Shown: one piece after another, positions 1 through 59,139 of the stretch | Layout of the letters: each line of letters begins with the position of its first letter | How positions within the stretch are numbered: position 1 is the first letter of the stretch | Origin: Gammaproteobacteria bacterium | GTDB lineage: Bacteria; Pseudomonadota; Gammaproteobacteria; GCA-001735895 | Reading direction: 5' to 3' | Assembly (NCBI GenBank): GCA_051277905.1 | Contig: JBNMQI010000002.1 | Span: 1-59,139 of the forward strand | Length of the DNA: 59,139 bases | Position numbers and translations under genes: made by a program | Notes under the pieces: model-generated | The model's input: the letters and a program-made list of their open reading frames with translations, nothing else | Told to the model about the DNA's origin: nothing | Databases searched by the model: none

Positions 1-52
1 TCCTGACTCTCGTCTTTTGTAAGACATTCCATATGTGCAAATAACGAAAATT

Positions 53-976
53 TCAAGATAGATTCTCCTTCACGATAGGGCGAACTTCGCCATTATTTTG
101 ATCACCAAAATACAAACCATAATTTCCTAACTTACTCTCTTTATCAAATCGCTCGAGCATAATTCGAACGGCTGAATCAGATACTTTAGATAAGGTGGCT
201 GCGGTCAAAGGTAGGAAGACACCTTTACCGGAATGACTACTGGCAGCCTGACATAGAAAAGATATGTGTTGCTGTTCTTTATCGATTACCTCAAATACCG
301 AGTAAATAAAACCTGGTTTTGCATCAGTATCATTCGACTTAATCAGGTATTCCAAAGTCGCTATGGCACCTGTTTTACCCACTTTTTCAGATGGCAAGTT
401 TAAGCCACCCTGCTTATCTTCTAGAAAGAATACTTCACCCGAGTGCTCTATCAAGGCAGAAACGACAACATTAGTGCCTTGTGATATTAGTTCGGCCTCC
501 ATTGATGGGGTCACGTAAGCGCCATGGGAGTATCCGAGTCCTGGCATTGCATTCGCTTCAAAAGCTTCAACTTTACCAATAAGAATAACGTGATCGCCGG
601 CTTCTACTTGCTTGTAACTGGAACAATCAAACCAAGCAGACACATTCTCGATTATTGGTGAACCATGCGGGCCTTTTCGCCAGTTGACCGTACCGAACCG
701 ATCTTCCACAGGTCGAGCAAAAGTATTTGAAACCTCTTTTTGTTGTTCGCAAAGAACATTAACTGCAAAACGGTCGGCATTGACTAACACATCATAGTTA
801 GCAGAACTATTCGCCATACAAACCAATACCAACGGCGGATCGATCGACACACTAGTAAATGAATTAGCGGTAAAACCAAGCGGTTTGTTATTGGTGTCAT
901 GAGTGGTGACAACGGTTACCCCAGTCATAAAACTACCAAAGGCTTCGCGTAAAGCACGCGGTTCAAATTGACTCAT
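53..976 (-). CDS. Flavin reductase-domain protein with an extra ~145-aa C-terminal domain of unknown function
   Basis: The N-terminal ~160 aa match the flavin reductase-like FMN-binding fold ('LREAFGSFMTGVTVVTT...GFTANSFTSVSIDPPLVLVC'). The C-terminal half has no motif I recognise. The start overlaps the upstream hydrolase stop by 4 nt, which suggests translational coupling. Confidence 0.75.
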   Translation of the reverse strand: MSQFEPRALREAFGSFMTGVTVVTTHDTNNKPLGFTANSFTSVSIDPPLVLVCMANSSANYDVLVNADRFAVNVLCEQQKEVSNTFARPVEDRFGTVNWRKGPHGSPIIENVSAWFDCSSYKQVEAGDHVILIGKVEAFEANAMPGLGYSHGAYVTPSMEAELISQGTNVVVSALIEHSGEVFFLEDKQGGLNLPSEKVGKTGAIATLEYLIKSNDTDAKPGFIYSVFEVIDKEQQHISFLCQAASSHSGKGVFLPLTAATLSKVSDSAVRIMLERFDKESKLGNYGLYFGDQNNGEVRPIVKENLS

Positions 977-1854
977 TTAGATAGGACCTCTACTTCGGGC
1001 TTGTTATTTGATTTGCTTACCAGTGGTGTGGCTAGCCAAGTCTTTAGTATGACATTAACTGCATCAGATGCGGTTAAATTTAACATGTGGCGATGGCCGT
1101 TAATTACTTCGACATGACCGTTAATAGCTGCAGCTGCCATAGCATGGGACATTTCGGGTGTAGAATTTGGGTCACCATCACCCGTTAACGCGAGCATTGG
1201 GCTAGTCACTTCTGACCAACGGGCCGCAAAAGTTCGATCACCTCGGGCAAAGGCCCGATAGGCAGTTGAATAGCCCTCTAGATCAATCTGCATCAAACAG
1301 CTATGGACTAAGTCATAAGCAGCACAATCCGCTTCAGACTCGTCAAACCATCGAGTTAATGGCGTATTAATATCGACCTGACCAAGGTCAATTTCAGCTG
1401 AACGCGCTTCAACCGCAGCGCGGGCCTTTACAGTCCTATTGTGAACTCCATTCATTACAGCCACTCGTCGCGTTAAATTAGGGTGACAAATAGCAAAGCC
1501 ACCAGCAATGAGCGCACCCATCGAATGTCCAGCTAAATTAATTGGACCTGTATCGAGTGCCGTGATTGCAGCAAAAAGCCAATCGATGTAATCGGCTAAC
1601 TCCGCCCCCACCGGTAATGGACTGCTGCCACCATGGCCTGGCATATCGAGAGCGATAACCCGCATTGATTGACTAAAGTAGTCAATCTGAGGTCCCCATA
1701 CCACTGATTGCATACCAACACCGTGGACTAGCACCAGCGTCTCTCTCTTTTTTATATCACCCCGAACTATGTCGCTATGATCAGCTTCTCGATAGGACAA
1801 GGTGCCATAAGGAGTATAGGAGGAATCAGACAGCTGCAGGGTTATCGATGTCAT
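973..1854 (-). CDS. Alpha/beta-fold hydrolase
   Basis: Oxyanion-hole region 'LVLVHGVG' and nucleophile elbow 'GHSMGA'. Size (293 aa) is typical. It overlaps both neighbouring genes, so it lies in the same operon. Confidence 0.8.
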   Translation of the reverse strand: MTSITLQLSDSSYTPYGTLSYREADHSDIVRGDIKKRETLVLVHGVGMQSVVWGPQIDYFSQSMRVIALDMPGHGGSSPLPVGAELADYIDWLFAAITALDTGPINLAGHSMGALIAGGFAICHPNLTRRVAVMNGVHNRTVKARAAVEARSAEIDLGQVDINTPLTRWFDESEADCAAYDLVHSCLMQIDLEGYSTAYRAFARGDRTFAARWSEVTSPMLALTGDGDPNSTPEMSHAMAAAAINGHVEVINGHRHMLNLTASDAVNVILKTWLATPLVSKSNNKPEVEVLSK

Positions 1855-2428
1855 TTCCTAACTCTTTTAAATCTTGGTAACGATCACCAATTCTATGATG
1901 CGGACGTCCACCAAGAGAGGCCCCTAAGCCTATTAAGATTTCATCAGCACCTGGGGCATCGGCCACTGATAATTGAATGGTCAGATAATGAGATCGCCTT
2001 CCACCATCGTTTTTATCCATCAGTGGAATCATTACAGGTGCATTCGCTGGGCCACGAGTATTACAAAATGCGAGATAGGATTTTGCACCAACAGCATCAC
2101 GATAAAAATTACCGAAACGTAACGTATGAATCAACGCAGATGCATGCTCAACTTCACCATTCATTCCGACAATGGCGGTTTTACCATAACCTTCGACCTT
2201 ATCTCCGCCACCAGAAGCTTCTAATATCATTTCGGTTAGCATTGCACCAAGACCTGGAGCACAGTCTTGAATGCCGGGGCGCAAGTCTTCAACGAATCCC
2301 TGACCTGCCCAGGGATTTTTAATTACCGCTAAAGCAGCAATTAGTTTTAATGGCGCTTCCGCTGATTTCCCACCCTCAATAAAGGTGTTTTCAACGTGAA
2401 GTACTGTTTTTCGAATTTCAGCGGGCAT
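1826..2428 (-). CDS. Amino-acid-synthesis family protein (DUF1185 / AA_synth-like), function unknown
   Basis: 200 aa. N-terminus 'IRKTVLHVENTFIEGGK' and overall glycine-rich pattern resemble the DUF1185 family as I remember it. It is the first gene of the three-gene minus-strand operon. Confidence 0.6.
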   Translation of the reverse strand: MPAEIRKTVLHVENTFIEGGKSAEAPLKLIAALAVIKNPWAGQGFVEDLRPGIQDCAPGLGAMLTEMILEASGGGDKVEGYGKTAIVGMNGEVEHASALIHTLRFGNFYRDAVGAKSYLAFCNTRGPANAPVMIPLMDKNDGGRRSHYLTIQLSVADAPGADEILIGLGASLGGRPHHRIGDRYQDLKELGNDIDNPAAV

Positions 2429-2562
2429 CTGTCAGTCCTGATCAATTAGCATTTCAATTGTCTAGCAATCAAACCGTATTATGGTATACCATTACATTTG
2501 TGTCAAAATTGAATTACTGTTTTTTAGAAAAAAAGGATATTATTTTTCATGACCAGAATTAC

Positions 2563-3252
2563 ATGAGCCAATCAGAAACCTCCTACTTAGAAACGGCAAC
2601 CTCCCCCCAAACGCTTCGAGACATTGTGCAGGAACGCCTGCGCGAAGCGATTATCGAAGGTCACTTTAAGCCCGGCGAACGTTTGGTAGAACGACCACTT
2701 TGTGACCAGTTAGGTGTTAGTCGAACAGTCATCAGAGAAACTATTCGTTATTTAGAAGCAGAAGGTTTAGTTGAAATTCTACCCAACAAAGGACCCATCG
2801 TCGCCCCCATGAATTGGGAGCATGCGCAACAAATTTATGATATTCGGCTATTGCTTGAGACTAGCGCAGCAGTAGCTTGTGCCCAAAAATCATCCCCTGA
2901 ATTAGCAAGCAAACTTCATTTGGCTTTAGATGAATTGGCATTCGCATTCACCGACGGCACACCAAAAGCTATATTTAAGGCAACGACCCGCTTTTATAAA
3001 GTAATTTTTGAAGAGGCTGGGCATTTGATAGCCTGGGAAATTGTGCAAAGGCTGAACGGCCGAATCAGCCGGTTACGCGTTATGACCCTATCAACATCAG
3101 ATAGACATGTTTCTGGACATTCTCACATGAAAAATATTTGTGCCGCCATTACAAAAGGCGATGTAAATGCAACGCGAAACGCAATAGAAGATCACTTAAA
3201 TGACGCCTCATCAATTGCCAAACGGTTATTAGCCTCGGCTGAAAACAGCTAA
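2563..3252 (+). CDS. GntR-family (FadR/FCD subfamily) transcriptional regulator
   Basis: Winged-HTH 'GERLVERPLCDQLGVSRTVIRETIRYLEAEGLV' followed by an all-helical FCD-like C-terminal domain. I prefer the ATG at 2563 over the TTG at 2458 that opens the tracked ORF. It is divergent from the DUF1185 operon. Confidence 0.8.
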   Translation: MSQSETSYLETATSPQTLRDIVQERLREAIIEGHFKPGERLVERPLCDQLGVSRTVIRETIRYLEAEGLVEILPNKGPIVAPMNWEHAQQIYDIRLLLETSAAVACAQKSSPELASKLHLALDELAFAFTDGTPKAIFKATTRFYKVIFEEAGHLIAWEIVQRLNGRISRLRVMTLSTSDRHVSGHSHMKNICAAITKGDVNATRNAIEDHLNDASSIAKRLLASAENS

Positions 3253-3538
3253 AGCCTGAAAAAATCTTACGAGAATCAATACTAACTCCGATTAAAATAT
3301 AAGTATCCGCCCCCCTGTTTTAAATGCTATTAAACTAAGAAAATCCTTAGCGTCTTCGGATTAATGCTCTACCAGATAAGTCATTTAATCAATTTACACA
3401 GGGTTCACTTTTGTAGTTATATCTGCTTGAGTGTTATGGCTATTATTAAGCAGTTCTTATGGGTGACTTAAAGAATGCTAAAACGTATCAGGGTTTACTC
3501 TTGTCATTGCGTTTTAACAGAGCAAAGACAGCTTATTA

Positions 3539-4267
3539 TTAATTACGATAAGAGGGATCTTTGCGATCAAGATGACCTTTTAACTGCTCGAAATGTGCAA
3601 AGGCTGCACCGCGGAAATCGTCCCAACTTTGAGCCGTTGCCAAGGCTAATTCATGAGACAGGACATTGAGTTCTTGTCCCGTTGAATATGCCAGAACCAT
3701 AGTTTTGCAAGCTTTTTCCAAGTAGTACAGATCTTCAAAAGCTTCCGATACCGTTTCTCCTGTCACGGTAACACCATGATTGCCCATCATCAGCAACTTT
3801 TTACCCGCAAAGGTATCTAGAATACGCTTGCCTTCTTCGTCACTGGTGGCAATGCCTCCAAAATTGGTGTCATAAGCAATACGTTGATAAAACCGCGCTG
3901 TGTTATTGTCGATCGGTAATATATGGGGATTTTTAAGGGTTGAAAGCGCTGTCGCATAAGTTGAATGCAGATGCAGGATGACCTTTGCTTCCTTCAGCGC
4001 CAAATGCACATTGCCATGGATTCTCCAAGCCGATGTGTCTGGTGCTTGGTCACTATTCATAACACTGTCATCGTCACTGTCGAGTAACTGTAAATTACTC
4101 GCAGTCACATTGGCAAAATGCATCCAGCGCCGATTCATAAGAAACTGTTTGCCATCTGCAGAGACGGCGGCGCTTAAATGGTTGGCAACCGATTCATGCA
4201 TATCCATCTCATGAATTAGACGGAAAGCTGCGGCTAGGTCTATTCGAAGTTCTGTTTCAGATGCCAT
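3539..4267 (-). CDS. Class II aldolase/adducin-family protein
   Basis: 242 aa with His-rich metal-site regions ('ILHLHSTYATA', 'MGNHGVTVTGETVSEAFEDLYYLEKAC') typical of the fuculose-phosphate-aldolase-like fold. It lies 11 nt downstream of the dioxygenase gene on the same strand. Confidence 0.8.
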   Translation of the reverse strand: MASETELRIDLAAAFRLIHEMDMHESVANHLSAAVSADGKQFLMNRRWMHFANVTASNLQLLDSDDDSVMNSDQAPDTSAWRIHGNVHLALKEAKVILHLHSTYATALSTLKNPHILPIDNNTARFYQRIAYDTNFGGIATSDEEGKRILDTFAGKKLLMMGNHGVTVTGETVSEAFEDLYYLEKACKTMVLAYSTGQELNVLSHELALATAQSWDDFRGAAFAHFEQLKGHLDRKDPSYRN

Positions 4268-4278
4268 GGCAGCTATCT

Positions 4279-5445
4279 TCAGCTCGCCTCAGACATCATT
4301 AGATCATCCGGCCGATCCCAATCTGCAGTGAGGTCCTTGACCGGGTGTAGCGCACGTAGCACTCTGTAAGTACTGCGCAATTCGCCACGATCAACATAAC
4401 AACCACGCAGGTGACGGGCGCCACTTCCGTCCAAAAATGAGGCACGGCCATGTGCAATGCGGTGATTATCGAAGACGATACACTCACCTGCGTTAAGACG
4501 AAAAGTTATTAAATAGTTAGGATCTTGTAACATCTGGCCAAACTTACGAAAAGCAGGATAAAATAAATCCATTTCACGCTGGGGAAAATCGAAGACGTCG
4601 GCTAAATGCTGACTGAAGTTGATACCACTAACTTCGCCATTATTAGGATCTAACTCAATAATAGGCTGCTTGGCACGTACATCCTGATGTTTGGTGGTGT
4701 AGCGAAAAGGCACATTGTATTGCGTGAGGATATTGAAATACGCTGGAAACTTTTCTTTCAAGGCGTTAGCAACTGCAGTAGCATCAACAAAAAGACTTTG
4801 GCCGCCCTGTGCGTCATTGATGCGGCAGTGGAGGAACTGAATGCCAGGAGCAAGTTCTTCTGCTGGTAAGTCGGTATGAAGTTCCAGTGCCTTAGCGGTA
4901 TAGGCTAGATTTTCAGGATTAGACTTAGAGAACACATCGAAAGCGTACCCAGAAAAGGACGGACGCACCAAGCCAAACTTTTCACACAAAAACTGCAATG
5001 CCTCTTCAGAATCTGGCATCCCTTTTATCAGAGCAATGCCATCATCTAATATTGCTTCCGCCCAATCGGCAACGCTGCAGGGAGATGTCATTACCTGAGT
5101 ATAGCTAAAGCAAGCCATGTTTTGATAATGATCGCTATGCCAAGATTTACGCGAGCGAACAGCTAAGTCACCGTGATTTTTTCCTTGGTGCCAACGCTGT
5201 AGCCACTCAAGCGCATAGCGGCTTTGGTGTCCATCGGACCATAAAACTTCCAAAAATTCACCTTCTAGATGGGCACTATCAGGGGATAAATCATCTGGTT
5301 CTGCGAGTATATCAAAGGTGCGCTCCTGAGTGCTGCCTTCCCAAGAGGTATTGCAGTTATCCCGCAGCCAAAAGTAATTGAAGTAGACGGCTTCACCTTG
5401 GATATAAAAATCTAGGCCCTTATCCTGTAATTCAATGTTAAGCAC
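4279..5445 (-). CDS. Gamma-butyrobetaine / trimethyllysine dioxygenase-like Fe(II)/2-oxoglutarate dioxygenase (TauD/TfdA superfamily with N-terminal DUF971-like domain)
   Basis: 'FWLRDNC' N-terminal domain, HxD facial-triad 'LELHTDLP', distal His 'FDNHRIAHGR'. Overall colinear with BBOX1-type enzymes from memory. Confidence 0.8.
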   Translation of the reverse strand: MLNIELQDKGLDFYIQGEAVYFNYFWLRDNCNTSWEGSTQERTFDILAEPDDLSPDSAHLEGEFLEVLWSDGHQSRYALEWLQRWHQGKNHGDLAVRSRKSWHSDHYQNMACFSYTQVMTSPCSVADWAEAILDDGIALIKGMPDSEEALQFLCEKFGLVRPSFSGYAFDVFSKSNPENLAYTAKALELHTDLPAEELAPGIQFLHCRINDAQGGQSLFVDATAVANALKEKFPAYFNILTQYNVPFRYTTKHQDVRAKQPIIELDPNNGEVSGINFSQHLADVFDFPQREMDLFYPAFRKFGQMLQDPNYLITFRLNAGECIVFDNHRIAHGRASFLDGSGARHLRGCYVDRGELRSTYRVLRALHPVKDLTADWDRPDDLMMSEAS

Positions 5446-5607
5446 GCTTTTATCTCATCTATATAATATCACCGTGATTATATAAAAAATAAAAGTATGG
5501 TCAATTACAATGTGTTGGGAAGTACGTATTTCATACGCTTTTAACCCAGCACTAGGCCTAAAGACTCCAAGAGTGATTATACTTTGATAAAAATGGTACC
5601 CTGTTAT

Positions 5608-6192
5608 ATGCCAAAAATTGTAAACCATGAAAAAAGACGCTCTACTATTGCACGGGCTGCACTGGTGGTGATTGCAGAACATGGCTTGGAAGCGACTAAA
5701 CTTTTGGATATTGCGAAGCTAGCTGGAATGACGACGGGCGCTATTACGCACTATTTCAGTGACAAAGATGCCGTGCTAATGGCGGCGCTTGAGATGGCTT
5801 ACGACTTGATGTTTAATAATATGGAGCAAGTTGCCTCATCTGAGAATCATAGTTTTTACGATATTGTAGTTCAGGCCTTGCCTATAACTGAACAGAACCA
5901 TACGGCAATGACCGTTTGGATGGCGTTCTGCAGCCGGTCTCTAGTGGTGCCAGAAGTTTCGCGTCACCAGATAGAAACCCATTTTCGTTGGCACAGCAAA
6001 GTTAAATTTGAACTCATACGTCATTATGAGCGTATTGACGTTCCTGTTCCGGATGATTTAGATGATGTCTGTGAGGGGATAACTGCTCAAGTTAACGGGC
6101 TTATCGTTCGCAGCTTAACTGAGGAAGAAGAATGGCCAAAAGCACGACAGCGCAAAATGTTGAAAACCTATTTAACTCAGATAGGCCTCTAA
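5608..6192 (+). CDS. TetR-family transcriptional regulator (BetI-like N-terminus)
   Basis: HTH 'ATKLLDIAKLAGMTTGAITHYFSDKDAVL'. The N-terminus 'MPKIVNHEKRR' resembles BetI-type repressors. Start chosen at ATG 5608; alternatives are ATG 5593 and TTG 5584. It is divergent from the dioxygenase gene. Confidence 0.8.
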   Translation: MPKIVNHEKRRSTIARAALVVIAEHGLEATKLLDIAKLAGMTTGAITHYFSDKDAVLMAALEMAYDLMFNNMEQVASSENHSFYDIVVQALPITEQNHTAMTVWMAFCSRSLVVPEVSRHQIETHFRWHSKVKFELIRHYERIDVPVPDDLDDVCEGITAQVNGLIVRSLTEEEEWPKARQRKMLKTYLTQIGL

Positions 6193-6385
6193 TAAGGTCA
6201 ATCAAGCACCAATAAGTTTGATTCTCAACAGATTCGATACACATGAACGTCAATAGGCTTAAACGACTTTTTAAAAACCAACTTGCTCAAAATGAGCCTA
6301 TTAAGCGTAGTCAAAAAAACAGGCTTACTGGAACAAACAATTTTAATTCAGAGCAATAGCATTAATTCACAATTAATTAAATATA

Positions 6386-6413
6386 AGCTCAGGATTATCA
6401 GAATCCTTGAGCT
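6386..6413 (-). terminator. Hairpin 30 nt downstream of the membrane-anchor gene stop (candidate intrinsic terminator)
   Basis: 11-bp stem with one bulge (aagctcaggatt / aatccttgagct) and a 5-nt loop. On the minus strand it is followed by a T/A-rich tract. Confidence 0.45.
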
Positions 6414-6442
6414 TCATGAACAGGCAAAGTGAATTAACAAAA

Positions 6443-7417
6443 TTAGGATATCATTTGATAATAAAGATTCTGCGGATGCTTAGCTTCAATAAAGAAGTAC
6501 CATCGCTCTGCTAACAGCCCTGCGTATTGAATTAAAAATGCTAAAGCACAAATTACAACCGATGCCTCACTACTGAAAGCCAGCAGTAAAACAGGAACAA
6601 TGAAACCGGCTATCAGAAAGAATCGTCTGGCAAACTGGACTACTGATGGTCCATAGGTATGTATAAATGCACGCGTATTATAACTACCACCCATCGCACC
6701 CTGCGCTATCTGCCTGATATTAGGATGATGAATACCGATTGCAGTTTGCAGCGTGCTAGGACTGCGCAAATTTTTATTGCGTACCAATGACGCATAGCGT
6801 GATACCAACGCTGCAACACTGAGAACGATTGCTGCTTTAGATATATAACCAAAAATTTGTGGATCGAAGTAGGCAGCCATTGCACTTGCCATAACGAAAC
6901 CTGACGCACAACCCATGAGCACAAAATTCAAAACGGTTAGTGGACTATGCCATTCTTGTAAAAATTTCAAACAGGTATAGATCATTGCAGTACAAATAAA
7001 CAGGGCAAAAACTGCGATCATTGCAAAAAATCCAACCACTGCAGCTAAATCTAACTGATTGCCGTTGCCTAAACTAAAGATAACCTGTTGATTGCCTGTC
7101 AATTTCAATACGATATATATGAAAATAAAACCCATGGTTATCGGTAACGCGATTACTTCGCGAGATAACCACGATGTCCGCCACATAGTAGCCGCACGCC
7201 AGGCTCGTTCGGGGTGACCCAGATGGAAAAATGATGCGATCAAACCACCCACCAAAAGAACAAGACTAGTCATGCCAGCCCAACTCGATCCGACTAGCTC
7301 TTGATTCGGTAGGATCATTAGCAGGGAGAGAAGCTCAGCACTGTAATAGGCCAAAAATAGACCCTGAGCCACACCGATTAAAGTCGTGAGTAAAATGACA
7401 GATATTGCAGGTTTCAT
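6443..7417 (-). CDS. NrfD/DmsC-type polytopic membrane anchor subunit of the molybdoenzyme (SoeC-like)
   Basis: 324 aa, about 8 hydrophobic helices. It lies downstream of the FeS subunit and is the last gene of the three-gene operon. Confidence 0.7.
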   Translation of the reverse strand: MKPAISVILLTTLIGVAQGLFLAYYSAELLSLLMILPNQELVGSSWAGMTSLVLLVGGLIASFFHLGHPERAWRAATMWRTSWLSREVIALPITMGFIFIYIVLKLTGNQQVIFSLGNGNQLDLAAVVGFFAMIAVFALFICTAMIYTCLKFLQEWHSPLTVLNFVLMGCASGFVMASAMAAYFDPQIFGYISKAAIVLSVAALVSRYASLVRNKNLRSPSTLQTAIGIHHPNIRQIAQGAMGGSYNTRAFIHTYGPSVVQFARRFFLIAGFIVPVLLLAFSSEASVVICALAFLIQYAGLLAERWYFFIEAKHPQNLYYQMIS

Positions 7418-7477
7418 AGTTTAGTATTCTTCTAAATTTTACTTATTAAAAGTATTAACTTAAGTCGGTAGTCGATA

Positions 7478-8209
7478 TCACCACGAAGTAGAGTCATCAA
7501 GGGTAACGCGAGTCGTTGGCTTACGCTGGCCTCGATCCTCTTTGTCCAGTGGATTAGATGAGCGCATTAAATCTTCTTCATGCACTTTGATTTCCACTTT
7601 ACGACGAGGCAGATAATGGTTGGCAGCTTGTGTGCCCCACTCTGGCATGAGTTGATAGCCATTCGACAAATTGATCGCTATTGAAGCTTCAGACTCTGGG
7701 TCATGAATGTCACCAAAAATTCGGGCACTTGCTGGGCAGGCCAGGACACAGGCCGGTTTACGCAAAGATTTTGGTAGTTCCTCGTCATATATTCGGTCAA
7801 CACATAAGGTACACTTTTTCATTACCTTCTTACTTTCATCGAACTCTCGCGCGCCATAAGGACAAGCCCAAGCACAATATTCACAGCCAATACACTTGTC
7901 ATAATCAACCAGTACGATGCCATCTTCAGGTCGCTTATAACTGGCACCCGTTGGGCACACGGGAACACAAGGTGGCTCTTCACAATGCAAACATGACTTC
8001 GGAAAATGAATGGTTTGAGTTTGAGGGTACACGCCTACTTCGAAGGTTTGAACTCGGTTAAAAAAGTTACCGGTCGGATCAGCACCATAAGGGTTTTTAT
8101 CCGCCATTGGGCCTGCTTCTCCCGATGTGTTCCACTCTTTACAGCTGGTAACGCAAGCGTGACAGCCAACGCAGGTATTTAAATCAATTACTAAGGCCAA
8201 TTGTGTCAT
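7478..8209 (-). CDS. 4Fe-4S dicluster electron-transfer subunit of the molybdoenzyme (DmsB/SoeB-like)
   Basis: Four Cys clusters ('CVGCHACVTSC', 'CLHCEEPPCVPVCP', 'CIGCEYCAWACP', 'CTLCVDR...CVLACP'). No signal peptide. Confidence 0.85.
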   Translation of the reverse strand: MTQLALVIDLNTCVGCHACVTSCKEWNTSGEAGPMADKNPYGADPTGNFFNRVQTFEVGVYPQTQTIHFPKSCLHCEEPPCVPVCPTGASYKRPEDGIVLVDYDKCIGCEYCAWACPYGAREFDESKKVMKKCTLCVDRIYDEELPKSLRKPACVLACPASARIFGDIHDPESEASIAINLSNGYQLMPEWGTQAANHYLPRRKVEIKVHEEDLMRSSNPLDKEDRGQRKPTTRVTLDDSTSW

Positions 8210-8212
8210 TGT

Positions 8213-11116
8213 CTACTCCTTACCTGATCTATTTTTTGAGCCGCTGTTAAGCAACCCCTTTGCAAAAGATTGCCATAGGCCACGAGCGGGCTCCATACCT
8301 GGTACTCGTTTCATGGTGTCGAATTGTGGCGATGTTTCTTTTGGCTCGTCATCACCCGCTTTATAAACACGAACCCGTAAATCGTACCAAGCGGCCTGTC
8401 CTGTAATGGGGTCAGAATTAGAATAAACCCCCTGACCCTTGCCTGATGGAATTTCTTCACTAATCAAATGATTTAATAAGAAGCCTTTTTTCGATTCATT
8501 CGCTTTGTCATCTAGTGACCAGCTACCTGAGGCTTTGCCAATTGCATTCCAAGTCCAAACCGTGCCTGGCTCTACCGATTCACTGAACCGGCACATACAT
8601 CTAACTTTGCCGTGAGCTGATTCAGCCCAAATCCAGTCGCCATCACCAAAGCCATGCTCTGCGCCAACTCTCGGACTCATGAACAGGTAGTTGTGTGCAT
8701 GAATTTGGCGCAGCCAAGCATTTTGAGAATCCCAAGAATGATACATCGCCATCGGACGCTGGGTTATGGCATTTAAGGGATATAGGTCTTTGTCAATAGT
8801 CTGCGTTTCCAGTGGCTCAGAATAAAACGGTAATGGGTCGAAATGTAGGCGTACCCTTTCACGCAGGTGGTCAGGTGGCTGACGACCTTCCCGTTTTCCT
8901 TCTGCAGCTAAACGGAATTTCTGAAGGATTTCAGAATAAACATGTATATTAATGGGATCAGTATGGCGAATCATGCTGTGGTCTTGCGCCCAATGTAAGT
9001 AACCCCTGTTCCAGTTACGCATATATTGATAAGACTTTGGCAGCTCGTACTGAAAAACGCAGTCATTTTTAGCATACATTTCCCATTGATTCGGGTTTGG
9101 CTCACCCCGCAAGGACTTTTCACCATTCTTACCGCGCCAACCCGCCAAAAAGCCAATACCAGAACCTATCTCGGTTTCATAATTTATGACTAAATCTTTA
9201 TAGTCTTTAAATTTTCTCGTGCCGTCTAGGTTCATAAATCGAGGCAGTTTAAGCCTTGAACCCAGTTCAACAATGACATCTTGGAATGGACGACATTCTC
9301 CTTTGGGTGGTACGACAGGCACCCTTACTGAGTCAGCAGGGCCTTGGAATTCAGAAATAGGCCTGTCGAGCATGGACATTGCATCGTGTCGTTCGAGATA
9401 AGTCGTATCGGGTAATACAATGTCGGCAAACGCTATGGTTTCAGAATGAAAAGCATCACAGACGATTAAAAATGGGATTTTATATTCGCCATCTTCTCTC
9501 TTATCAGTGAGCATTTCACGAACACGTGATGTATTCATTGATGAATTCCACGCCATGTTGGCCATAAACAACATCAAGGTATCAATCGGGTAAGGATCAC
9601 CACGCCATGCGTTGGTAATTGCATTGTGCATTAAGCCATGCACTGACAACGGATATTCCCACGAGAATCCTTTATCTAATCGTACTGGACCACCTTCATC
9701 ATCGACGAATAAATCTTCAGGTGAGGCTGGAAAACCGAGTGGCATACCTTCTAATGGTGAGCCTGGTTGAACATCTTCAGGCGACTTAGGTGGTTTTGCA
9801 CAGGGTGGAATTGGACGCGGGAATGGTGCTTTATGACGAAATCCGCCTGGACGATCAATTGTACCCAATAGGGACATCAATATACCCAAGGAACGAATGG
9901 TCTGAAACCCATTGGAATGCGCCGCTAAGCCACGCATAGCGTGGAATGACACTGGATTTCCTGTGATTGATTCGTGCTCATTACCCCAAGCATCGGTCCA
10001 TGGGATCGGTAGCTCAATTGTTTCATCACGCGCAACAATACCCATTTCATGCGCTAGTCGGCGAATCGTATCAGCCGAAATTCCGGTAATTTCTGCAGCC
10101 CACTCGGGTGTATATTTTTCAACTCGTTCTTTTAGTAATTGAAATGATGGTTTTACCTTTGTGCCATCTTCTAATTCAAATTCACCCATTAATCGTGGGT
10201 CAGCACCTTCAGTATGCGAAGACACCGCTTGATCGGTATGTCTGTCCCACCACATTTTATTTTCAGGCTCGACACATTTTTTATCTTCAGTTAATTCAGA
10301 GCGGATGAACATACCAAAGGTATCACTGTCCTCTTCTACATTGACCAGATCAGGTGAGTTACTGTACTTTGATAAAAAATCTCGATCAAACAGGCCCTGT
10401 TTAATAATTTCATGATTAATAGCGAGTAATAAAGCGCCATCAGTACCGGGCTTTATGGGTACCCACTCATCTGCAATGGCGGCATAGCCAGTTCGCACTG
10501 GGTTGATAGCGATAAATTTTCCACCATTTCGTTTAAACTGAGCTAACTCAGCCTTCATTGGGTTGGAGTGGTGATCTTCTGCTGTGCCGATCATGATAAA
10601 TAATTTTGAACGCTCAAGGTCAGGTCCACCGAATTCCCAGAACGATCCGCCGATCGTATAGATTAATCCAGCGGCCATGTTGACAGAACAAAAACCACCG
10701 TGAGCCGCATAGTTTGGCGTGCCAAATTGTTTTGCAAACAACCCTGTCAAAGCCTGCATCTGGTCGCGACCAGTAAACAGTGCGAACTGTTTAGGGTCAG
10801 TTTCACGGATATGCTCTAAGCGCTTACTAATGGTATCGAGAGCTTCTTCCCAAGAAATTTCTTCAAACGCAGACGTTCCGCGCTCGGCACCGGGTATTCG
10901 TCGTAATGGTTTAGTAATGCGCGCAGGTGAATACTGCTTCATAATGCCTGAAGAGCCTTTCGCACAAATAACACCCTTGTTGATTGGATGATTTGGATTC
11001 CCTTCAATGTAGCGGACTTCCCCATCTTCGACTGTTACGTTAATTCCACACCGACAGGCACACATGTAACAGGTAGTTGATTTAATTTCGCTTTTTTCTA
11101 TTACGGTGGCTGTCAT
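8213..11116 (-). CDS. Molybdopterin (bis-MGD) oxidoreductase catalytic subunit without Tat signal (SoeA-like architecture)
   Basis: N-terminal FeS0 motif 'CYMCACRCG...CAKG' begins ~20 aa from the start, with no twin-arginine leader. ~967 aa. Start set at ATG 11116; the tracked ORF opens at TTG 11131. Neither start has a well-spaced RBS. Confidence 0.8.
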   Translation of the reverse strand: MTATVIEKSEIKSTTCYMCACRCGINVTVEDGEVRYIEGNPNHPINKGVICAKGSSGIMKQYSPARITKPLRRIPGAERGTSAFEEISWEEALDTISKRLEHIRETDPKQFALFTGRDQMQALTGLFAKQFGTPNYAAHGGFCSVNMAAGLIYTIGGSFWEFGGPDLERSKLFIMIGTAEDHHSNPMKAELAQFKRNGGKFIAINPVRTGYAAIADEWVPIKPGTDGALLLAINHEIIKQGLFDRDFLSKYSNSPDLVNVEEDSDTFGMFIRSELTEDKKCVEPENKMWWDRHTDQAVSSHTEGADPRLMGEFELEDGTKVKPSFQLLKERVEKYTPEWAAEITGISADTIRRLAHEMGIVARDETIELPIPWTDAWGNEHESITGNPVSFHAMRGLAAHSNGFQTIRSLGILMSLLGTIDRPGGFRHKAPFPRPIPPCAKPPKSPEDVQPGSPLEGMPLGFPASPEDLFVDDEGGPVRLDKGFSWEYPLSVHGLMHNAITNAWRGDPYPIDTLMLFMANMAWNSSMNTSRVREMLTDKREDGEYKIPFLIVCDAFHSETIAFADIVLPDTTYLERHDAMSMLDRPISEFQGPADSVRVPVVPPKGECRPFQDVIVELGSRLKLPRFMNLDGTRKFKDYKDLVINYETEIGSGIGFLAGWRGKNGEKSLRGEPNPNQWEMYAKNDCVFQYELPKSYQYMRNWNRGYLHWAQDHSMIRHTDPINIHVYSEILQKFRLAAEGKREGRQPPDHLRERVRLHFDPLPFYSEPLETQTIDKDLYPLNAITQRPMAMYHSWDSQNAWLRQIHAHNYLFMSPRVGAEHGFGDGDWIWAESAHGKVRCMCRFSESVEPGTVWTWNAIGKASGSWSLDDKANESKKGFLLNHLISEEIPSGKGQGVYSNSDPITGQAAWYDLRVRVYKAGDDEPKETSPQFDTMKRVPGMEPARGLWQSFAKGLLNSGSKNRSGKE

Positions 11117-11355
11117 TAGAATGCAATCCAAATCCTATGATTAGATCAATTATTTTCAATTGATAAACCTTTATAAGCAACTTAAAAATTTTAATTGGGG
11201 GAGTAAAAAAATTAATAGCATATGTCCCATATACAGAGATGTTGTCATAAATATGACTTATTTAGGGTTTACTAAGCATTGATTTAGAACTTAGCTTCTA
11301 ACAAGCACTTTGATCTATATTTTTAAATATTAAGCAGTGAATTTTATTGTCATGA

Positions 11356-11875
11356 TTGAAGTTAAAGACTGCTCTTTTTAACACTATTTTAAGTGTCTAC
11401 GAACCCAGCTCTAACAGTATTTTTCTGGGTGGTGAAGATATCACAGGGCTGCAAACACATCAGCTATTCCCCGAGGGCTTACTTCGGACCTTTCAGATTG
11501 CACATGAATTCCCAATTTTGACTTTCATAGAAAACCTAATGATGCTGCTAAGTAATAAATCAGGTGGGGAATTATTTAATGTGTTATTCCGCCGAGGCCA
11601 AGTAAGAGAAGAAGAAAAGAAAGTCTATAAGAAGTTATGGAAGTAATCGACTTTCTTAAATTAACCCATACTGCTGATGAGTTGGCAGGCAATTTATCGG
11701 GTAGGCAAAAACACTCGGAATTGGAAGAACTAGAATGGTTGATGCCGAAATGGTATTTCTTGATAAAATTGGCGCGGGTGTTAAACGAAACTATCTACAA
11801 TATGTTGGTGACGCCATCGGATTTTTATTCAGACCACATTTTGCAGTTGATGGCATGATTGCTGCTCAAGCTTGA
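11356..11875 (+). pseudogene. Decayed LivG/LivF-type (branched-chain amino-acid) ABC transporter ATP-binding gene
   Basis: Homology to an ABC ATPase is spread over all three + frames. Frame 1: 'KTALFN...GEDITGL...LRTFQ...LTFIENL' (Walker A lost, Q-loop region kept). Frame 0: 'ADELAGNLSGRQ' (ABC signature LSGGQ). Frame 2 from 11756: 'FLDKIGAGVK' (Walker B, LLDEPAAG-like). It is truncated at both ends. Confidence 0.65.
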
Positions 11876-12045
11876 GTGACTCCTAGAAGTATTATACTTG
11901 AATTTTATCTATTTTTTGCAAACTCAGGTCACTTCCAGCGGCCCTTTCAATATCGTTTCAAGGAGAGCAGGTTGATAACAATATTGCTATCAACCCTGTT
12001 CATAAAAATGTATACCTAAAGAACCAACAAAATGAAGCTCTTTAT

Positions 12046-13257
12046 TTACTTTTTGCCCGCAATTTTCAACCGTAAGGCATTCAGTTTGATGAAGCCTTCA
12101 GCGTCTTTCTGATCATAGGCGCCCAAATCATCTTCAAACGTAACAATGGCTTCGTCATACAAACTGTTGGTATCAGACTTCCTACCAGCAATCATTACGT
12201 TGCCTTTGTAAAGCTTAACCTTAACAATTCCATTAACTGTGACCTGAGAAGCATCAATCATTTGTTGCATCATGAGACGTTCTGGACTCCACCAGTAGCC
12301 ATTGTAGATAAGTGTTGCGTATTTTGGCATCAACTCGTCTTTTAAATGAGCCACTTCACGGTCTAGCGTAATTGATTCGATAGCTCGGTGAGCTTTCAAC
12401 ATGACGGTGCCGCCAGGTGTCTCGTAACAGCCACGGGACTTCATGCCAACATAGCGATTTTCGACCATATCTAATCGACCTACACCATGTTCTCCTGCAA
12501 CTTTATTTAAGTGTCTTAACACTTCAGCTGGTGACATTGACTCGCCATCAATGGCCACAATGTCACCTTTTGCATAGGTTAGCTCTATATATAGAGGCAT
12601 GTTGGGCGCTTTTTCAAGTGAAACGGTTTTGCGCCACATATCTTCTTCTGGCTCTAACCATGGATCTTCGAGAATGCCGCCTTCGTATGAAATATGCAGC
12701 ATGTTTGCATCCATCGAATAAGGCGATTTCTGACCTAATTTTTGTTCTATCGCAATGCCTGCTTTATCAGCATAGGCCATCAAACTTTCACGTGAGTTTA
12801 GATCCCACTCACGCCAGGGGGCTATAACCCGGATATCTGGGTTGAGTGCATAAGCACCTAGCTCGAAGCGGACTTGATCATTACCTTTACCCGTTGCACC
12901 ATGAGAAACAGCGTCTGCCCCGGTTTCTTTGGCTATTTCTATCAAACGCTTAGAAATTAATGGACGGGCGATCGATGTTCCTAATAGGTATTCACCTTCA
13001 TAAATAGCATTGGCTCTAAACATAGGAAATACGAAGTCACGTACAAATTCTTCTTGTAAGTCTTCTATATAAATTTCTTTGACGCCATATTTTTCAGCTT
13101 TGATACGGGCGGGTTCGAGTTCTTCCCCCTGCCCTATATCAGCCGTAAAGGTAACGACTTCACAGTCATATTCATCTTCCAACCATTTCAATATAACCGA
13201 GGTATCGAGTCCACCTGAATAGGCAAGAACGACTTTATTTACCGATGATTTGCTCAT
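12046..13257 (-). CDS. argG: Argininosuccinate synthase
   Basis: '[13 protein letters not shown]' ATP-PPase motif and full-length colinearity with ArgG. Start set at ATG 13257 ('MSKSSVNK'); the tracked ORF extends 17 codons further upstream. Confidence 0.95.
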
Positions 13258-13391
13258 AATTTTCCTATTAATCGTAGCCCAGAATTGATGGTGACCGGGA
13301 AATTTCAAAAAGTACGCTATTGTCGTTAGTATTGTGTTAAAAATCCAGCTTCTGGGTATAATCTGTCACACTTAATTATAAGGTAAAGACA

Positions 13392-14108
13392 ATGTCTAAC
13401 AGTGGATTCAAAATACACACGCTTGAACTAGGACCCATGTTGAACTTTGTCTATCTAATTGAAGATATCGCTACCCAACGCACCGCTGTAGTCGACCCCG
13501 CTTGGGATTCGCATGCCATTATTACAGCGGCCGAAGAATTCGACCTGACAATTACTGATATTTTATTGACCCATAGTCACCACGACCATATCAATGGTAT
13601 CGAAGGCATTTTAGAGCATAACCATGCTAAAATTCATTTACTTAAACCTGAGTTTGAGTTTTGGGGCAGTGATATAGCCAAACCCTGTTTGCACCATGGT
13701 GGTGATGATATTACTCTCGGTGAAAGTCAAATAAAAGTCTTACACACGCCAGGACATACCCCTGGCTCAGCCTGCTATCAACTCGGCAATGAGATTATTA
13801 CTGGCGATACTCTATTCGTCTTTGGCTGTGGTCGTTGTGATTTAAGTGGCGGCAATCCACAGGAAATGTTTGAGACTTTAAAGCAAATGAAGCGTGAACT
13901 TCCTAATGATATGCTGATTCATCCTGGTCATAATTATTCGGTTAAAAAAACCTGCACCTTTGCAGAGCAATTAGAGGGTAATCCTTTTTTGCATTATGAG
14001 GATGAATCTGAATTTATTAATTATCGAATGGATGTCCACGATAAAACTCGAGATGAACCTTACGATAGTTTAAACAAACAAAACCTTAGAATTGCCCATT
14101 TGCTATAG
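13392..14108 (+). CDS. MBL-fold metallo-hydrolase (hydroxyacylglutathione-hydrolase-like)
   Basis: 'THSHHDHINGI' zinc motif and 'HTPGHTPGS'. Confidence 0.85.
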   Translation: MSNSGFKIHTLELGPMLNFVYLIEDIATQRTAVVDPAWDSHAIITAAEEFDLTITDILLTHSHHDHINGIEGILEHNHAKIHLLKPEFEFWGSDIAKPCLHHGGDDITLGESQIKVLHTPGHTPGSACYQLGNEIITGDTLFVFGCGRCDLSGGNPQEMFETLKQMKRELPNDMLIHPGHNYSVKKTCTFAEQLEGNPFLHYEDESEFINYRMDVHDKTRDEPYDSLNKQNLRIAHLL

Positions 14109-14705
14109 GTACTGATGGATTTCTGAAAACTGCCGTATACTAATATCAGTCACTTCTGGCCAGACAAAATCGCCAGCTGGATCAAGGTGTATTGTTGCCA
14201 CTTTGGCATTTCTACCAGCCTGCAAATCAAACCAATAGTCACCTACCATCACCGCATCACTCGGCTCAGCCCGCCACTCTTTAAGCAAATGATTAATGCC
14301 GTCAGGGGATGGCTTAGGCGAACAGGAATCCCGATCTAAACGGTGCTCAATAGGAAAAAAATGGCCTATACCGCATGCATTCAATGTAGTTTCGACAACG
14401 GGCATAACGTTACGAGTGAGTAATCCTAATTTTGCACCCCGTGTCTGCAACTTTTCAAGTAACTCGGGCACACCTGGCATTAGTATCGATTTCTCCGCAA
14501 AATGGCATTCAAGCTCATCTAGCTTTAACCAAAGAGGTGCTGATTGTTCATTTGGCATAGCGTGTAATGCTTCTAAAATCGGCACATCGGCTTCTAGGCC
14601 TAGTTCGTTACGCATATAATCGAAATCATGGGCGCTGATGGTTAACGTGCCATCCATATCGAAAATCCAATGATTACGCTGGTCTAAACGATGTAACTTC
14701 CACAT
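14103..14705 (-). CDS. HAD-family hydrolase
   Basis: Motif I 'FDMDGTL', motif III/IV 'KPSPDG ... MVGDYWFDLQAG'. Its 3' end overlaps the convergent MBL gene by 6 nt. Confidence 0.8.
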   Translation of the reverse strand: MWKLHRLDQRNHWIFDMDGTLTISAHDFDYMRNELGLEADVPILEALHAMPNEQSAPLWLKLDELECHFAEKSILMPGVPELLEKLQTRGAKLGLLTRNVMPVVETTLNACGIGHFFPIEHRLDRDSCSPKPSPDGINHLLKEWRAEPSDAVMVGDYWFDLQAGRNAKVATIHLDPAGDFVWPEVTDISIRQFSEIHQYL

Positions 14706-14849
14706 TAATTTATTGCCTCTATTGGGATACCATTATGCTAAACGCAAGGTCATTATTATTGTTATTCACTAACAATGATATCTGAATCACAAATAGTGTA
14801 TTCTAAACTCTTGTAAAAAACTGACTAATTTTAATTAACGGATTTTAAT

Positions 14850-15332
14850 ATGACGATCAATATTGGTGAAAAAATTCCTTCAATCACATTGCAATATATG
14901 GATGGCTCTAGCATTAAAAATGAGTCTACCGACAAATTGTTTTCAGGCAAGAAAGTGGCATTATTTGCACTGCCTGGCGCATTTACGCCAACTTGCTCAG
15001 CATCTCACCTGCCGGGTTATGTTATTAAATCAGAAGCCTTATTCTCCAAGGGTATTGACCTGATTGTTTGTCTTTCGGTGAATGATGCCTTTGTTATGAG
15101 TGCCTGGGGAGAACAACACAATGCGCAGGATCGCGTTATGATGGTGGCGGATGGCAGCGCAAACTTTACTCAGGCGGTAGGACTTGAGTTAGATTTGACG
15201 GATAATGGTATGGGCATTCGATCACAACGTTATTCGATGCTGATTAACGATGGTGTGGTCGAAGTACTGAATATTGAAGCCGCCGGTAAATTTGAAGTGA
15301 GCGATGCAGACACCATGCTGGCCAACCTTTAA
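14850..15332 (+). CDS. Peroxiredoxin, Prx5 (PrxV) subfamily
   Basis: 'ALPGAFTPTCS' peroxidatic Cys motif, 160 aa. Confidence 0.9.
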   Translation: MTINIGEKIPSITLQYMDGSSIKNESTDKLFSGKKVALFALPGAFTPTCSASHLPGYVIKSEALFSKGIDLIVCLSVNDAFVMSAWGEQHNAQDRVMMVADGSANFTQAVGLELDLTDNGMGIRSQRYSMLINDGVVEVLNIEAAGKFEVSDADTMLANL

Positions 15333-15357
15333 ACCACCAAAGCCAACAGACTAAATT

Positions 15358-15993
15358 ATGCCAGCTAATAAAGAATCCAGTGCATTCGTCAGCCAGGCCT
15401 ATAGTTTGACTGACGACAAAAAATCTCATGTTGATTTTTATCGAAAGTGGGCGGCTGATTATGACTACGAAATGCTTGATAAGCTCGGTTACACCTCGCC
15501 TAGCACAATCGCCAGTTTGCTTATCGATAATCTACCTGAGAAATCTTCTCGAATAATTGATATTGGTTGTGGTACTGGGCTAACTTGTACGTTGTTGCAT
15601 GAACAAGGATATACCCATCTTGAGGGCATCGATTTATCACCTGATATGTTACTGGTAGCAAGGCATCGAAATATCTACCGGTCACTTTTCACAGGTGACT
15701 TAAACCTACCTTTGGACGTCGAAAGCGATATTTATGATGCGGCGATTTCCTCGGGCACTTTCACTCATGGTCATGTTGGTGCTGAGCCTTTAGACGAAGT
15801 CATACGGATCTTGAAACCTGGAGGTATTCTAGCGATTACTGTTCACCGTGATTTATGGCAAACACATGGCTTTGAAACGAAACTGGAATCTTTGGTGTCA
15901 TCTAACACCATAGAATACATTACTTTGGAAGAAGGCGCCTATTACAAACAGGGTGCATTAGAAGGCTGGTTTTGTGTTTATCGGAAAAAATAA
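15358..15993 (+). CDS. Class I SAM-dependent methyltransferase
   Basis: Motif I 'IIDIGCGTGL' and motif post-II 'LKPGGILAI'. Confidence 0.8.
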   Translation: MPANKESSAFVSQAYSLTDDKKSHVDFYRKWAADYDYEMLDKLGYTSPSTIASLLIDNLPEKSSRIIDIGCGTGLTCTLLHEQGYTHLEGIDLSPDMLLVARHRNIYRSLFTGDLNLPLDVESDIYDAAISSGTFTHGHVGAEPLDEVIRILKPGGILAITVHRDLWQTHGFETKLESLVSSNTIEYITLEEGAYYKQGALEGWFCVYRKK

Positions 15994-16041
15994 TTTAGCT
16001 CTGATTTAATATTACACTTAAAGCGTCAATGCTTAAAACTA

Positions 16042-17160
16042 CTAAACAGTATTTGATGTATCGATAAAATGTTTGAGTAATGTTGTAAAAAAACAACCAC
16101 TGGGCAAAGTTGCGGTTACTTTAAGTGACTGTGAATCGAAGTCATGAGCAACATTGAACCCCTCTACCGTCGCTCGAGTCGTGCGCATTTGAAGTTTCAC
16201 CTTTTGCGCAACTAGACACTCTACGATCTTAGGATATTGCTGATAAACAGCATTTTCTATTGCTAAAGCGTTTTCAGACAGCATGCTAATCCCATCACCA
16301 AACAAACTGGCCGCACTGGAAATATCTTGCTGTTGGTAACGTTCAAGAATGCTGTCATCAATTGCATCTGAGAATAAAGAATGGCTACCTGACAACATAT
16401 AAACATCGCCTTGTAGAGGCTGATGCCAGTGATTTTGTTCTAGACGCTGGGATAAAATCTGATTAAACAGAAAACTCCGAAGTGAAGAAATATAAAGGCT
16501 ACGCTTGGTTCGGCTAAGCTTTCTGGTTCGCCTCTCATTGGTAAAAGTATGAATCGCACGCTCAACATTATCTTGCTGGGCACCAAAACGTTGCTCTCCA
16601 AAATAGTTCGCCATTCCTGATATTTTCACATCGTCAATTTGCTGCTGAGTTTGGTTTGATAGTTCAGCGACGCCTCTAACGATGACTTCAAAGCTATTAG
16701 AGCGATGACTGCCTGATCTAATTTTTTTATTATGCCAGCCATGTTGCAACAGTGTGTAGTGGGAGGACGATGGAATTTCAACGCTATTCATTTGACCGGG
16801 TAGATGCACACTCAGCCATTGCTGTGTCACGGCTATTTTATCCTTTAAGCCGCTGTAACCAATATCACGGGCTTTAACAGAAAATTCACGCGCTACCTGC
16901 TCTATTAAATCTGGCGTGGTTAAGTTTGTTTTCTCGATGTGAAGAAAAAGATGCTCTCCCTCGCCACAGGCTTCAAAGCCTAAATTTTCACTCACTCGAA
17001 AATCATCAGCTTGGCTTTTTATGACACCAACCTGATGGGGTTCTCCATAGGGATATTTCAATGCTTTAACCTCTTCCCAAGGGATTTTTTTTGGATTTCT
17101 CAGCGACTTTATTTCGAAGATAATTAATTGAAACATGTTCGGCAGAAACAGTGGCTCCAT
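16042..17160 (-). CDS. truD: tRNA pseudouridine(13) synthase TruD (start uncertain)
   Basis: 'DDFRVSENLGFEACGEGEHLFLHIEK', 'GLKDKIAVTQQW' and 'NYFGEQRFG' are TruD hallmarks. The longest ORF overlaps tsaB by 95 nt. The true start is probably internal: ATG 17136, or TTG 17061, which lies 5 nt past the tsaB stop and gives ~339 aa. Confidence 0.85.
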   Translation of the reverse strand: MEPLFLPNMFQLIIFEIKSLRNPKKIPWEEVKALKYPYGEPHQVGVIKSQADDFRVSENLGFEACGEGEHLFLHIEKTNLTTPDLIEQVAREFSVKARDIGYSGLKDKIAVTQQWLSVHLPGQMNSVEIPSSSHYTLLQHGWHNKKIRSGSHRSNSFEVIVRGVAELSNQTQQQIDDVKISGMANYFGEQRFGAQQDNVERAIHTFTNERRTRKLSRTKRSLYISSLRSFLFNQILSQRLEQNHWHQPLQGDVYMLSGSHSLFSDAIDDSILERYQQQDISSAASLFGDGISMLSENALAIENAVYQQYPKIVECLVAQKVKLQMRTTRATVEGFNVAHDFDSQSLKVTATLPSGCFFTTLLKHFIDTSNTV

Positions 17161-17770
17161 TGTTAATCGCCCGCTGCGCCAATTTTAGCAAAGCGGTTGA
17201 ATTAGGTAACAAAGCTGAATCTAGCGTTATTTCTTGCTGCCCTATAAACTTCCGACGCCAAATGTCTTCACCTACCGTCCAACCATGTCCTGTTCCACAG
17301 GCGGGTATATCCCGAAGAAACACATCATCTAGCTTGTTAAGGTTTTCACACCCTTTAAGCTCAGCCAATCCTAGAGCGTCCCTTTCATAGACAGCCCAGT
17401 AAACTTCGCCCATACGGGCATCGAGAGCGACCAGAACATTAGGTACAGAATAGTTATCCAAGCTAGTCTGAGCTAGTAGGGCTAGCGTTGAAATAGACGC
17501 AATCGGTATATCCAAGGCTATTGCTATGCCTTGGGCTGTTGAAGCTGCAATTCGAATACCAGTGAAAGTACCAGGTCCATTGGCAAAGGCGCAATGTGTA
17601 ATATCACGCTTTGACAACTGAGAGTTACTTAAAACTGTATTCATCATCTGTGGGAGTAGTTTAGTGTGCTGACGCGGAGCAACTTCAAACACACTAAATA
17701 CTTTACCATCATCGCGAAGCAAAGCGGCTGAACAGGCCTCCGTGGAGGTATCAATGGCTAAAATATTCAT
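17066..17770 (-). CDS. tsaB: tRNA t6A37 threonylcarbamoyltransferase complex subunit TsaB
   Basis: 'MNILAIDTSTEACSAAL' and 'GPGTFTGIRIA' motifs, 234 aa. Confidence 0.9.
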   Translation of the reverse strand: MNILAIDTSTEACSAALLRDDGKVFSVFEVAPRQHTKLLPQMMNTVLSNSQLSKRDITHCAFANGPGTFTGIRIAASTAQGIAIALDIPIASISTLALLAQTSLDNYSVPNVLVALDARMGEVYWAVYERDALGLAELKGCENLNKLDDVFLRDIPACGTGHGWTVGEDIWRRKFIGQQEITLDSALLPNSTALLKLAQRAINNGATVSAEHVSINYLRNKVAEKSKKNPLGRG

Positions 17771-18020
17771 GCGACTCTTAGGTTGTATTAGGTTATTTTG
17801 TATGACTAAGCCAAGTAGTAATTTAAGTTAACGATTGTGCTAAAAGCTGTATTTATCATGTAAAAAAATAAGCCGACCTTTAATCTAAAAGTAGCTGTAT
17901 CATTTCTATGGGATATTTTTCTTTGCCACTAGTCGATTTTAAAATAAGCTAAATCAGGAATTAATTAGACGATTACGGCCTGAACAGAGCTTCTATTCAT
18001 AAAAAATAGGTTATGTTTAA

Positions 18021-18791
18021 TTATCGGGCAATGCCCCTTTTACTATTTTTAATAAAAGTAACAAATTCCGCTACTTCAGGATATGCTTCGCAAAGTGGCA
18101 GTAACTTTTCTAACGCTGCCTCTTTAGTAGCTTTCGATTTTAAAAGCTCTCGAAAGGACTTATGTAGAGCTCGAATTAAGTCTTCAGAGTAACCTTTGCG
18201 TCGCAATCCCTCTTTATTGATACCAATAGCTTTTGCACGATTGCCGGCAGCAATGGAAAAAGGCGGTATATCCTGAGTCACAACAGATCCTTGGCCACAA
18301 AGTGACTTAGCGCCGATCTGGGTAAACTGGTGAACTGTTGTAAAACCACCGAGTATTGCGAAATCACCCACCTCTACATGACCGCCTAATGAGGCAGCAT
18401 TCGCAAATACTGTGTTATTACCAACGATGCAGTCATGGGCAACATGACAACAAGTCATAAATAAATTGTCATTACCAATCACAGTTTTACCAGTTCCACC
18501 GGCCGTACCCCGATTGAAAGTGACATACTCTCGAATAACGTTGCGGTCACCAACGATCAATTGGGTAGGTTCACCATTATATTTTTTGTCCTGGGGTGCC
18601 TCGCCTATAGAGCTAAACTGAAAAAATTTATTCTGCTCGCCTATGCGAGTAGGACCTTGGATAACGACATGAGGGCCAACTTCGGTTCCAGCGCCAATTT
18701 CGACATCCGGCCCAATAATACTGTAAGGGCCAATGGAAACGTTTTCGCCAAGTTTAGCCTTTTCGTCAATAATCGCTGTGGCATGTATCAT
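18021..18791 (-). CDS. lpxA: Acyl-ACP--UDP-N-acetylglucosamine O-acyltransferase
   Basis: Left-handed beta-helix hexapeptide repeats plus the helical C-terminal domain. 256 aa. 4-nt overlap with fabZ. Confidence 0.95.
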   Translation of the reverse strand: MIHATAIIDEKAKLGENVSIGPYSIIGPDVEIGAGTEVGPHVVIQGPTRIGEQNKFFQFSSIGEAPQDKKYNGEPTQLIVGDRNVIREYVTFNRGTAGGTGKTVIGNDNLFMTCCHVAHDCIVGNNTVFANAASLGGHVEVGDFAILGGFTTVHQFTQIGAKSLCGQGSVVTQDIPPFSIAAGNRAKAIGINKEGLRRKGYSEDLIRALHKSFRELLKSKATKEAALEKLLPLCEAYPEVAEFVTFIKNSKRGIAR

Positions 18792-19234
18792 ATTTCTTTA
18801 TCCTGTGCTGACAGCATCATATCAGACTCAGCAACCATCGCCCCATCAACAAATGCCTGACATTCGTATAGGCCAATGCCACGCGTATTTCGGGTCAGTC
18901 TGACTTTTATTTCTAATTGATCACCAGGTAAGACCTGACCACGAAACCTCGACTTATTCATCCCAACTAGCATGTGTAACTTTGTTTTAGGGTCCACTGC
19001 CATCGATGAAAAAGACAACAACCCCGTCGCTTGAGCCATCGCTTCGAGTATCAAGACACCCGGCATAATTGGCTTACCCGGAAAATGACCTTGAAAAAAA
19101 GGTTCGTTAAAAGACACATTTTTTATTGCCGTAAGATATACCTTATTGTCAGTATCGATGACTTTATCAATTAACAAAAACGGGTAACGATGAGGTAATA
19201 GTGCCATTACTTTACTAATATCAAAACCCGACAT
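18788..19234 (-). CDS. fabZ: 3-hydroxyacyl-ACP dehydratase FabZ
   Basis: 'LPHRYPFLLIDKV ... FFQGHFPGKPIMPGVLILEAMAQ'. Confidence 0.95.
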   Translation of the reverse strand: MSGFDISKVMALLPHRYPFLLIDKVIDTDNKVYLTAIKNVSFNEPFFQGHFPGKPIMPGVLILEAMAQATGLLSFSSMAVDPKTKLHMLVGMNKSRFRGQVLPGDQLEIKVRLTRNTRGIGLYECQAFVDGAMVAESDMMLSAQDKEI

Positions 19235-19258
19235 ACAACCTCTATTATGAAAAAAAAA

Positions 19259-20281
19259 CTACTTATTCTTTTGTAGTGAAGCAACAGACTTGGCTAATTG
19301 ATCCAAGGCTTTATAACGCACATTGCATTTGTGCCAATCTTTATTATTCAGTAATGGTGTACCCGATGAATAGACGCCAGGTTTAATAATGTTTTTTGTC
19401 ACCAACGACATAGCGGTAACTTTCACATAATCTGCAATTTTGAGATGCCCTGCAATTGCGGCACAACCCGAAATCTGGCAATAACGACCGATAGTAACAC
19501 TTCCAGCGATGGCCACATGACCTGCAATCGCAGTATGCGCACCAATCCGAACATTATGAGCAACCTGAATTAAGTTATCCAATTTACAACCTTGCTCTAT
19601 AACCGTATCGTCAAGAGCCCCTCGATCGACAGTCGTATTGGCACCAATTTCAACATCATCTTCTAGTATAACAGTTCCAATTTGCGGCACCTTGTGCCAT
19701 CGCTCTTCGTGCATCACCAACCCATAGCCATCCCCACCCAGTACGACACCCGACTGTAATATGCAATTGTTGCCTATAATTACCTGCCGACATAAAGTAA
19801 CTCGGCTATGTAATAAACAGTGATCACCAATTTTCACATTCTGTTCGATAATACAACCAGCGCCAATGGACGTTCCCAAACCAATAACTACATTATCACC
19901 GATCACCGCTAGAGCACCGACCGACACCCCTACACCTAATATGGCACTATCAGAAATTTGAGCTGATGGATGTATTGTTGTTAAAAACAGGCCAGTTAAT
20001 TCTGGCACTAGTAAATGCAGTGCTTGAACGAATGACAACTGAGGCGTAGCTGAAAATAAAAACTGTTTATTAATTTTGGAACAATCAAAATCCAGCGGAA
20101 CAATCACTGTTGAACAGTTGCTGAATTCTAATCGGGCTGTATATTTTAAACTTTGAATAAAACAAAGATCACTTGAGGTAGCATTTGAGAGTGATCCAGC
20201 GCCACAAATAATAGATTCTGGATTACCTGAAAAATCCAAATCTAGCTTAGCAGCAAGATGTTGAAGGGAAAAACTCACCAC
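19259..20281 (-). CDS. lpxD: UDP-3-O-acylglucosamine N-acyltransferase
   Basis: Hexapeptide-repeat body with an LpxD-type N-terminal domain. GTG start. Conserved position between skp and fabZ. Confidence 0.9.
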
Positions 20282-20423
20282 ATTAATTCTTCATATCACT
20301 ATTTTAAATCCTTTTCTATAAATCATACTGTTTAAAGTTGAGGTTTAGATACTTACTTTCCTTTAGCCATAACCATAAGGTCAATATTTGAAATAAATTG
20401 AAAACGCAACTTCAATATTAAAC

Positions 20424-20981
20424 CTACTGAGTCTCTTCTTCTGCTAGTTTGGAAGATGTTTTTAGCATGTCAATTATCTGCGCCGTAATATCGATTTGAT
20501 TGGAGACGTAGCTCACGCCTTCTGTGAGTATCAGATCAAAACGTTCGGAATCACCTAATTTCAACAAAACGTTCGCTATCACTTTCTGTAATTCATGAAT
20601 TTCTTCGTTTCTTCTTAAATTTTGATCTTCTCTAAATTCCTGTTCTAGAAACTTTAATTGACTCACTTTGAGTCTTATTTCGCGTTCAAGTTTACGCCTT
20701 GTTTTTACAGTAATCTGAACTTCAGTGGACTTCAGTTGTTCTTCAATATCCAACACTTCCTCTCGTTTCAACTTCAATTGTGCCTCACGCGGTTTAAACT
20801 CAGCTTCTAGTCGCTCTTCGACTTTACGAGCCTGAGGTGCTTCTTTTAAAACGCGCGAGGTGTTCACAAATCCTATTTTGAAACTGTGATCAGCCGCCAA
20901 TAATATACCGTTACTGGCAAAAAGTGTCAGCACTAAAATTAGCAAGTATCTTGTCATATCGATCTTCAGAATCCTATTCAA
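20424..20981 (-). CDS. skp: OmpH/Skp periplasmic chaperone
   Basis: Signal peptide followed by a K/E/Q-rich helical body. 4-nt overlap with the bamA stop. Confidence 0.85.
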   Translation of the reverse strand: MNRILKIDMTRYLLILVLTLFASNGILLAADHSFKIGFVNTSRVLKEAPQARKVEERLEAEFKPREAQLKLKREEVLDIEEQLKSTEVQITVKTRRKLEREIRLKVSQLKFLEQEFREDQNLRRNEEIHELQKVIANVLLKLGDSERFDLILTEGVSYVSNQIDITAQIIDMLKTSSKLAEEETQ

Positions 20982-23287
20982 AACGACGCACCCAATGAGA
21001 ACTGAAAATTCTGAGTATCGTCACCTGGTTGATCATTAATTGGGAATGCATAGCTGAACTCTAGCGGACCTACCACTGAAAACCACTTCGCAGAAATCCC
21101 CGCTGACTGACGTAAATCATTGATTTCAAATGAATTACTATCTTTAAATACATTACCAGCATCAAAGTATAGCGCAAGTCGAAAGGTATCTGAACTGGCA
21201 AGTGATTCTAGAGGGAACAAAAGTTCTGTTGTCGTAGTGAACTGAACATTACCTCCAAAGGAGTCGCCATTACTATCAAGTGGACCTAAACTATTCTCTT
21301 CATAACCTCGGACAGATCGAACACCACCGGCATGGTATTTATCAAAAAATGGCATATCTGTTGTTCCACTATAACTATCACCATAGCCAATACGATTACG
21401 AAACCCAAAGGTTATTTTGTCTGTAACAGGGAAGGCAGTTTGATGCCGGTACAGAACTTTATAATAATCCAGATCACCATTAAACATTTGTAGTGAAAGG
21501 GAATTTAAATGCCCTGAATCAGCAAAAATAAGCTTGTTTCTAGTATCATTTGAAATACTCACCCCACCAAAAACACTTGTGTAGTTATTACCACTAATAT
21601 TAGCCCTATCGCTAACCTGATTATATTCACTACTATTATTAACAATAAAATCAACTATCTCAGTGGATGCTTTATTGGATATCTTAACATTATTTCGAAC
21701 GGCACCTAAACTAAAACTGAACGAATTGTATTCAGATATAGGGATACCATATGCAACTGACAGCTTAATTTGGTCCAGTAAATAATTAGCAAAGTTTTCT
21801 TCAGAAGCATCCGTTTCTCTAAAAGTCAGATAGAAACCGCGACTAACTCCGTCAGCCGTGAAGTAAGGATTCAGGTAGTTAAACCTGTATTGTTTTGTAG
21901 ACTTAGAATTATCGAACGAAAAGCCAACAGCCTTTCCAGTACCAAAAATATTGTCATGGTCGAAACCAAGAGTCAATAAAACACCCTGAGTCTGTGAATA
22001 TCCAAGGCCGACCTGAAAGCTACCCGAGAACCGCTCAACAACAGTAACTTTTAAATCGAGTAAATTATCATTTCCACTAACTGGCACAGAAACAATATCA
22101 ACCGACGCTAAAAACTTTAAGCGCTGGAGTCGAATCCGTGATCGATCAATACTACTTCCCTTATAGATAGATCCTTCAAGTTGGCGCATCTCGCGCCTTA
22201 AAACATTATCTTTACTTTTATCATTGCCAGTAAAGTTAATAGCCCTCACTGTCATCTTTCTACCCGGAGTCACTATGAATTTTAAATTAATGGATTTTTC
22301 TTCGTCATTAATATCGAGACCCGTTCTGACATCAGAAAAAGCATAACCATCCTCTCCAAAACGCTTATTCATAAGGCTAACGACTTGATTCATTTTTTTG
22401 CGCGAAAAGATATCTCCTTCCCTAAAGGTCACCAGTGCTAATAGTTCGGCTTCATCGACAACAGATTCGCCACTAATACCAATACTATTGACAGTATATT
22501 GCTCACCTTCAGTGACATTGACCGTTATATTAATGTCTTTACGATCAGGGCTAATAGATACCTGCTTAGAATCAATTTCAAAGCGCACATAACCTTTATC
22601 TAAATAAAACGACCTGAGATTTTCAAGATCACCCAACAATTTACCACTGGCATATTCGTCAGAGGCGAACCACCCTGAATCTGCAGTTTCTAGCTCGAAA
22701 TTGTCAAGTAGTGCTTTTTCACTAAATTTTTGATTACCCGTGATATTAATCGAATGTATAAGAGCAACCTCACCCTCAGAAATATTGATATCGATTTCAA
22801 CGCGATCATCGTCAAGATAGCGCCAGTCTGTAGTCAACTTGACAGCGTATTTTCCGAGAGAAAAATAAAGTTGTTGTAGTTCAAGCTCTAACCTTGACAG
22901 CTTTAATTCATTGAAAATTTTACCCCGAGTCATGCCAATCTGATCGAGTGCCTCCTCGAGATTTTCGTCTGTGAGTTTATCGTTACCTTCCACATTAACG
23001 GCAGAGATTGAAGGTCTTTCACTCACTTTAACCACTAAAGTACTCTCGTCACGCAACAACTCAACTCCATCAAAAAAACCTGTGGAGTAAAGTTCTCGGA
23101 TAAAGTAAGGAGCACTCTCAGAGTCAAATACTTCACCGACCTTAATGGGTAAATAATTTAATACAGTACCAACAGAAATTTTCTTAGCACCCACAATTTC
23201 TATCTGCTCTACATTGAAGCTATCCGCACTAGCAGTAAACACAGAAAATAACAGTGGTAAAACACTGAGCCAACCCATTAACTTCAA
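20978..23287 (-). CDS. bamA: Outer-membrane protein assembly factor BamA
   Basis: Signal peptide, POTRA repeats, C-terminal beta-barrel ending in '...FQFSLGASF'. The tracked start is TTG 23287; ATG 23278 is an alternative. Confidence 0.95.
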   Translation of the reverse strand: MKLMGWLSVLPLLFSVFTASADSFNVEQIEIVGAKKISVGTVLNYLPIKVGEVFDSESAPYFIRELYSTGFFDGVELLRDESTLVVKVSERPSISAVNVEGNDKLTDENLEEALDQIGMTRGKIFNELKLSRLELELQQLYFSLGKYAVKLTTDWRYLDDDRVEIDINISEGEVALIHSINITGNQKFSEKALLDNFELETADSGWFASDEYASGKLLGDLENLRSFYLDKGYVRFEIDSKQVSISPDRKDINITVNVTEGEQYTVNSIGISGESVVDEAELLALVTFREGDIFSRKKMNQVVSLMNKRFGEDGYAFSDVRTGLDINDEEKSINLKFIVTPGRKMTVRAINFTGNDKSKDNVLRREMRQLEGSIYKGSSIDRSRIRLQRLKFLASVDIVSVPVSGNDNLLDLKVTVVERFSGSFQVGLGYSQTQGVLLTLGFDHDNIFGTGKAVGFSFDNSKSTKQYRFNYLNPYFTADGVSRGFYLTFRETDASEENFANYLLDQIKLSVAYGIPISEYNSFSFSLGAVRNNVKISNKASTEIVDFIVNNSSEYNQVSDRANISGNNYTSVFGGVSISNDTRNKLIFADSGHLNSLSLQMFNGDLDYYKVLYRHQTAFPVTDKITFGFRNRIGYGDSYSGTTDMPFFDKYHAGGVRSVRGYEENSLGPLDSNGDSFGGNVQFTTTTELLFPLESLASSDTFRLALYFDAGNVFKDSNSFEINDLRQSAGISAKWFSVVGPLEFSYAFPINDQPGDDTQNFQFSLGASF

Positions 23288-23289
23288 AA

Positions 23290-24672
23290 TTATTCCACCA
23301 GACGCAGTAAGTCGTTATAGATAGCAATCGACATTAGCCCAAATAACAGCGCCATGCCAATTTTCTGTCCGACCAATTCAGTAGATTCTGATACCGGACT
23401 ACCTTTTATAATTTCAATCAAATAGTAAAATAAATGTCCACCATCTAAGATAGGAACAGGCAGCAGGTTTAACACGCCTAAACTAATGCTGATAATGGCA
23501 AGAAAGGTGATGAACTGCTCAACCCCGACACGGGCTGAAATTCCAGCATAACGAGCGATAGTAATCGGACCGCTCAAGTTTTTAACACTGGCTTCACCCA
23601 CTACTAATTTTCCAAGTACTTTTAAAGTCAACCACGACATCCGCCATGTTTTATCTATCGATTCACCCAGCGCATCAATTGGCCCATAGCGTTCAATCAC
23701 CTCCATTTTTTGTCGAACGTCATCAGGTATCTCAATTCGATTCATTACCCCAATAAATCCATAGCTTTCGCCCTTATCATTGCGAAGTTTAGGCGTGAGT
23801 TGAAGTGACACTTGCTGACCGCCTCTTAGTACCACGACATCAAGAGGTTTCTCTGGATTAGCTCGGATCAATTCCACCCATCGATGCACATTAGGTATCA
23901 TTTCACCGGCTAGCATGACAATTTGATCATTTGCCAACAGACCCGCAGCTTGTGCGGCACCGCCAGCAACCACTTCATCAATAACGGGTGGAATATTTGG
24001 GCGCCAAGCAGAGAAGCCTAATTCACCGATTAAATCTATTTGTTCTTTCTGCAAAAGTTGTAGTTGGCTGATATCGACTACCGTTTTCAGAATTTGAAGG
24101 TCAGCACGCTCAACTTCGATCACAATGGACTCAGCACCCACAGACTCTTCGAGCAGTGTAAAACGCGTTTTTTCCCAACTCTGAGTTTTAATACCATTGA
24201 CAGATAATATGGTGTCCTGTGATCGGATACCGGCACTGTAGGCAGGACTCGGGCTAATAACGTCACCAACCACTGGCTTAACACCAACAACACCCATCAT
24301 GTAAATAAGTGAATAGGCGGCAATGGCGAAGAGAAAGTTAAACGCTGGGCCAGCAGCGACAATGGCAAATCGTCTCCAAACGCTCTTTCGATTGAATGTT
24401 CTATCTAAATCACTTTCAGCTACGTCACCTTCACGCTCATCAAGCATTTTTACGTAACCACCTAAAGGAATACAGGCGAGGACATATTCGGTTTGGTCCG
24501 GCCCCGCTGTTTTTTTCCAAATAGGTTTTCCAAAACCGACTGAAAATCTGAGCACCTTGACACCCATTTTGCGAGCCACCCAGAAATGACCAAATTCATG
24601 GATCGTCACTAAAATGCCTATTGCCACAACAAATGCAGCAATGCTATAAAGAATAGAGACTAAGCCTTCCAT
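23290..24672 (-). CDS. rseP: RIP zinc metalloprotease RseP
   Basis: 'HEFGHFWVARKMG' HExxH motif, PDZ region, and 'NLLPVPILDGGH' motif. Confidence 0.95.
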   Translation of the reverse strand: MEGLVSILYSIAAFVVAIGILVTIHEFGHFWVARKMGVKVLRFSVGFGKPIWKKTAGPDQTEYVLACIPLGGYVKMLDEREGDVAESDLDRTFNRKSVWRRFAIVAAGPAFNFLFAIAAYSLIYMMGVVGVKPVVGDVISPSPAYSAGIRSQDTILSVNGIKTQSWEKTRFTLLEESVGAESIVIEVERADLQILKTVVDISQLQLLQKEQIDLIGELGFSAWRPNIPPVIDEVVAGGAAQAAGLLANDQIVMLAGEMIPNVHRWVELIRANPEKPLDVVVLRGGQQVSLQLTPKLRNDKGESYGFIGVMNRIEIPDDVRQKMEVIERYGPIDALGESIDKTWRMSWLTLKVLGKLVVGEASVKNLSGPITIARYAGISARVGVEQFITFLAIISISLGVLNLLPVPILDGGHLFYYLIEIIKGSPVSESTELVGQKIGMALLFGLMSIAIYNDLLRLVE

Positions 24673-25859
24673 TAGTAAACCATCCGTTGGCCATAAACCT
24701 TAGACTGTTGGCTGGCAAACTCACGCGCCCGTCGATCATCTTCTAAAATAATGTCGAGATTACTGGCTGAGTTCGAAGGAATATTTTGTAAAGTATTATC
24801 AATCAATTTAGGGATATCAGTAAATTTTATCTGTTCATTTAAAAAACTGGCAACAGCTACTTCATTAGCCGCATTCAAAATCGCCATGCTAGTACCACCT
24901 TGCTTAAATGCATCACGAGCTAGTTTAAGGCAGGGGAAGCGTTGCTCATCAGCGGTTTCAAAGCTTAATTGACTGACTTGAATCAAATCTAATGGTTCAA
25001 CTCCAGAGTTCATTCTATCTGGCCACGCCAGTGCGTTTGCAATCGGAGTACGCATATCTGGATTACCCAGTTGTGCCAATACTGAACCGTCAGTATAAGC
25101 TACCATTGAATGAACAATACTTTGTTTATGCAAAACAATTTCAACATTTTTCTCATCAATATCAAATAACCAACAGGCTTCTATTAATTCTAGCCCCTTA
25201 TTCATCATTGTCGCTGAATCGACCGAAATTTTGGGCCCCATACTCCAGTTAGGATGGGTAATGGCGCGCTGTGGTGTGACTGCATCAAATTCATTCAGTG
25301 GTAGATCACGAAATGGACCACCTGAACCCGTGAGTAGTATTTTAGTAATTCCTTTAGCCGTTTGATTCGATGCATAATCTACTGGCAAGCATTGAAAAAT
25401 AGCGTTGTGCTCGCTATCCACAGGAATCAACTGTGCTTTATGTTGGGCAACTTCTTTCATGAATAAATCACCCATCATCACTAACGATTCCTTGTTCGCT
25501 AACAATATCCGCTTAGCACTACGAACGGCTGCCAGCGTTGGCATCAAACCAACCGAGCCAACGATTGCTGCTATAACAATATCAACGTCTTCATGACTAG
25601 CCACCTCAAGTAAACCCTGCTGCCCATCCATTACCTGGGTCGGTGAATCATTCAGCAGTACTTTAAGCTGCTGCGCACTAGCAATGTCACTCATTACCGC
25701 AAAGCGTGGCTGATACTGAAGGCAAATCGACAACATCTTTTCAACGTTTGTATTTGCCGTGACAGCATAAATCGAATATTGCGTTGGGTGCTGAGCGATT
25801 ACATCGAGGCTACTTGCCCCTATCGATCCGGTCCCACCAAGAATAGTCACCTGCTTCAT
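24672..25859 (-). CDS. dxr: 1-deoxy-D-xylulose-5-phosphate reductoisomerase
   Basis: 'ILGGTGSIGASSLDV', 'LANKESLV', 'PVDSEHNAIFQCL'. Confidence 0.95.
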   Translation of the reverse strand: MKQVTILGGTGSIGASSLDVIAQHPTQYSIYAVTANTNVEKMLSICLQYQPRFAVMSDIASAQQLKVLLNDSPTQVMDGQQGLLEVASHEDVDIVIAAIVGSVGLMPTLAAVRSAKRILLANKESLVMMGDLFMKEVAQHKAQLIPVDSEHNAIFQCLPVDYASNQTAKGITKILLTGSGGPFRDLPLNEFDAVTPQRAITHPNWSMGPKISVDSATMMNKGLELIEACWLFDIDEKNVEIVLHKQSIVHSMVAYTDGSVLAQLGNPDMRTPIANALAWPDRMNSGVEPLDLIQVSQLSFETADEQRFPCLKLARDAFKQGGTSMAILNAANEVAVASFLNEQIKFTDIPKLIDNTLQNIPSNSASNLDIILEDDRRAREFASQQSKVYGQRMVY

Positions 25860-26681
25860 TTAAATTACGCCTACAACGTACAGCCCAAAAATAAAAACAG
25901 GGGTCGCTGCAATAACACCATCAATTCTGTCTAAGACACCGCCATGACCGGGTAATAAGGTACCACTATCTTTCACGCCGGCTTCACGCTTTAAGATGCT
26001 TTCATACAAGTCGCCAACAACAGAAATAGCCGAAGCGCATAATCCAATACAAATAAACTGCCAAAAAGCTATACCCCAGCCGTTGCTTAGCCAAAATACA
26101 ATACACATCCAAACCAAATTACAAACAATGCCACCAATAACGCCTTCCCACGTTTTACCTGGGCTAATGCCTGGTGCAAGTTTATTTCGACCAAAACGCT
26201 TTCCAGAGAAGTAAGCGCCAATATCAGCAACCCATATAAGTGTTAGTGTATAAAGTAATATCCACCCACCCGCATCAAAGTGACGTTGCACAAACAAAAG
26301 ACCTGTCGCACAAATCCAAAGTAATACCAAGCCCATCAGGAGATGTAACCATTTTATCTGTATCGTCCATTGGCCACTGAATTTGTAGCGAACCATAAAG
26401 CATAAGATGATAATCCAAACTAATGAGCCGATGAAAGAGAAGTAAAAGTTCAGCCAGATACCTGACTTCACATTAAACAACCAAAATAATGAGGCTAATA
26501 GGATCGAAATAATAATTCCAAGTGTCTTCTCTGGCATTATAGTAAGTGCGAATAACTCTCGTATTGCAACAAATAATCCGATAGAAAATAATACGTTAGA
26601 CCCGTAATCCCCAAAAAAGAAAATCGTACTTGCAAACACCAATGCCAAGACAATAGCCGTTAATATTCGGTGCTTTAGCAT
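25860..26681 (-). CDS. cdsA: Phosphatidate cytidylyltransferase
   Basis: Polytopic membrane protein with the C-terminal signature 'SILKREAGVKDSGTLLPGHGGVLDRID'. Confidence 0.9.
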   Translation of the reverse strand: MLKHRILTAIVLALVFASTIFFFGDYGSNVLFSIGLFVAIRELFALTIMPEKTLGIIISILLASLFWLFNVKSGIWLNFYFSFIGSLVWIIILCFMVRYKFSGQWTIQIKWLHLLMGLVLLWICATGLLFVQRHFDAGGWILLYTLTLIWVADIGAYFSGKRFGRNKLAPGISPGKTWEGVIGGIVCNLVWMCIVFWLSNGWGIAFWQFICIGLCASAISVVGDLYESILKREAGVKDSGTLLPGHGGVLDRIDGVIAATPVFIFGLYVVGVI

Positions 26682-27427
26682 TACTTAACGTCCACCATCT
26701 GATCACTCGTTTTGCCATAACGCCGTTGCCTCTTGGCGTAATCATCAAGTGCCTTTTGCATTTCCTGTATAGAAAAGTCTGGCCATAATACGTCGGTGAA
26801 ATAAAACTCGGTATAAGCCAGTTGCCAGAGTAAAAAATTACTGGCTCGATGTTCTCCACCCGTTCGAATAAAAAGGTCTGGATCAGGCGTATCAGCTAAA
26901 GACAATTCACTTTCAAGCATAGGCTGATCAATTTGTTCTGATGAAATATCTCCCCGCTCAACCCTTGAGGCTATTGTCTTTACCGCATTCAATATATCCC
27001 ACTGGCCGCCATAATTAGCGGCAATATTGAGTGTCATGACGCTATTTTTAAGTGTTAGCGATTCTGCTTCAGCAATTTGCTTTTGCAGAGTTTGAGAGAA
27101 AGCAGAACGTTCACCAATGAAACGAATACGAATATTCTGTGAATGTAACTCTGCACTATTGTCTTTTAATGAGCGAAAAAACAATTCCATGAGCGTGCTA
27201 ACTTCCTCTTCAGGACGATTCCAGTTCTCACTACTAAACGCAAAAAGTGTTAAATATCGTACGCCTGCACGAGCAAAAAACTCAATGGAATTTCGAGTAA
27301 TAGCCACTCCCTTTCGATGCCCAAATGTCCTTGGCATGAAACGCTTTTTAGCCCAGCGGCCATTACCATCCATAATGATACAGACATGTTTTGGTGTGGC
27401 TTTTATTGCTGTTACTGATGGATCCAT
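26681..27427 (-). CDS. uppS: Di-trans,poly-cis-undecaprenyl-diphosphate synthase
   Basis: 'HVCIIMDGNGRWA', 'LTLFAFSSENWNRP', 'IRTGGEHRASNFLLWQLAYTEFYF'. Confidence 0.95.
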   Translation of the reverse strand: MDPSVTAIKATPKHVCIIMDGNGRWAKKRFMPRTFGHRKGVAITRNSIEFFARAGVRYLTLFAFSSENWNRPEEEVSTLMELFFRSLKDNSAELHSQNIRIRFIGERSAFSQTLQKQIAEAESLTLKNSVMTLNIAANYGGQWDILNAVKTIASRVERGDISSEQIDQPMLESELSLADTPDPDLFIRTGGEHRASNFLLWQLAYTEFYFTDVLWPDFSIQEMQKALDDYAKRQRRYGKTSDQMVDVK

Positions 27428-27442
27428 ATAAATCGAAAGACC

Positions 27443-28000
27443 CTAAATTTCCATTAGTTCTTTTTCTTTAATTTGTAGTAATGATTCTATTTCAGCGGTG
27501 GATTGATTGGTAGTTTGCTGAACCATATCCTGCCCCTTATGCTCATCATCTTCGGAAATGTCTTTATCTTTCTCGAGTGATTTAAGATCACTGTTCGCAT
27601 CACGTCGAATATTGCGGATTGCAACTCGAGCATTCTCAGCTAGCTCTTTGACAACTTTAACGAGTTCTTTACGCCGCTCTTCGGTCAATGGGGGCATTGG
27701 TACACGAATAACAGCACCCGAAGTCGATGGGTTTAAGCCCAGATCTGACTTCATAATTGCTTTTTCGATCACCGCCACCATGCTTTTATCCCAAGGCGTT
27801 ACGGCTAAAGTTCGCGAATCTTCAACGGTCAGATTAGCGGCTTGTCCAATGGGTACTTCACTACCATAGAAATCGACCGAAATATGGTTTAACAGGCTTA
27901 CATGCGCGCGGCCTGTTCGAATTTTTAACAATTCGACCTTGAATGCTTCGATGCTTTTGTTCATTCGGCTCAACGCATCTTTTTGTACATCATGAATCAT
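27443..28000 (-). CDS. frr: Ribosome recycling factor
   Basis: 185 aa. '[13 protein letters not shown]' and 'IRNIRRDAN'. Confidence 0.95.
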
Positions 28001-28002
28001 TT

Positions 28003-28728
28003 TTATGCCTCTTTTCGGGTCACTAACGTGCCGATAGATTTACCTTTTGCCAATTCGAGTAGAACACCCGACTGGTTCATATCACAAACCACCATATCGA
28101 GCGCATTATCGTTGCATAAAATCATAGCTGCAACATCCATAACGGCCAAACGTTGATCAATTGCCTGATCGTAGTCGAGATGCTCATACTTTACTGCATC
28201 TTCAAATTTGACTGGGTCTTTATTATAAATTCCATCGACTTTAGTCGCCTTAACCATCAGGTCGGCCTGAATCTCGACTGCTCTTAAACTTGCACCTGTA
28301 TCAGTCGTGAAATAAGGGCAACCGGTGCCCGCTGCAAAAATAACAATGCCACCATCAGCTATCCTTTGGCGAGCTTCGCGTTGGGTATATCGATCACAGA
28401 CCTGAGGCATATCAAGCCCCGACATGACGGTTACATTTACGCCACGTTGTTGCAAGCTATCCCTCAAAGCAAGCGCATTCATTACAGTCGCTAGCATGCC
28501 CATGTGATCGCCAGTGACTCTATCGACACCCGCCTCAGCCAGTTGGGCACCTCGGAATAAATTACCACCCCCAACAACAACACCTAGCTCGACACCTGCT
28601 TGCTGCAAGCTATCCAATTCAACAGAAAGCATTGCAATAATAACAGGGTCAATGCCAAAAGCGTTTTGCCCCATTAGGGCTTCACCACTGAGTTTAACCA
28701 ATAAGCGCTTGTATTTAAGGTCGGTCAT
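28003..28728 (-). CDS. pyrH: UMP kinase
   Basis: '[13 protein letters not shown]', '[10 protein letters not shown]', '[11 protein letters not shown]'. Confidence 0.95.
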
Positions 28729-28950
28729 TTCTCACTCATTCATTTCAAAATTGTAACAAAGCACACGGCTTTATTAAGTCACGTCTTTTTCGTGAGGGCA
28801 TAGGCCGTTAAACTTTAGTTAAGGCCCACTATGCTTGAATTTTGCATCGCCATTCATATTAATTACAGTGTACATCAACTACCTACAAATTAGCCTACTG
28901 AACTAAGAAATTAGATGCCATTATTGTCATAGGCAATAAATTTTTTAGAC

Positions 28951-28982
28951 GCTAATAAAATAAAGGCCGCGAGAGCGGCCTT
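28951..28982 (-). terminator. Rho-independent terminator downstream of tsf
   Basis: GC-rich hairpin aaggccgc-gaga-gcggcctt (28963-28982). On the minus strand it is followed by TTTATTTTATT. It lies 20 nt past the tsf stop. Confidence 0.8.
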
Positions 28983-29001
28983 AAAGTTAACTATGAAGCT
29001 T

Positions 29002-29868
29002 TCACCTTTTGAGCTGAGAAGCCACTTCAGCTGCAAAATCTTCGACTTTCTTTTCGATACCTTCACCTACTTCATATCGAACGAAACGTGTTATTGAACT
29101 GCCAGCATTTGACAATAACTTACCAACGGTCTGATCTTGATCCTTAACAAAAGGCTGTCCCAGTAAAGTAACCTCTGCTAGAAATTTATTCAAACGCCCC
29201 TGAATCATTTTTTCAATGATTTCAGCAGGCTTACCACTATCTTGAGCTTGAGCAATCAAAATGGCTTTTTCTTTTTCGACGAATTCGGCCGGAACGGCAG
29301 ATTCATCAACATATTGAGGATTAACGGCAGCAATATGCATTGCAATATCACGCGCCATACCATCATCAGCATCTGATTCAACCAAAACACCAATCCGTGA
29401 ACCATGGGAATAAGATGCAACGCCTAGTGCAGATTCAATGATTTCAAAGCGTCGAATTTGGATATTCTCACCCACTTTCGAAATTAATGCCTGACGAGCC
29501 TCTTCAACTGTTTGAGAATCACTAATCGACAATCCACTAATCACTTCAACCGATGCTGGCTTATTAGCTAAAATCACTTTAACTACGCCATCTGCAAAAC
29601 TCTGGAAATTACTATCTTTAGCAACAAAGTCAGTTTCAGAGTTAATTTCCAGAATAACCGCTGTGCTGCCTTCTACCCTGACCATCACTGCGCCATCAGC
29701 CGTTACACGGCTAGATTTTTTATCCGCTTTAGCCGCACCCGACATGCGCATCAGTTCTGCTGCTGCTTCAATATCACCATTGCACTCAACCAGTGCTTTT
29801 TTACATTCCATCATTCCCGAACCTGTGCGTTCGCGGAGTTCTTTAACTAAAGATGCTGTTACAGCCAC
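29002..29868 (-). CDS. tsf: Elongation factor Ts
   Basis: 'LVKELRERTGSGMMECKKAL' UBA-like N-terminus. 288 aa. Confidence 0.95.
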   Translation of the reverse strand: MAVTASLVKELRERTGSGMMECKKALVECNGDIEAAAELMRMSGAAKADKKSSRVTADGAVMVRVEGSTAVILEINSETDFVAKDSNFQSFADGVVKVILANKPASVEVISGLSISDSQTVEEARQALISKVGENIQIRRFEIIESALGVASYSHGSRIGVLVESDADDGMARDIAMHIAAVNPQYVDESAVPAEFVEKEKAILIAQAQDSGKPAEIIEKMIQGRLNKFLAEVTLLGQPFVKDQDQTVGKLLSNAGSSITRFVRYEVGEGIEKKVEDFAAEVASQLKR

Positions 29869-30046
29869 TTCAATGCCTCGCTATATTTATCTTGAGTCTC
29901 TTAACCTTTAAAAGCTTAAGAGAATTTATTAATTCGTACTAAATTTAAGTATCTTTAAGTTTGGGCTACATGTCAGAACAAACTAAAAGAGGGTTGTTGC
30001 TTAATACCCGATTCACTTCTCAGTCAACCGGGTACCGAGGTTTCTA

Positions 30047-30985
30047 TTACTCTTTGCCGTCAGCTTTATCTGCTGAAGGTTCTACTGCCTTTTTAGTGGC
30101 CGCTTTTTTCACTGCCGCTTTTTTGGGTGCTGCTTCAGTTACCACTGCTTCTGGTACTTCGGCAACTAAGGCCTCAGCCACTGCTTCAGTTGATTCTGCA
30201 TCAGCTGACTCAGAGCCATCTGCTTCTTCTTTAACTGGCTTTACAGAAGCAATTTTTGAAGGTGCTTTTGCAAGTTCTTCTCTGGCTTTAATTTCACCAG
30301 CGATGCTCTCTTTACCAACCAGAATCGCATCAGCAGCCATTTTGGTATAAAGCTTAACTGCACGCATGGAATCATCGTTACCAGGAATGATGTAATCAAT
30401 ACCATCAGGTGAGTTATTTGTATCAACGATACCAACAACAGGAATACCTAATTTAGTGGCTTCCTGAATTGCAATATCTTCATAACCGACGTCAATGACG
30501 AACAGTACATCAGGTAAGCCATTCATTTCCTTGATGCCACCCAGCGTCTTTTCTAGTTTTTCTTGCTCACGAGATAATTGCAGAATTTCTTTCTTACTGA
30601 TTTTCTCATAGGCGTTATTCTTGGACATTTCTTCCAATTCTTTTAAACGCTTAATAGAAGCGCGAACGGTACGGAAGTTAGTCAGCATGCCACCCAACCA
30701 GCGGTGATTAACGAAAGGCATGCCACAACGCTCAGCTTCAGTCTTAACGGCTTCACTGGCTGCACGCTTAGTGCCAACGAACATGATTTTGCCCTTATTA
30801 GAGGCAACCTTACCCATGAAGTTAAGAGCATCTTTGGCCATCGGCATGGTTTGCTCGAGGTTAATGATATGAATTTTATTACGTTCGCCAAAAATAAAGG
30901 CGCCCATTTTGGGGTTCCAGAAACGAGTTTGGTGACCGAAGTGCACGCCCGCTTCCAACATTTCACGCATAGTAACGTTAGACAT
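30047..30985 (-). CDS. rpsB: 30S ribosomal protein S2 with a ~70-aa low-complexity C-terminal extension
   Basis: '[19 protein letters not shown]' and the canonical S2 core run to about aa 225-240. An Ala/Glu/Val/Lys-rich tail then ends in '[13 protein letters not shown]...'. Confidence 0.95.
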
Positions 30986-31162
30986 AGTTATCTCCAGATA
31001 TCTGTCTTGAGTAGTCGGCTATTCACAATGACCACTCGGGGTTAAGCCTCCACATATCCAGCGATTACGACCTGTTTCTCTGGTAAAAAACAAGCACCCA
31101 TAATCGAGTGTTGATATGTGTGTGTAATTAAATTTACTCTGACTGTTGCCTAGAGCGCGCGC

Positions 31163-31171
31163 TTTATACCA
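31163..31171 (-). promoter_or_regulatory. Candidate extended -10 promoter element (TGGTATAAA) for rpsB-tsf
   Basis: The minus strand reads TGGTATAAA ~180 nt upstream of the rpsB ATG. This resembles the extended -10 and long 5' UTR described for enterobacterial rpsB, as I recall it. Confidence 0.4.
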
Positions 31172-31208
31172 TAATCCACATTCAGCAACAACAAAACAGT
31201 AGTAATTT

Positions 31209-31976
31209 ATGGCAGTCTCGATCAAAAACAGTGAAGAAATTGAAAAAATGCGTATTGCAGGCAGGCTTGCGGCAAACGTGTTGCATATGATCGAGCCTCA
31301 TGTGGTACCAGGCATCACGACCCAACAGTTGAATGACATATGCCACGACTATATCGTCAACCACCAGCAAAGCATTCCTGCACCACTCAACTATCGAGGT
31401 TTTCCACGCTCAATTTGCACCTCAGTCAATCATGTTGTTTGCCATGGTATCCCTGCGGATAAGAAGCTAAAGGCCGGTGACGTTATTAATATAGACATCA
31501 CCGTTATAAAAGATAAGTATCATGGGGATACGAGCCGCATGTTTATGGTCGGTAAACCCACCATTCAGGGTGAACGTTTGTCACGCGTCGCTTATGAATG
31601 CATGAAAATCGGTATAGAAATGATCAAGCCAGGTATTCGTCTAGGAGACATTGGCCACGCCATCCAGACTCACGCCGAAAAAAATAAGTTCAGCATCGTT
31701 CGTGAATACTGCGGTCATGGCATCGGCAATGTCTTTCATGAAGACCCCCAAGTATTACATTACGGCAAGCCAGATACTGGACTCCGGTTAGAGCCAGGTA
31801 TGATTTTCACCATTGAGCCCATGCTAAATCTAGGAAAACGTCATGTTAAATTACTACCCGATGATTGGACTGTTGTCACTAAAGACCATAGTCTGTCAGC
31901 CCAGTGGGAGCATACAAACCTAGTCACTGAAGATGGTTTTGAAGTACTCACTGAGCATCCAGACAAGCCGTTGTAA
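31209..31976 (+). CDS. map: Type I methionine aminopeptidase
   Basis: 'VCHGIP', 'DITVIKDKYHGDTSRMF', 'YCGHGIG', 'FTIEPM', 'AQWEHT' metal ligand motifs. Confidence 0.95.
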   Translation: MAVSIKNSEEIEKMRIAGRLAANVLHMIEPHVVPGITTQQLNDICHDYIVNHQQSIPAPLNYRGFPRSICTSVNHVVCHGIPADKKLKAGDVINIDITVIKDKYHGDTSRMFMVGKPTIQGERLSRVAYECMKIGIEMIKPGIRLGDIGHAIQTHAEKNKFSIVREYCGHGIGNVFHEDPQVLHYGKPDTGLRLEPGMIFTIEPMLNLGKRHVKLLPDDWTVVTKDHSLSAQWEHTNLVTEDGFEVLTEHPDKPL

Positions 31977-31978
31977 TC

Positions 31979-34663
31979 ATGACAAGTGACGTTTCAAACA
32001 ATAGCATGACTGATATGCTGTCTGAAATCAGCCATTGCCTAACGAGAATAAAAACACCCCAAGGGATTATTGCAAAGCCTGTAACAGACGGTCTCAATCG
32101 AACGAACGAGCAACTTTACGCTGCTTTCGATCAGGGCGTGCCTATCCAGACACTTGTAAGTCAAAAATCGAAAGTCATTGATCATGTTTTGCACTTTTGT
32201 TTTGACAGCTTCATTTATCATACTCAAGAATGCCAATGCAGCCTAGTTGCTGTGGGTGGTTATGGTCGATCAGAATTACTCCCCGGATCAGACATTGACT
32301 TGATGGTGCTATTGAGCCAAAAACCCGATAAAACATTAGAAAACGAATTATCCCGTTTTATTACATTTTTATGGGATATCGGCCTCGAAGTGGGCCACAG
32401 CGTTCGGACTGTTGACGACTGTATCGTGCAAGGCAAGGCAGATGTGACCGTCATTACCAATATGATTGAAGCTCGACTCATTTGTGGTGATGAAAACTTA
32501 TATGAACGTTTTCAGCAGGCGATTGAGCCAAGCAAAATGTGGTCATCTCGCGAGTTTTTTGAAGCCAAGCTAAAGGAACAAGAAATCCGTCATATGCGCT
32601 ATAACGATACCGCATACAATCTTGAACCTAACATTAAAGAGGGTCCAGGTGGATTACGCGATATTCAAATTGTAGGCTGGGTCGCTAAACGTCACTTTGG
32701 TACCAGAACCTATTTAGAGCTGATTGATAGAGAGTTTATTACCGCAGATGAATACCAGTTAATAGAAGCGGGACAACGTCATTTGTGGAAGGTCAGGTTT
32801 GCATTACATCGACTGGCAAAAAGACGCGAAGACAGACTCTTATTCGATTATCAAAATCAAATTTCGATTGATTTTGGATTTGAAGCAGGACCACATAATC
32901 TCGCAATAGAACAATTCATGCAGCAATACTATCGAACCATTATGGAGCTCGAGCGCCTGAATGAGATGCTATTACAAATATTCAGAGAAGAAATTTTATT
33001 TGCCGACACTAAAAAGCAAACCAGTGTCATCAATGATCGGTTCATGCTGCGAAACAACTATATTGAAGTGAGGCATGCCGATGTATTTAAACAACACCCT
33101 CCGGCTCTAATCGAACTGTTTGTTTTAATTTCGTCCCACTCAGACTGTGAAGGGGTTAGTGCATCAACCATCAGGTTAATCCGTGAGCACCTTTATTTAG
33201 TGGACGATAGCTTTCGAAACAATGATGAAGTTAAGCATCTATTTATGCAGTTAATGAGTGGGACAAATGGCGTCACACATCAAATGCGACGGATGAATTC
33301 CTATGGTTTTCTGGCCGCCTACATCCCTGCTTTTGAAAAAATCACAGGCCGCATGCAGTATGATTTATTCCATGCCTATACGGTCGACCAACACACCATT
33401 TTTGTCATTAGAAACCTACGCCGTTTTGCACTCGAAATACATGAAGATGAATTTCCGTTTTGTAATTTGGTTTTTAACAAACTAGAAGACCCAAAATTAC
33501 TTTATCTTGCTGCGCTATTCCACGATATAGCCAAGGGACAGGGTGGCAGTCACTCCGTTCTAGGTGCTGAAATAGCCACTCAGTTTTGCTTGCAGCATAA
33601 TCTAAATGCCAAAGAAACCCGTATCGTATCGCAGTTAGTGCGTAACCATTTATTAATGTCTGTAACGGCACAACGCAAGGACATCAGTGACCCCGATGTT
33701 GTGCGCGAGTTTGCTCAACAAGTTGGCAGTATGAATATGCTCAATTATCTCTACCTACACACCGTTGCAGATATACGCAGCACCAACCCAAAGCTATGGA
33801 ATAACTGGAAAGACGCCCTATTCCAGCAGCTTTACACCGCAACTAAAAATGTCATTCGACGCGGTATTAAAAATGCGCCAGATATCGGAGAGATTATTCA
33901 AGAAAATAAAGATGCGGCATTTGAATTAATGCTGGACCTACCTTACAACCAGCAAGCTATTATTGATCAATGCGACCAATTACCTGGGGACTATTTTTTA
34001 CGCCATCATCCGCTCGAAATCCGTTGGCATGTAGACACCATACTGGGCAGTCCAGAGCAGTCAACACTAGTCAGAGTTCGTCAGGCGACGCATTCAAAAA
34101 CGACCAAAGTATTTGTTTACTGTGACGAAAACCCCAACGTTTTTTCTCAGGTCACCGGCGCCCTCGGTTCACTTGGATTGAGTATTTTAAATGCGGAAAT
34201 ATTCACCACTAAAAACGATAAAATTATGGATACATTTATTATCCAAGATCACGACAGCCAGTCAATCACAGAGCCATCAATCGTTAAACAAATAGAAGAA
34301 GCACTAATAAAAGCATTTAAGTCAAATACTATCTATAAGCCAGTTATCAATAACCGCAGACACCGCCATCAAAAGGCTTTTAATCACCCCACTCAAATTC
34401 AATTTGAACAGGACACGGTCAACCAGCGAACTGTGATGGAAATTACGGCAATGGATATGCCTGGCATGTTGTCGACGATTTCAAACGTAATCGCCCTCAA
34501 TTCGATCAATATTACCCATGCAAAAATTTCTACTTTAGGCGAAAGAGTGAATGATATTTTTTTCTTGGTTACACCTGATGGCAAAAATATTACCGACCAG
34601 TCAGCCTTGGATATACTAGAATCTCAGATTATTAAAGGCATCGCCGATATCAACCCAAAGTAA
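31979..34663 (+). CDS. glnD: Bifunctional [protein-PII] uridylyltransferase/uridylyl-removing enzyme
   Basis: Nucleotidyltransferase motif 'GGYGRSELLPGSDIDL', HD domain 'LAALFHDIAKG', two C-terminal ACT-like segments. 894 aa. Confidence 0.95.
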   Translation: MTSDVSNNSMTDMLSEISHCLTRIKTPQGIIAKPVTDGLNRTNEQLYAAFDQGVPIQTLVSQKSKVIDHVLHFCFDSFIYHTQECQCSLVAVGGYGRSELLPGSDIDLMVLLSQKPDKTLENELSRFITFLWDIGLEVGHSVRTVDDCIVQGKADVTVITNMIEARLICGDENLYERFQQAIEPSKMWSSREFFEAKLKEQEIRHMRYNDTAYNLEPNIKEGPGGLRDIQIVGWVAKRHFGTRTYLELIDREFITADEYQLIEAGQRHLWKVRFALHRLAKRREDRLLFDYQNQISIDFGFEAGPHNLAIEQFMQQYYRTIMELERLNEMLLQIFREEILFADTKKQTSVINDRFMLRNNYIEVRHADVFKQHPPALIELFVLISSHSDCEGVSASTIRLIREHLYLVDDSFRNNDEVKHLFMQLMSGTNGVTHQMRRMNSYGFLAAYIPAFEKITGRMQYDLFHAYTVDQHTIFVIRNLRRFALEIHEDEFPFCNLVFNKLEDPKLLYLAALFHDIAKGQGGSHSVLGAEIATQFCLQHNLNAKETRIVSQLVRNHLLMSVTAQRKDISDPDVVREFAQQVGSMNMLNYLYLHTVADIRSTNPKLWNNWKDALFQQLYTATKNVIRRGIKNAPDIGEIIQENKDAAFELMLDLPYNQQAIIDQCDQLPGDYFLRHHPLEIRWHVDTILGSPEQSTLVRVRQATHSKTTKVFVYCDENPNVFSQVTGALGSLGLSILNAEIFTTKNDKIMDTFIIQDHDSQSITEPSIVKQIEEALIKAFKSNTIYKPVINNRRHRHQKAFNHPTQIQFEQDTVNQRTVMEITAMDMPGMLSTISNVIALNSINITHAKISTLGERVNDIFFLVTPDGKNITDQSALDILESQIIKGIADINPK

Positions 34664-34700
34664 GTCATTAGAACTTAACTATAAGTCGATACGATACTTA

Positions 34701-35918
34701 TTAGGAGACATTAAAAGGACTGTCTATTGACTCACTTGGCTCTGTAAACCAGCGTGGCCCGCTATCTGAAATGTACGCGTGGTCTTCGAGGCGCACGCCA
34801 AATTCGCCATAACTACAAATCATAGGCTCAATCGAAAAACACATCCCAGGAGCTAAGGGTAAATCATTGCCTTTGACAATATAAGGATGCTCATGGACGT
34901 CAAGTCCCACACCATGTCCAGTTCGATGCGGCAAACCAGGCACTTTATAATCAGGGCCATACCCAGCCGCTACAATGACGGCCCGCGCAGCATCATCGGG
35001 TGCTGAACAAGCGGCTCCAATTTGCGCTGCATCAAAAGCGGCTTGCTGCGCCGCATGCTCTAACGACCAGATTTCTCTCTGCCTTGCATTGGGTTCACCG
35101 AATACATAACTGCGTGTAATGTCTGAATTATAGCCATGTAAGGTTGCCCCGGTATCGATTAGCACCATGTCATTTTCAGCCAAGATTTGTGGATATGAAA
35201 CACCATGTGGATAAGCTGTCGGCTCACCAAACAAAACAATTTTAAAGGTTGAACGGCCATCCATTCCACTGGCGATATGCGCTGCATCCAAAAACGACTG
35301 TACATCACGGGTATCGATACCCGTCTCAAGAATACACGCCACTGACTGCTGAACATTCAGTGTGATTGCCTTGGCCTGAGTTAGTAATGAAATTTCAGCT
35401 TGTGACTTAATCTGACGACAAGGCCATATCAAACTATCTGCATTAACAATTACTAGTTTTGATGACGATTTTTGCAACCCATCAACAATAAAAAATGGGG
35501 TTTGTGGATCAACAGCCAATTGAGCAACATTTGTTTTGGATCGAATTAAAACGGTTTCAGCGACAGCTGCCATAGGATTTTCGTGCTCCTCCCACAACAG
35601 AAATTCACCCTCAACCACCATAGCTGCTTTCGTTTTTTGTTCTTCAAAGGTCGGACAAACATAAATTAAATCACCCGATACCGTTAATATTGCACCGTGC
35701 AATCTCTCACTCGCATAACATTGCATGCCGGTGAAGTAACGTAAACTGCTGGTAGCATCTAAGTAAAGCGCATCAATACCTGACGCCAACATCAGTGACC
35801 GCACTTTTTCTAGACGCGCCAGATATTCATCCATTTGAATAGGGACTGCTTTATCTCGAGCAGACTTGAGTTTGGCTAATTCTATTGCGGCACTACTGCC
35901 GCCGATTCCAATCGTCAT
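34701..35918 (-). CDS. M24-family metallopeptidase (Xaa-Pro peptidase/creatinase-like fold)
   Basis: Pita-bread metal ligands 'VLIDTGA...YNSDITR', 'HRTGHGVGLDVHE', 'FSIEPM', 'VRLEDH'. The N-terminal creatinase-like domain is present. Confidence 0.8.
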   Translation of the reverse strand: MTIGIGGSSAAIELAKLKSARDKAVPIQMDEYLARLEKVRSLMLASGIDALYLDATSSLRYFTGMQCYASERLHGAILTVSGDLIYVCPTFEEQKTKAAMVVEGEFLLWEEHENPMAAVAETVLIRSKTNVAQLAVDPQTPFFIVDGLQKSSSKLVIVNADSLIWPCRQIKSQAEISLLTQAKAITLNVQQSVACILETGIDTRDVQSFLDAAHIASGMDGRSTFKIVLFGEPTAYPHGVSYPQILAENDMVLIDTGATLHGYNSDITRSYVFGEPNARQREIWSLEHAAQQAAFDAAQIGAACSAPDDAARAVIVAAGYGPDYKVPGLPHRTGHGVGLDVHEHPYIVKGNDLPLAPGMCFSIEPMICSYGEFGVRLEDHAYISDSGPRWFTEPSESIDSPFNVS

Positions 35919-36479
35919 TTGTATTTATCCTAGGTTAGCTAACGTCAAATAGGGTTAACACTTAGTAACTATTGTAACAAATCAATTTATGAATGTGTCA
36001 TGGAAAAAGGGACACTACTAGATAAATAACACTCATTGGGCAGTTGTCTCTAAACCAAAGAAAATAAAAGTCAGATTGACTGCCATCCTTCCAAATCAAA
36101 TGAAAGCTAGTTTCTTGCTGGCAGACTGATTGCAACCTAGGTAAAGGGTTAGGGGCTGACAACATGACCTATACTCCGCTAAAAATCGGAAATAAATCTT
36201 TATAGGATCAATATATTAACTAACTAACTAAGTCCTTTAAAAAAATGAATGACAAAACTTCAAAACAACTTCGAACCTTTTCAATGGTGGTTAGAGCCAC
36301 TGTGTTTTTGGCCGTAATCAAATAAATACAATGGTCTTCATAGAGGTGACGATTGATTTAAACTAGGGTAAAAGGACACGCCATGAGCACAGAACCATTA
36401 TACCGCAAAGCTGGGTATCGATTTAAAGTCTCGACTACTATAAACTGATTGATAGCGACAACAATACAGGTTTTGTTCA

Positions 36480-37427
36480 ATGGATTTAAAACGTTTGCTC
36501 ACCAGTCTTAGCTCACAAATACTATTTCAGCTCGTAATAATCGTTTTCTTAATCATTATCGGCATCGGTTGGAATTTCGATTTTATTTATTCGTTTTACT
36601 TCGAGAACCAGCAAACTCAAACTGGCGTTATTATTAATAGTTCGATCTTCGCCCTATTCTTTTTTGGCATGTCCAATATCGTTTATCACTTGGTTCGCTA
36701 TAAGCAGGAAGAACGTGCAATTGCACAGCTTGCTAACAATATAGAGTCACTCACAACAGACCTAATGCAGGGTCTTGACGGAGACTCCATCGTCGCCAAA
36801 CGCTATTGGATTCTAAAATCAATTCAAAAAGTAAATGGTGAAATAAACCATAGCGCTCTTTCGGCCATGCTCACCGCCGATGAAGGTACAAAATTTGGTT
36901 TAATACGCTACATTAATAACATACTAATATTGACAGGTGTCTTCGGCACCATCGTATCACTATCAATCGCCTTACTCGGCGCATCAGATCTAATCGATTC
37001 TGCAGCTGGTAGCCTTGGTGGCATGGGTCTGGTCATTCACGGCATGTCGACAGCCTTATCGACTACTATTACCGCTATCGTTAGTTATGTCTTATTTGGC
37101 TACTTTTATACACGCCTTAATGACGTACAAACGCACTTTTTAAGTGGTATCGAGCAGATCACTTCAATTTATTTACTACCCCAGTTTGTAGCGGGTAATG
37201 ATGACATTGTGCATAAAACAACTGACTTGATAAAGTCAGTTGTTTTCGCCACTAATAATTTAAAGAAAACTCAAGACATTTATCATACTTCTGCGATGTT
37301 ATTACAAGAGACGATCGAACTAAATCGAGTGCAAATAGAAAAACTCTCGACTGAGTTACAAGACATCAAATCGATCCTTCGCGAAGGCTTTCGTCTTCCA
37401 GCTCTGGCTCAAAACGATGACGAATAA
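36480..37427 (+). CDS. MotA/TolQ/ExbB-family ion-channel protein (4 TM) with a ~105-aa helical C-terminal tail
   Basis: Two N-terminal TM helices, a ~65-aa loop, then two TM helices carrying family-like signatures 'ILTGVFGTIVSLSIAL' and 'GMSTALSTTITAIVSYV'. A helical tail follows. The call rests on motif and topology only. Confidence 0.6.
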   Translation: MDLKRLLTSLSSQILFQLVIIVFLIIIGIGWNFDFIYSFYFENQQTQTGVIINSSIFALFFFGMSNIVYHLVRYKQEERAIAQLANNIESLTTDLMQGLDGDSIVAKRYWILKSIQKVNGEINHSALSAMLTADEGTKFGLIRYINNILILTGVFGTIVSLSIALLGASDLIDSAAGSLGGMGLVIHGMSTALSTTITAIVSYVLFGYFYTRLNDVQTHFLSGIEQITSIYLLPQFVAGNDDIVHKTTDLIKSVVFATNNLKKTQDIYHTSAMLLQETIELNRVQIEKLSTELQDIKSILREGFRLPALAQNDDE

Positions 37428-37441
37428 GTCTAGGCAAAGCC

Positions 37442-38437
37442 GTGAATTCTAGCTTCTCGCCCATAGGACAAAACCAAACCAATAGCAATGGTGAAGGCAG
37501 CTTCTGGCCATCATTTACTGATATTATGATGGTAATCACGATGATTTTTCTAATGGCAACCAGCCTGTTAGTCGTGCGTAATTGGCAATTAGTCGCCGAA
37601 TTACGTGAAAGTGTAGCGGCGGAACAAGTTGCATCACAACTCATTGAATCAACCTTTTTGGAAAATTTGACACTAGAAGAACGTCTCGTCAATGCGGAGC
37701 AAACTAACTCAATCCTACGGCTTAGATTACTGAAAAAAGATGAGAAATTACAAATCGTCAACAATTCTCTACGCCAACAAAAATTTTATACAGATGCCAT
37801 ACTGGCAGAAAACAAGCGATTAAAAACTGATCTCAATGCATCGTTGTCTTTGCTTGCGCTTACAAATACCGAAATTGACACGATTAAAACGCAGAAAAAT
37901 ATGCTCAATGTCGAGGTTTCAACACTAGAGCGACAGTTATTATTATCCGATGCTGAACAAGAAAAATTAGCCCTGCAAATGGCTAAAGTTCAATCCGAAA
38001 TTGTAGCATCAAAGCTATCGCAGCAAAAAAATATTGCCGATCTGATGCAACAAAAACAGCTACTGATGTCAGAAATAGTCGGCTATAACCAACAAGTCCA
38101 AACATTAAAAAGTGACTATACAATCGTTAAAACAAAATATGACAAATTAGTCAGGCCAGCACGATCAGCTAAAGGCAAATATATCGCGGAAGTTTATTAC
38201 TACATTAATGACGCTGACGGGGAAGTTATTCGCTACAAACAACCGGGCGATACTCAGTTTATTGACCTCTCGCTGGCTGAAGTAGAAAAACGTTTGGCTA
38301 GACTAAAGCAAGAAAAAGGCAATGACCTGTACGTCAAAGTGATTATCCCAAATGACAGTGGACTAACCTATAACGAAGCCTGGGAGTTCATGCGTAAACT
38401 GCTGGCAAAATACGATTACTACTACCAAGTGAACTAA
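37442..38437 (+). CDS. ExbD/TolR/MotB-like single-pass partner with a ~185-aa coiled-coil stalk and an ExbD-like C-terminal domain
   Basis: GTG start 15 nt after the upstream stop. TM helix 'FWPSFTDIMMVITMIFLMAT' carries the conserved Asp. It is followed by a Q/L/K/E-rich segment with no Pro and one Gly. The C-terminus 'YIAEVYYYINDADGEVI...LYVKVIIPNDSGLTYNEAWEFMRKL' matches the ExbD/TolR beta-alpha-beta pattern. Confidence 0.55.
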   Translation: MNSSFSPIGQNQTNSNGEGSFWPSFTDIMMVITMIFLMATSLLVVRNWQLVAELRESVAAEQVASQLIESTFLENLTLEERLVNAEQTNSILRLRLLKKDEKLQIVNNSLRQQKFYTDAILAENKRLKTDLNASLSLLALTNTEIDTIKTQKNMLNVEVSTLERQLLLSDAEQEKLALQMAKVQSEIVASKLSQQKNIADLMQQKQLLMSEIVGYNQQVQTLKSDYTIVKTKYDKLVRPARSAKGKYIAEVYYYINDADGEVIRYKQPGDTQFIDLSLAEVEKRLARLKQEKGNDLYVKVIIPNDSGLTYNEAWEFMRKLLAKYDYYYQVN

Positions 38438-38461
38438 ACTAGCTGATACAATTAGTATTCT

Positions 38462-38538
38462 GTCCCCGTAGCTCAGCTGGATAGAGCAGCCGCCTCCTAA
38501 GCGGCAGGTCGGATGTTCGAATCATCTCGGGGACGCCA
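38462..38538 (+). tRNA. tRNA-Arg (anticodon CCU), CCA encoded
   Basis: Cloverleaf folded by hand. Acceptor stem gtccccg/cggggac, D-arm gctc...gagc, anticodon stem gccgc/gcggc with loop ctCCTaa, T-arm ggatg-ttcgaat-catct, discriminator g, then cca. Confidence 0.93.
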
Positions 38539-38705
38539 TTATTGAGTCTAAACAATCCTAGTTGGCTATCGTTTAAGTCACTATATGCCAAAACATAAGA
38601 ACTTCACTTAGGTCAGCTTTGGACTTTCCTTCAACTTTTAGGCCACCCATCGAATTATTTAGCAGGCTGAAATCATTTCTGTTATAAAACAGAAAGAGCA
38701 TTCGA

Positions 38706-38728
38706 ATCGACTGTTTCGATGTTTTTTT
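38706..38728 (+). terminator. Weak terminator-like hairpin plus T7 run downstream of tRNA-Arg
   Basis: atcga-ctgtt-tcgat followed by gTTTTTTT. The stem is only 5 bp, so confidence is low. Confidence 0.3.
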
Positions 38729-39114
38729 AGGCAACGACAAGTCCTAAAGCTGCCCCATTAGACTAATACACCTCTAAAACGCCAAGCTGCTTTGTATCTT
38801 GTCGACTATAATTATTTATCTAGTAGATCTCATGAAGGCTATATTGGTAATTTATCAGGTGAATTAACCATTTACGGGCTAGAAAACTTGCCTAGCGAGT
38901 TGAAGATTCATTCGGATGTTAAACACAGTCATGACTATGTTGTTGATCAGCGCAGCTTCCAATATTTTGTTATTCATAAGGAAAACAACCTTTCATTACC
39001 TTTACTTTCACTTGAATTAGTAGGATGCATCCTACACATAAATAGGAAAAGTACTACGACTTATTACCCCTCACATCAAGATTACTTATCAAGTTCAATT
39101 TAAATTACCCCATT

Positions 39115-40473
39115 CTAACTATAAATTTGACTAGCCCAGCGAGTTAAACCTGCCGTAACACTGCCAAAGTGATCACCGACAACAATAGGGGTCTGCTCAA
39201 ACTGTTGCTGCAAGAACCTATTAATTACAGGTGATTTTGCTGTGCCACCCGTAACAAAGACAACGTCAGGCTCGCAGTTGGCTTGTTTAATAGCCTCTTT
39301 CATTAAGCCAGCAATGGTCGTTAGTTCACGCTGGCAGGCGGATGAAAAGTCTATCTGCTGGAGCGTTATTGATAAATCGTCGTCAATATCAAATAAATCC
39401 GTTTGATGTTGGTCATTATCCGTTAGGGCAACTTTACTTTGCTCGGCAGCATTCACCACTCGGTAGCTGAGCTTTTGCTGCTGTATCGTCAACAATCGGG
39501 ATATAAACGCCGGCTGTTCAGCGTCACGAATGAGCTGCTTTATGACCCGGCCATTGGCACTGCTATAGAACTCGGTTTGGTCGTTAATATTGTTAATCGC
39601 CATTGCTTTCCAAAAGCTGTTGACTGGGATCGGCTTGCCCGTTTTAAAATGGCTATTTAAACCAAAGCTGGGCATAAACTTATTTAACGCTAACGCTATG
39701 TCGAAGTCATTGCCCCCAACACGCTCGCCACTGTGGCTAAGAAAATGTTGACCTCGATCAGTTTGAACAGCCTGTTTTGGTCCCATTAGTAGCATCGAGC
39801 AATCGGTTGTTCCACCGCCAATATCAACCACCAGAACTTTAGTCTCATGAGTTAAATTGGATTCATATTCAAAGCCTGCTGCTACCGGCTCGTATTGAAA
39901 CTCAACGTCTTTGAACCCGACCCGCTTTGCTGCTTTAGTTAATATTTCAATGGCTTGCTGATTACTTTGTTCGCTTCGCAAGCCCTGAAAGTTGATAGGT
40001 CGTCCAATCACTGCTTGAGAAATCGTTTTTCCGAGTGTTGCTTCGGCAAGGGTTTTTATATGGCTCATCATCGAAGCGACGATGTCTTCGAACAATTCAA
40101 TTTGAATAGGCACTAAACCACTAGCACCTAGAAACGATTTAGGAGATTTAATATAGTAGCCTTCTTCTGGCTCTTGTAAGTAGTCAGCTAAAGCCTGTTG
40201 TCCAAAAGACAGCTCAGTTGGGTACCCGTCTAACTCAAGCTCCCTTAACGTATTCTGTCCTCTTTCTAACTGGGGTTGCCGCTGAAGCTGAAATATTTTT
40301 TGCTCAGCCACAGTCAAGTGTTGATACAACCAATTGACAATAACATCTCGACTAGGGGCATAAAGCGTCGAAGCAACATACTGTCCATGATCGCCCAGAG
40401 ATATAATTTTCGGCAGGTTACTGTCCATTATGCCGACAGCGCAATTAGAGGTGCCGTAGTCAAAACCAATCAT
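39115..40473 (-). CDS. yegD: Hsp70-family protein YegD
   Basis: 'MIGFDYGTSNCAVG', 'KSPKSFLGASGL', 'AVIGRPINFQG', 'VLVVDIGGGTTDCSMLLMGP', 'FGSVTAGLTRWA'. It is colinear with E. coli YegD as I remember it. Confidence 0.85.
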   Translation of the reverse strand: MIGFDYGTSNCAVGIMDSNLPKIISLGDHGQYVASTLYAPSRDVIVNWLYQHLTVAEQKIFQLQRQPQLERGQNTLRELELDGYPTELSFGQQALADYLQEPEEGYYIKSPKSFLGASGLVPIQIELFEDIVASMMSHIKTLAEATLGKTISQAVIGRPINFQGLRSEQSNQQAIEILTKAAKRVGFKDVEFQYEPVAAGFEYESNLTHETKVLVVDIGGGTTDCSMLLMGPKQAVQTDRGQHFLSHSGERVGGNDFDIALALNKFMPSFGLNSHFKTGKPIPVNSFWKAMAINNINDQTEFYSSANGRVIKQLIRDAEQPAFISRLLTIQQQKLSYRVVNAAEQSKVALTDNDQHQTDLFDIDDDLSITLQQIDFSSACQRELTTIAGLMKEAIKQANCEPDVVFVTGGTAKSPVINRFLQQQFEQTPIVVGDHFGSVTAGLTRWASQIYS

Positions 40474-40596
40474 ATAAAAACCTTAATAAAAAAGGGGACG
40501 CCATTAATTGAGACATTTTGCGTCAGGCAAGCACTACGCCAGCATTTAAAAAGCCTGAAAGGCTATTATTCACTCGTCACAATTAATACTCACCCA

Positions 40597-40627
40597 TAAA
40601 AAAAGCCCCGCACTAGACGGGGCTTTT
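40597..40627 (-). terminator. Rho-independent terminator downstream of groEL
   Basis: Stem gccccg/cggggc with a 7-nt loop. On the minus strand it is followed by TTTTTTTAT. It lies ~50 nt past the groEL stop. Confidence 0.8.
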
Positions 40628-40674
40628 AAATACTACAGTTCAGACGTATCTGAATAGATATCCAGAACGGATGA

Positions 40675-42339
<1,665 letters not shown>

Positions 42340-42359
42340 TTAACCTTGTAGTGTATAAA

Positions 42360-42647
42360 TTATTCAACAACCGCGATGATGTCATCTTCGCGCATGATTA
42401 GCAGTTCTTCGCCGTCTACTTTAAGTTCGGTGCCGGAATATTTTCCGAAATAAACAACATCACCAACTTTAACGTCTAAAGCGCGAACTTCACCAGATTC
42501 AGTAATCTTGCCATTACCAACAGCAATTACTTCACCAGTACTTGGCTTTTCTGTTGCTGAATCAGGAATTACGATTCCACCAGCTGTAGTACGTTCTTCT
42601 TCCTTACGTCTGACAACCAGACGATCATGCAAGGGACGAATATTCAT
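42360..42647 (-). CDS. groS: Co-chaperonin GroES
   Basis: '[14 protein letters not shown]...[11 protein letters not shown]', 95 aa. Confidence 0.97.
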
Positions 42648-42725
42648 TTTGCTATTCTCCTAAATTGTTTATGGTTTAAAATACCCTTCTAGCCAATGAG
42701 CTAGCCGGTTAGAATTTCCTGCGAG

Positions 42726-42752
42726 TTAGCACTCTCAACAAACGAGTGCTAA
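42726..42752 (-). promoter_or_regulatory. CIRCE operator (HrcA binding site), perfect consensus
   Basis: TTAGCACTC-tcaacaaac-GAGTGCTAA, a 9-bp perfect inverted repeat with a 9-nt spacer. It lies between the sigma32-type promoter and the groES start. Confidence 0.85.
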
Positions 42753-42782
42753 TGATAATCGCTAGTCTTTCATAGTCAAGCG

Positions 42783-42811
42783 ATATGGGGGATAAAATAG
42801 CGAGTTTCAAG
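42783..42811 (-). promoter_or_regulatory. Sigma32 (RpoH)-type heat-shock promoter of groESL
   Basis: The minus strand reads CTTGAAA-(14 nt)-CCCCATAT. This matches the CTTGAAA / CCCCATNT consensus and its spacing. Confidence 0.7.
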
Positions 42812-42957
42812 TAACTAGTTAAAAAAATATTTAAAGTTTATTTGAAGCGAAGAAAATAACGTGCAGCTCAAAACTAAAGGGACAAGAGCAAACAAATAGT
42901 AACCATAAAGAACAGCAGTCGGTTGTCGTAAAAACTTACCCTAAATTCAACAGACGG

Positions 42958-43434
42958 CTAATCCTCACGAGTATAATTAACACCGTCTATAACATTTTTG
43001 TCTTTGTTGGTCTTTTGTGATTCTGAATCAATTGGTGCGTTTAAATCTGAGTTGAATGGCGTTTGAACAAATCGCCCTGAGGACATAAATGATGAGACAA
43101 GTTTACTCACCAGCCAAGCTCTTGTGGGTGGCAATAACAATAAGAAACCAACGGTATCTGTAAAAAATCCGGGTGTTAGCAAAAATGCGCCCGCTACGAC
43201 CAACCCCATTCCTTCGAGCATTTCTTGAGCGGGCATCTGCCCTGTTTGCATTTTTTCCTGCGCCCTCGTTAATGTCGACACGCCTTGGATTTTTAACAAC
43301 CTAACACCGATAACAGCGGTTAGCACCACCAGTAGAATTGTCCATGGCGCGCCAATCATGCCACCGACCTGAATAAGCAGAAATATTTCTACGATAGGAA
43401 TCAGTAAAAAAAGTGCTGTGATAACTGGAAACAT
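42958..43434 (-). CDS. fxsA: FxsA-family inner-membrane protein
   Basis: 'FLLIPIVEIFLLIQVGGMIG...TILLVVLTAVIG' and 'LLTPGFFTDTVGFLLLLPPTR'. Confidence 0.85.
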   Translation of the reverse strand: MFPVITALFLLIPIVEIFLLIQVGGMIGAPWTILLVVLTAVIGVRLLKIQGVSTLTRAQEKMQTGQMPAQEMLEGMGLVVAGAFLLTPGFFTDTVGFLLLLPPTRAWLVSKLVSSFMSSGRFVQTPFNSDLNAPIDSESQKTNKDKNVIDGVNYTRED

Positions 43435-43816
43435 AAAATTCTCGTAACGAAACTAAAGACCCACAACACTTAGATTAAAGATCATCAATAGAAAATGGGC
43501 GAACCAATGCAAATCACTATGCATATTGGATGTACATCACTTAATATACACTCAATATATCGATTAATAGTGTGTTAATAAAGCTCATATATGATTGTTT
43601 TTCAACCCTTTCAAGGGTTTATTAAAATTAACGGCATTAGCTAAAAGCATCAATATTTATAAAATTGAAAATAAATCTAAACATTTTGGCTTTAGTTCAC
43701 TCTATAGTTACCTGTGGTCAGGGATTGCGTGATCGAGCATTGTTGACTCAATTAGACTTTGAGCCAACTTATCTCACTTAATACGCTCCAACTTAAACCA
43801 AAACATAGCGAATAAA

Positions 43817-46297
43817 ATGATTATTTTAAAGATCTTCATAAAAAGACCACTAATAGTCTGTTTGTTGTTCCTGTTGATCGCTATGCCTTTTATCGCGTCA
43901 GCTTTACAAAACGATGAACTGCTGAAGCCTGAACAAGCCTTCCAGTTAACGGCCAAGATAGAAGGTAATAGCCTTATTGCCGAGTATGACATTGCGACTG
44001 GATACTATATGTATCGTAAGAGTTTCAAGTTCGATATTGAAACCAAGGGCGCTAGCTTTGCTAACCCAGTCATACCTGAGGGCAAAGTTAAACGAGACGA
44101 ATTTTTTGGTGAAGTCGAAACCTATCGCGATAGCCTTAGAATCGAACTACCGTTTCTTATCGACGGCCTCATTGACGGCCTCATTAGCGATTCATCACTT
44201 ATTACACTCAGAGTAAAGGCGACGGGGCAGGGTTGCGCAGATATTGGCATTTGTTATCCACCGCTTGATCAACTCTTGATTGTTTCAATTGGCTCTAACC
44301 AAACCATTAGAGCGATGCCTTATACGGCAACATCTGTTAATGCCCAAACCAGTCAGCTTAATACAGCCGAAAACCCTTCAGCATTGCAAAACTTGCTTTC
44401 AAGTAAAAACCCTCAAGCATTGCAACAAACTAATACTTTTTCTTCAGTTTTAACATCGAATACAAACGCTGCCTCAGAACTCCAATCATTGGATGGACTC
44501 ATTGGTTTAGATAATGAGGATGAAATCCCACATTTTGACCGCGCCTTCATGCTAACTGCAGAGTTAGCCTCGAATGATCGAATCGATACCCAAATCACTA
44601 TAATACCAACGGGTTACCTTTATAAAGACACTGTTAATATTGAGTTGGTCGATGGCAATGGTCATTCCATTAGTCCATTAACCAAACCCGCTGGTGATGA
44701 AAAAAATGATGAATTCTTCGGTTTGACCGAGGTTTATCATGATAGCTTAAAACTGTCCATTCCAATATCTTCCTCAGCCAATGCCTCTGTGAGTTATACG
44801 CTGGCTTATAGCTATCAGGGTTGCATTGAAGATCGCATTTGTTATCCACCTATTACCAAATACCTCAAGGTTAATGGCAATAGGGTTAGTATTTCAGATC
44901 AACCACCCGAGGCATTGCAGTCCAATGTCAACCCTTCGCCTATGCCGGTGGCATCTCAGTCGGAGCAAGACCAATACGCACAGTTATTGCTGCAAGATAA
45001 AAGTCTTTTTCTGGTTATCTGGCTATTCTTTTTGGCAGGTTTAGCGCTAACTTTTACACCCTGTGTGTTTCCGATGATTCCTATTTTATCGAGCATAATT
45101 GCTGGTCAAGGTGACAAGGTCAGTACCCGCAGCGCCTTTACGTTATCACTGATTTATGTTCTCTCTATGGCAGTTACCTATGCTTTTATTGGCGCCATTG
45201 TTGGCTATTACGGTGCTGAATACAATATCCAAATTTGGTTTCAGGACCCTATTATCCTTAGTATCTTTGCTGCCATATTTGTACTGCTGGCACTATCCAT
45301 GTTTGGCTTTTACGACCTTCAAATGCCCAGTGCAATTCAGAACCGCCTCACTTCGTTCAGTCGTAATCAATCGGGCGGTTCATTCGTCAGTGTTGGGTTG
45401 ATGGGCTTTTTCTCAGCTATTATTGTTGGCCCCTGTATTACCGCACCGCTGGTCGGTGCATTATTATTTATATCCCAAACACAGGATTGGCAGTTGGGCG
45501 GACTTGCTCTGTTTGCATTAGGTATTGGTATGGGTACCCCTTTGTTGTTGATTGGCACATCAGCGGGTAAGTTCTTGCCTCGTGTCGGTAGTTGGATGGA
45601 TACTGTCAAATCAGTGTTTGGTGTTGTGATGCTGGCCATGGCGATTTGGTTACTCGAGAGAATCCTGCCTACTTCAGCCACTATGGCGCTCATTGCCATG
45701 CTGACCATCACCTCTGCTATCTATATGGGCGCGCTGGAAAAGCTACCGCAGTCAACCAGCGGCTGGCGCAAATTATGTAAAGCCCTTGGGATTATTCTAC
45801 TGCTTTACGGTGCAGCTCATCTAATCGGTGCGGTGTCTGGTAGCAAAGACTTGGTACAACCGTTAAAGGGCATTGCCAGCGGCATGATATCAGGTGAATT
45901 ATCAAACCAAACCAATGACAGTCAAGTGGGGCATATCAATTTTAAACTCATTAAGGGTTCTGAAGGCTTAAAAAATGCCTTAAGAGAATCTGTAGCTGAA
46001 AACAAAACGACCATGCTCGACTTTTATGCTGACTGGTGTGTCTCTTGCAAAGTAATGGAGAGGGATGTCTTTACAGACCCCGATGTTTTGGCGTCATTGG
46101 ATCGAGTGATTACACTTCAAGCGGATGTAACGGCCAACGATTCGATTGACTCGGCCCTTATGAATTCACTCGGCATCTATGGTCCACCAGCCATACTGTT
46201 TTTTGACCATAATGGTCTTGAAATAAGAAACCGCCGAGTCGTAGGTGAAATGTCAGGTGAAGACTTTGCCGCTCATGTCGAGTCAACTTTTGATTAA
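43817..46297 (+). CDS. dsbD: Thiol:disulfide interchange protein DsbD with tandem N-terminal (nDsbD-like) domains
   Basis: Signal peptide; two nDsbD-like modules each ending in a Cys pair ('GQGCADIGICYPP', 'YQGCIEDRICYPP'); TM core with 'TPCVFPM' and 'GPCITAP'; C-terminal thioredoxin 'WCVSCK'. 826 aa, against ~565 aa for E. coli DsbD from memory. Confidence 0.9.
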   Translation: MIILKIFIKRPLIVCLLFLLIAMPFIASALQNDELLKPEQAFQLTAKIEGNSLIAEYDIATGYYMYRKSFKFDIETKGASFANPVIPEGKVKRDEFFGEVETYRDSLRIELPFLIDGLIDGLISDSSLITLRVKATGQGCADIGICYPPLDQLLIVSIGSNQTIRAMPYTATSVNAQTSQLNTAENPSALQNLLSSKNPQALQQTNTFSSVLTSNTNAASELQSLDGLIGLDNEDEIPHFDRAFMLTAELASNDRIDTQITIIPTGYLYKDTVNIELVDGNGHSISPLTKPAGDEKNDEFFGLTEVYHDSLKLSIPISSSANASVSYTLAYSYQGCIEDRICYPPITKYLKVNGNRVSISDQPPEALQSNVNPSPMPVASQSEQDQYAQLLLQDKSLFLVIWLFFLAGLALTFTPCVFPMIPILSSIIAGQGDKVSTRSAFTLSLIYVLSMAVTYAFIGAIVGYYGAEYNIQIWFQDPIILSIFAAIFVLLALSMFGFYDLQMPSAIQNRLTSFSRNQSGGSFVSVGLMGFFSAIIVGPCITAPLVGALLFISQTQDWQLGGLALFALGIGMGTPLLLIGTSAGKFLPRVGSWMDTVKSVFGVVMLAMAIWLLERILPTSATMALIAMLTITSAIYMGALEKLPQSTSGWRKLCKALGIILLLYGAAHLIGAVSGSKDLVQPLKGIASGMISGELSNQTNDSQVGHINFKLIKGSEGLKNALRESVAENKTTMLDFYADWCVSCKVMERDVFTDPDVLASLDRVITLQADVTANDSIDSALMNSLGIYGPPAILFFDHNGLEIRNRRVVGEMSGEDFAAHVESTFD

Positions 46298-46344
46298 TAA
46301 AATCTCTTCACAACTAAACTCCCAATATTACATGAATATTATAA

Positions 46345-46905
46345 ATGAATAAGAATACAGTGATTCTCTTTGTGGTCAGCCTTGCGTCTCTATTAGCCGG
46401 TGTTAGTTTGTTTAACTTATACTCAGACCCACAAATTGCAGTTAACGAACCACAATCAATGTCTGAAAATAAACCCGCTAAAGTGTCACTTACTGCGATC
46501 CCATTAACTGATTTAGATGGCAATCAAAAACTCCTCGGAAACTGGCAGCAACCTGTTTTAGTTGTCAACTTCTGGGCACCCTGGTGCGCGCCCTGCCGTG
46601 AGGAAATTCCAGCATTGATTGCTTTTCAGAATGAATTTGAGGGCCAAGTTCAAGTGATTGGTCTAGCGCTTGATAGCGAAGAGAATGTTCGTAGCTTTGA
46701 ATTGGAATATGGCATGAACTACCCCTCTTTCTTGGCAGGTAACAAAATACCGATGTATAACGCAGCCTTCACTAACAAAAGTGGCAGTTTGCCATTTACT
46801 GTCATTATAAATCAGAAAAGAGAAATCCATTACTCGCACACTGGCAAAATAACTTTAGATCAGTTACGGGGAGAACTAATATCATTATTAAAAACAGACA
46901 ATTGA
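46345..46905 (+). CDS. TlpA/ResA-like membrane-anchored thioredoxin-fold thiol:disulfide oxidoreductase
   Basis: N-terminal anchor and the 'FWAPWCAPC' active site. Confidence 0.8.
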   Translation: MNKNTVILFVVSLASLLAGVSLFNLYSDPQIAVNEPQSMSENKPAKVSLTAIPLTDLDGNQKLLGNWQQPVLVVNFWAPWCAPCREEIPALIAFQNEFEGQVQVIGLALDSEENVRSFELEYGMNYPSFLAGNKIPMYNAAFTNKSGSLPFTVIINQKREIHYSHTGKITLDQLRGELISLLKTDN

Positions 46906-47061
46906 ATCAGGTCACTGAAATAAACTCAGCTAACCCGAACATTGTCGACAACTTCGCTAAATAGGTAAATAACACACTATAACTGGACTCTATATACCGC
47001 CTATGTGAAAATCTCTCCATCTTAACAAACACAAACGTTTCGACGTATATAAACCTATAAG

Positions 47062-47523
47062 ATGTTAAAAATATTGGTCATACATGGCCCAAATCTAAAT
47101 ATGCTTGGAACCCGAGAACCTGAAACTTATGGTTCCGACACCCTTAACAGTATTAACCAGACATTGGCAACGATAGCCGAAAAAAACGATGTCCAGTTAG
47201 AGTCATTTCAATCTAACGTAGAAGGTGAAATTGTCAGTTGCATTCAACAGGCAGTCACCAATCAATTTGAATTTATCATCATTAACCCTGCCGCTTACAC
47301 GCACACTAGTATTGCTATTCGAGATGCTTTCTTAGCGACTCGCATTCCATTCATTGAAACACACCTATCTAATGTTCATGCCCGTGAAGAATTTAGAGCT
47401 CACTCTTATCTGTCTGATATTGCGCTTGGTGTGATTTGTGGGTTCGGTAAAAATAGTTATGTATTAGCATTAGAAGCGGCAATCATTCATTGCGGTCCGT
47501 CTAATATCCAAATAAATCAATAA
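47062..47523 (+). CDS. aroQ: Type II 3-dehydroquinate dehydratase
   Basis: '[21 protein letters not shown]' and '[17 protein letters not shown]'. Confidence 0.95.
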
Positions 47524-47561
47524 GATAGATCAATAAAAGAAAATAATTAGGAAAACCAATA

Positions 47562-47993
47562 ATGGATATTCGTAAAGTTAAAAAATTAATCGAACTGCTT
47601 GAAGAATCTGGAATTGCAGAACTCGAAATAAAAGAAGGTGAAGAATCAGTGCGCATTAGCCGCTACTCTGCTGCCGCGCCCATAATGCAGGCGGCCGCAG
47701 CAGCACCCGTCGCAGCGGTGGCACCAGCTGTATTGGCTGCAGCCCCAGCAGATATGAGTGGACAACAGATCAAGTCGCCAATGGTGGGTACTTTTTATTC
47801 ATCTGCATCACCGACTTCTGGCCCCTTTGTGAAGGAAGGTCAAAAAGTTAAAGTGGGAGATACTCTTTGTATTATCGAAGCAATGAAAATGATGAACCAA
47901 ATTGAAGCTGATAAGGCAGGTACTATTCGTTCAATTGTGGTTGAAAACGGCAGCCCCATTGAGTTTGATCAAGTTCTGTTCATCATCGAGTAA
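47562..47993 (+). CDS. accB: Acetyl-CoA carboxylase biotin carboxyl carrier protein
   Basis: Ala/Pro linker and the biotinylation motif 'IEAMKMMN'. Confidence 0.95.
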
Positions 47994-48001
47994 CAGTTAA
48001 C

Positions 48002-49345
48002 ATGCTAGAAAAAATCGTCATTGCCAATCGAGGTGAAATTGCACTTCGAATTCTACGCGCCTGCCGGGAAATGGGTATTAAGACAGTTGCTGTCCATTCC
48101 ACTGCTGATCGCGACCTCAAACATGTTCGGCTTGCCGATGAGTCGGTTTGCATCGGCCCGCCGTCATCCCTACAAAGTTACCTTAATATTCCTGCTATAA
48201 TCTGTGCCGCCGAGTTAACCAACGCATCTGCAATTCATCCTGGTTATGGCTTTTTGTCAGAAAACGCCGAGTTTGCAGAACAGGTTGAGTCAAGTGGGTT
48301 CAAATTTATTGGTCCCAGCTCAGCATCAATTCGTGTTATGGGTGATAAGGTTGCTGCAATTAAAGCAATGAAGGCAGCCGGTGTTCCCACTGTCCCAGGT
48401 TCAGATGGACCACTCACTGAAGATACCGTGGTGAGTCTCGCGCATGGCCGTCGGATTGGTTATCCAGTTATAATTAAGGCTGCTGGCGGTGGTGGTGGTC
48501 GAGGCATGCGCGTTGTGCATGAAGAAGAAAATCTCCTCAGCTCGATTCAATTAACCAAGTCAGAGGCTGGCGCCGCATTTAATAACGACGTCGTTTACAT
48601 GGAAAAGTTCTTAGGCTCTCCAAGACATGTTGAAATTCAAGTCATGGCAGATTCCCACGGCAATGCGATTCATCTGGGTGAGCGTGATTGTTCAATGCAA
48701 CGTAAACACCAAAAAGTAGTGGAAGAAGCACCCGCACCTGGCATCACACCAGAACAACGTAAAAGAATTGGTGAGCGCTGTGCTAAAGCTTGTGTCCAGA
48801 TGGGCTATGAAGGCGCTGGTACTTTCGAGTTTCTATATGAGAATGACGAATTTTATTTTATTGAGATGAATACCCGTGTGCAGGTTGAGCATTGCGTGAC
48901 TGAAATGATTACGGGTGTTGACATTATCAAGGAACAGATTCTGGTCGCCTCAGGTAATCCATTGCGTTACACCCAGGACGACATTCAAATTAAAGGGCAT
49001 GCGATCGAATGTCGAATCAATGCTGAAGACTCCAAAACATTTATGCCTTCACCTGGTAAGATTACCTTATACCATGCTCCTGGTGGTGCTGGCGTCCGCA
49101 TGGATTCGCATATTTATAATGGGTACACCGTACCGCCCTATTACGATTCAATGATTGGCAAGCTTATTACTTGGGGCAATACGCGTGAATCGGCCATTGC
49201 TCGCATGAATGGGGCGCTTTCAGAAATTGTAATCGAAGGGATCAAGACCAACATTGATCTGCAAAAAGACATTTTGAACGATGAAAACTTTGGCGTAGGT
49301 GGTACCAACATTCATTATCTCGAAAAGAAATTAGGTTTAAATTAA
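48002..49345 (+). CDS. accC: Acetyl-CoA carboxylase biotin carboxylase subunit
   Basis: '[18 protein letters not shown]', ATP-grasp '[16 protein letters not shown]', '[10 protein letters not shown]'. Confidence 0.97.
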
Positions 49346-49359
49346 GTAGGACTTTCGAC

Positions 49360-50262
49360 ATGGCTTGGTGGCAACTCAGTGTTCAATCTAGCGCAGCCGA
49401 GCTTGAGCAGACAGAAGATAGTTTGCTCGAGCTCGGTGCTGTTGCAATTACCCTCAGTGATGCAAAAGACGAGCCGCTATACGAGCCACTACCCGGTGAC
49501 ACTCCCATTTGGCAGCATTCAATAGTTACCGGATTATTTACCCAAGAGCGGTCACTCGAAGCGCTTTATGACGGATTAATTCAACGCTTGCCAGAACATC
49601 AAATTCATACCGTTAAAAAGACCGTCGTCGATGACCAGGATTGGAGCCGAGTCCATTTAAAGTATTTCAAACCCATTCAGTGTGCCGAAAAACTTTGGGT
49701 AGTACCCAGTTGGCATGAAGCACCTGATCCTTCAGCTGTTAATATTCAATTAGATCCGGGCCTAGCTTTTGGTACGGGTGGGCATGCAACCACAGCACTT
49801 TGCTTAAGCTGGCTGGGTGAACATGACATTCAAAATCAATCAGTTATTGATTATGGATGCGGTTCTGGAATACTGGCTATTGCGGCCTTCAAATTAGGTG
49901 CTAGTGAATTAAAGTCGGTCGATATCGATCCACAGGCACTTGTTGCAAGCAAGGAAAATGCAAGACGTAATAATATTGACCCTGCCCTACTGAATATTAC
50001 TTTACCAGAAGACTTTAAATCAGAGCCTGTTGACTTATTAATTGCTAATATTTTGTCTGGCCCTCTGGTTAGATTTGCACCTAAGTTCTCTGGACTAGTT
50101 AAGCCGGGTGGTCAAATTCTCTTGTCCGGTATTTTGCAAACGCAGACCAATGATATAGAAAAGGCCTATCTACCCTATTTTGATCTCGATCCAATCTGTA
50201 TAAAAGAAGATTGGATTAGAGTATCTGGTACTAGGAGATCGACCACAGAGAATAATGTTTAA
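49360..50262 (+). CDS. prmA: Ribosomal protein L11 methyltransferase
   Basis: 'LDPGLAFGTGGHATT' and 'VIDYGCGSGILAIAA'. Confidence 0.93.
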   Translation: MAWWQLSVQSSAAELEQTEDSLLELGAVAITLSDAKDEPLYEPLPGDTPIWQHSIVTGLFTQERSLEALYDGLIQRLPEHQIHTVKKTVVDDQDWSRVHLKYFKPIQCAEKLWVVPSWHEAPDPSAVNIQLDPGLAFGTGGHATTALCLSWLGEHDIQNQSVIDYGCGSGILAIAAFKLGASELKSVDIDPQALVASKENARRNNIDPALLNITLPEDFKSEPVDLLIANILSGPLVRFAPKFSGLVKPGGQILLSGILQTQTNDIEKAYLPYFDLDPICIKEDWIRVSGTRRSTTENNV

Positions 50263-50284
50263 GCGCTCTCAGCTTGGCGACATT

Positions 50285-51004
50285 ATGGAAACCAGTTGCC
50301 AAAATTGCAATGCGCGCTATCACATCACTGATGAACAACTTAAGATTGCTGTTGGTAAAGTCAGATGCAGCGAATGTGGTGAAGTATTTAATGCACTTTC
50401 GTCCTTGAAAACCTATGCTGAGAATATTGCTGAAAACATTCAAGATCAGTCGATATCGCCTGAGGTAGATCATTCATCTGCCAGTGAACTGAGCCTTCAT
50501 GAAGCGATGTATGGTGAAGCACAGAGTTCTTTTACGCCTTTTTACCCACTGTTTTGGTTAATTGGAATCTTGTTATTGCTAGTGCTTACAACTACTCAAG
50601 CTTTTTACTATCAACGTTATGAGCTTATTAGTAACCCTCGATATCAGCAGCAAATCTTACACCTGTGCGAACTTGTGCCTTGCGCCAATTCACAGTTTTC
50701 TAGCAGCCATCAAATTAAATTACTCGAACGTAATGTATTCACCCATCCTGTCAAGCCTAATGCGCTGATGGTAATAGGCTCTTTTGTAAACGAAGCGTCA
50801 TTTCCCCAGAAACTACCCAAGCTGCTGGTTAGCCTTTTTGACATTCAGGGCAATTTAATAGCCAACCGACAGTTCGTATCAGACGAATACCTTCAATCTA
50901 ACAGTCAGATATCTGCACTGCAAAGCAACAAACCAATTCAGTTTCGACTTGAGATCCTCGATCCAGGCACAGAAGCACTGACCTATGAATTTGAGTTCAT
51001 ATAA
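50285..51004 (+). CDS. Zinc-ribbon (MJ0042-type) plus DUF3426-like membrane protein
   Basis: 'CQNCNARYHI...VRCSECGEVF' zinc ribbon, one TM helix, and a beta-rich C-terminal domain. Start set at ATG 50285; the tracked ORF opens at 50255 and overlaps prmA. Confidence 0.7.
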   Translation: METSCQNCNARYHITDEQLKIAVGKVRCSECGEVFNALSSLKTYAENIAENIQDQSISPEVDHSSASELSLHEAMYGEAQSSFTPFYPLFWLIGILLLLVLTTTQAFYYQRYELISNPRYQQQILHLCELVPCANSQFSSSHQIKLLERNVFTHPVKPNALMVIGSFVNEASFPQKLPKLLVSLFDIQGNLIANRQFVSDEYLQSNSQISALQSNKPIQFRLEILDPGTEALTYEFEFI

Positions 51005-51215
51005 TCTGTAACCCCCTTAGGGCATAAGTTGTATTAATGCCTGTATCGAAATTAAGTGGTACATAGCAGTCTAACAACCGTTATATTAGTCAGTGTCCAG
51101 ATCAGCTAATTTATCTGTTCCAAAAGTCAGCATTATTATCAGCCGCGGTGGATGGACATTAGGCGCTCGACCAACAAGTTTCGAGCAGAAATCTTTTTTT
51201 TGGTGATAACAAGGC

Positions 51216-52979
51216 ATGACATTCCAGAGGCGATTACATCGTATTTTTCCATTTTTGCGTTGGGGCAGAAACCTTACCAAGGATACCGTAAAGTCTGATC
51301 TAGTTGCTGGATTAACGGGTGCAGCTATTGTTTTACCTCAGGGTGTGGCTTTTGCAGCTATTGCCGGCATGCCACCAGAATATGGTCTCTATACAAGCAT
51401 GGTTCCCGCTATAATAGCGGCGCTTTTTGGTTCCTCTTGGCACTTAGTATCAGGCCCTACCACTGCGGCCTCTATTGTAATGTTTTCGTCATTGAGCACG
51501 ATAGCATTACCCGGCAGTGCCGAATATATTTCTCTCGCTATCACTCTGGCTTTCATGGTCGGTATAATTCAGCTCGCAATGGGCTTTGTCCGCCTTGGTG
51601 CTCTGGTTAACTTTATTTCACACTCGGTCATCGTTGGTTTCACAGCCGGTGCAGCCTGTTTAATTGCAGCTAAACAGGCAAAAACATTCCTCGGCATAGA
51701 AATTCCAGAAAGTGATCATTTTTACCAAACTGTTAATTACCTTTGGGATAATTGGACATCATTTCATCCACTCGTCATTTTTATCGCTCTAACTACATTG
51801 GTTGTTGGCATGATTGCCCACAAAATTAGCCCTAGGTTTCCCGGTATGATTTTGGCATTGCTAGTTGGCAGTGTTACGGCAGTATTGTTAAACACGTTTT
51901 TAAAAGCTGAAACAACTGGCATTCAAATGGTAGGCGCTTTACCTCAGCAACTCCCACCACTTTCAAGCCCTCAATTGTCACTCGATGTGTTGAGGGATCT
52001 AGCTCCCCTTGCGATAGCTATGACTCTGTTTGCCTTAACCGAAGCTGTTTCAATCGCACGGTCTATATCGATCAAATCAGGGCAACCCATTGAAGGAAAT
52101 CAAGAGTTTATTGGGCAAGGTTTATCTAATATCTTTGGTAGTTTTTTTTCAGCTTATGTTGCAACCGGTTCGTTTAATCGGAGTGGCGCTAATTACGATG
52201 CTGGCGCACGTTCACCACTTGCTGCGGCTTCGGCAGGCGTTCTGTTAATTGGCCTTGTCCTTGTGGTTGCACCACTCACTTCTTATTTGCCAAAAGCCGC
52301 TGTTGCCGGATTACTGTTCCTTGTAGCTTGGCGTTTAATCAACTTTTCGCAGATTGGAAAAATATTACGCGCTGATAAAAATGAGGCACTTGTATTGTGC
52401 GTCACTTTCTTCAGCACATTGTTCCTTGAATTAGAATTTGCCATTTTATTGGGTGTTGTCTTGTCACTAATGTTTTTCTTGCGCAAAACATCAAAACCAA
52501 AATTAGAACCACGGGCACCTGATCCAGAAAATTTTAAACGTAAATTCAAGGCAGGCAACAGCTTTCTTGAATGCCCTCAAATGAAAATACTACAACTGGA
52601 TGATTCTCTTTATTTTGGATCAGTGTCCCATGTTGGCGAATTGTTCCGACGCTATCGCGAACATTATCCTGAACAAAAGCACCTGTTTCTTTTGACACAA
52701 GGTGTTAATCAAGTGGATGTCGCTGGTGCAGAACTACTTGTTCATGAAGCCAATGCTAGGAAAGCTATTGGTGGAGATATGTATATTTATCAACTAAAAG
52801 ACAGTGCGAAGAAAGTAATTAATCGTGGCGGTTATATCAATGAGCTCAATCCCGCCAATATTTTTGACTCTAAGGATGAGGCCATCACTTCAATATTTTC
52901 TCGATTAGACAAGAGTATTTGTGATACTTGTGAAAATCGTATTTTTCTCGAATGCGGCTCCTCATTGCCAAAAGTTTAA
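51216..52979 (+). CDS. SulP-family inorganic anion transporter with C-terminal STAS domain
   Basis: 'DLVAGLTGAAIVLPQGVAFAAIAG', a polytopic core, and a STAS-like tail ('ILQLDDSLYFGS...'). Confidence 0.9.
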   Translation: MTFQRRLHRIFPFLRWGRNLTKDTVKSDLVAGLTGAAIVLPQGVAFAAIAGMPPEYGLYTSMVPAIIAALFGSSWHLVSGPTTAASIVMFSSLSTIALPGSAEYISLAITLAFMVGIIQLAMGFVRLGALVNFISHSVIVGFTAGAACLIAAKQAKTFLGIEIPESDHFYQTVNYLWDNWTSFHPLVIFIALTTLVVGMIAHKISPRFPGMILALLVGSVTAVLLNTFLKAETTGIQMVGALPQQLPPLSSPQLSLDVLRDLAPLAIAMTLFALTEAVSIARSISIKSGQPIEGNQEFIGQGLSNIFGSFFSAYVATGSFNRSGANYDAGARSPLAAASAGVLLIGLVLVVAPLTSYLPKAAVAGLLFLVAWRLINFSQIGKILRADKNEALVLCVTFFSTLFLELEFAILLGVVLSLMFFLRKTSKPKLEPRAPDPENFKRKFKAGNSFLECPQMKILQLDDSLYFGSVSHVGELFRRYREHYPEQKHLFLLTQGVNQVDVAGAELLVHEANARKAIGGDMYIYQLKDSAKKVINRGGYINELNPANIFDSKDEAITSIFSRLDKSICDTCENRIFLECGSSLPKV

Positions 52980-53285
52980 AAAAATATCCTAGCAACTTTA
53001 TTGATCTAATCAAACTTTCTGAAGCTAAATAAGCATGGCTCAGCCCTAGTTTATTTCGGGGTTAAGTCATATCAACAGTCCTTTAAATCAGCAGGATCAC
53101 TAGAGTACTAAAAAACTTTTTATATTAAGAGTAAAAGAGCCTTATACACAGTACTGTTTTTCCATTGGTATTATCATCGTGGCTCGGAAACCTAATGATC
53201 CGTATCAATATAATCTCTGCGTTGCTGGTTGAAGTAACAATTGTTAGCTATAGTCCGCTTATTAATAAAGTTAGCCTTATCTTTT

Positions 53286-54284
53286 ATGCCATTTAGTATC
53301 GGTCCCTATCAATTTGCCAACCCATTAGTACTTGCCCCCATGGCAGGCGTGACTGACCGACCATTTCGGCAGCTTTGTCGATCACTGGGTGCAGGCATGA
53401 CCGTATCCGAAATGATAACAAGTAGGCCCGATTTAAGAGACAGCCGTAAAACTCAATTACGAATGGATCACCAAGGGGAACCGGGACCCATTATCGTTCA
53501 AATTGCAGGGGGCATTCCTCAAATGATGGCAGATGCAGCTCAATACAATGTCGATCATGGCGCCCAAATTATCGATATCAATATGGGCTGCCCCGCTAAG
53601 AAAGTTTGCAAGGTCGATGCTGGTTCAGCTCTGCTTAAAGACACAAAACTAGTCCGTTCGATTCTTTCCGCAGTGGTTAACTCCGTATCGATTCCAGTTA
53701 CTTTAAAAATGCGCACTGGATGGTCACGCGAAAACAAAAACGCACTTGAAATAGCCAAAATTGCAGAAGACTGTGGCATTCAGGCTCTGACAATACATGG
53801 AAGAACCAGAGAAGATAAGTATTTAGGAGAGGCGGAATATGACACTATTCGTGCGGTAAAACAAAGCATCGGTATTCCAGTCATTGCGAATGGCGATATA
53901 GATAGCGCACAAAAAGCAAAGAAGGTCATGGACTTCACTGGTGCTGATGCTATTATGATAGGACGTATTGCGCAGCGGCGTCCTTGGATTTTTCAGCATA
54001 TTGAACATTTTTTAGTGGCTGGAGAATTGCATAAGGAACCTGATGAAAAGCAAAAGCAACGGTGGCTAAGGGATCACTTAAATAATTTATATGCGTTTTA
54101 CGGCGAATATCTTGGGGTTCAGATTGCTCGCAAGCACATTAATTGGCAACTTAGTCAAAACTGTCACTATTGTGCAAATGTTAAAGCTGATTTAATGCAG
54201 ACAACGACTGCAGAAACCCAACTATCATTGATTGATAATTATTTTGAGCATTGGAACGAAATAGAACTTGCCAGAATAAATTAA
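53286..54284 (+). CDS. dusB: tRNA-dihydrouridine synthase B
   Basis: 'LAPMAGVTDRPFR', 'IDINMGCPAKKV', 'LTIHGRT'. Start set at ATG 53286. Confidence 0.93.
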   Translation: MPFSIGPYQFANPLVLAPMAGVTDRPFRQLCRSLGAGMTVSEMITSRPDLRDSRKTQLRMDHQGEPGPIIVQIAGGIPQMMADAAQYNVDHGAQIIDINMGCPAKKVCKVDAGSALLKDTKLVRSILSAVVNSVSIPVTLKMRTGWSRENKNALEIAKIAEDCGIQALTIHGRTREDKYLGEAEYDTIRAVKQSIGIPVIANGDIDSAQKAKKVMDFTGADAIMIGRIAQRRPWIFQHIEHFLVAGELHKEPDEKQKQRWLRDHLNNLYAFYGEYLGVQIARKHINWQLSQNCHYCANVKADLMQTTTAETQLSLIDNYFEHWNEIELARIN

Positions 54285-54322
54285 TTAAAACTATAAGAGA
54301 GCCAGGGTAAGTCGTTTAATTC

Positions 54323-54571
54323 GTGAAAAATAAAAGTCAAACAAGTGCACTACAACTCTCTGTTGAACAGGCAATACGTCGGTATTTAGCCGACCTTGAT
54401 GGAGAAACTCCCTGTAATTTTTTCGATACGGTCATCGCTGAAATCGAATATCCTTTGATACAAACCGTGCTCAGTCATTGCAACAATAATCTATCGAAAA
54501 CAGCTGCCTGCCTTGGCATCAATCGGGGTACATTGCGTAAAAAGTTAAAGCAATATGAGATCGAGCATTAG
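54323..54571 (+). CDS. fis: Fis-family DNA-binding protein
   Basis: C-terminal HTH 'NLSKTAACLGINRGTLRKKLKQY'. Conserved dusB-fis arrangement. GTG start, 82 aa. Confidence 0.85.
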   Translation: MKNKSQTSALQLSVEQAIRRYLADLDGETPCNFFDTVIAEIEYPLIQTVLSHCNNNLSKTAACLGINRGTLRKKLKQYEIEH

Positions 54572-54714
54572 TTTTTGTTTTGGTGAGTAGTTTTTCATCA
54601 TAAAAATAGAACATGAATAAATAGATTGATCGCCTGATTAAACTCGCAAGGCCAATATCTCTCGCATAGCCATTCAGCTATAATGCCTTTTTTTGACTCA
54701 GGCTCATTAGAATT

Positions 54715-56298
54715 ATGTTGTCATCCGCACAGCCCGTCCGCCGCGCATTAATTAGTGTCTCAGATAAAACAGGTATCGTTGAACTCGCCAGCCGTTTACA
54801 CGCTATAGGTGTTGACTTACTGTCAACTGGTGGCACCGCAAAATTAATAGCTGAAAACAACATCCCCGTCACCGAAATTGCTGACTACACTGGTTTTCCT
54901 GAAATGATGGCGGGACGAGTTAAAACACTGCACCCTAAAGTTCATGGTGGTATTTTAGCTCGACGTGGCATTGACGAAGATGTTATGAAAGCCAATGAGA
55001 TCCCACCCATCGACCTAGTGATTGTCAACCTTTATCCATTTCAGGCAACCGTGGCAAATCCAGACTGTTCACTCGAAGACGCAATAGAGAATATTGACAT
55101 TGGCGGCCCAACAATGGTCAGGGCTGCAGCAAAGAATCATGCTAGCGTTTGTATTGTTGTTGATCCTAACGACTACCAAACCATTTTGTCAGAAATGGAT
55201 GCAGATGACGGTAAGGTCAGCGACGCCAGCCGATTTTCACTTGCCATCAAAGCATTTGAGCATACTGCCAGTTACGACGGAGCGATTTCTAATTACTTTG
55301 GTCGTATGGTACAAAAAGAAGGGGACAAAAAGTTCCCTCGAACTATTAACTTACAGTTTAAACATGCTCAAGGGATGCGTTATGGCGAAAATCCACATCA
55401 GAATGCGGCGTTTTATATTGAGGCGGGTTTAACTGAGTCAAGCGTTTCAAACGCCGTACAGTTGCAAGGGAAGGCACTTTCGTTTAATAACATTGGTGAC
55501 ACTGACGCAGCCTTAGAATGCGTCAAGCAATTTGACCAGCCCGCTTGCGTAATTGTCAAACATGCCAACCCTTGTGGTGTTGCCATCGATAGCGATGCTC
55601 TGAATGGCAACATTCACGATGCTTACCAGCATGCGTATCAGACTGACCCCGAATCTGCCTTTGGTGGCATCATTGCTTTTAATCGCACGCTTGATGCAAA
55701 AACGGCTAAGGCAATTATTAACCAACAATTTGTAGAAGTCATTATTGCACCTGGCGTTGACGACGAGGCAAACGCAATTATAGCCACTAAACAAAACGTT
55801 CGCCTACTGCAGTGTGGTCAGTGGCAAACAGCGAGCTATCGACTTGATTACAAACGTGTGAATGGTGGACTGTTAGTTCAGGATACAGATTTACAATTAC
55901 ATAATACGCTTAATGTTGTTACTGAAGTAAAGCCAAACCTTCAGCAAATGGACGATATGATATTTGCATTGAAAGTGGCTAAATTTGTTAAATCAAATGC
56001 TATCGTTTATGCCCGAGAGCATATGACTATTGGCGTAGGTGCAGGCCAGATGTCCCGTATCAATAGTGCTCGAATCGCCGGCATCAAGGCGGAGCATGCC
56101 AAGCTTAAAGTAACGGGTTCAGTCATGGCATCGGATGCATTCTTCCCGTTTCGAGATGGCATTGACGCTGCGCATGACGCAGGCATCCGAGCCATCATTC
56201 AACCCGGCGGCTCTATGCGCGATGATGACGTCATTGCTGCTGCGAATGAACATGGCATTGCGATGATATTTACTGGCATGCGCCATTTTCGGCATTGA
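54715..56298 (+). CDS. purH: Bifunctional AICAR transformylase / IMP cyclohydrolase
   Basis: '[16 protein letters not shown]', '[15 protein letters not shown]', and a C-terminus ending in 'TGMRHFRH'. Confidence 0.97.
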
Positions 56299-56314
56299 TG
56301 CAGAGGCTATTGAA

Positions 56315-57586
56315 ATGAAAATTTTAATTATTGGCGGCGGTGGACGTGAGCATGCTCTGGCCTGGAAAGCAGCTCAATCACCACTGGTGAGCCACGTTTT
56401 TGTCGCACCAGGTAATGCAGGCACTCATCAAGAAACTGACATAAGCAACGTCGCTATTGATGCTGAAAATAGTGAAGCATTACTTAAATTCGCACAAAAT
56501 GAATCTATCGAGCTTACGATCGTTGGCCCAGAAGCACCTCTCGTTAATGGCATTGTCGATCAATTCCAAACTGCGGGGATGCGTATTTTTGGCCCCAGTG
56601 CTGCGGCAGCACAGTTGGAGGGGTCAAAAACATTCACCAAAGACTTTCTGCAACGACATCACATACCAACGGCGGAATATCAGAGTTTTACTGAAATCGA
56701 GCCTGCACTAGAATATGTTAAAAACAAAGGCATCCCCATTGTCATTAAAGCTGACGGTCTGGCCGCAGGTAAAGGGGTTATTTTGGCAAACACTGAACAG
56801 GAAGCGATAGATTCAATCAAAGATATGCTCTCTGGCAACTCATTCGGCGATGCTGGTCATCGTGTTGTCATAGAAGAATTTCTGTATGGAGAAGAAGCCA
56901 GTTTTATTTGCATGGTCGACGGTGAGCATGCTTTGCCACTAGCAACATCGCAAGATCATAAAGCACGAGACAATGGTGACCAGGGCCCCAATACAGGTGG
57001 AATGGGCGCTTACTCCCCTGCACCGATAGTAACGACTGAAGTTGAAGATAAGATCATGCAACAAGTGATATGGCCTACTGTCCGAGGCATGGCAGCCGAG
57101 GGTACAAAATATACTGGATTTTTATATGCGGGACTAATGGTGAGCAACACAGGTGACATCAAGGTAATTGAATACAACTGCCGTTTCGGTGATCCAGAAG
57201 CTCAACCGATTATGATGAGACTCCAGTCAGATTTAGTTGAGCTATGCATCTCTTGTTGTGACGGTAATCTGGCTGAGAAAAAAATACAGTGGGACCCTCG
57301 CCCATGTCTGGGAGTTGTACTGGCAGCCAACGGTTACCCTGATAGTTACATCAAAGGTGACATTATCAAGGGAATACCGCCAGCTGATTCAAAGTCTAAA
57401 GTGTTTCATGCCGGCACCCAGAATGATGATAAGGGCAATATCTTAAGCAATGGCGGCCGAGTTTTATGTGCGGCGGCCTTAGGCGACACGCTTTTGGACG
57501 CGCAGATAAAAGCCTATCAGATTGTTAATCAGATTAATTGGGATGGCGCCTATTTCAGGACCGACATTGGTTTTAAAGCGCTATAA
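56315..57586 (+). CDS. purD: Phosphoribosylamine--glycine ligase
   Basis: 'MKILIIGGGGREHALAWK' and ATP-grasp 'VIKADGLAAGKGV', 'GPNTGGMGAYSP'. Confidence 0.97.
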   Translation: MKILIIGGGGREHALAWKAAQSPLVSHVFVAPGNAGTHQETDISNVAIDAENSEALLKFAQNESIELTIVGPEAPLVNGIVDQFQTAGMRIFGPSAAAAQLEGSKTFTKDFLQRHHIPTAEYQSFTEIEPALEYVKNKGIPIVIKADGLAAGKGVILANTEQEAIDSIKDMLSGNSFGDAGHRVVIEEFLYGEEASFICMVDGEHALPLATSQDHKARDNGDQGPNTGGMGAYSPAPIVTTEVEDKIMQQVIWPTVRGMAAEGTKYTGFLYAGLMVSNTGDIKVIEYNCRFGDPEAQPIMMRLQSDLVELCISCCDGNLAEKKIQWDPRPCLGVVLAANGYPDSYIKGDIIKGIPPADSKSKVFHAGTQNDDKGNILSNGGRVLCAAALGDTLLDAQIKAYQIVNQINWDGAYFRTDIGFKAL

Positions 57587-57827
57587 AATAGAATTTTTCA
57601 CATCATTTAAAAGTATTTTTATTGCCACTTATAACCTTGTCTTCAAGTAGAACATCAACTTCACTTTTAAAGTAGTTGAGCTTACTGTAACATGTTGATT
57701 GAAAAATTAAGCACTCAGCCACTACATATAGTGGCTTAGTTAGAAATAATCCACTATATATTGTGATTTCCATCATTAAAGTTATACTGATGCCCCGTTA
57801 GTTAATAGCTTCGATGAGAATCATAAT

Positions 57828-58037
57828 ATGAAATGTCCCAATTGCAGTTCATCCATGTTTGTCGCTGATAAAAGAGCCGAAGGCACCAGCCTAGTTACTT
57901 TTTTTCGATGCACAACTTGCATAAGTGAGCATGTCTCGTCGGAACTCACTAATGATGATCAGCACCTACCAACAAGCCGGTTGGAATTTTTTGAACCGAG
58001 TCTCACCCAAAATTATAAATATAGTCAGATCCTTTAA
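57828..58037 (+). CDS. Hypothetical small zinc-ribbon protein
   Basis: 69 aa with a CxxC...CxxC arrangement ('CPNC...CTTC'). It is isolated in an AT-rich gene-poor stretch, and I found no convincing RBS. Confidence 0.35.
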   Translation: MKCPNCSSSMFVADKRAEGTSLVTFFRCTTCISEHVSSELTNDDQHLPTSRLEFFEPSLTQNYKYSQIL

Positions 58038-58812
58038 CTTTTATTTCAGAGCTTTTATGTTAACCGGGGTATGCGTCACGTTTTGTAAATGAAAATATTG
58101 TTAGCTTAGTTGTGTTTATGGTTTTTTGATTAAATTTACAACCAAAGCTTATTAGGCAAATTAGAATGTTTCATTTGAGTGTTCAGTACCACCAAAAAAT
58201 TTCAGCTTGCTGGTCAGCTTTTATCCACGGGATTGTTTATCTGCCAGGTTCGGCCATTATTCTTTACAGTGTTTGGTTTTTAGTCACTGGTTGACTCATT
58301 TAACAACACTACTCTCAGCGTTACCATTGCCTTTAGGCCACCCAAACTTAAAGAGTCAACATTCTAAGGTTTAACAAGCTAAATATTGACTGCTTGTCAG
58401 ATACCGCACCCTTTATTGATTACATCCAATTGGATACCGCGATTAAATATCTAATGGTCTTCAATCACTATTGCTAGAATTTAAACTTTTACTCTCTAAA
58501 ACTAGCTACCTATTAACCATCTGATAAAATTTCTGGCACATTATTTATACATAACTCTGATAGGTAGCTTGATGCGTTTACAGATATTGGTATAGCATTT
58601 CAATCTGTTCTTCATATTCGGCATAACGATAGTTTTGGCTTAGCTAAAAATGACTATTACCAACTTAATGGCCAATGGCACCGATAAGCAAACAGTCAAC
58701 ATTGTTACTTCTCGCGTGGAGGTTAAAATAAATTGAAAAAATGATGTCATTGCCTATCGTCAGAACTGGGGGTTGAGTCATAAACTGCTTTAATCGGCAT
58801 TGATTTTCAAGC

Positions 58813-59139
58813 CTAATCTCGTCTCAACTTGTCATTCAGGGCAATTGGGGTTGGATAGGTTGCGACAATGTAATAAGAAGAAAAAACAAAGCTGACTAAT
58901 GTTGCAATTTGGATCAAGTACGACACTTCTGCACGAATGACAGCAAGCTCTGTAGCCATGACGGCCAGGAGCAAAGAAAATTCACTCATCTGCCCAAGTC
59001 GCAATGAAATTTCGGTAGAGCGACCAGAAGTCTCATCAGAAAATCGAAGTAAAAACCGATACAAAATAGGCTTAATAACGATTGCAATCAAACTCAGTCC
59101 GAGGGCCACTAACCAGATATCGGGTAAAATGCCCAGATT
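58813..59139 (-). CDS. Cation:proton antiporter family membrane protein, C-terminal part (N-terminus lies beyond the window)
   Basis: The frame stays open to the window edge ('NLGILPDIWLVALGLSLIAIV...'). It is hydrophobic and helical, with 'GQMSEFSLLLA' typical of CPA-type exchangers. No RCK/KTN domain follows. Confidence 0.55.
   Translation of the reverse strand, partial: NLGILPDIWLVALGLSLIAIVIKPILYRFLLRFSDETSGRSTEISLRLGQMSEFSLLLAVMATELAVIRAEVSYLIQIATLVSFVFSSYYIVATYPTPIALNDKLRRD

Follow-up and report, generated by a model that had tools for sequence, protein, structure and literature searches.

Two adjacent genes in the window, the 59,139-nucleotide stretch of DNA analysed here, probably encode an ion-driven complex of the MotAB/ExbBD/TolQR/ZorAB type that is inherited chromosomally, belongs to a distinct and unannotated family and works by a shaft-and-head mechanism. 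Flagella, gliding, nutrient import, envelope maintenance and phage defence all run on ion-driven motors of 5:2 composition, and with each new family of such motors rotation has so far turned out to be coupled to work in a new way. What appears to be new here is the union, within the single subunit B, of a MotB/ZorB-type ion-binding helix, a coiled-coil shaft of conserved phase and a novel head domain, a combination that matched no solved or curated family. The pair is noteworthy for being at once widespread, strongly conserved and completely unannotated. No name for it was found in Pfam, NCBIfam, PADLOC or RefSeq, and full-text literature searches returned no description of the family or of this combination of parts, in keeping with the first-pass annotation of this DNA, which had proposed an undescribed stator-type system.

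Gene A (36480-37427, + strand, 315 aa, ATG start) is followed by gene B (37442-38437, + strand, 331 aa, GTG start), whose N-terminus is conserved among homologues, with 14 nt between the stop codon of A and the start of B. An M24 peptidase gene (34701-35918) lies upstream on the strand opposite to A-B, a tRNA-Arg(CCT) gene (38462-38538) lies downstream of B, and the peptidase and the pair are separated by an intergenic region of ~560 bp (35919-36479, + strand) that holds no ORF of at least 60 aa. The two co-oriented reading frames, the peptidase, the gap and the tRNA were all found again where the first-pass annotation had placed them, and every peptide that it quoted from A and B is present in the translations. 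The promoter of the A-B operon presumably lies in the intergenic region, within which neither a promoter-like site nor an Rfam match was found; across 35800-39200, matches to consensus promoters were no commoner than in shuffled sequence. In identical metagenome contigs, a minus-strand ORF of 55 aa is called at ~35998-36165. The GC content of the pair is 0.39-0.41 and that of its flanks 0.36-0.48.

The pairing of A and B extends far beyond this locus. Homologues number more than 3100 for A and 1683 for B, and A is immediately followed by B in 76 of the 80 species-level genomes in which related loci were compared, from which we conclude that A and B are not a chance pair of ORFs. In the loci where B follows A directly, the gap between the two genes ranges from -44 to +18 nt and is mostly between -4 and +18 nt; their adjacency is seen again in more divergent lineages, where the two genes often overlap by 4 nt.

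By family profile and structural model, A is predicted to be a divergent channel protein of the MotA/TolQ/ExbB type. It has four membrane helices, and its residues 137-212 (36888-37115, + strand), which comprise membrane helix 3, a periplasmic loop and membrane helix 4 and include the motifs ILILTGVFGT and GMSTALSTTITAI, make up the channel core and align with positions 44-122 of PF01618. The window protein scores 17.3 bits against this family (E = 0.004), compared with a Pfam threshold of 22.9 bits; all 33 A family members tested match it weakly, the best with E = 8.4e-6, and a divergent A from locus L084 exceeds the threshold at 25.9 bits. An AlphaFold2 model of A (pLDDT 70) points to the same fold class, in that its best 26 Foldseek matches in the PDB are without exception ExbB, TolQ, ZorA or MotA, with probabilities of 0.97-1.00, E-values of 2e-3 to 0.07 and target-normalised TM-scores of 0.40-0.60; the Foldseek E-values overall, 2e-3 to 0.1, are modest. 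A sequence profile of A alone retrieved no MotA/ExbB chain from the PDB and gave coiled-coil noise only. The PF01618 and Foldseek matches together uphold the placement of A in the MotA/TolQ/ExbB class that had been proposed from its topology. The channel core is also the best-conserved part of the protein (mean column conservation 0.87-0.89): G153, G156, T157, S190, A192, S194, T195 and T196 do not vary among 33 sequences with identities as low as 41%, and conserved motifs of the Gly/Thr and A-L-x-T-T types are present in the last two membrane helices of A. We infer that the conserved Gly/Thr residues face the membrane Asp of B.

The remainder of A, residues 213-315 (37116-37424, + strand), is a helical cytoplasmic tail that ends in a near-invariant L-R-E-G-F-R-L-P (residues 300-307, nt 37377-37400; conservation 0.92), and long helices are modelled at 180-236 and 240-304. 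Measured from GYFY to REGFRL, the tail is 94 residues long in 158 of 191 sequences, while variants of 118-119 and 137 residues result from helical repeat insertions; length variants are few, and no heptad quantisation was seen among them. The 783-aa "fused" A of locus L067 proved to be an ORF-calling artefact in high-GC DNA.

B contains a single membrane helix (residues 21-45, 37502-37576, + strand; FWPSFTDIMMVITMIFLM), and the acidic residue that had been singled out within it, Asp27 (codon 37520-37522), is Asp in 207 of 207 sequences. The same segment had been likened to ExbD, a comparison that our searches did not sustain. In searches with the B family profile, residues 13-70 match 8vvn_B, a ZorB chain (E = 5e-5), and 8vvi_A, which is MotB-like, is matched at E = 1.3e-3; the PADLOC ZorB models match B at E = 9e-5 and 1e-4 and NCBIfam ZorB1 does so at E = 0.003, whereas the alignment of ExbD with B is confined to the membrane helix (P = 1.4e-3). 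At the level of sequence, the N-terminal region of B with its membrane segment resembles ZorB and MotB more closely than it does ExbD. The helix leads into a conserved helical neck (residues 46-100, 37577-37741, + strand; RNWQLVAELRES...NATLEERL...ILRLRLL), the first third of which (up to residue 70) belongs to the region aligned with ZorB, and mean column conservation in the neck is 0.71 as against 0.43 in the stalk. We take the neck to be located where the plug helix of MotB lies. The charges that flank the membrane helix do not clearly obey the positive-inside rule, there being no Lys/Arg in the N-terminal 20 residues and a near-invariant Arg46 after the helix; the stalk is probably periplasmic, an orientation that we take solely from the homology with ZorB and MotB. 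The first-pass annotation had seen no OmpA/MotB peptidoglycan-binding domain in B, and this was borne out: no OmpA or MotB_plug family is listed for the window protein, among the 25 families commonest in 30 full-length members or among the 24 Pfam families matched by isolated head sequences, and PDB profile searches with B returned no OmpA-like chain.

Beyond the neck, residues 101-236 (37742-38149, + strand) form a variable coiled-coil stalk. Proline is absent from residues 24-238, G214 is the only glycine between G19 and G245, and residues 50-235 contain 32 L, 19 Q, 17 E and 17 K, in agreement with the earlier description of a proline-free, single-glycine stretch rich in these residues. In a windowed test the local a/d heptad contrast exceeds that of shuffled sequence (z = 3.6). 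The heptad register shifts near residue 180, and it is to register shifts of this kind that we attribute the lack of significance when heptad periodicity was tested globally, by Fourier analysis of the whole stalk. Across the family, the distance between the motifs that flank the stalk varies from 164 to 427 residues, and the stalks themselves measure ~21 to 60 nm; of 54 distinct lengths, 38 fall into two classes modulo 7 (chi-square p = 4e-9), and lengths run in steps of heptads, as in 164, 171, 178 ... 269. That the stalk changes by whole heptads points to an in-register coiled coil without breaks, and the a/d contrast and the length quantisation together indicate that the heptad-like pattern noted at first pass reflects a true coiled coil. 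Conservation across the pair is concentrated in the membrane core, the neck, the head and the tail tip, and the sequence of the stalk is not kept. The suggestion that the stalk is of periplasm length stands for the window protein (~190 residues, ~28 nm) and for the commonest length in the family, but not in the sense of a strict ruler, given the spread of family lengths.

Straight stalks of ~400 residues (60 nm) are longer than any normal periplasm. The length of the A tail correlates with that of the B stalk over 80 loci (Pearson r = 0.79), but as a general rule this co-variation fails with combinations from other lineages, namely A 314 + B 497, A 293 + B 277 and A 294-309 + B 393-449. The automatic names "chromosome segregation ATPase", "EnvC" and "myosin" borne by B homologues, and the weak matches of B to DUF3450 and other coiled-coil Pfam families, were dismissed as coiled-coil noise.

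The stalk ends in an alpha/beta head domain (residues 237-331, 38150-38434, + strand) with the motifs KPARSAKGK, LYVKIIIPxDSGLSYNEAW and KYDYYYQ. A profile of this domain found 364 clusters (50% identity) among 1.84 billion representative proteins, always in a C-terminal position, and as far as sequence comparison reaches the domain is novel and restricted to this A-B family. The last ~95 aa of B had been thought to follow the ExbD/TolR pattern. What remains of that proposal is the order of secondary structure, beta-beta-alpha-beta-alpha in a low-confidence AlphaFold2 model (pLDDT 59), which is compatible with the ExbD/TolR periplasmic domain; a significant match was obtained in no search. The head has no consistent or significant Pfam family, no PDB profile match and, with the pLDDT 59 model, no Foldseek match. 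PF02472 is not listed for the window protein or among the 25 families commonest in 30 full-length members, and one of 21 isolated heads matches it at noise level (E = 0.018). When compared by hhalign with ExbD and TolR of E. coli and Serratia, the head places its alpha1-beta3-alpha2 in the ExbD register at a P of only ~0.05. With results non-significant in Pfam (full-length and isolated sequences), PDB profiles, Foldseek and hhalign, we treat homology of the head to ExbD/TolR as unproven. A protein search with an ExbD/TolR profile gave only near-identical enterobacterial ExbD and left the head comparison unimproved.

The pair is chromosomal and vertically inherited, in a housekeeping setting. 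It is found among core genes such as glnD, map, bamA, rseP, groEL and dsbD, the synteny around it tracks phylogeny, and it was not found in the plasmid, phage and viral-contig collections searched, on which ground an origin in mobile elements or defence was rejected. No gene for TonB, TolA, ZorC/D or a flagellar component adjoins the pair in ~90 loci sampled across many lineages, so the absence of such partners, remarked on at first pass for this window, holds throughout these loci. None of the lineages examined has an effector or regulator gene linked to the pair, and neighbour clustering of 80 loci revealed no third gene conserved across lineages, only clade-level synteny with genes for CBS, cystathionine lyase, cyclopropane-fatty-acid synthase, Tgt/QueA, ThiC and others. 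In one clade an mlaC-family gene lies 9-52 nt upstream of the pair on the same strand, in an apparent operon; the label "orphan" given by the first-pass annotation is apt for the window but not for that clade. Together with cyclopropane-fatty-acid synthase, whose gene is a frequent neighbour of the pair, this clade-specific mlaC-family gene hints at a role in envelope or lipid upkeep.

Comparison with known systems shows partial likeness to several of them. ZorB, from the ZorAB core of the Zorya anti-phage system (type I, Shewanella sp. ANA-3, PDB 8vvn), is the best sequence match of the B N-terminus, membrane helix and following helix, while A resembles ZorA in its four membrane helices and in a cytoplasmic tail that is helical and varies in length, and has ZorA chains among its structural matches. 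Unlike ZorB, however, B has no OmpA-type peptidoglycan-binding domain; the long coiled coil is carried by B, presumably in the periplasm, whereas that of ZorA is cytoplasmic; and the A tail of ~100 residues compares with several hundred in ZorA. The PADLOC ZorA models do not match A, the pair has no ZorC/D/E-like neighbours, and its housekeeping, vertically inherited setting differs from the variable or defence-island setting of Zorya, where ZorA and ZorB are accompanied by ZorC/D, ZorE or ZorF/G. ExbB and TolQ are the top structural matches of A and likewise have a compact cytoplasmic domain, and B resembles ExbD and TolR in being a small, single-pass protein with a membrane Asp and no OmpA domain. 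Against this, A has four membrane helices, with an extra N-terminal membrane hairpin, where ExbB and TolQ have three, B carries a ~190-residue heptad coiled coil between helix and head, the head is not detectably homologous to that of ExbD/TolR, and no TonB or TolA gene is adjacent to the pair, whereas the Ton/Tol motors work with such an adaptor, whose gene is in most cases, though not in all, close by.

The likeness to GldLM/PorLM is one of concept: there too, the subunit present in two copies is elongated and spans the periplasm itself, which makes a separate adaptor unnecessary. The periplasmic part of GldM, by contrast, consists of globular domains and not of coiled coil, its charged membrane residues differ, and GldLM is encoded with other type IX secretion genes; no GldL, GldM or PorM family appears in the Pfam/NCBIfam listings for A or B. 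With MotAB/PomAB the pair shares the four-helix topology of A, and the B motif W-x-x-F-x-D-x-M resembles the membrane helix of MotB, but B has no OmpA-like domain, no flagellar genes are nearby, the cytoplasmic loop of A is only ~65 residues long, and in the structural comparison of A, ExbB and TolQ come out ahead of MotA.

These partial likenesses suggest readings other than the one we favour. The pair could be an ExbBD/TolQR paralogue whose TonB- or TolA-like adaptor is encoded elsewhere and whose stalk is a long linker, which we consider improbable even though ExbB and TolQ are the best structural matches of A, the head aligns weakly in the ExbD register (hhalign, P ~0.05) and one head in 21 matches PF02472 (E = 0.018). 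An unlinked adaptor would in itself be no surprise, as TonB genes are often unlinked from exbBD (PMC12204202). However, A has four membrane helices and not the three of ExbB/TolQ, the membrane motif of B is nearer to ZorB/MotB, PF02472 is absent among the families commonest in 30 full-length B sequences, the 364 head clusters show no connection to ExbD/TolR, itself a very large family, neither a TonB nor a TolA gene adjoins the pair in ~90 loci, and a shaft quantised in heptads over ~140-400 residues is no passive linker. Somewhat less improbable, though still unlikely, is an envelope sensor and not a force generator, Zorya-like but with a housekeeping role, in which the head monitors the distance or state of the peptidoglycan or outer membrane and gates ion flow while the A tail, by rotating or shifting, passes the signal on to a cytoplasmic target that is not linked to the pair. 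The N-terminal region of B is indeed most similar to ZorB, the helical A tail with its conserved tip recalls ZorA, and a neck at the presumed place of the MotB plug helix could gate the channel; yet linked effector or regulator genes are lacking throughout the lineages examined, the A tail, mostly ~94 residues, is far shorter than ZorA tails, and A is not matched by the PADLOC ZorA models.

The orientation of B admits a further reading, in which the protein is inverted, its N-terminus lies outside, and its coiled coil forms a filament or scaffold in the cytoplasm beside the A tails. We regard this as very unlikely: the homologous segment of ZorB/MotB has its N-terminus inside, the Asp lies at the same helix end as in MotB, and ExbD also has an acidic cytoplasmic N-terminus, which tempers the argument from the Lys/Arg-free N-terminal 20 residues and the near-invariant Arg46 after the helix. 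Stalks of up to 60 nm would fit the cytoplasm more easily than the periplasm, and A tail and B stalk are both longer in some clades, but their co-variation in length fails elsewhere (A 314 + B 497; A 294-309 + B 393-449). Least probable of all is a Zorya-type or other anti-phage module whose effectors have been lost or are encoded elsewhere, as the weak ZorB matches in PADLOC and NCBIfam and the ZorA chains among the Foldseek matches of A might suggest. Such a module is hard to reconcile with a location among glnD, map, bamA, rseP, groEL and dsbD, with synteny that follows phylogeny and very high sequence conservation, with the failure to find the pair in the searched collections of plasmids, phages and viral contigs, with the absence of any GC anomaly, or with the lack of a ZorA match and of a ZorC/D/E-like neighbour.

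In the shaft-and-head mechanism that we favour, the complex would, by homology with known motors, most likely be composed of five A around two B (5:2). Protons or sodium ions would pass between Asp27 of B and helices 3 and 4 of A, which are rich in Thr/Ser, and this flow would rotate the A ring relative to the B dimer, with the conserved neck of B seated on the conserved periplasmic loops of A. From the neck, a parallel, in-register coiled-coil shaft, ~28 nm (~190 residues) long in the window protein and 21-60 nm family-wide, would reach to the head domain, which may engage the peptidoglycan or the outer membrane as a distal layer of the envelope. B would have neck, shaft and head instead of an OmpA-type peptidoglycan anchor, and with these the shaft would either fix the motor to the distal layer or carry force or torque there without a separate TonB/TolA-like adaptor. 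The A tail with its REGFRLP tip may serve as a cytoplasmic output or anchoring element. A more specific version of this mechanism, which we put forward only tentatively, as possible rather than probable, is a self-contained trans-envelope motor in which the coiled coil of B is a rigid driveshaft or tether that links the rotor to the peptidoglycan or outer membrane through the new head and replaces an adaptor of the TonB/TolA/GldM type. A trans-envelope motor of this kind may serve outer-membrane or lipid homeostasis, a function hinted at by the mlaC-family gene that stands in an apparent operon with the pair in one clade.

As a simple two-gene system, the pair would be suited to asking how torque or force crosses the periplasm, and its natural whole-heptad variation in stalk length offers a built-in ruler experiment. 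At least 160 species-level genomes contain the pair, nearly all of them carrying the label Gammaproteobacteria and derived from uncultured marine, sediment or symbiont sources; one cultured host is Thiohalomonas denitrificans (RefSeq WP_303907393.1).

A and B are real genes that form a large family. The ORF calls in the window place A (315 aa) at 36480-37427 (+) and B (331 aa) at 37442-38437 (+), with a GTG start for B 14 nt past the stop codon of A; these are the positions claimed in the first-pass annotation, and every peptide it quoted for the two proteins was found in the translated ORFs. Homologue searches returned over 3100 relatives of A and 1683 of B (E ≤ 1e-3), with identities to the window protein of 59-96% among the best 120 A homologues and 48-99% among the best 120 B homologues. 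Where source databases name these proteins they are nearly always 'hypothetical protein', while some B homologues bear automatic coiled-coil labels such as 'chromosome segregation ATPase'. When GTDB was scanned with one genome for each species, relatives were recovered in 160 stretches. The best 80 of these loci derive almost entirely from metagenome-assembled genomes labelled Gammaproteobacteria, plus a few contigs binned elsewhere; among them are the Olavius Gamma 3 symbiont, Cellvibrionaceae, Pseudohongiellaceae, Thiohalomonadaceae, Chromatiales and Thiotrichales. The one cultured carrier to emerge was Thiohalomonas denitrificans, whose protein WP_303907393.1 is labelled 'hypothetical protein'. 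B lies immediately 3' of A in 76 of the 80 loci, with a gap of -44 to +18 nt (mostly -4 to +18), and at least three of the four loci lacking a recognisable B ORF have a contig end within about 0.5-1 kb of A. No A homologues were found in the plasmid, phage and viral-contig collections searched. One apparent 783-aa A homologue (locus L067, 3343-5694) was rejected as an artefact of ORF calling, in which a long frame stays open in high-GC DNA and overlaps real genes; the true start of A there is MIEFDTRY.

The proposed membership of A in the MotA/TolQ/ExbB class is supported by profile and structural comparisons. The window protein matches PF01618 (MotA_ExbB) over residues 137-221 with E = 0.004 and 17.3 bits, below the threshold of 22.9, and the same domain is matched by all 33 aligned A members, at identities down to 41% (best E = 8.4e-6), and by the divergent A of L084, the lineage with the shortest stalk (A 293 aa, B 277 aa), at 25.9 bits, above the curated threshold. 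AlphaFold2 models A (pLDDT 70) as an all-helical protein with four helices in the membrane, and the best 26 PDB chains that Foldseek matches to this model all come from ExbB, TolQ, ZorA or MotA (probability 0.97-1.00, E = 2e-3 to 0.07, target-normalised TM-score 0.40-0.60). Searching the PDB with a sequence profile alone gave just coiled-coil noise, indicating that the A family is distant from all solved members. Conservation is highest in helices 3 and 4 (0.87-0.89), and G153, G156, T157, S190, A192, S194, T195 and T196 are invariant. The C-terminal tail is helical and ends in a near-invariant L-R-E-G-F-R-L-P motif (conservation 0.92). In one clade, the tail contains a 42-43-residue tandem helical duplication (L008 at 4002-5075, L033, L035, L038 and L060; A of 357 aa), and Cellvibrionaceae-like genomes (L044, L051, L066) carry 24-25-residue insertions there. 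Genomes with a lengthened A tail also show repeat expansions in the B stalk; joint lengthening was rejected as a general rule, since it fails in other lineages.

B combines a membrane helix, a neck, a long stalk and a C-terminal head. The Asp of its single membrane helix (FWPSFTDIMMV) occurs without exception in the sequences compared (207 of 207), as anticipated, though the ExbD/TolR-like character originally assigned to this segment did not hold. Over residues 13-70, the B family profile matches the ZorB chain 8vvn_B from the type I ZorAB structure of Shewanella (E = 5e-5); it also matches the MotB-like chain 8vvi_A, and B itself matches PADLOC ZorB models (E = 9e-5) and NCBIfam ZorB1 (E = 0.003), whereas with E. 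coli ExbD and TolR the helix alone aligns (P = 1.4e-3). These observations indicate that the ion-binding segment of B is MotB/ZorB-like rather than ExbD-like. The neck (residues 46-100) has a conservation of 0.71 and the head, the last ~95 residues, 0.68, with motifs KPARSAKGK, LYVKIIIPxDSGLSYNEAW and KYDYYYQ. For the head, when hhalign compares it with ExbD and TolR, alpha1-beta3-alpha2 falls into the register that the structures predict, but at a P of just about 0.05; Pfam, PDB profile searches and Foldseek returned nothing significant for this domain, which was modelled at low confidence (pLDDT 59) in the order beta-beta-alpha-beta-alpha. A head profile searched against 1.84 billion representative proteins recovered 364 clusters at E ≤ 1e-3, 328 of them at E ≤ 1e-10, with no weaker-match tail bridging to the very large ExbD/TolR family; among the best 150 clusters the head is always C-terminal, in proteins as long as 538 aa and in shorter fragments. 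On these grounds we treat the head as family-specific, and its possible ExbD/TolR resemblance as a candidate lead.

The proline-free, Q/L/K/E-rich stretch reported between helix and head was confirmed by residue composition: B has prolines at residues 7, 23, 239, 268 and 303 and nowhere else, G214 is the sole glycine between G19 and G245, and residues 50-235 are rich in L, Q, E and K. The stalk is poorly conserved in sequence (0.43), yet helical and proline-free throughout the family. Across 277 B sequences, its extent between the membrane-helix and P-A-R-S/T motifs takes 54 distinct values of 164-427 residues, 38 of which fall into two classes modulo 7 (21 in class 3 and 17 in class 0; chi-square p = 4e-9 against a uniform distribution), and unbroken series in 7-residue steps were seen (such as 164, 171, 178, 185, 192, 199, 206, 213, 220, 227, 234, 241, 248, 255, 262 and 269). 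The window stalk, at 217 residues, is in class 0 and lacks 3 residues that the common 220 class has, a deletion that coincides with a shift in heptad register around residue 180. Length steps of single heptads favour a continuous, in-register parallel coiled coil over a hairpin, and confinement to two classes implies that the angular phase between membrane helix and head is conserved, as would be expected if the stalk acts as a mechanical shaft or as a tether of exact orientation. With a rise of about 0.15 nm per residue, the stalk would reach about 28 nm in the window and 26-29 nm at the most common lengths, so that the proposed match to the width of the periplasm fits most members but not all (whole range about 21-60 nm).

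The A-B pair belongs to the MotA/ExbB-type motor superfamily and is predicted to work alike. Unlike MotAB and ZorAB, its B subunit has no OmpA-like domain, as first noted. It differs further from Zorya in that A has no ZorA match, effector genes are absent nearby and the context is not of a defence type, and from ExbBD and TolQR in that B has no PF02472 match, no TonB or TolA gene adjoins the pair and A has four membrane helices, not three; GldLM shows no sequence relationship to A-B. Recent surveys point to numerous non-flagellar homologues that are uncharacterised and bear a variety of appendages (PMC12505986), so one more family is unsurprising in itself. A full-text literature search found no description of the A-B architecture, whose main points of interest are the heptad-phased shaft and a system of just two genes. 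By homology, the most likely assembly would be an A5:B2 ion-driven complex, in which ions may pass between Asp27 of B and helices 3 and 4 of A, which are lined with Thr and Ser. The neck would be seated on conserved periplasmic loops of A, the parallel coiled coil would carry the head out to a distal envelope layer, and the tail tip of A could provide a cytoplasmic contact. The stoichiometry, the rotation, the place of the stalk and the ligands are all inferred.

Neighbour clustering across the 80 loci found no third gene accompanying the pair in every clade. It revealed clade-level synteny with CBS, cystathionine lyase, an MR/MLE enzyme and cyclopropane-fatty-acid synthase, as well as Tgt/QueA, ThiC, PCMT, P-II and RlmD; the flanking genes of the window are common to its nearest relatives only. 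In six further divergent lineages A is again directly 5' of B, with a 4-nt overlap in most, and their flanks are mutually unrelated (CysS and a PPIase; MnmG; a permease; a transglutaminase and MoxR; an EamA transporter and a radical-SAM enzyme; a GldG-type ABC transporter). An mlaC-family gene (PF05494) with a signal-peptide product lies on the same strand 9-52 nt upstream of A in 12 related loci (L046-L063; for example L046:5284-5955) and 37 nt upstream in L081 (2405-3022), and looks like part of a clade-specific three-gene operon with A and B; no trace of it was found in the window. Together, the MlaC and cyclopropane-fatty-acid synthase neighbours weakly hint at a lipid/envelope role. In L084 alone, a GldA/GldF/GldG-like ABC transporter and a DUF4340 gene (8882-13461) follow B by 47 nt on the same strand.

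The window itself is core chromosome, and the pair sits in a classic gammaproteobacterial core region, with a GC content of 0.39-0.41 against 0.36-0.48 in the flanks. Pfam identifies BamA, RseP, Map, an M24 peptidase, a YegD-like Hsp70 and DsbD, and precomputed Pfam matches on an identical contig identify GlnD; a 552-aa ORF at 40675-42333 (-) reads as GroEL from its translation only, and the genes at 24672-30985 look like a dxr-cdsA-uppS-frr-pyrH-tsf-rpsB block by size and order. Other core-region coordinates are 20978-24672 (-), 31209-34663 (+) and 43817-46297 (+). The M24 peptidase (Creatinase_N + Peptidase_M24; 34701-35918), preceded by GlnD, is on the strand opposite to A-B. The 560-bp gap before A contains no ORF of at least 60 aa, Rfam match or promoter-like consensus site; a 55-aa ORF within it (35998-36165, -), with no Pfam match, is called in metagenome contigs encoding an identical A in the same gene order. 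Downstream, tRNA-Arg(CCT) (38462-38538, +) starts 24 nt beyond the B stop codon with no terminator-like site found between them, making read-through from the A-B operon possible. A further ORF (38792-39103, +), of 103 aa with a TTG start codon and no Pfam match, lies between this tRNA and the yegD-like gene; gene calls in one metagenome contig (L088) include it.
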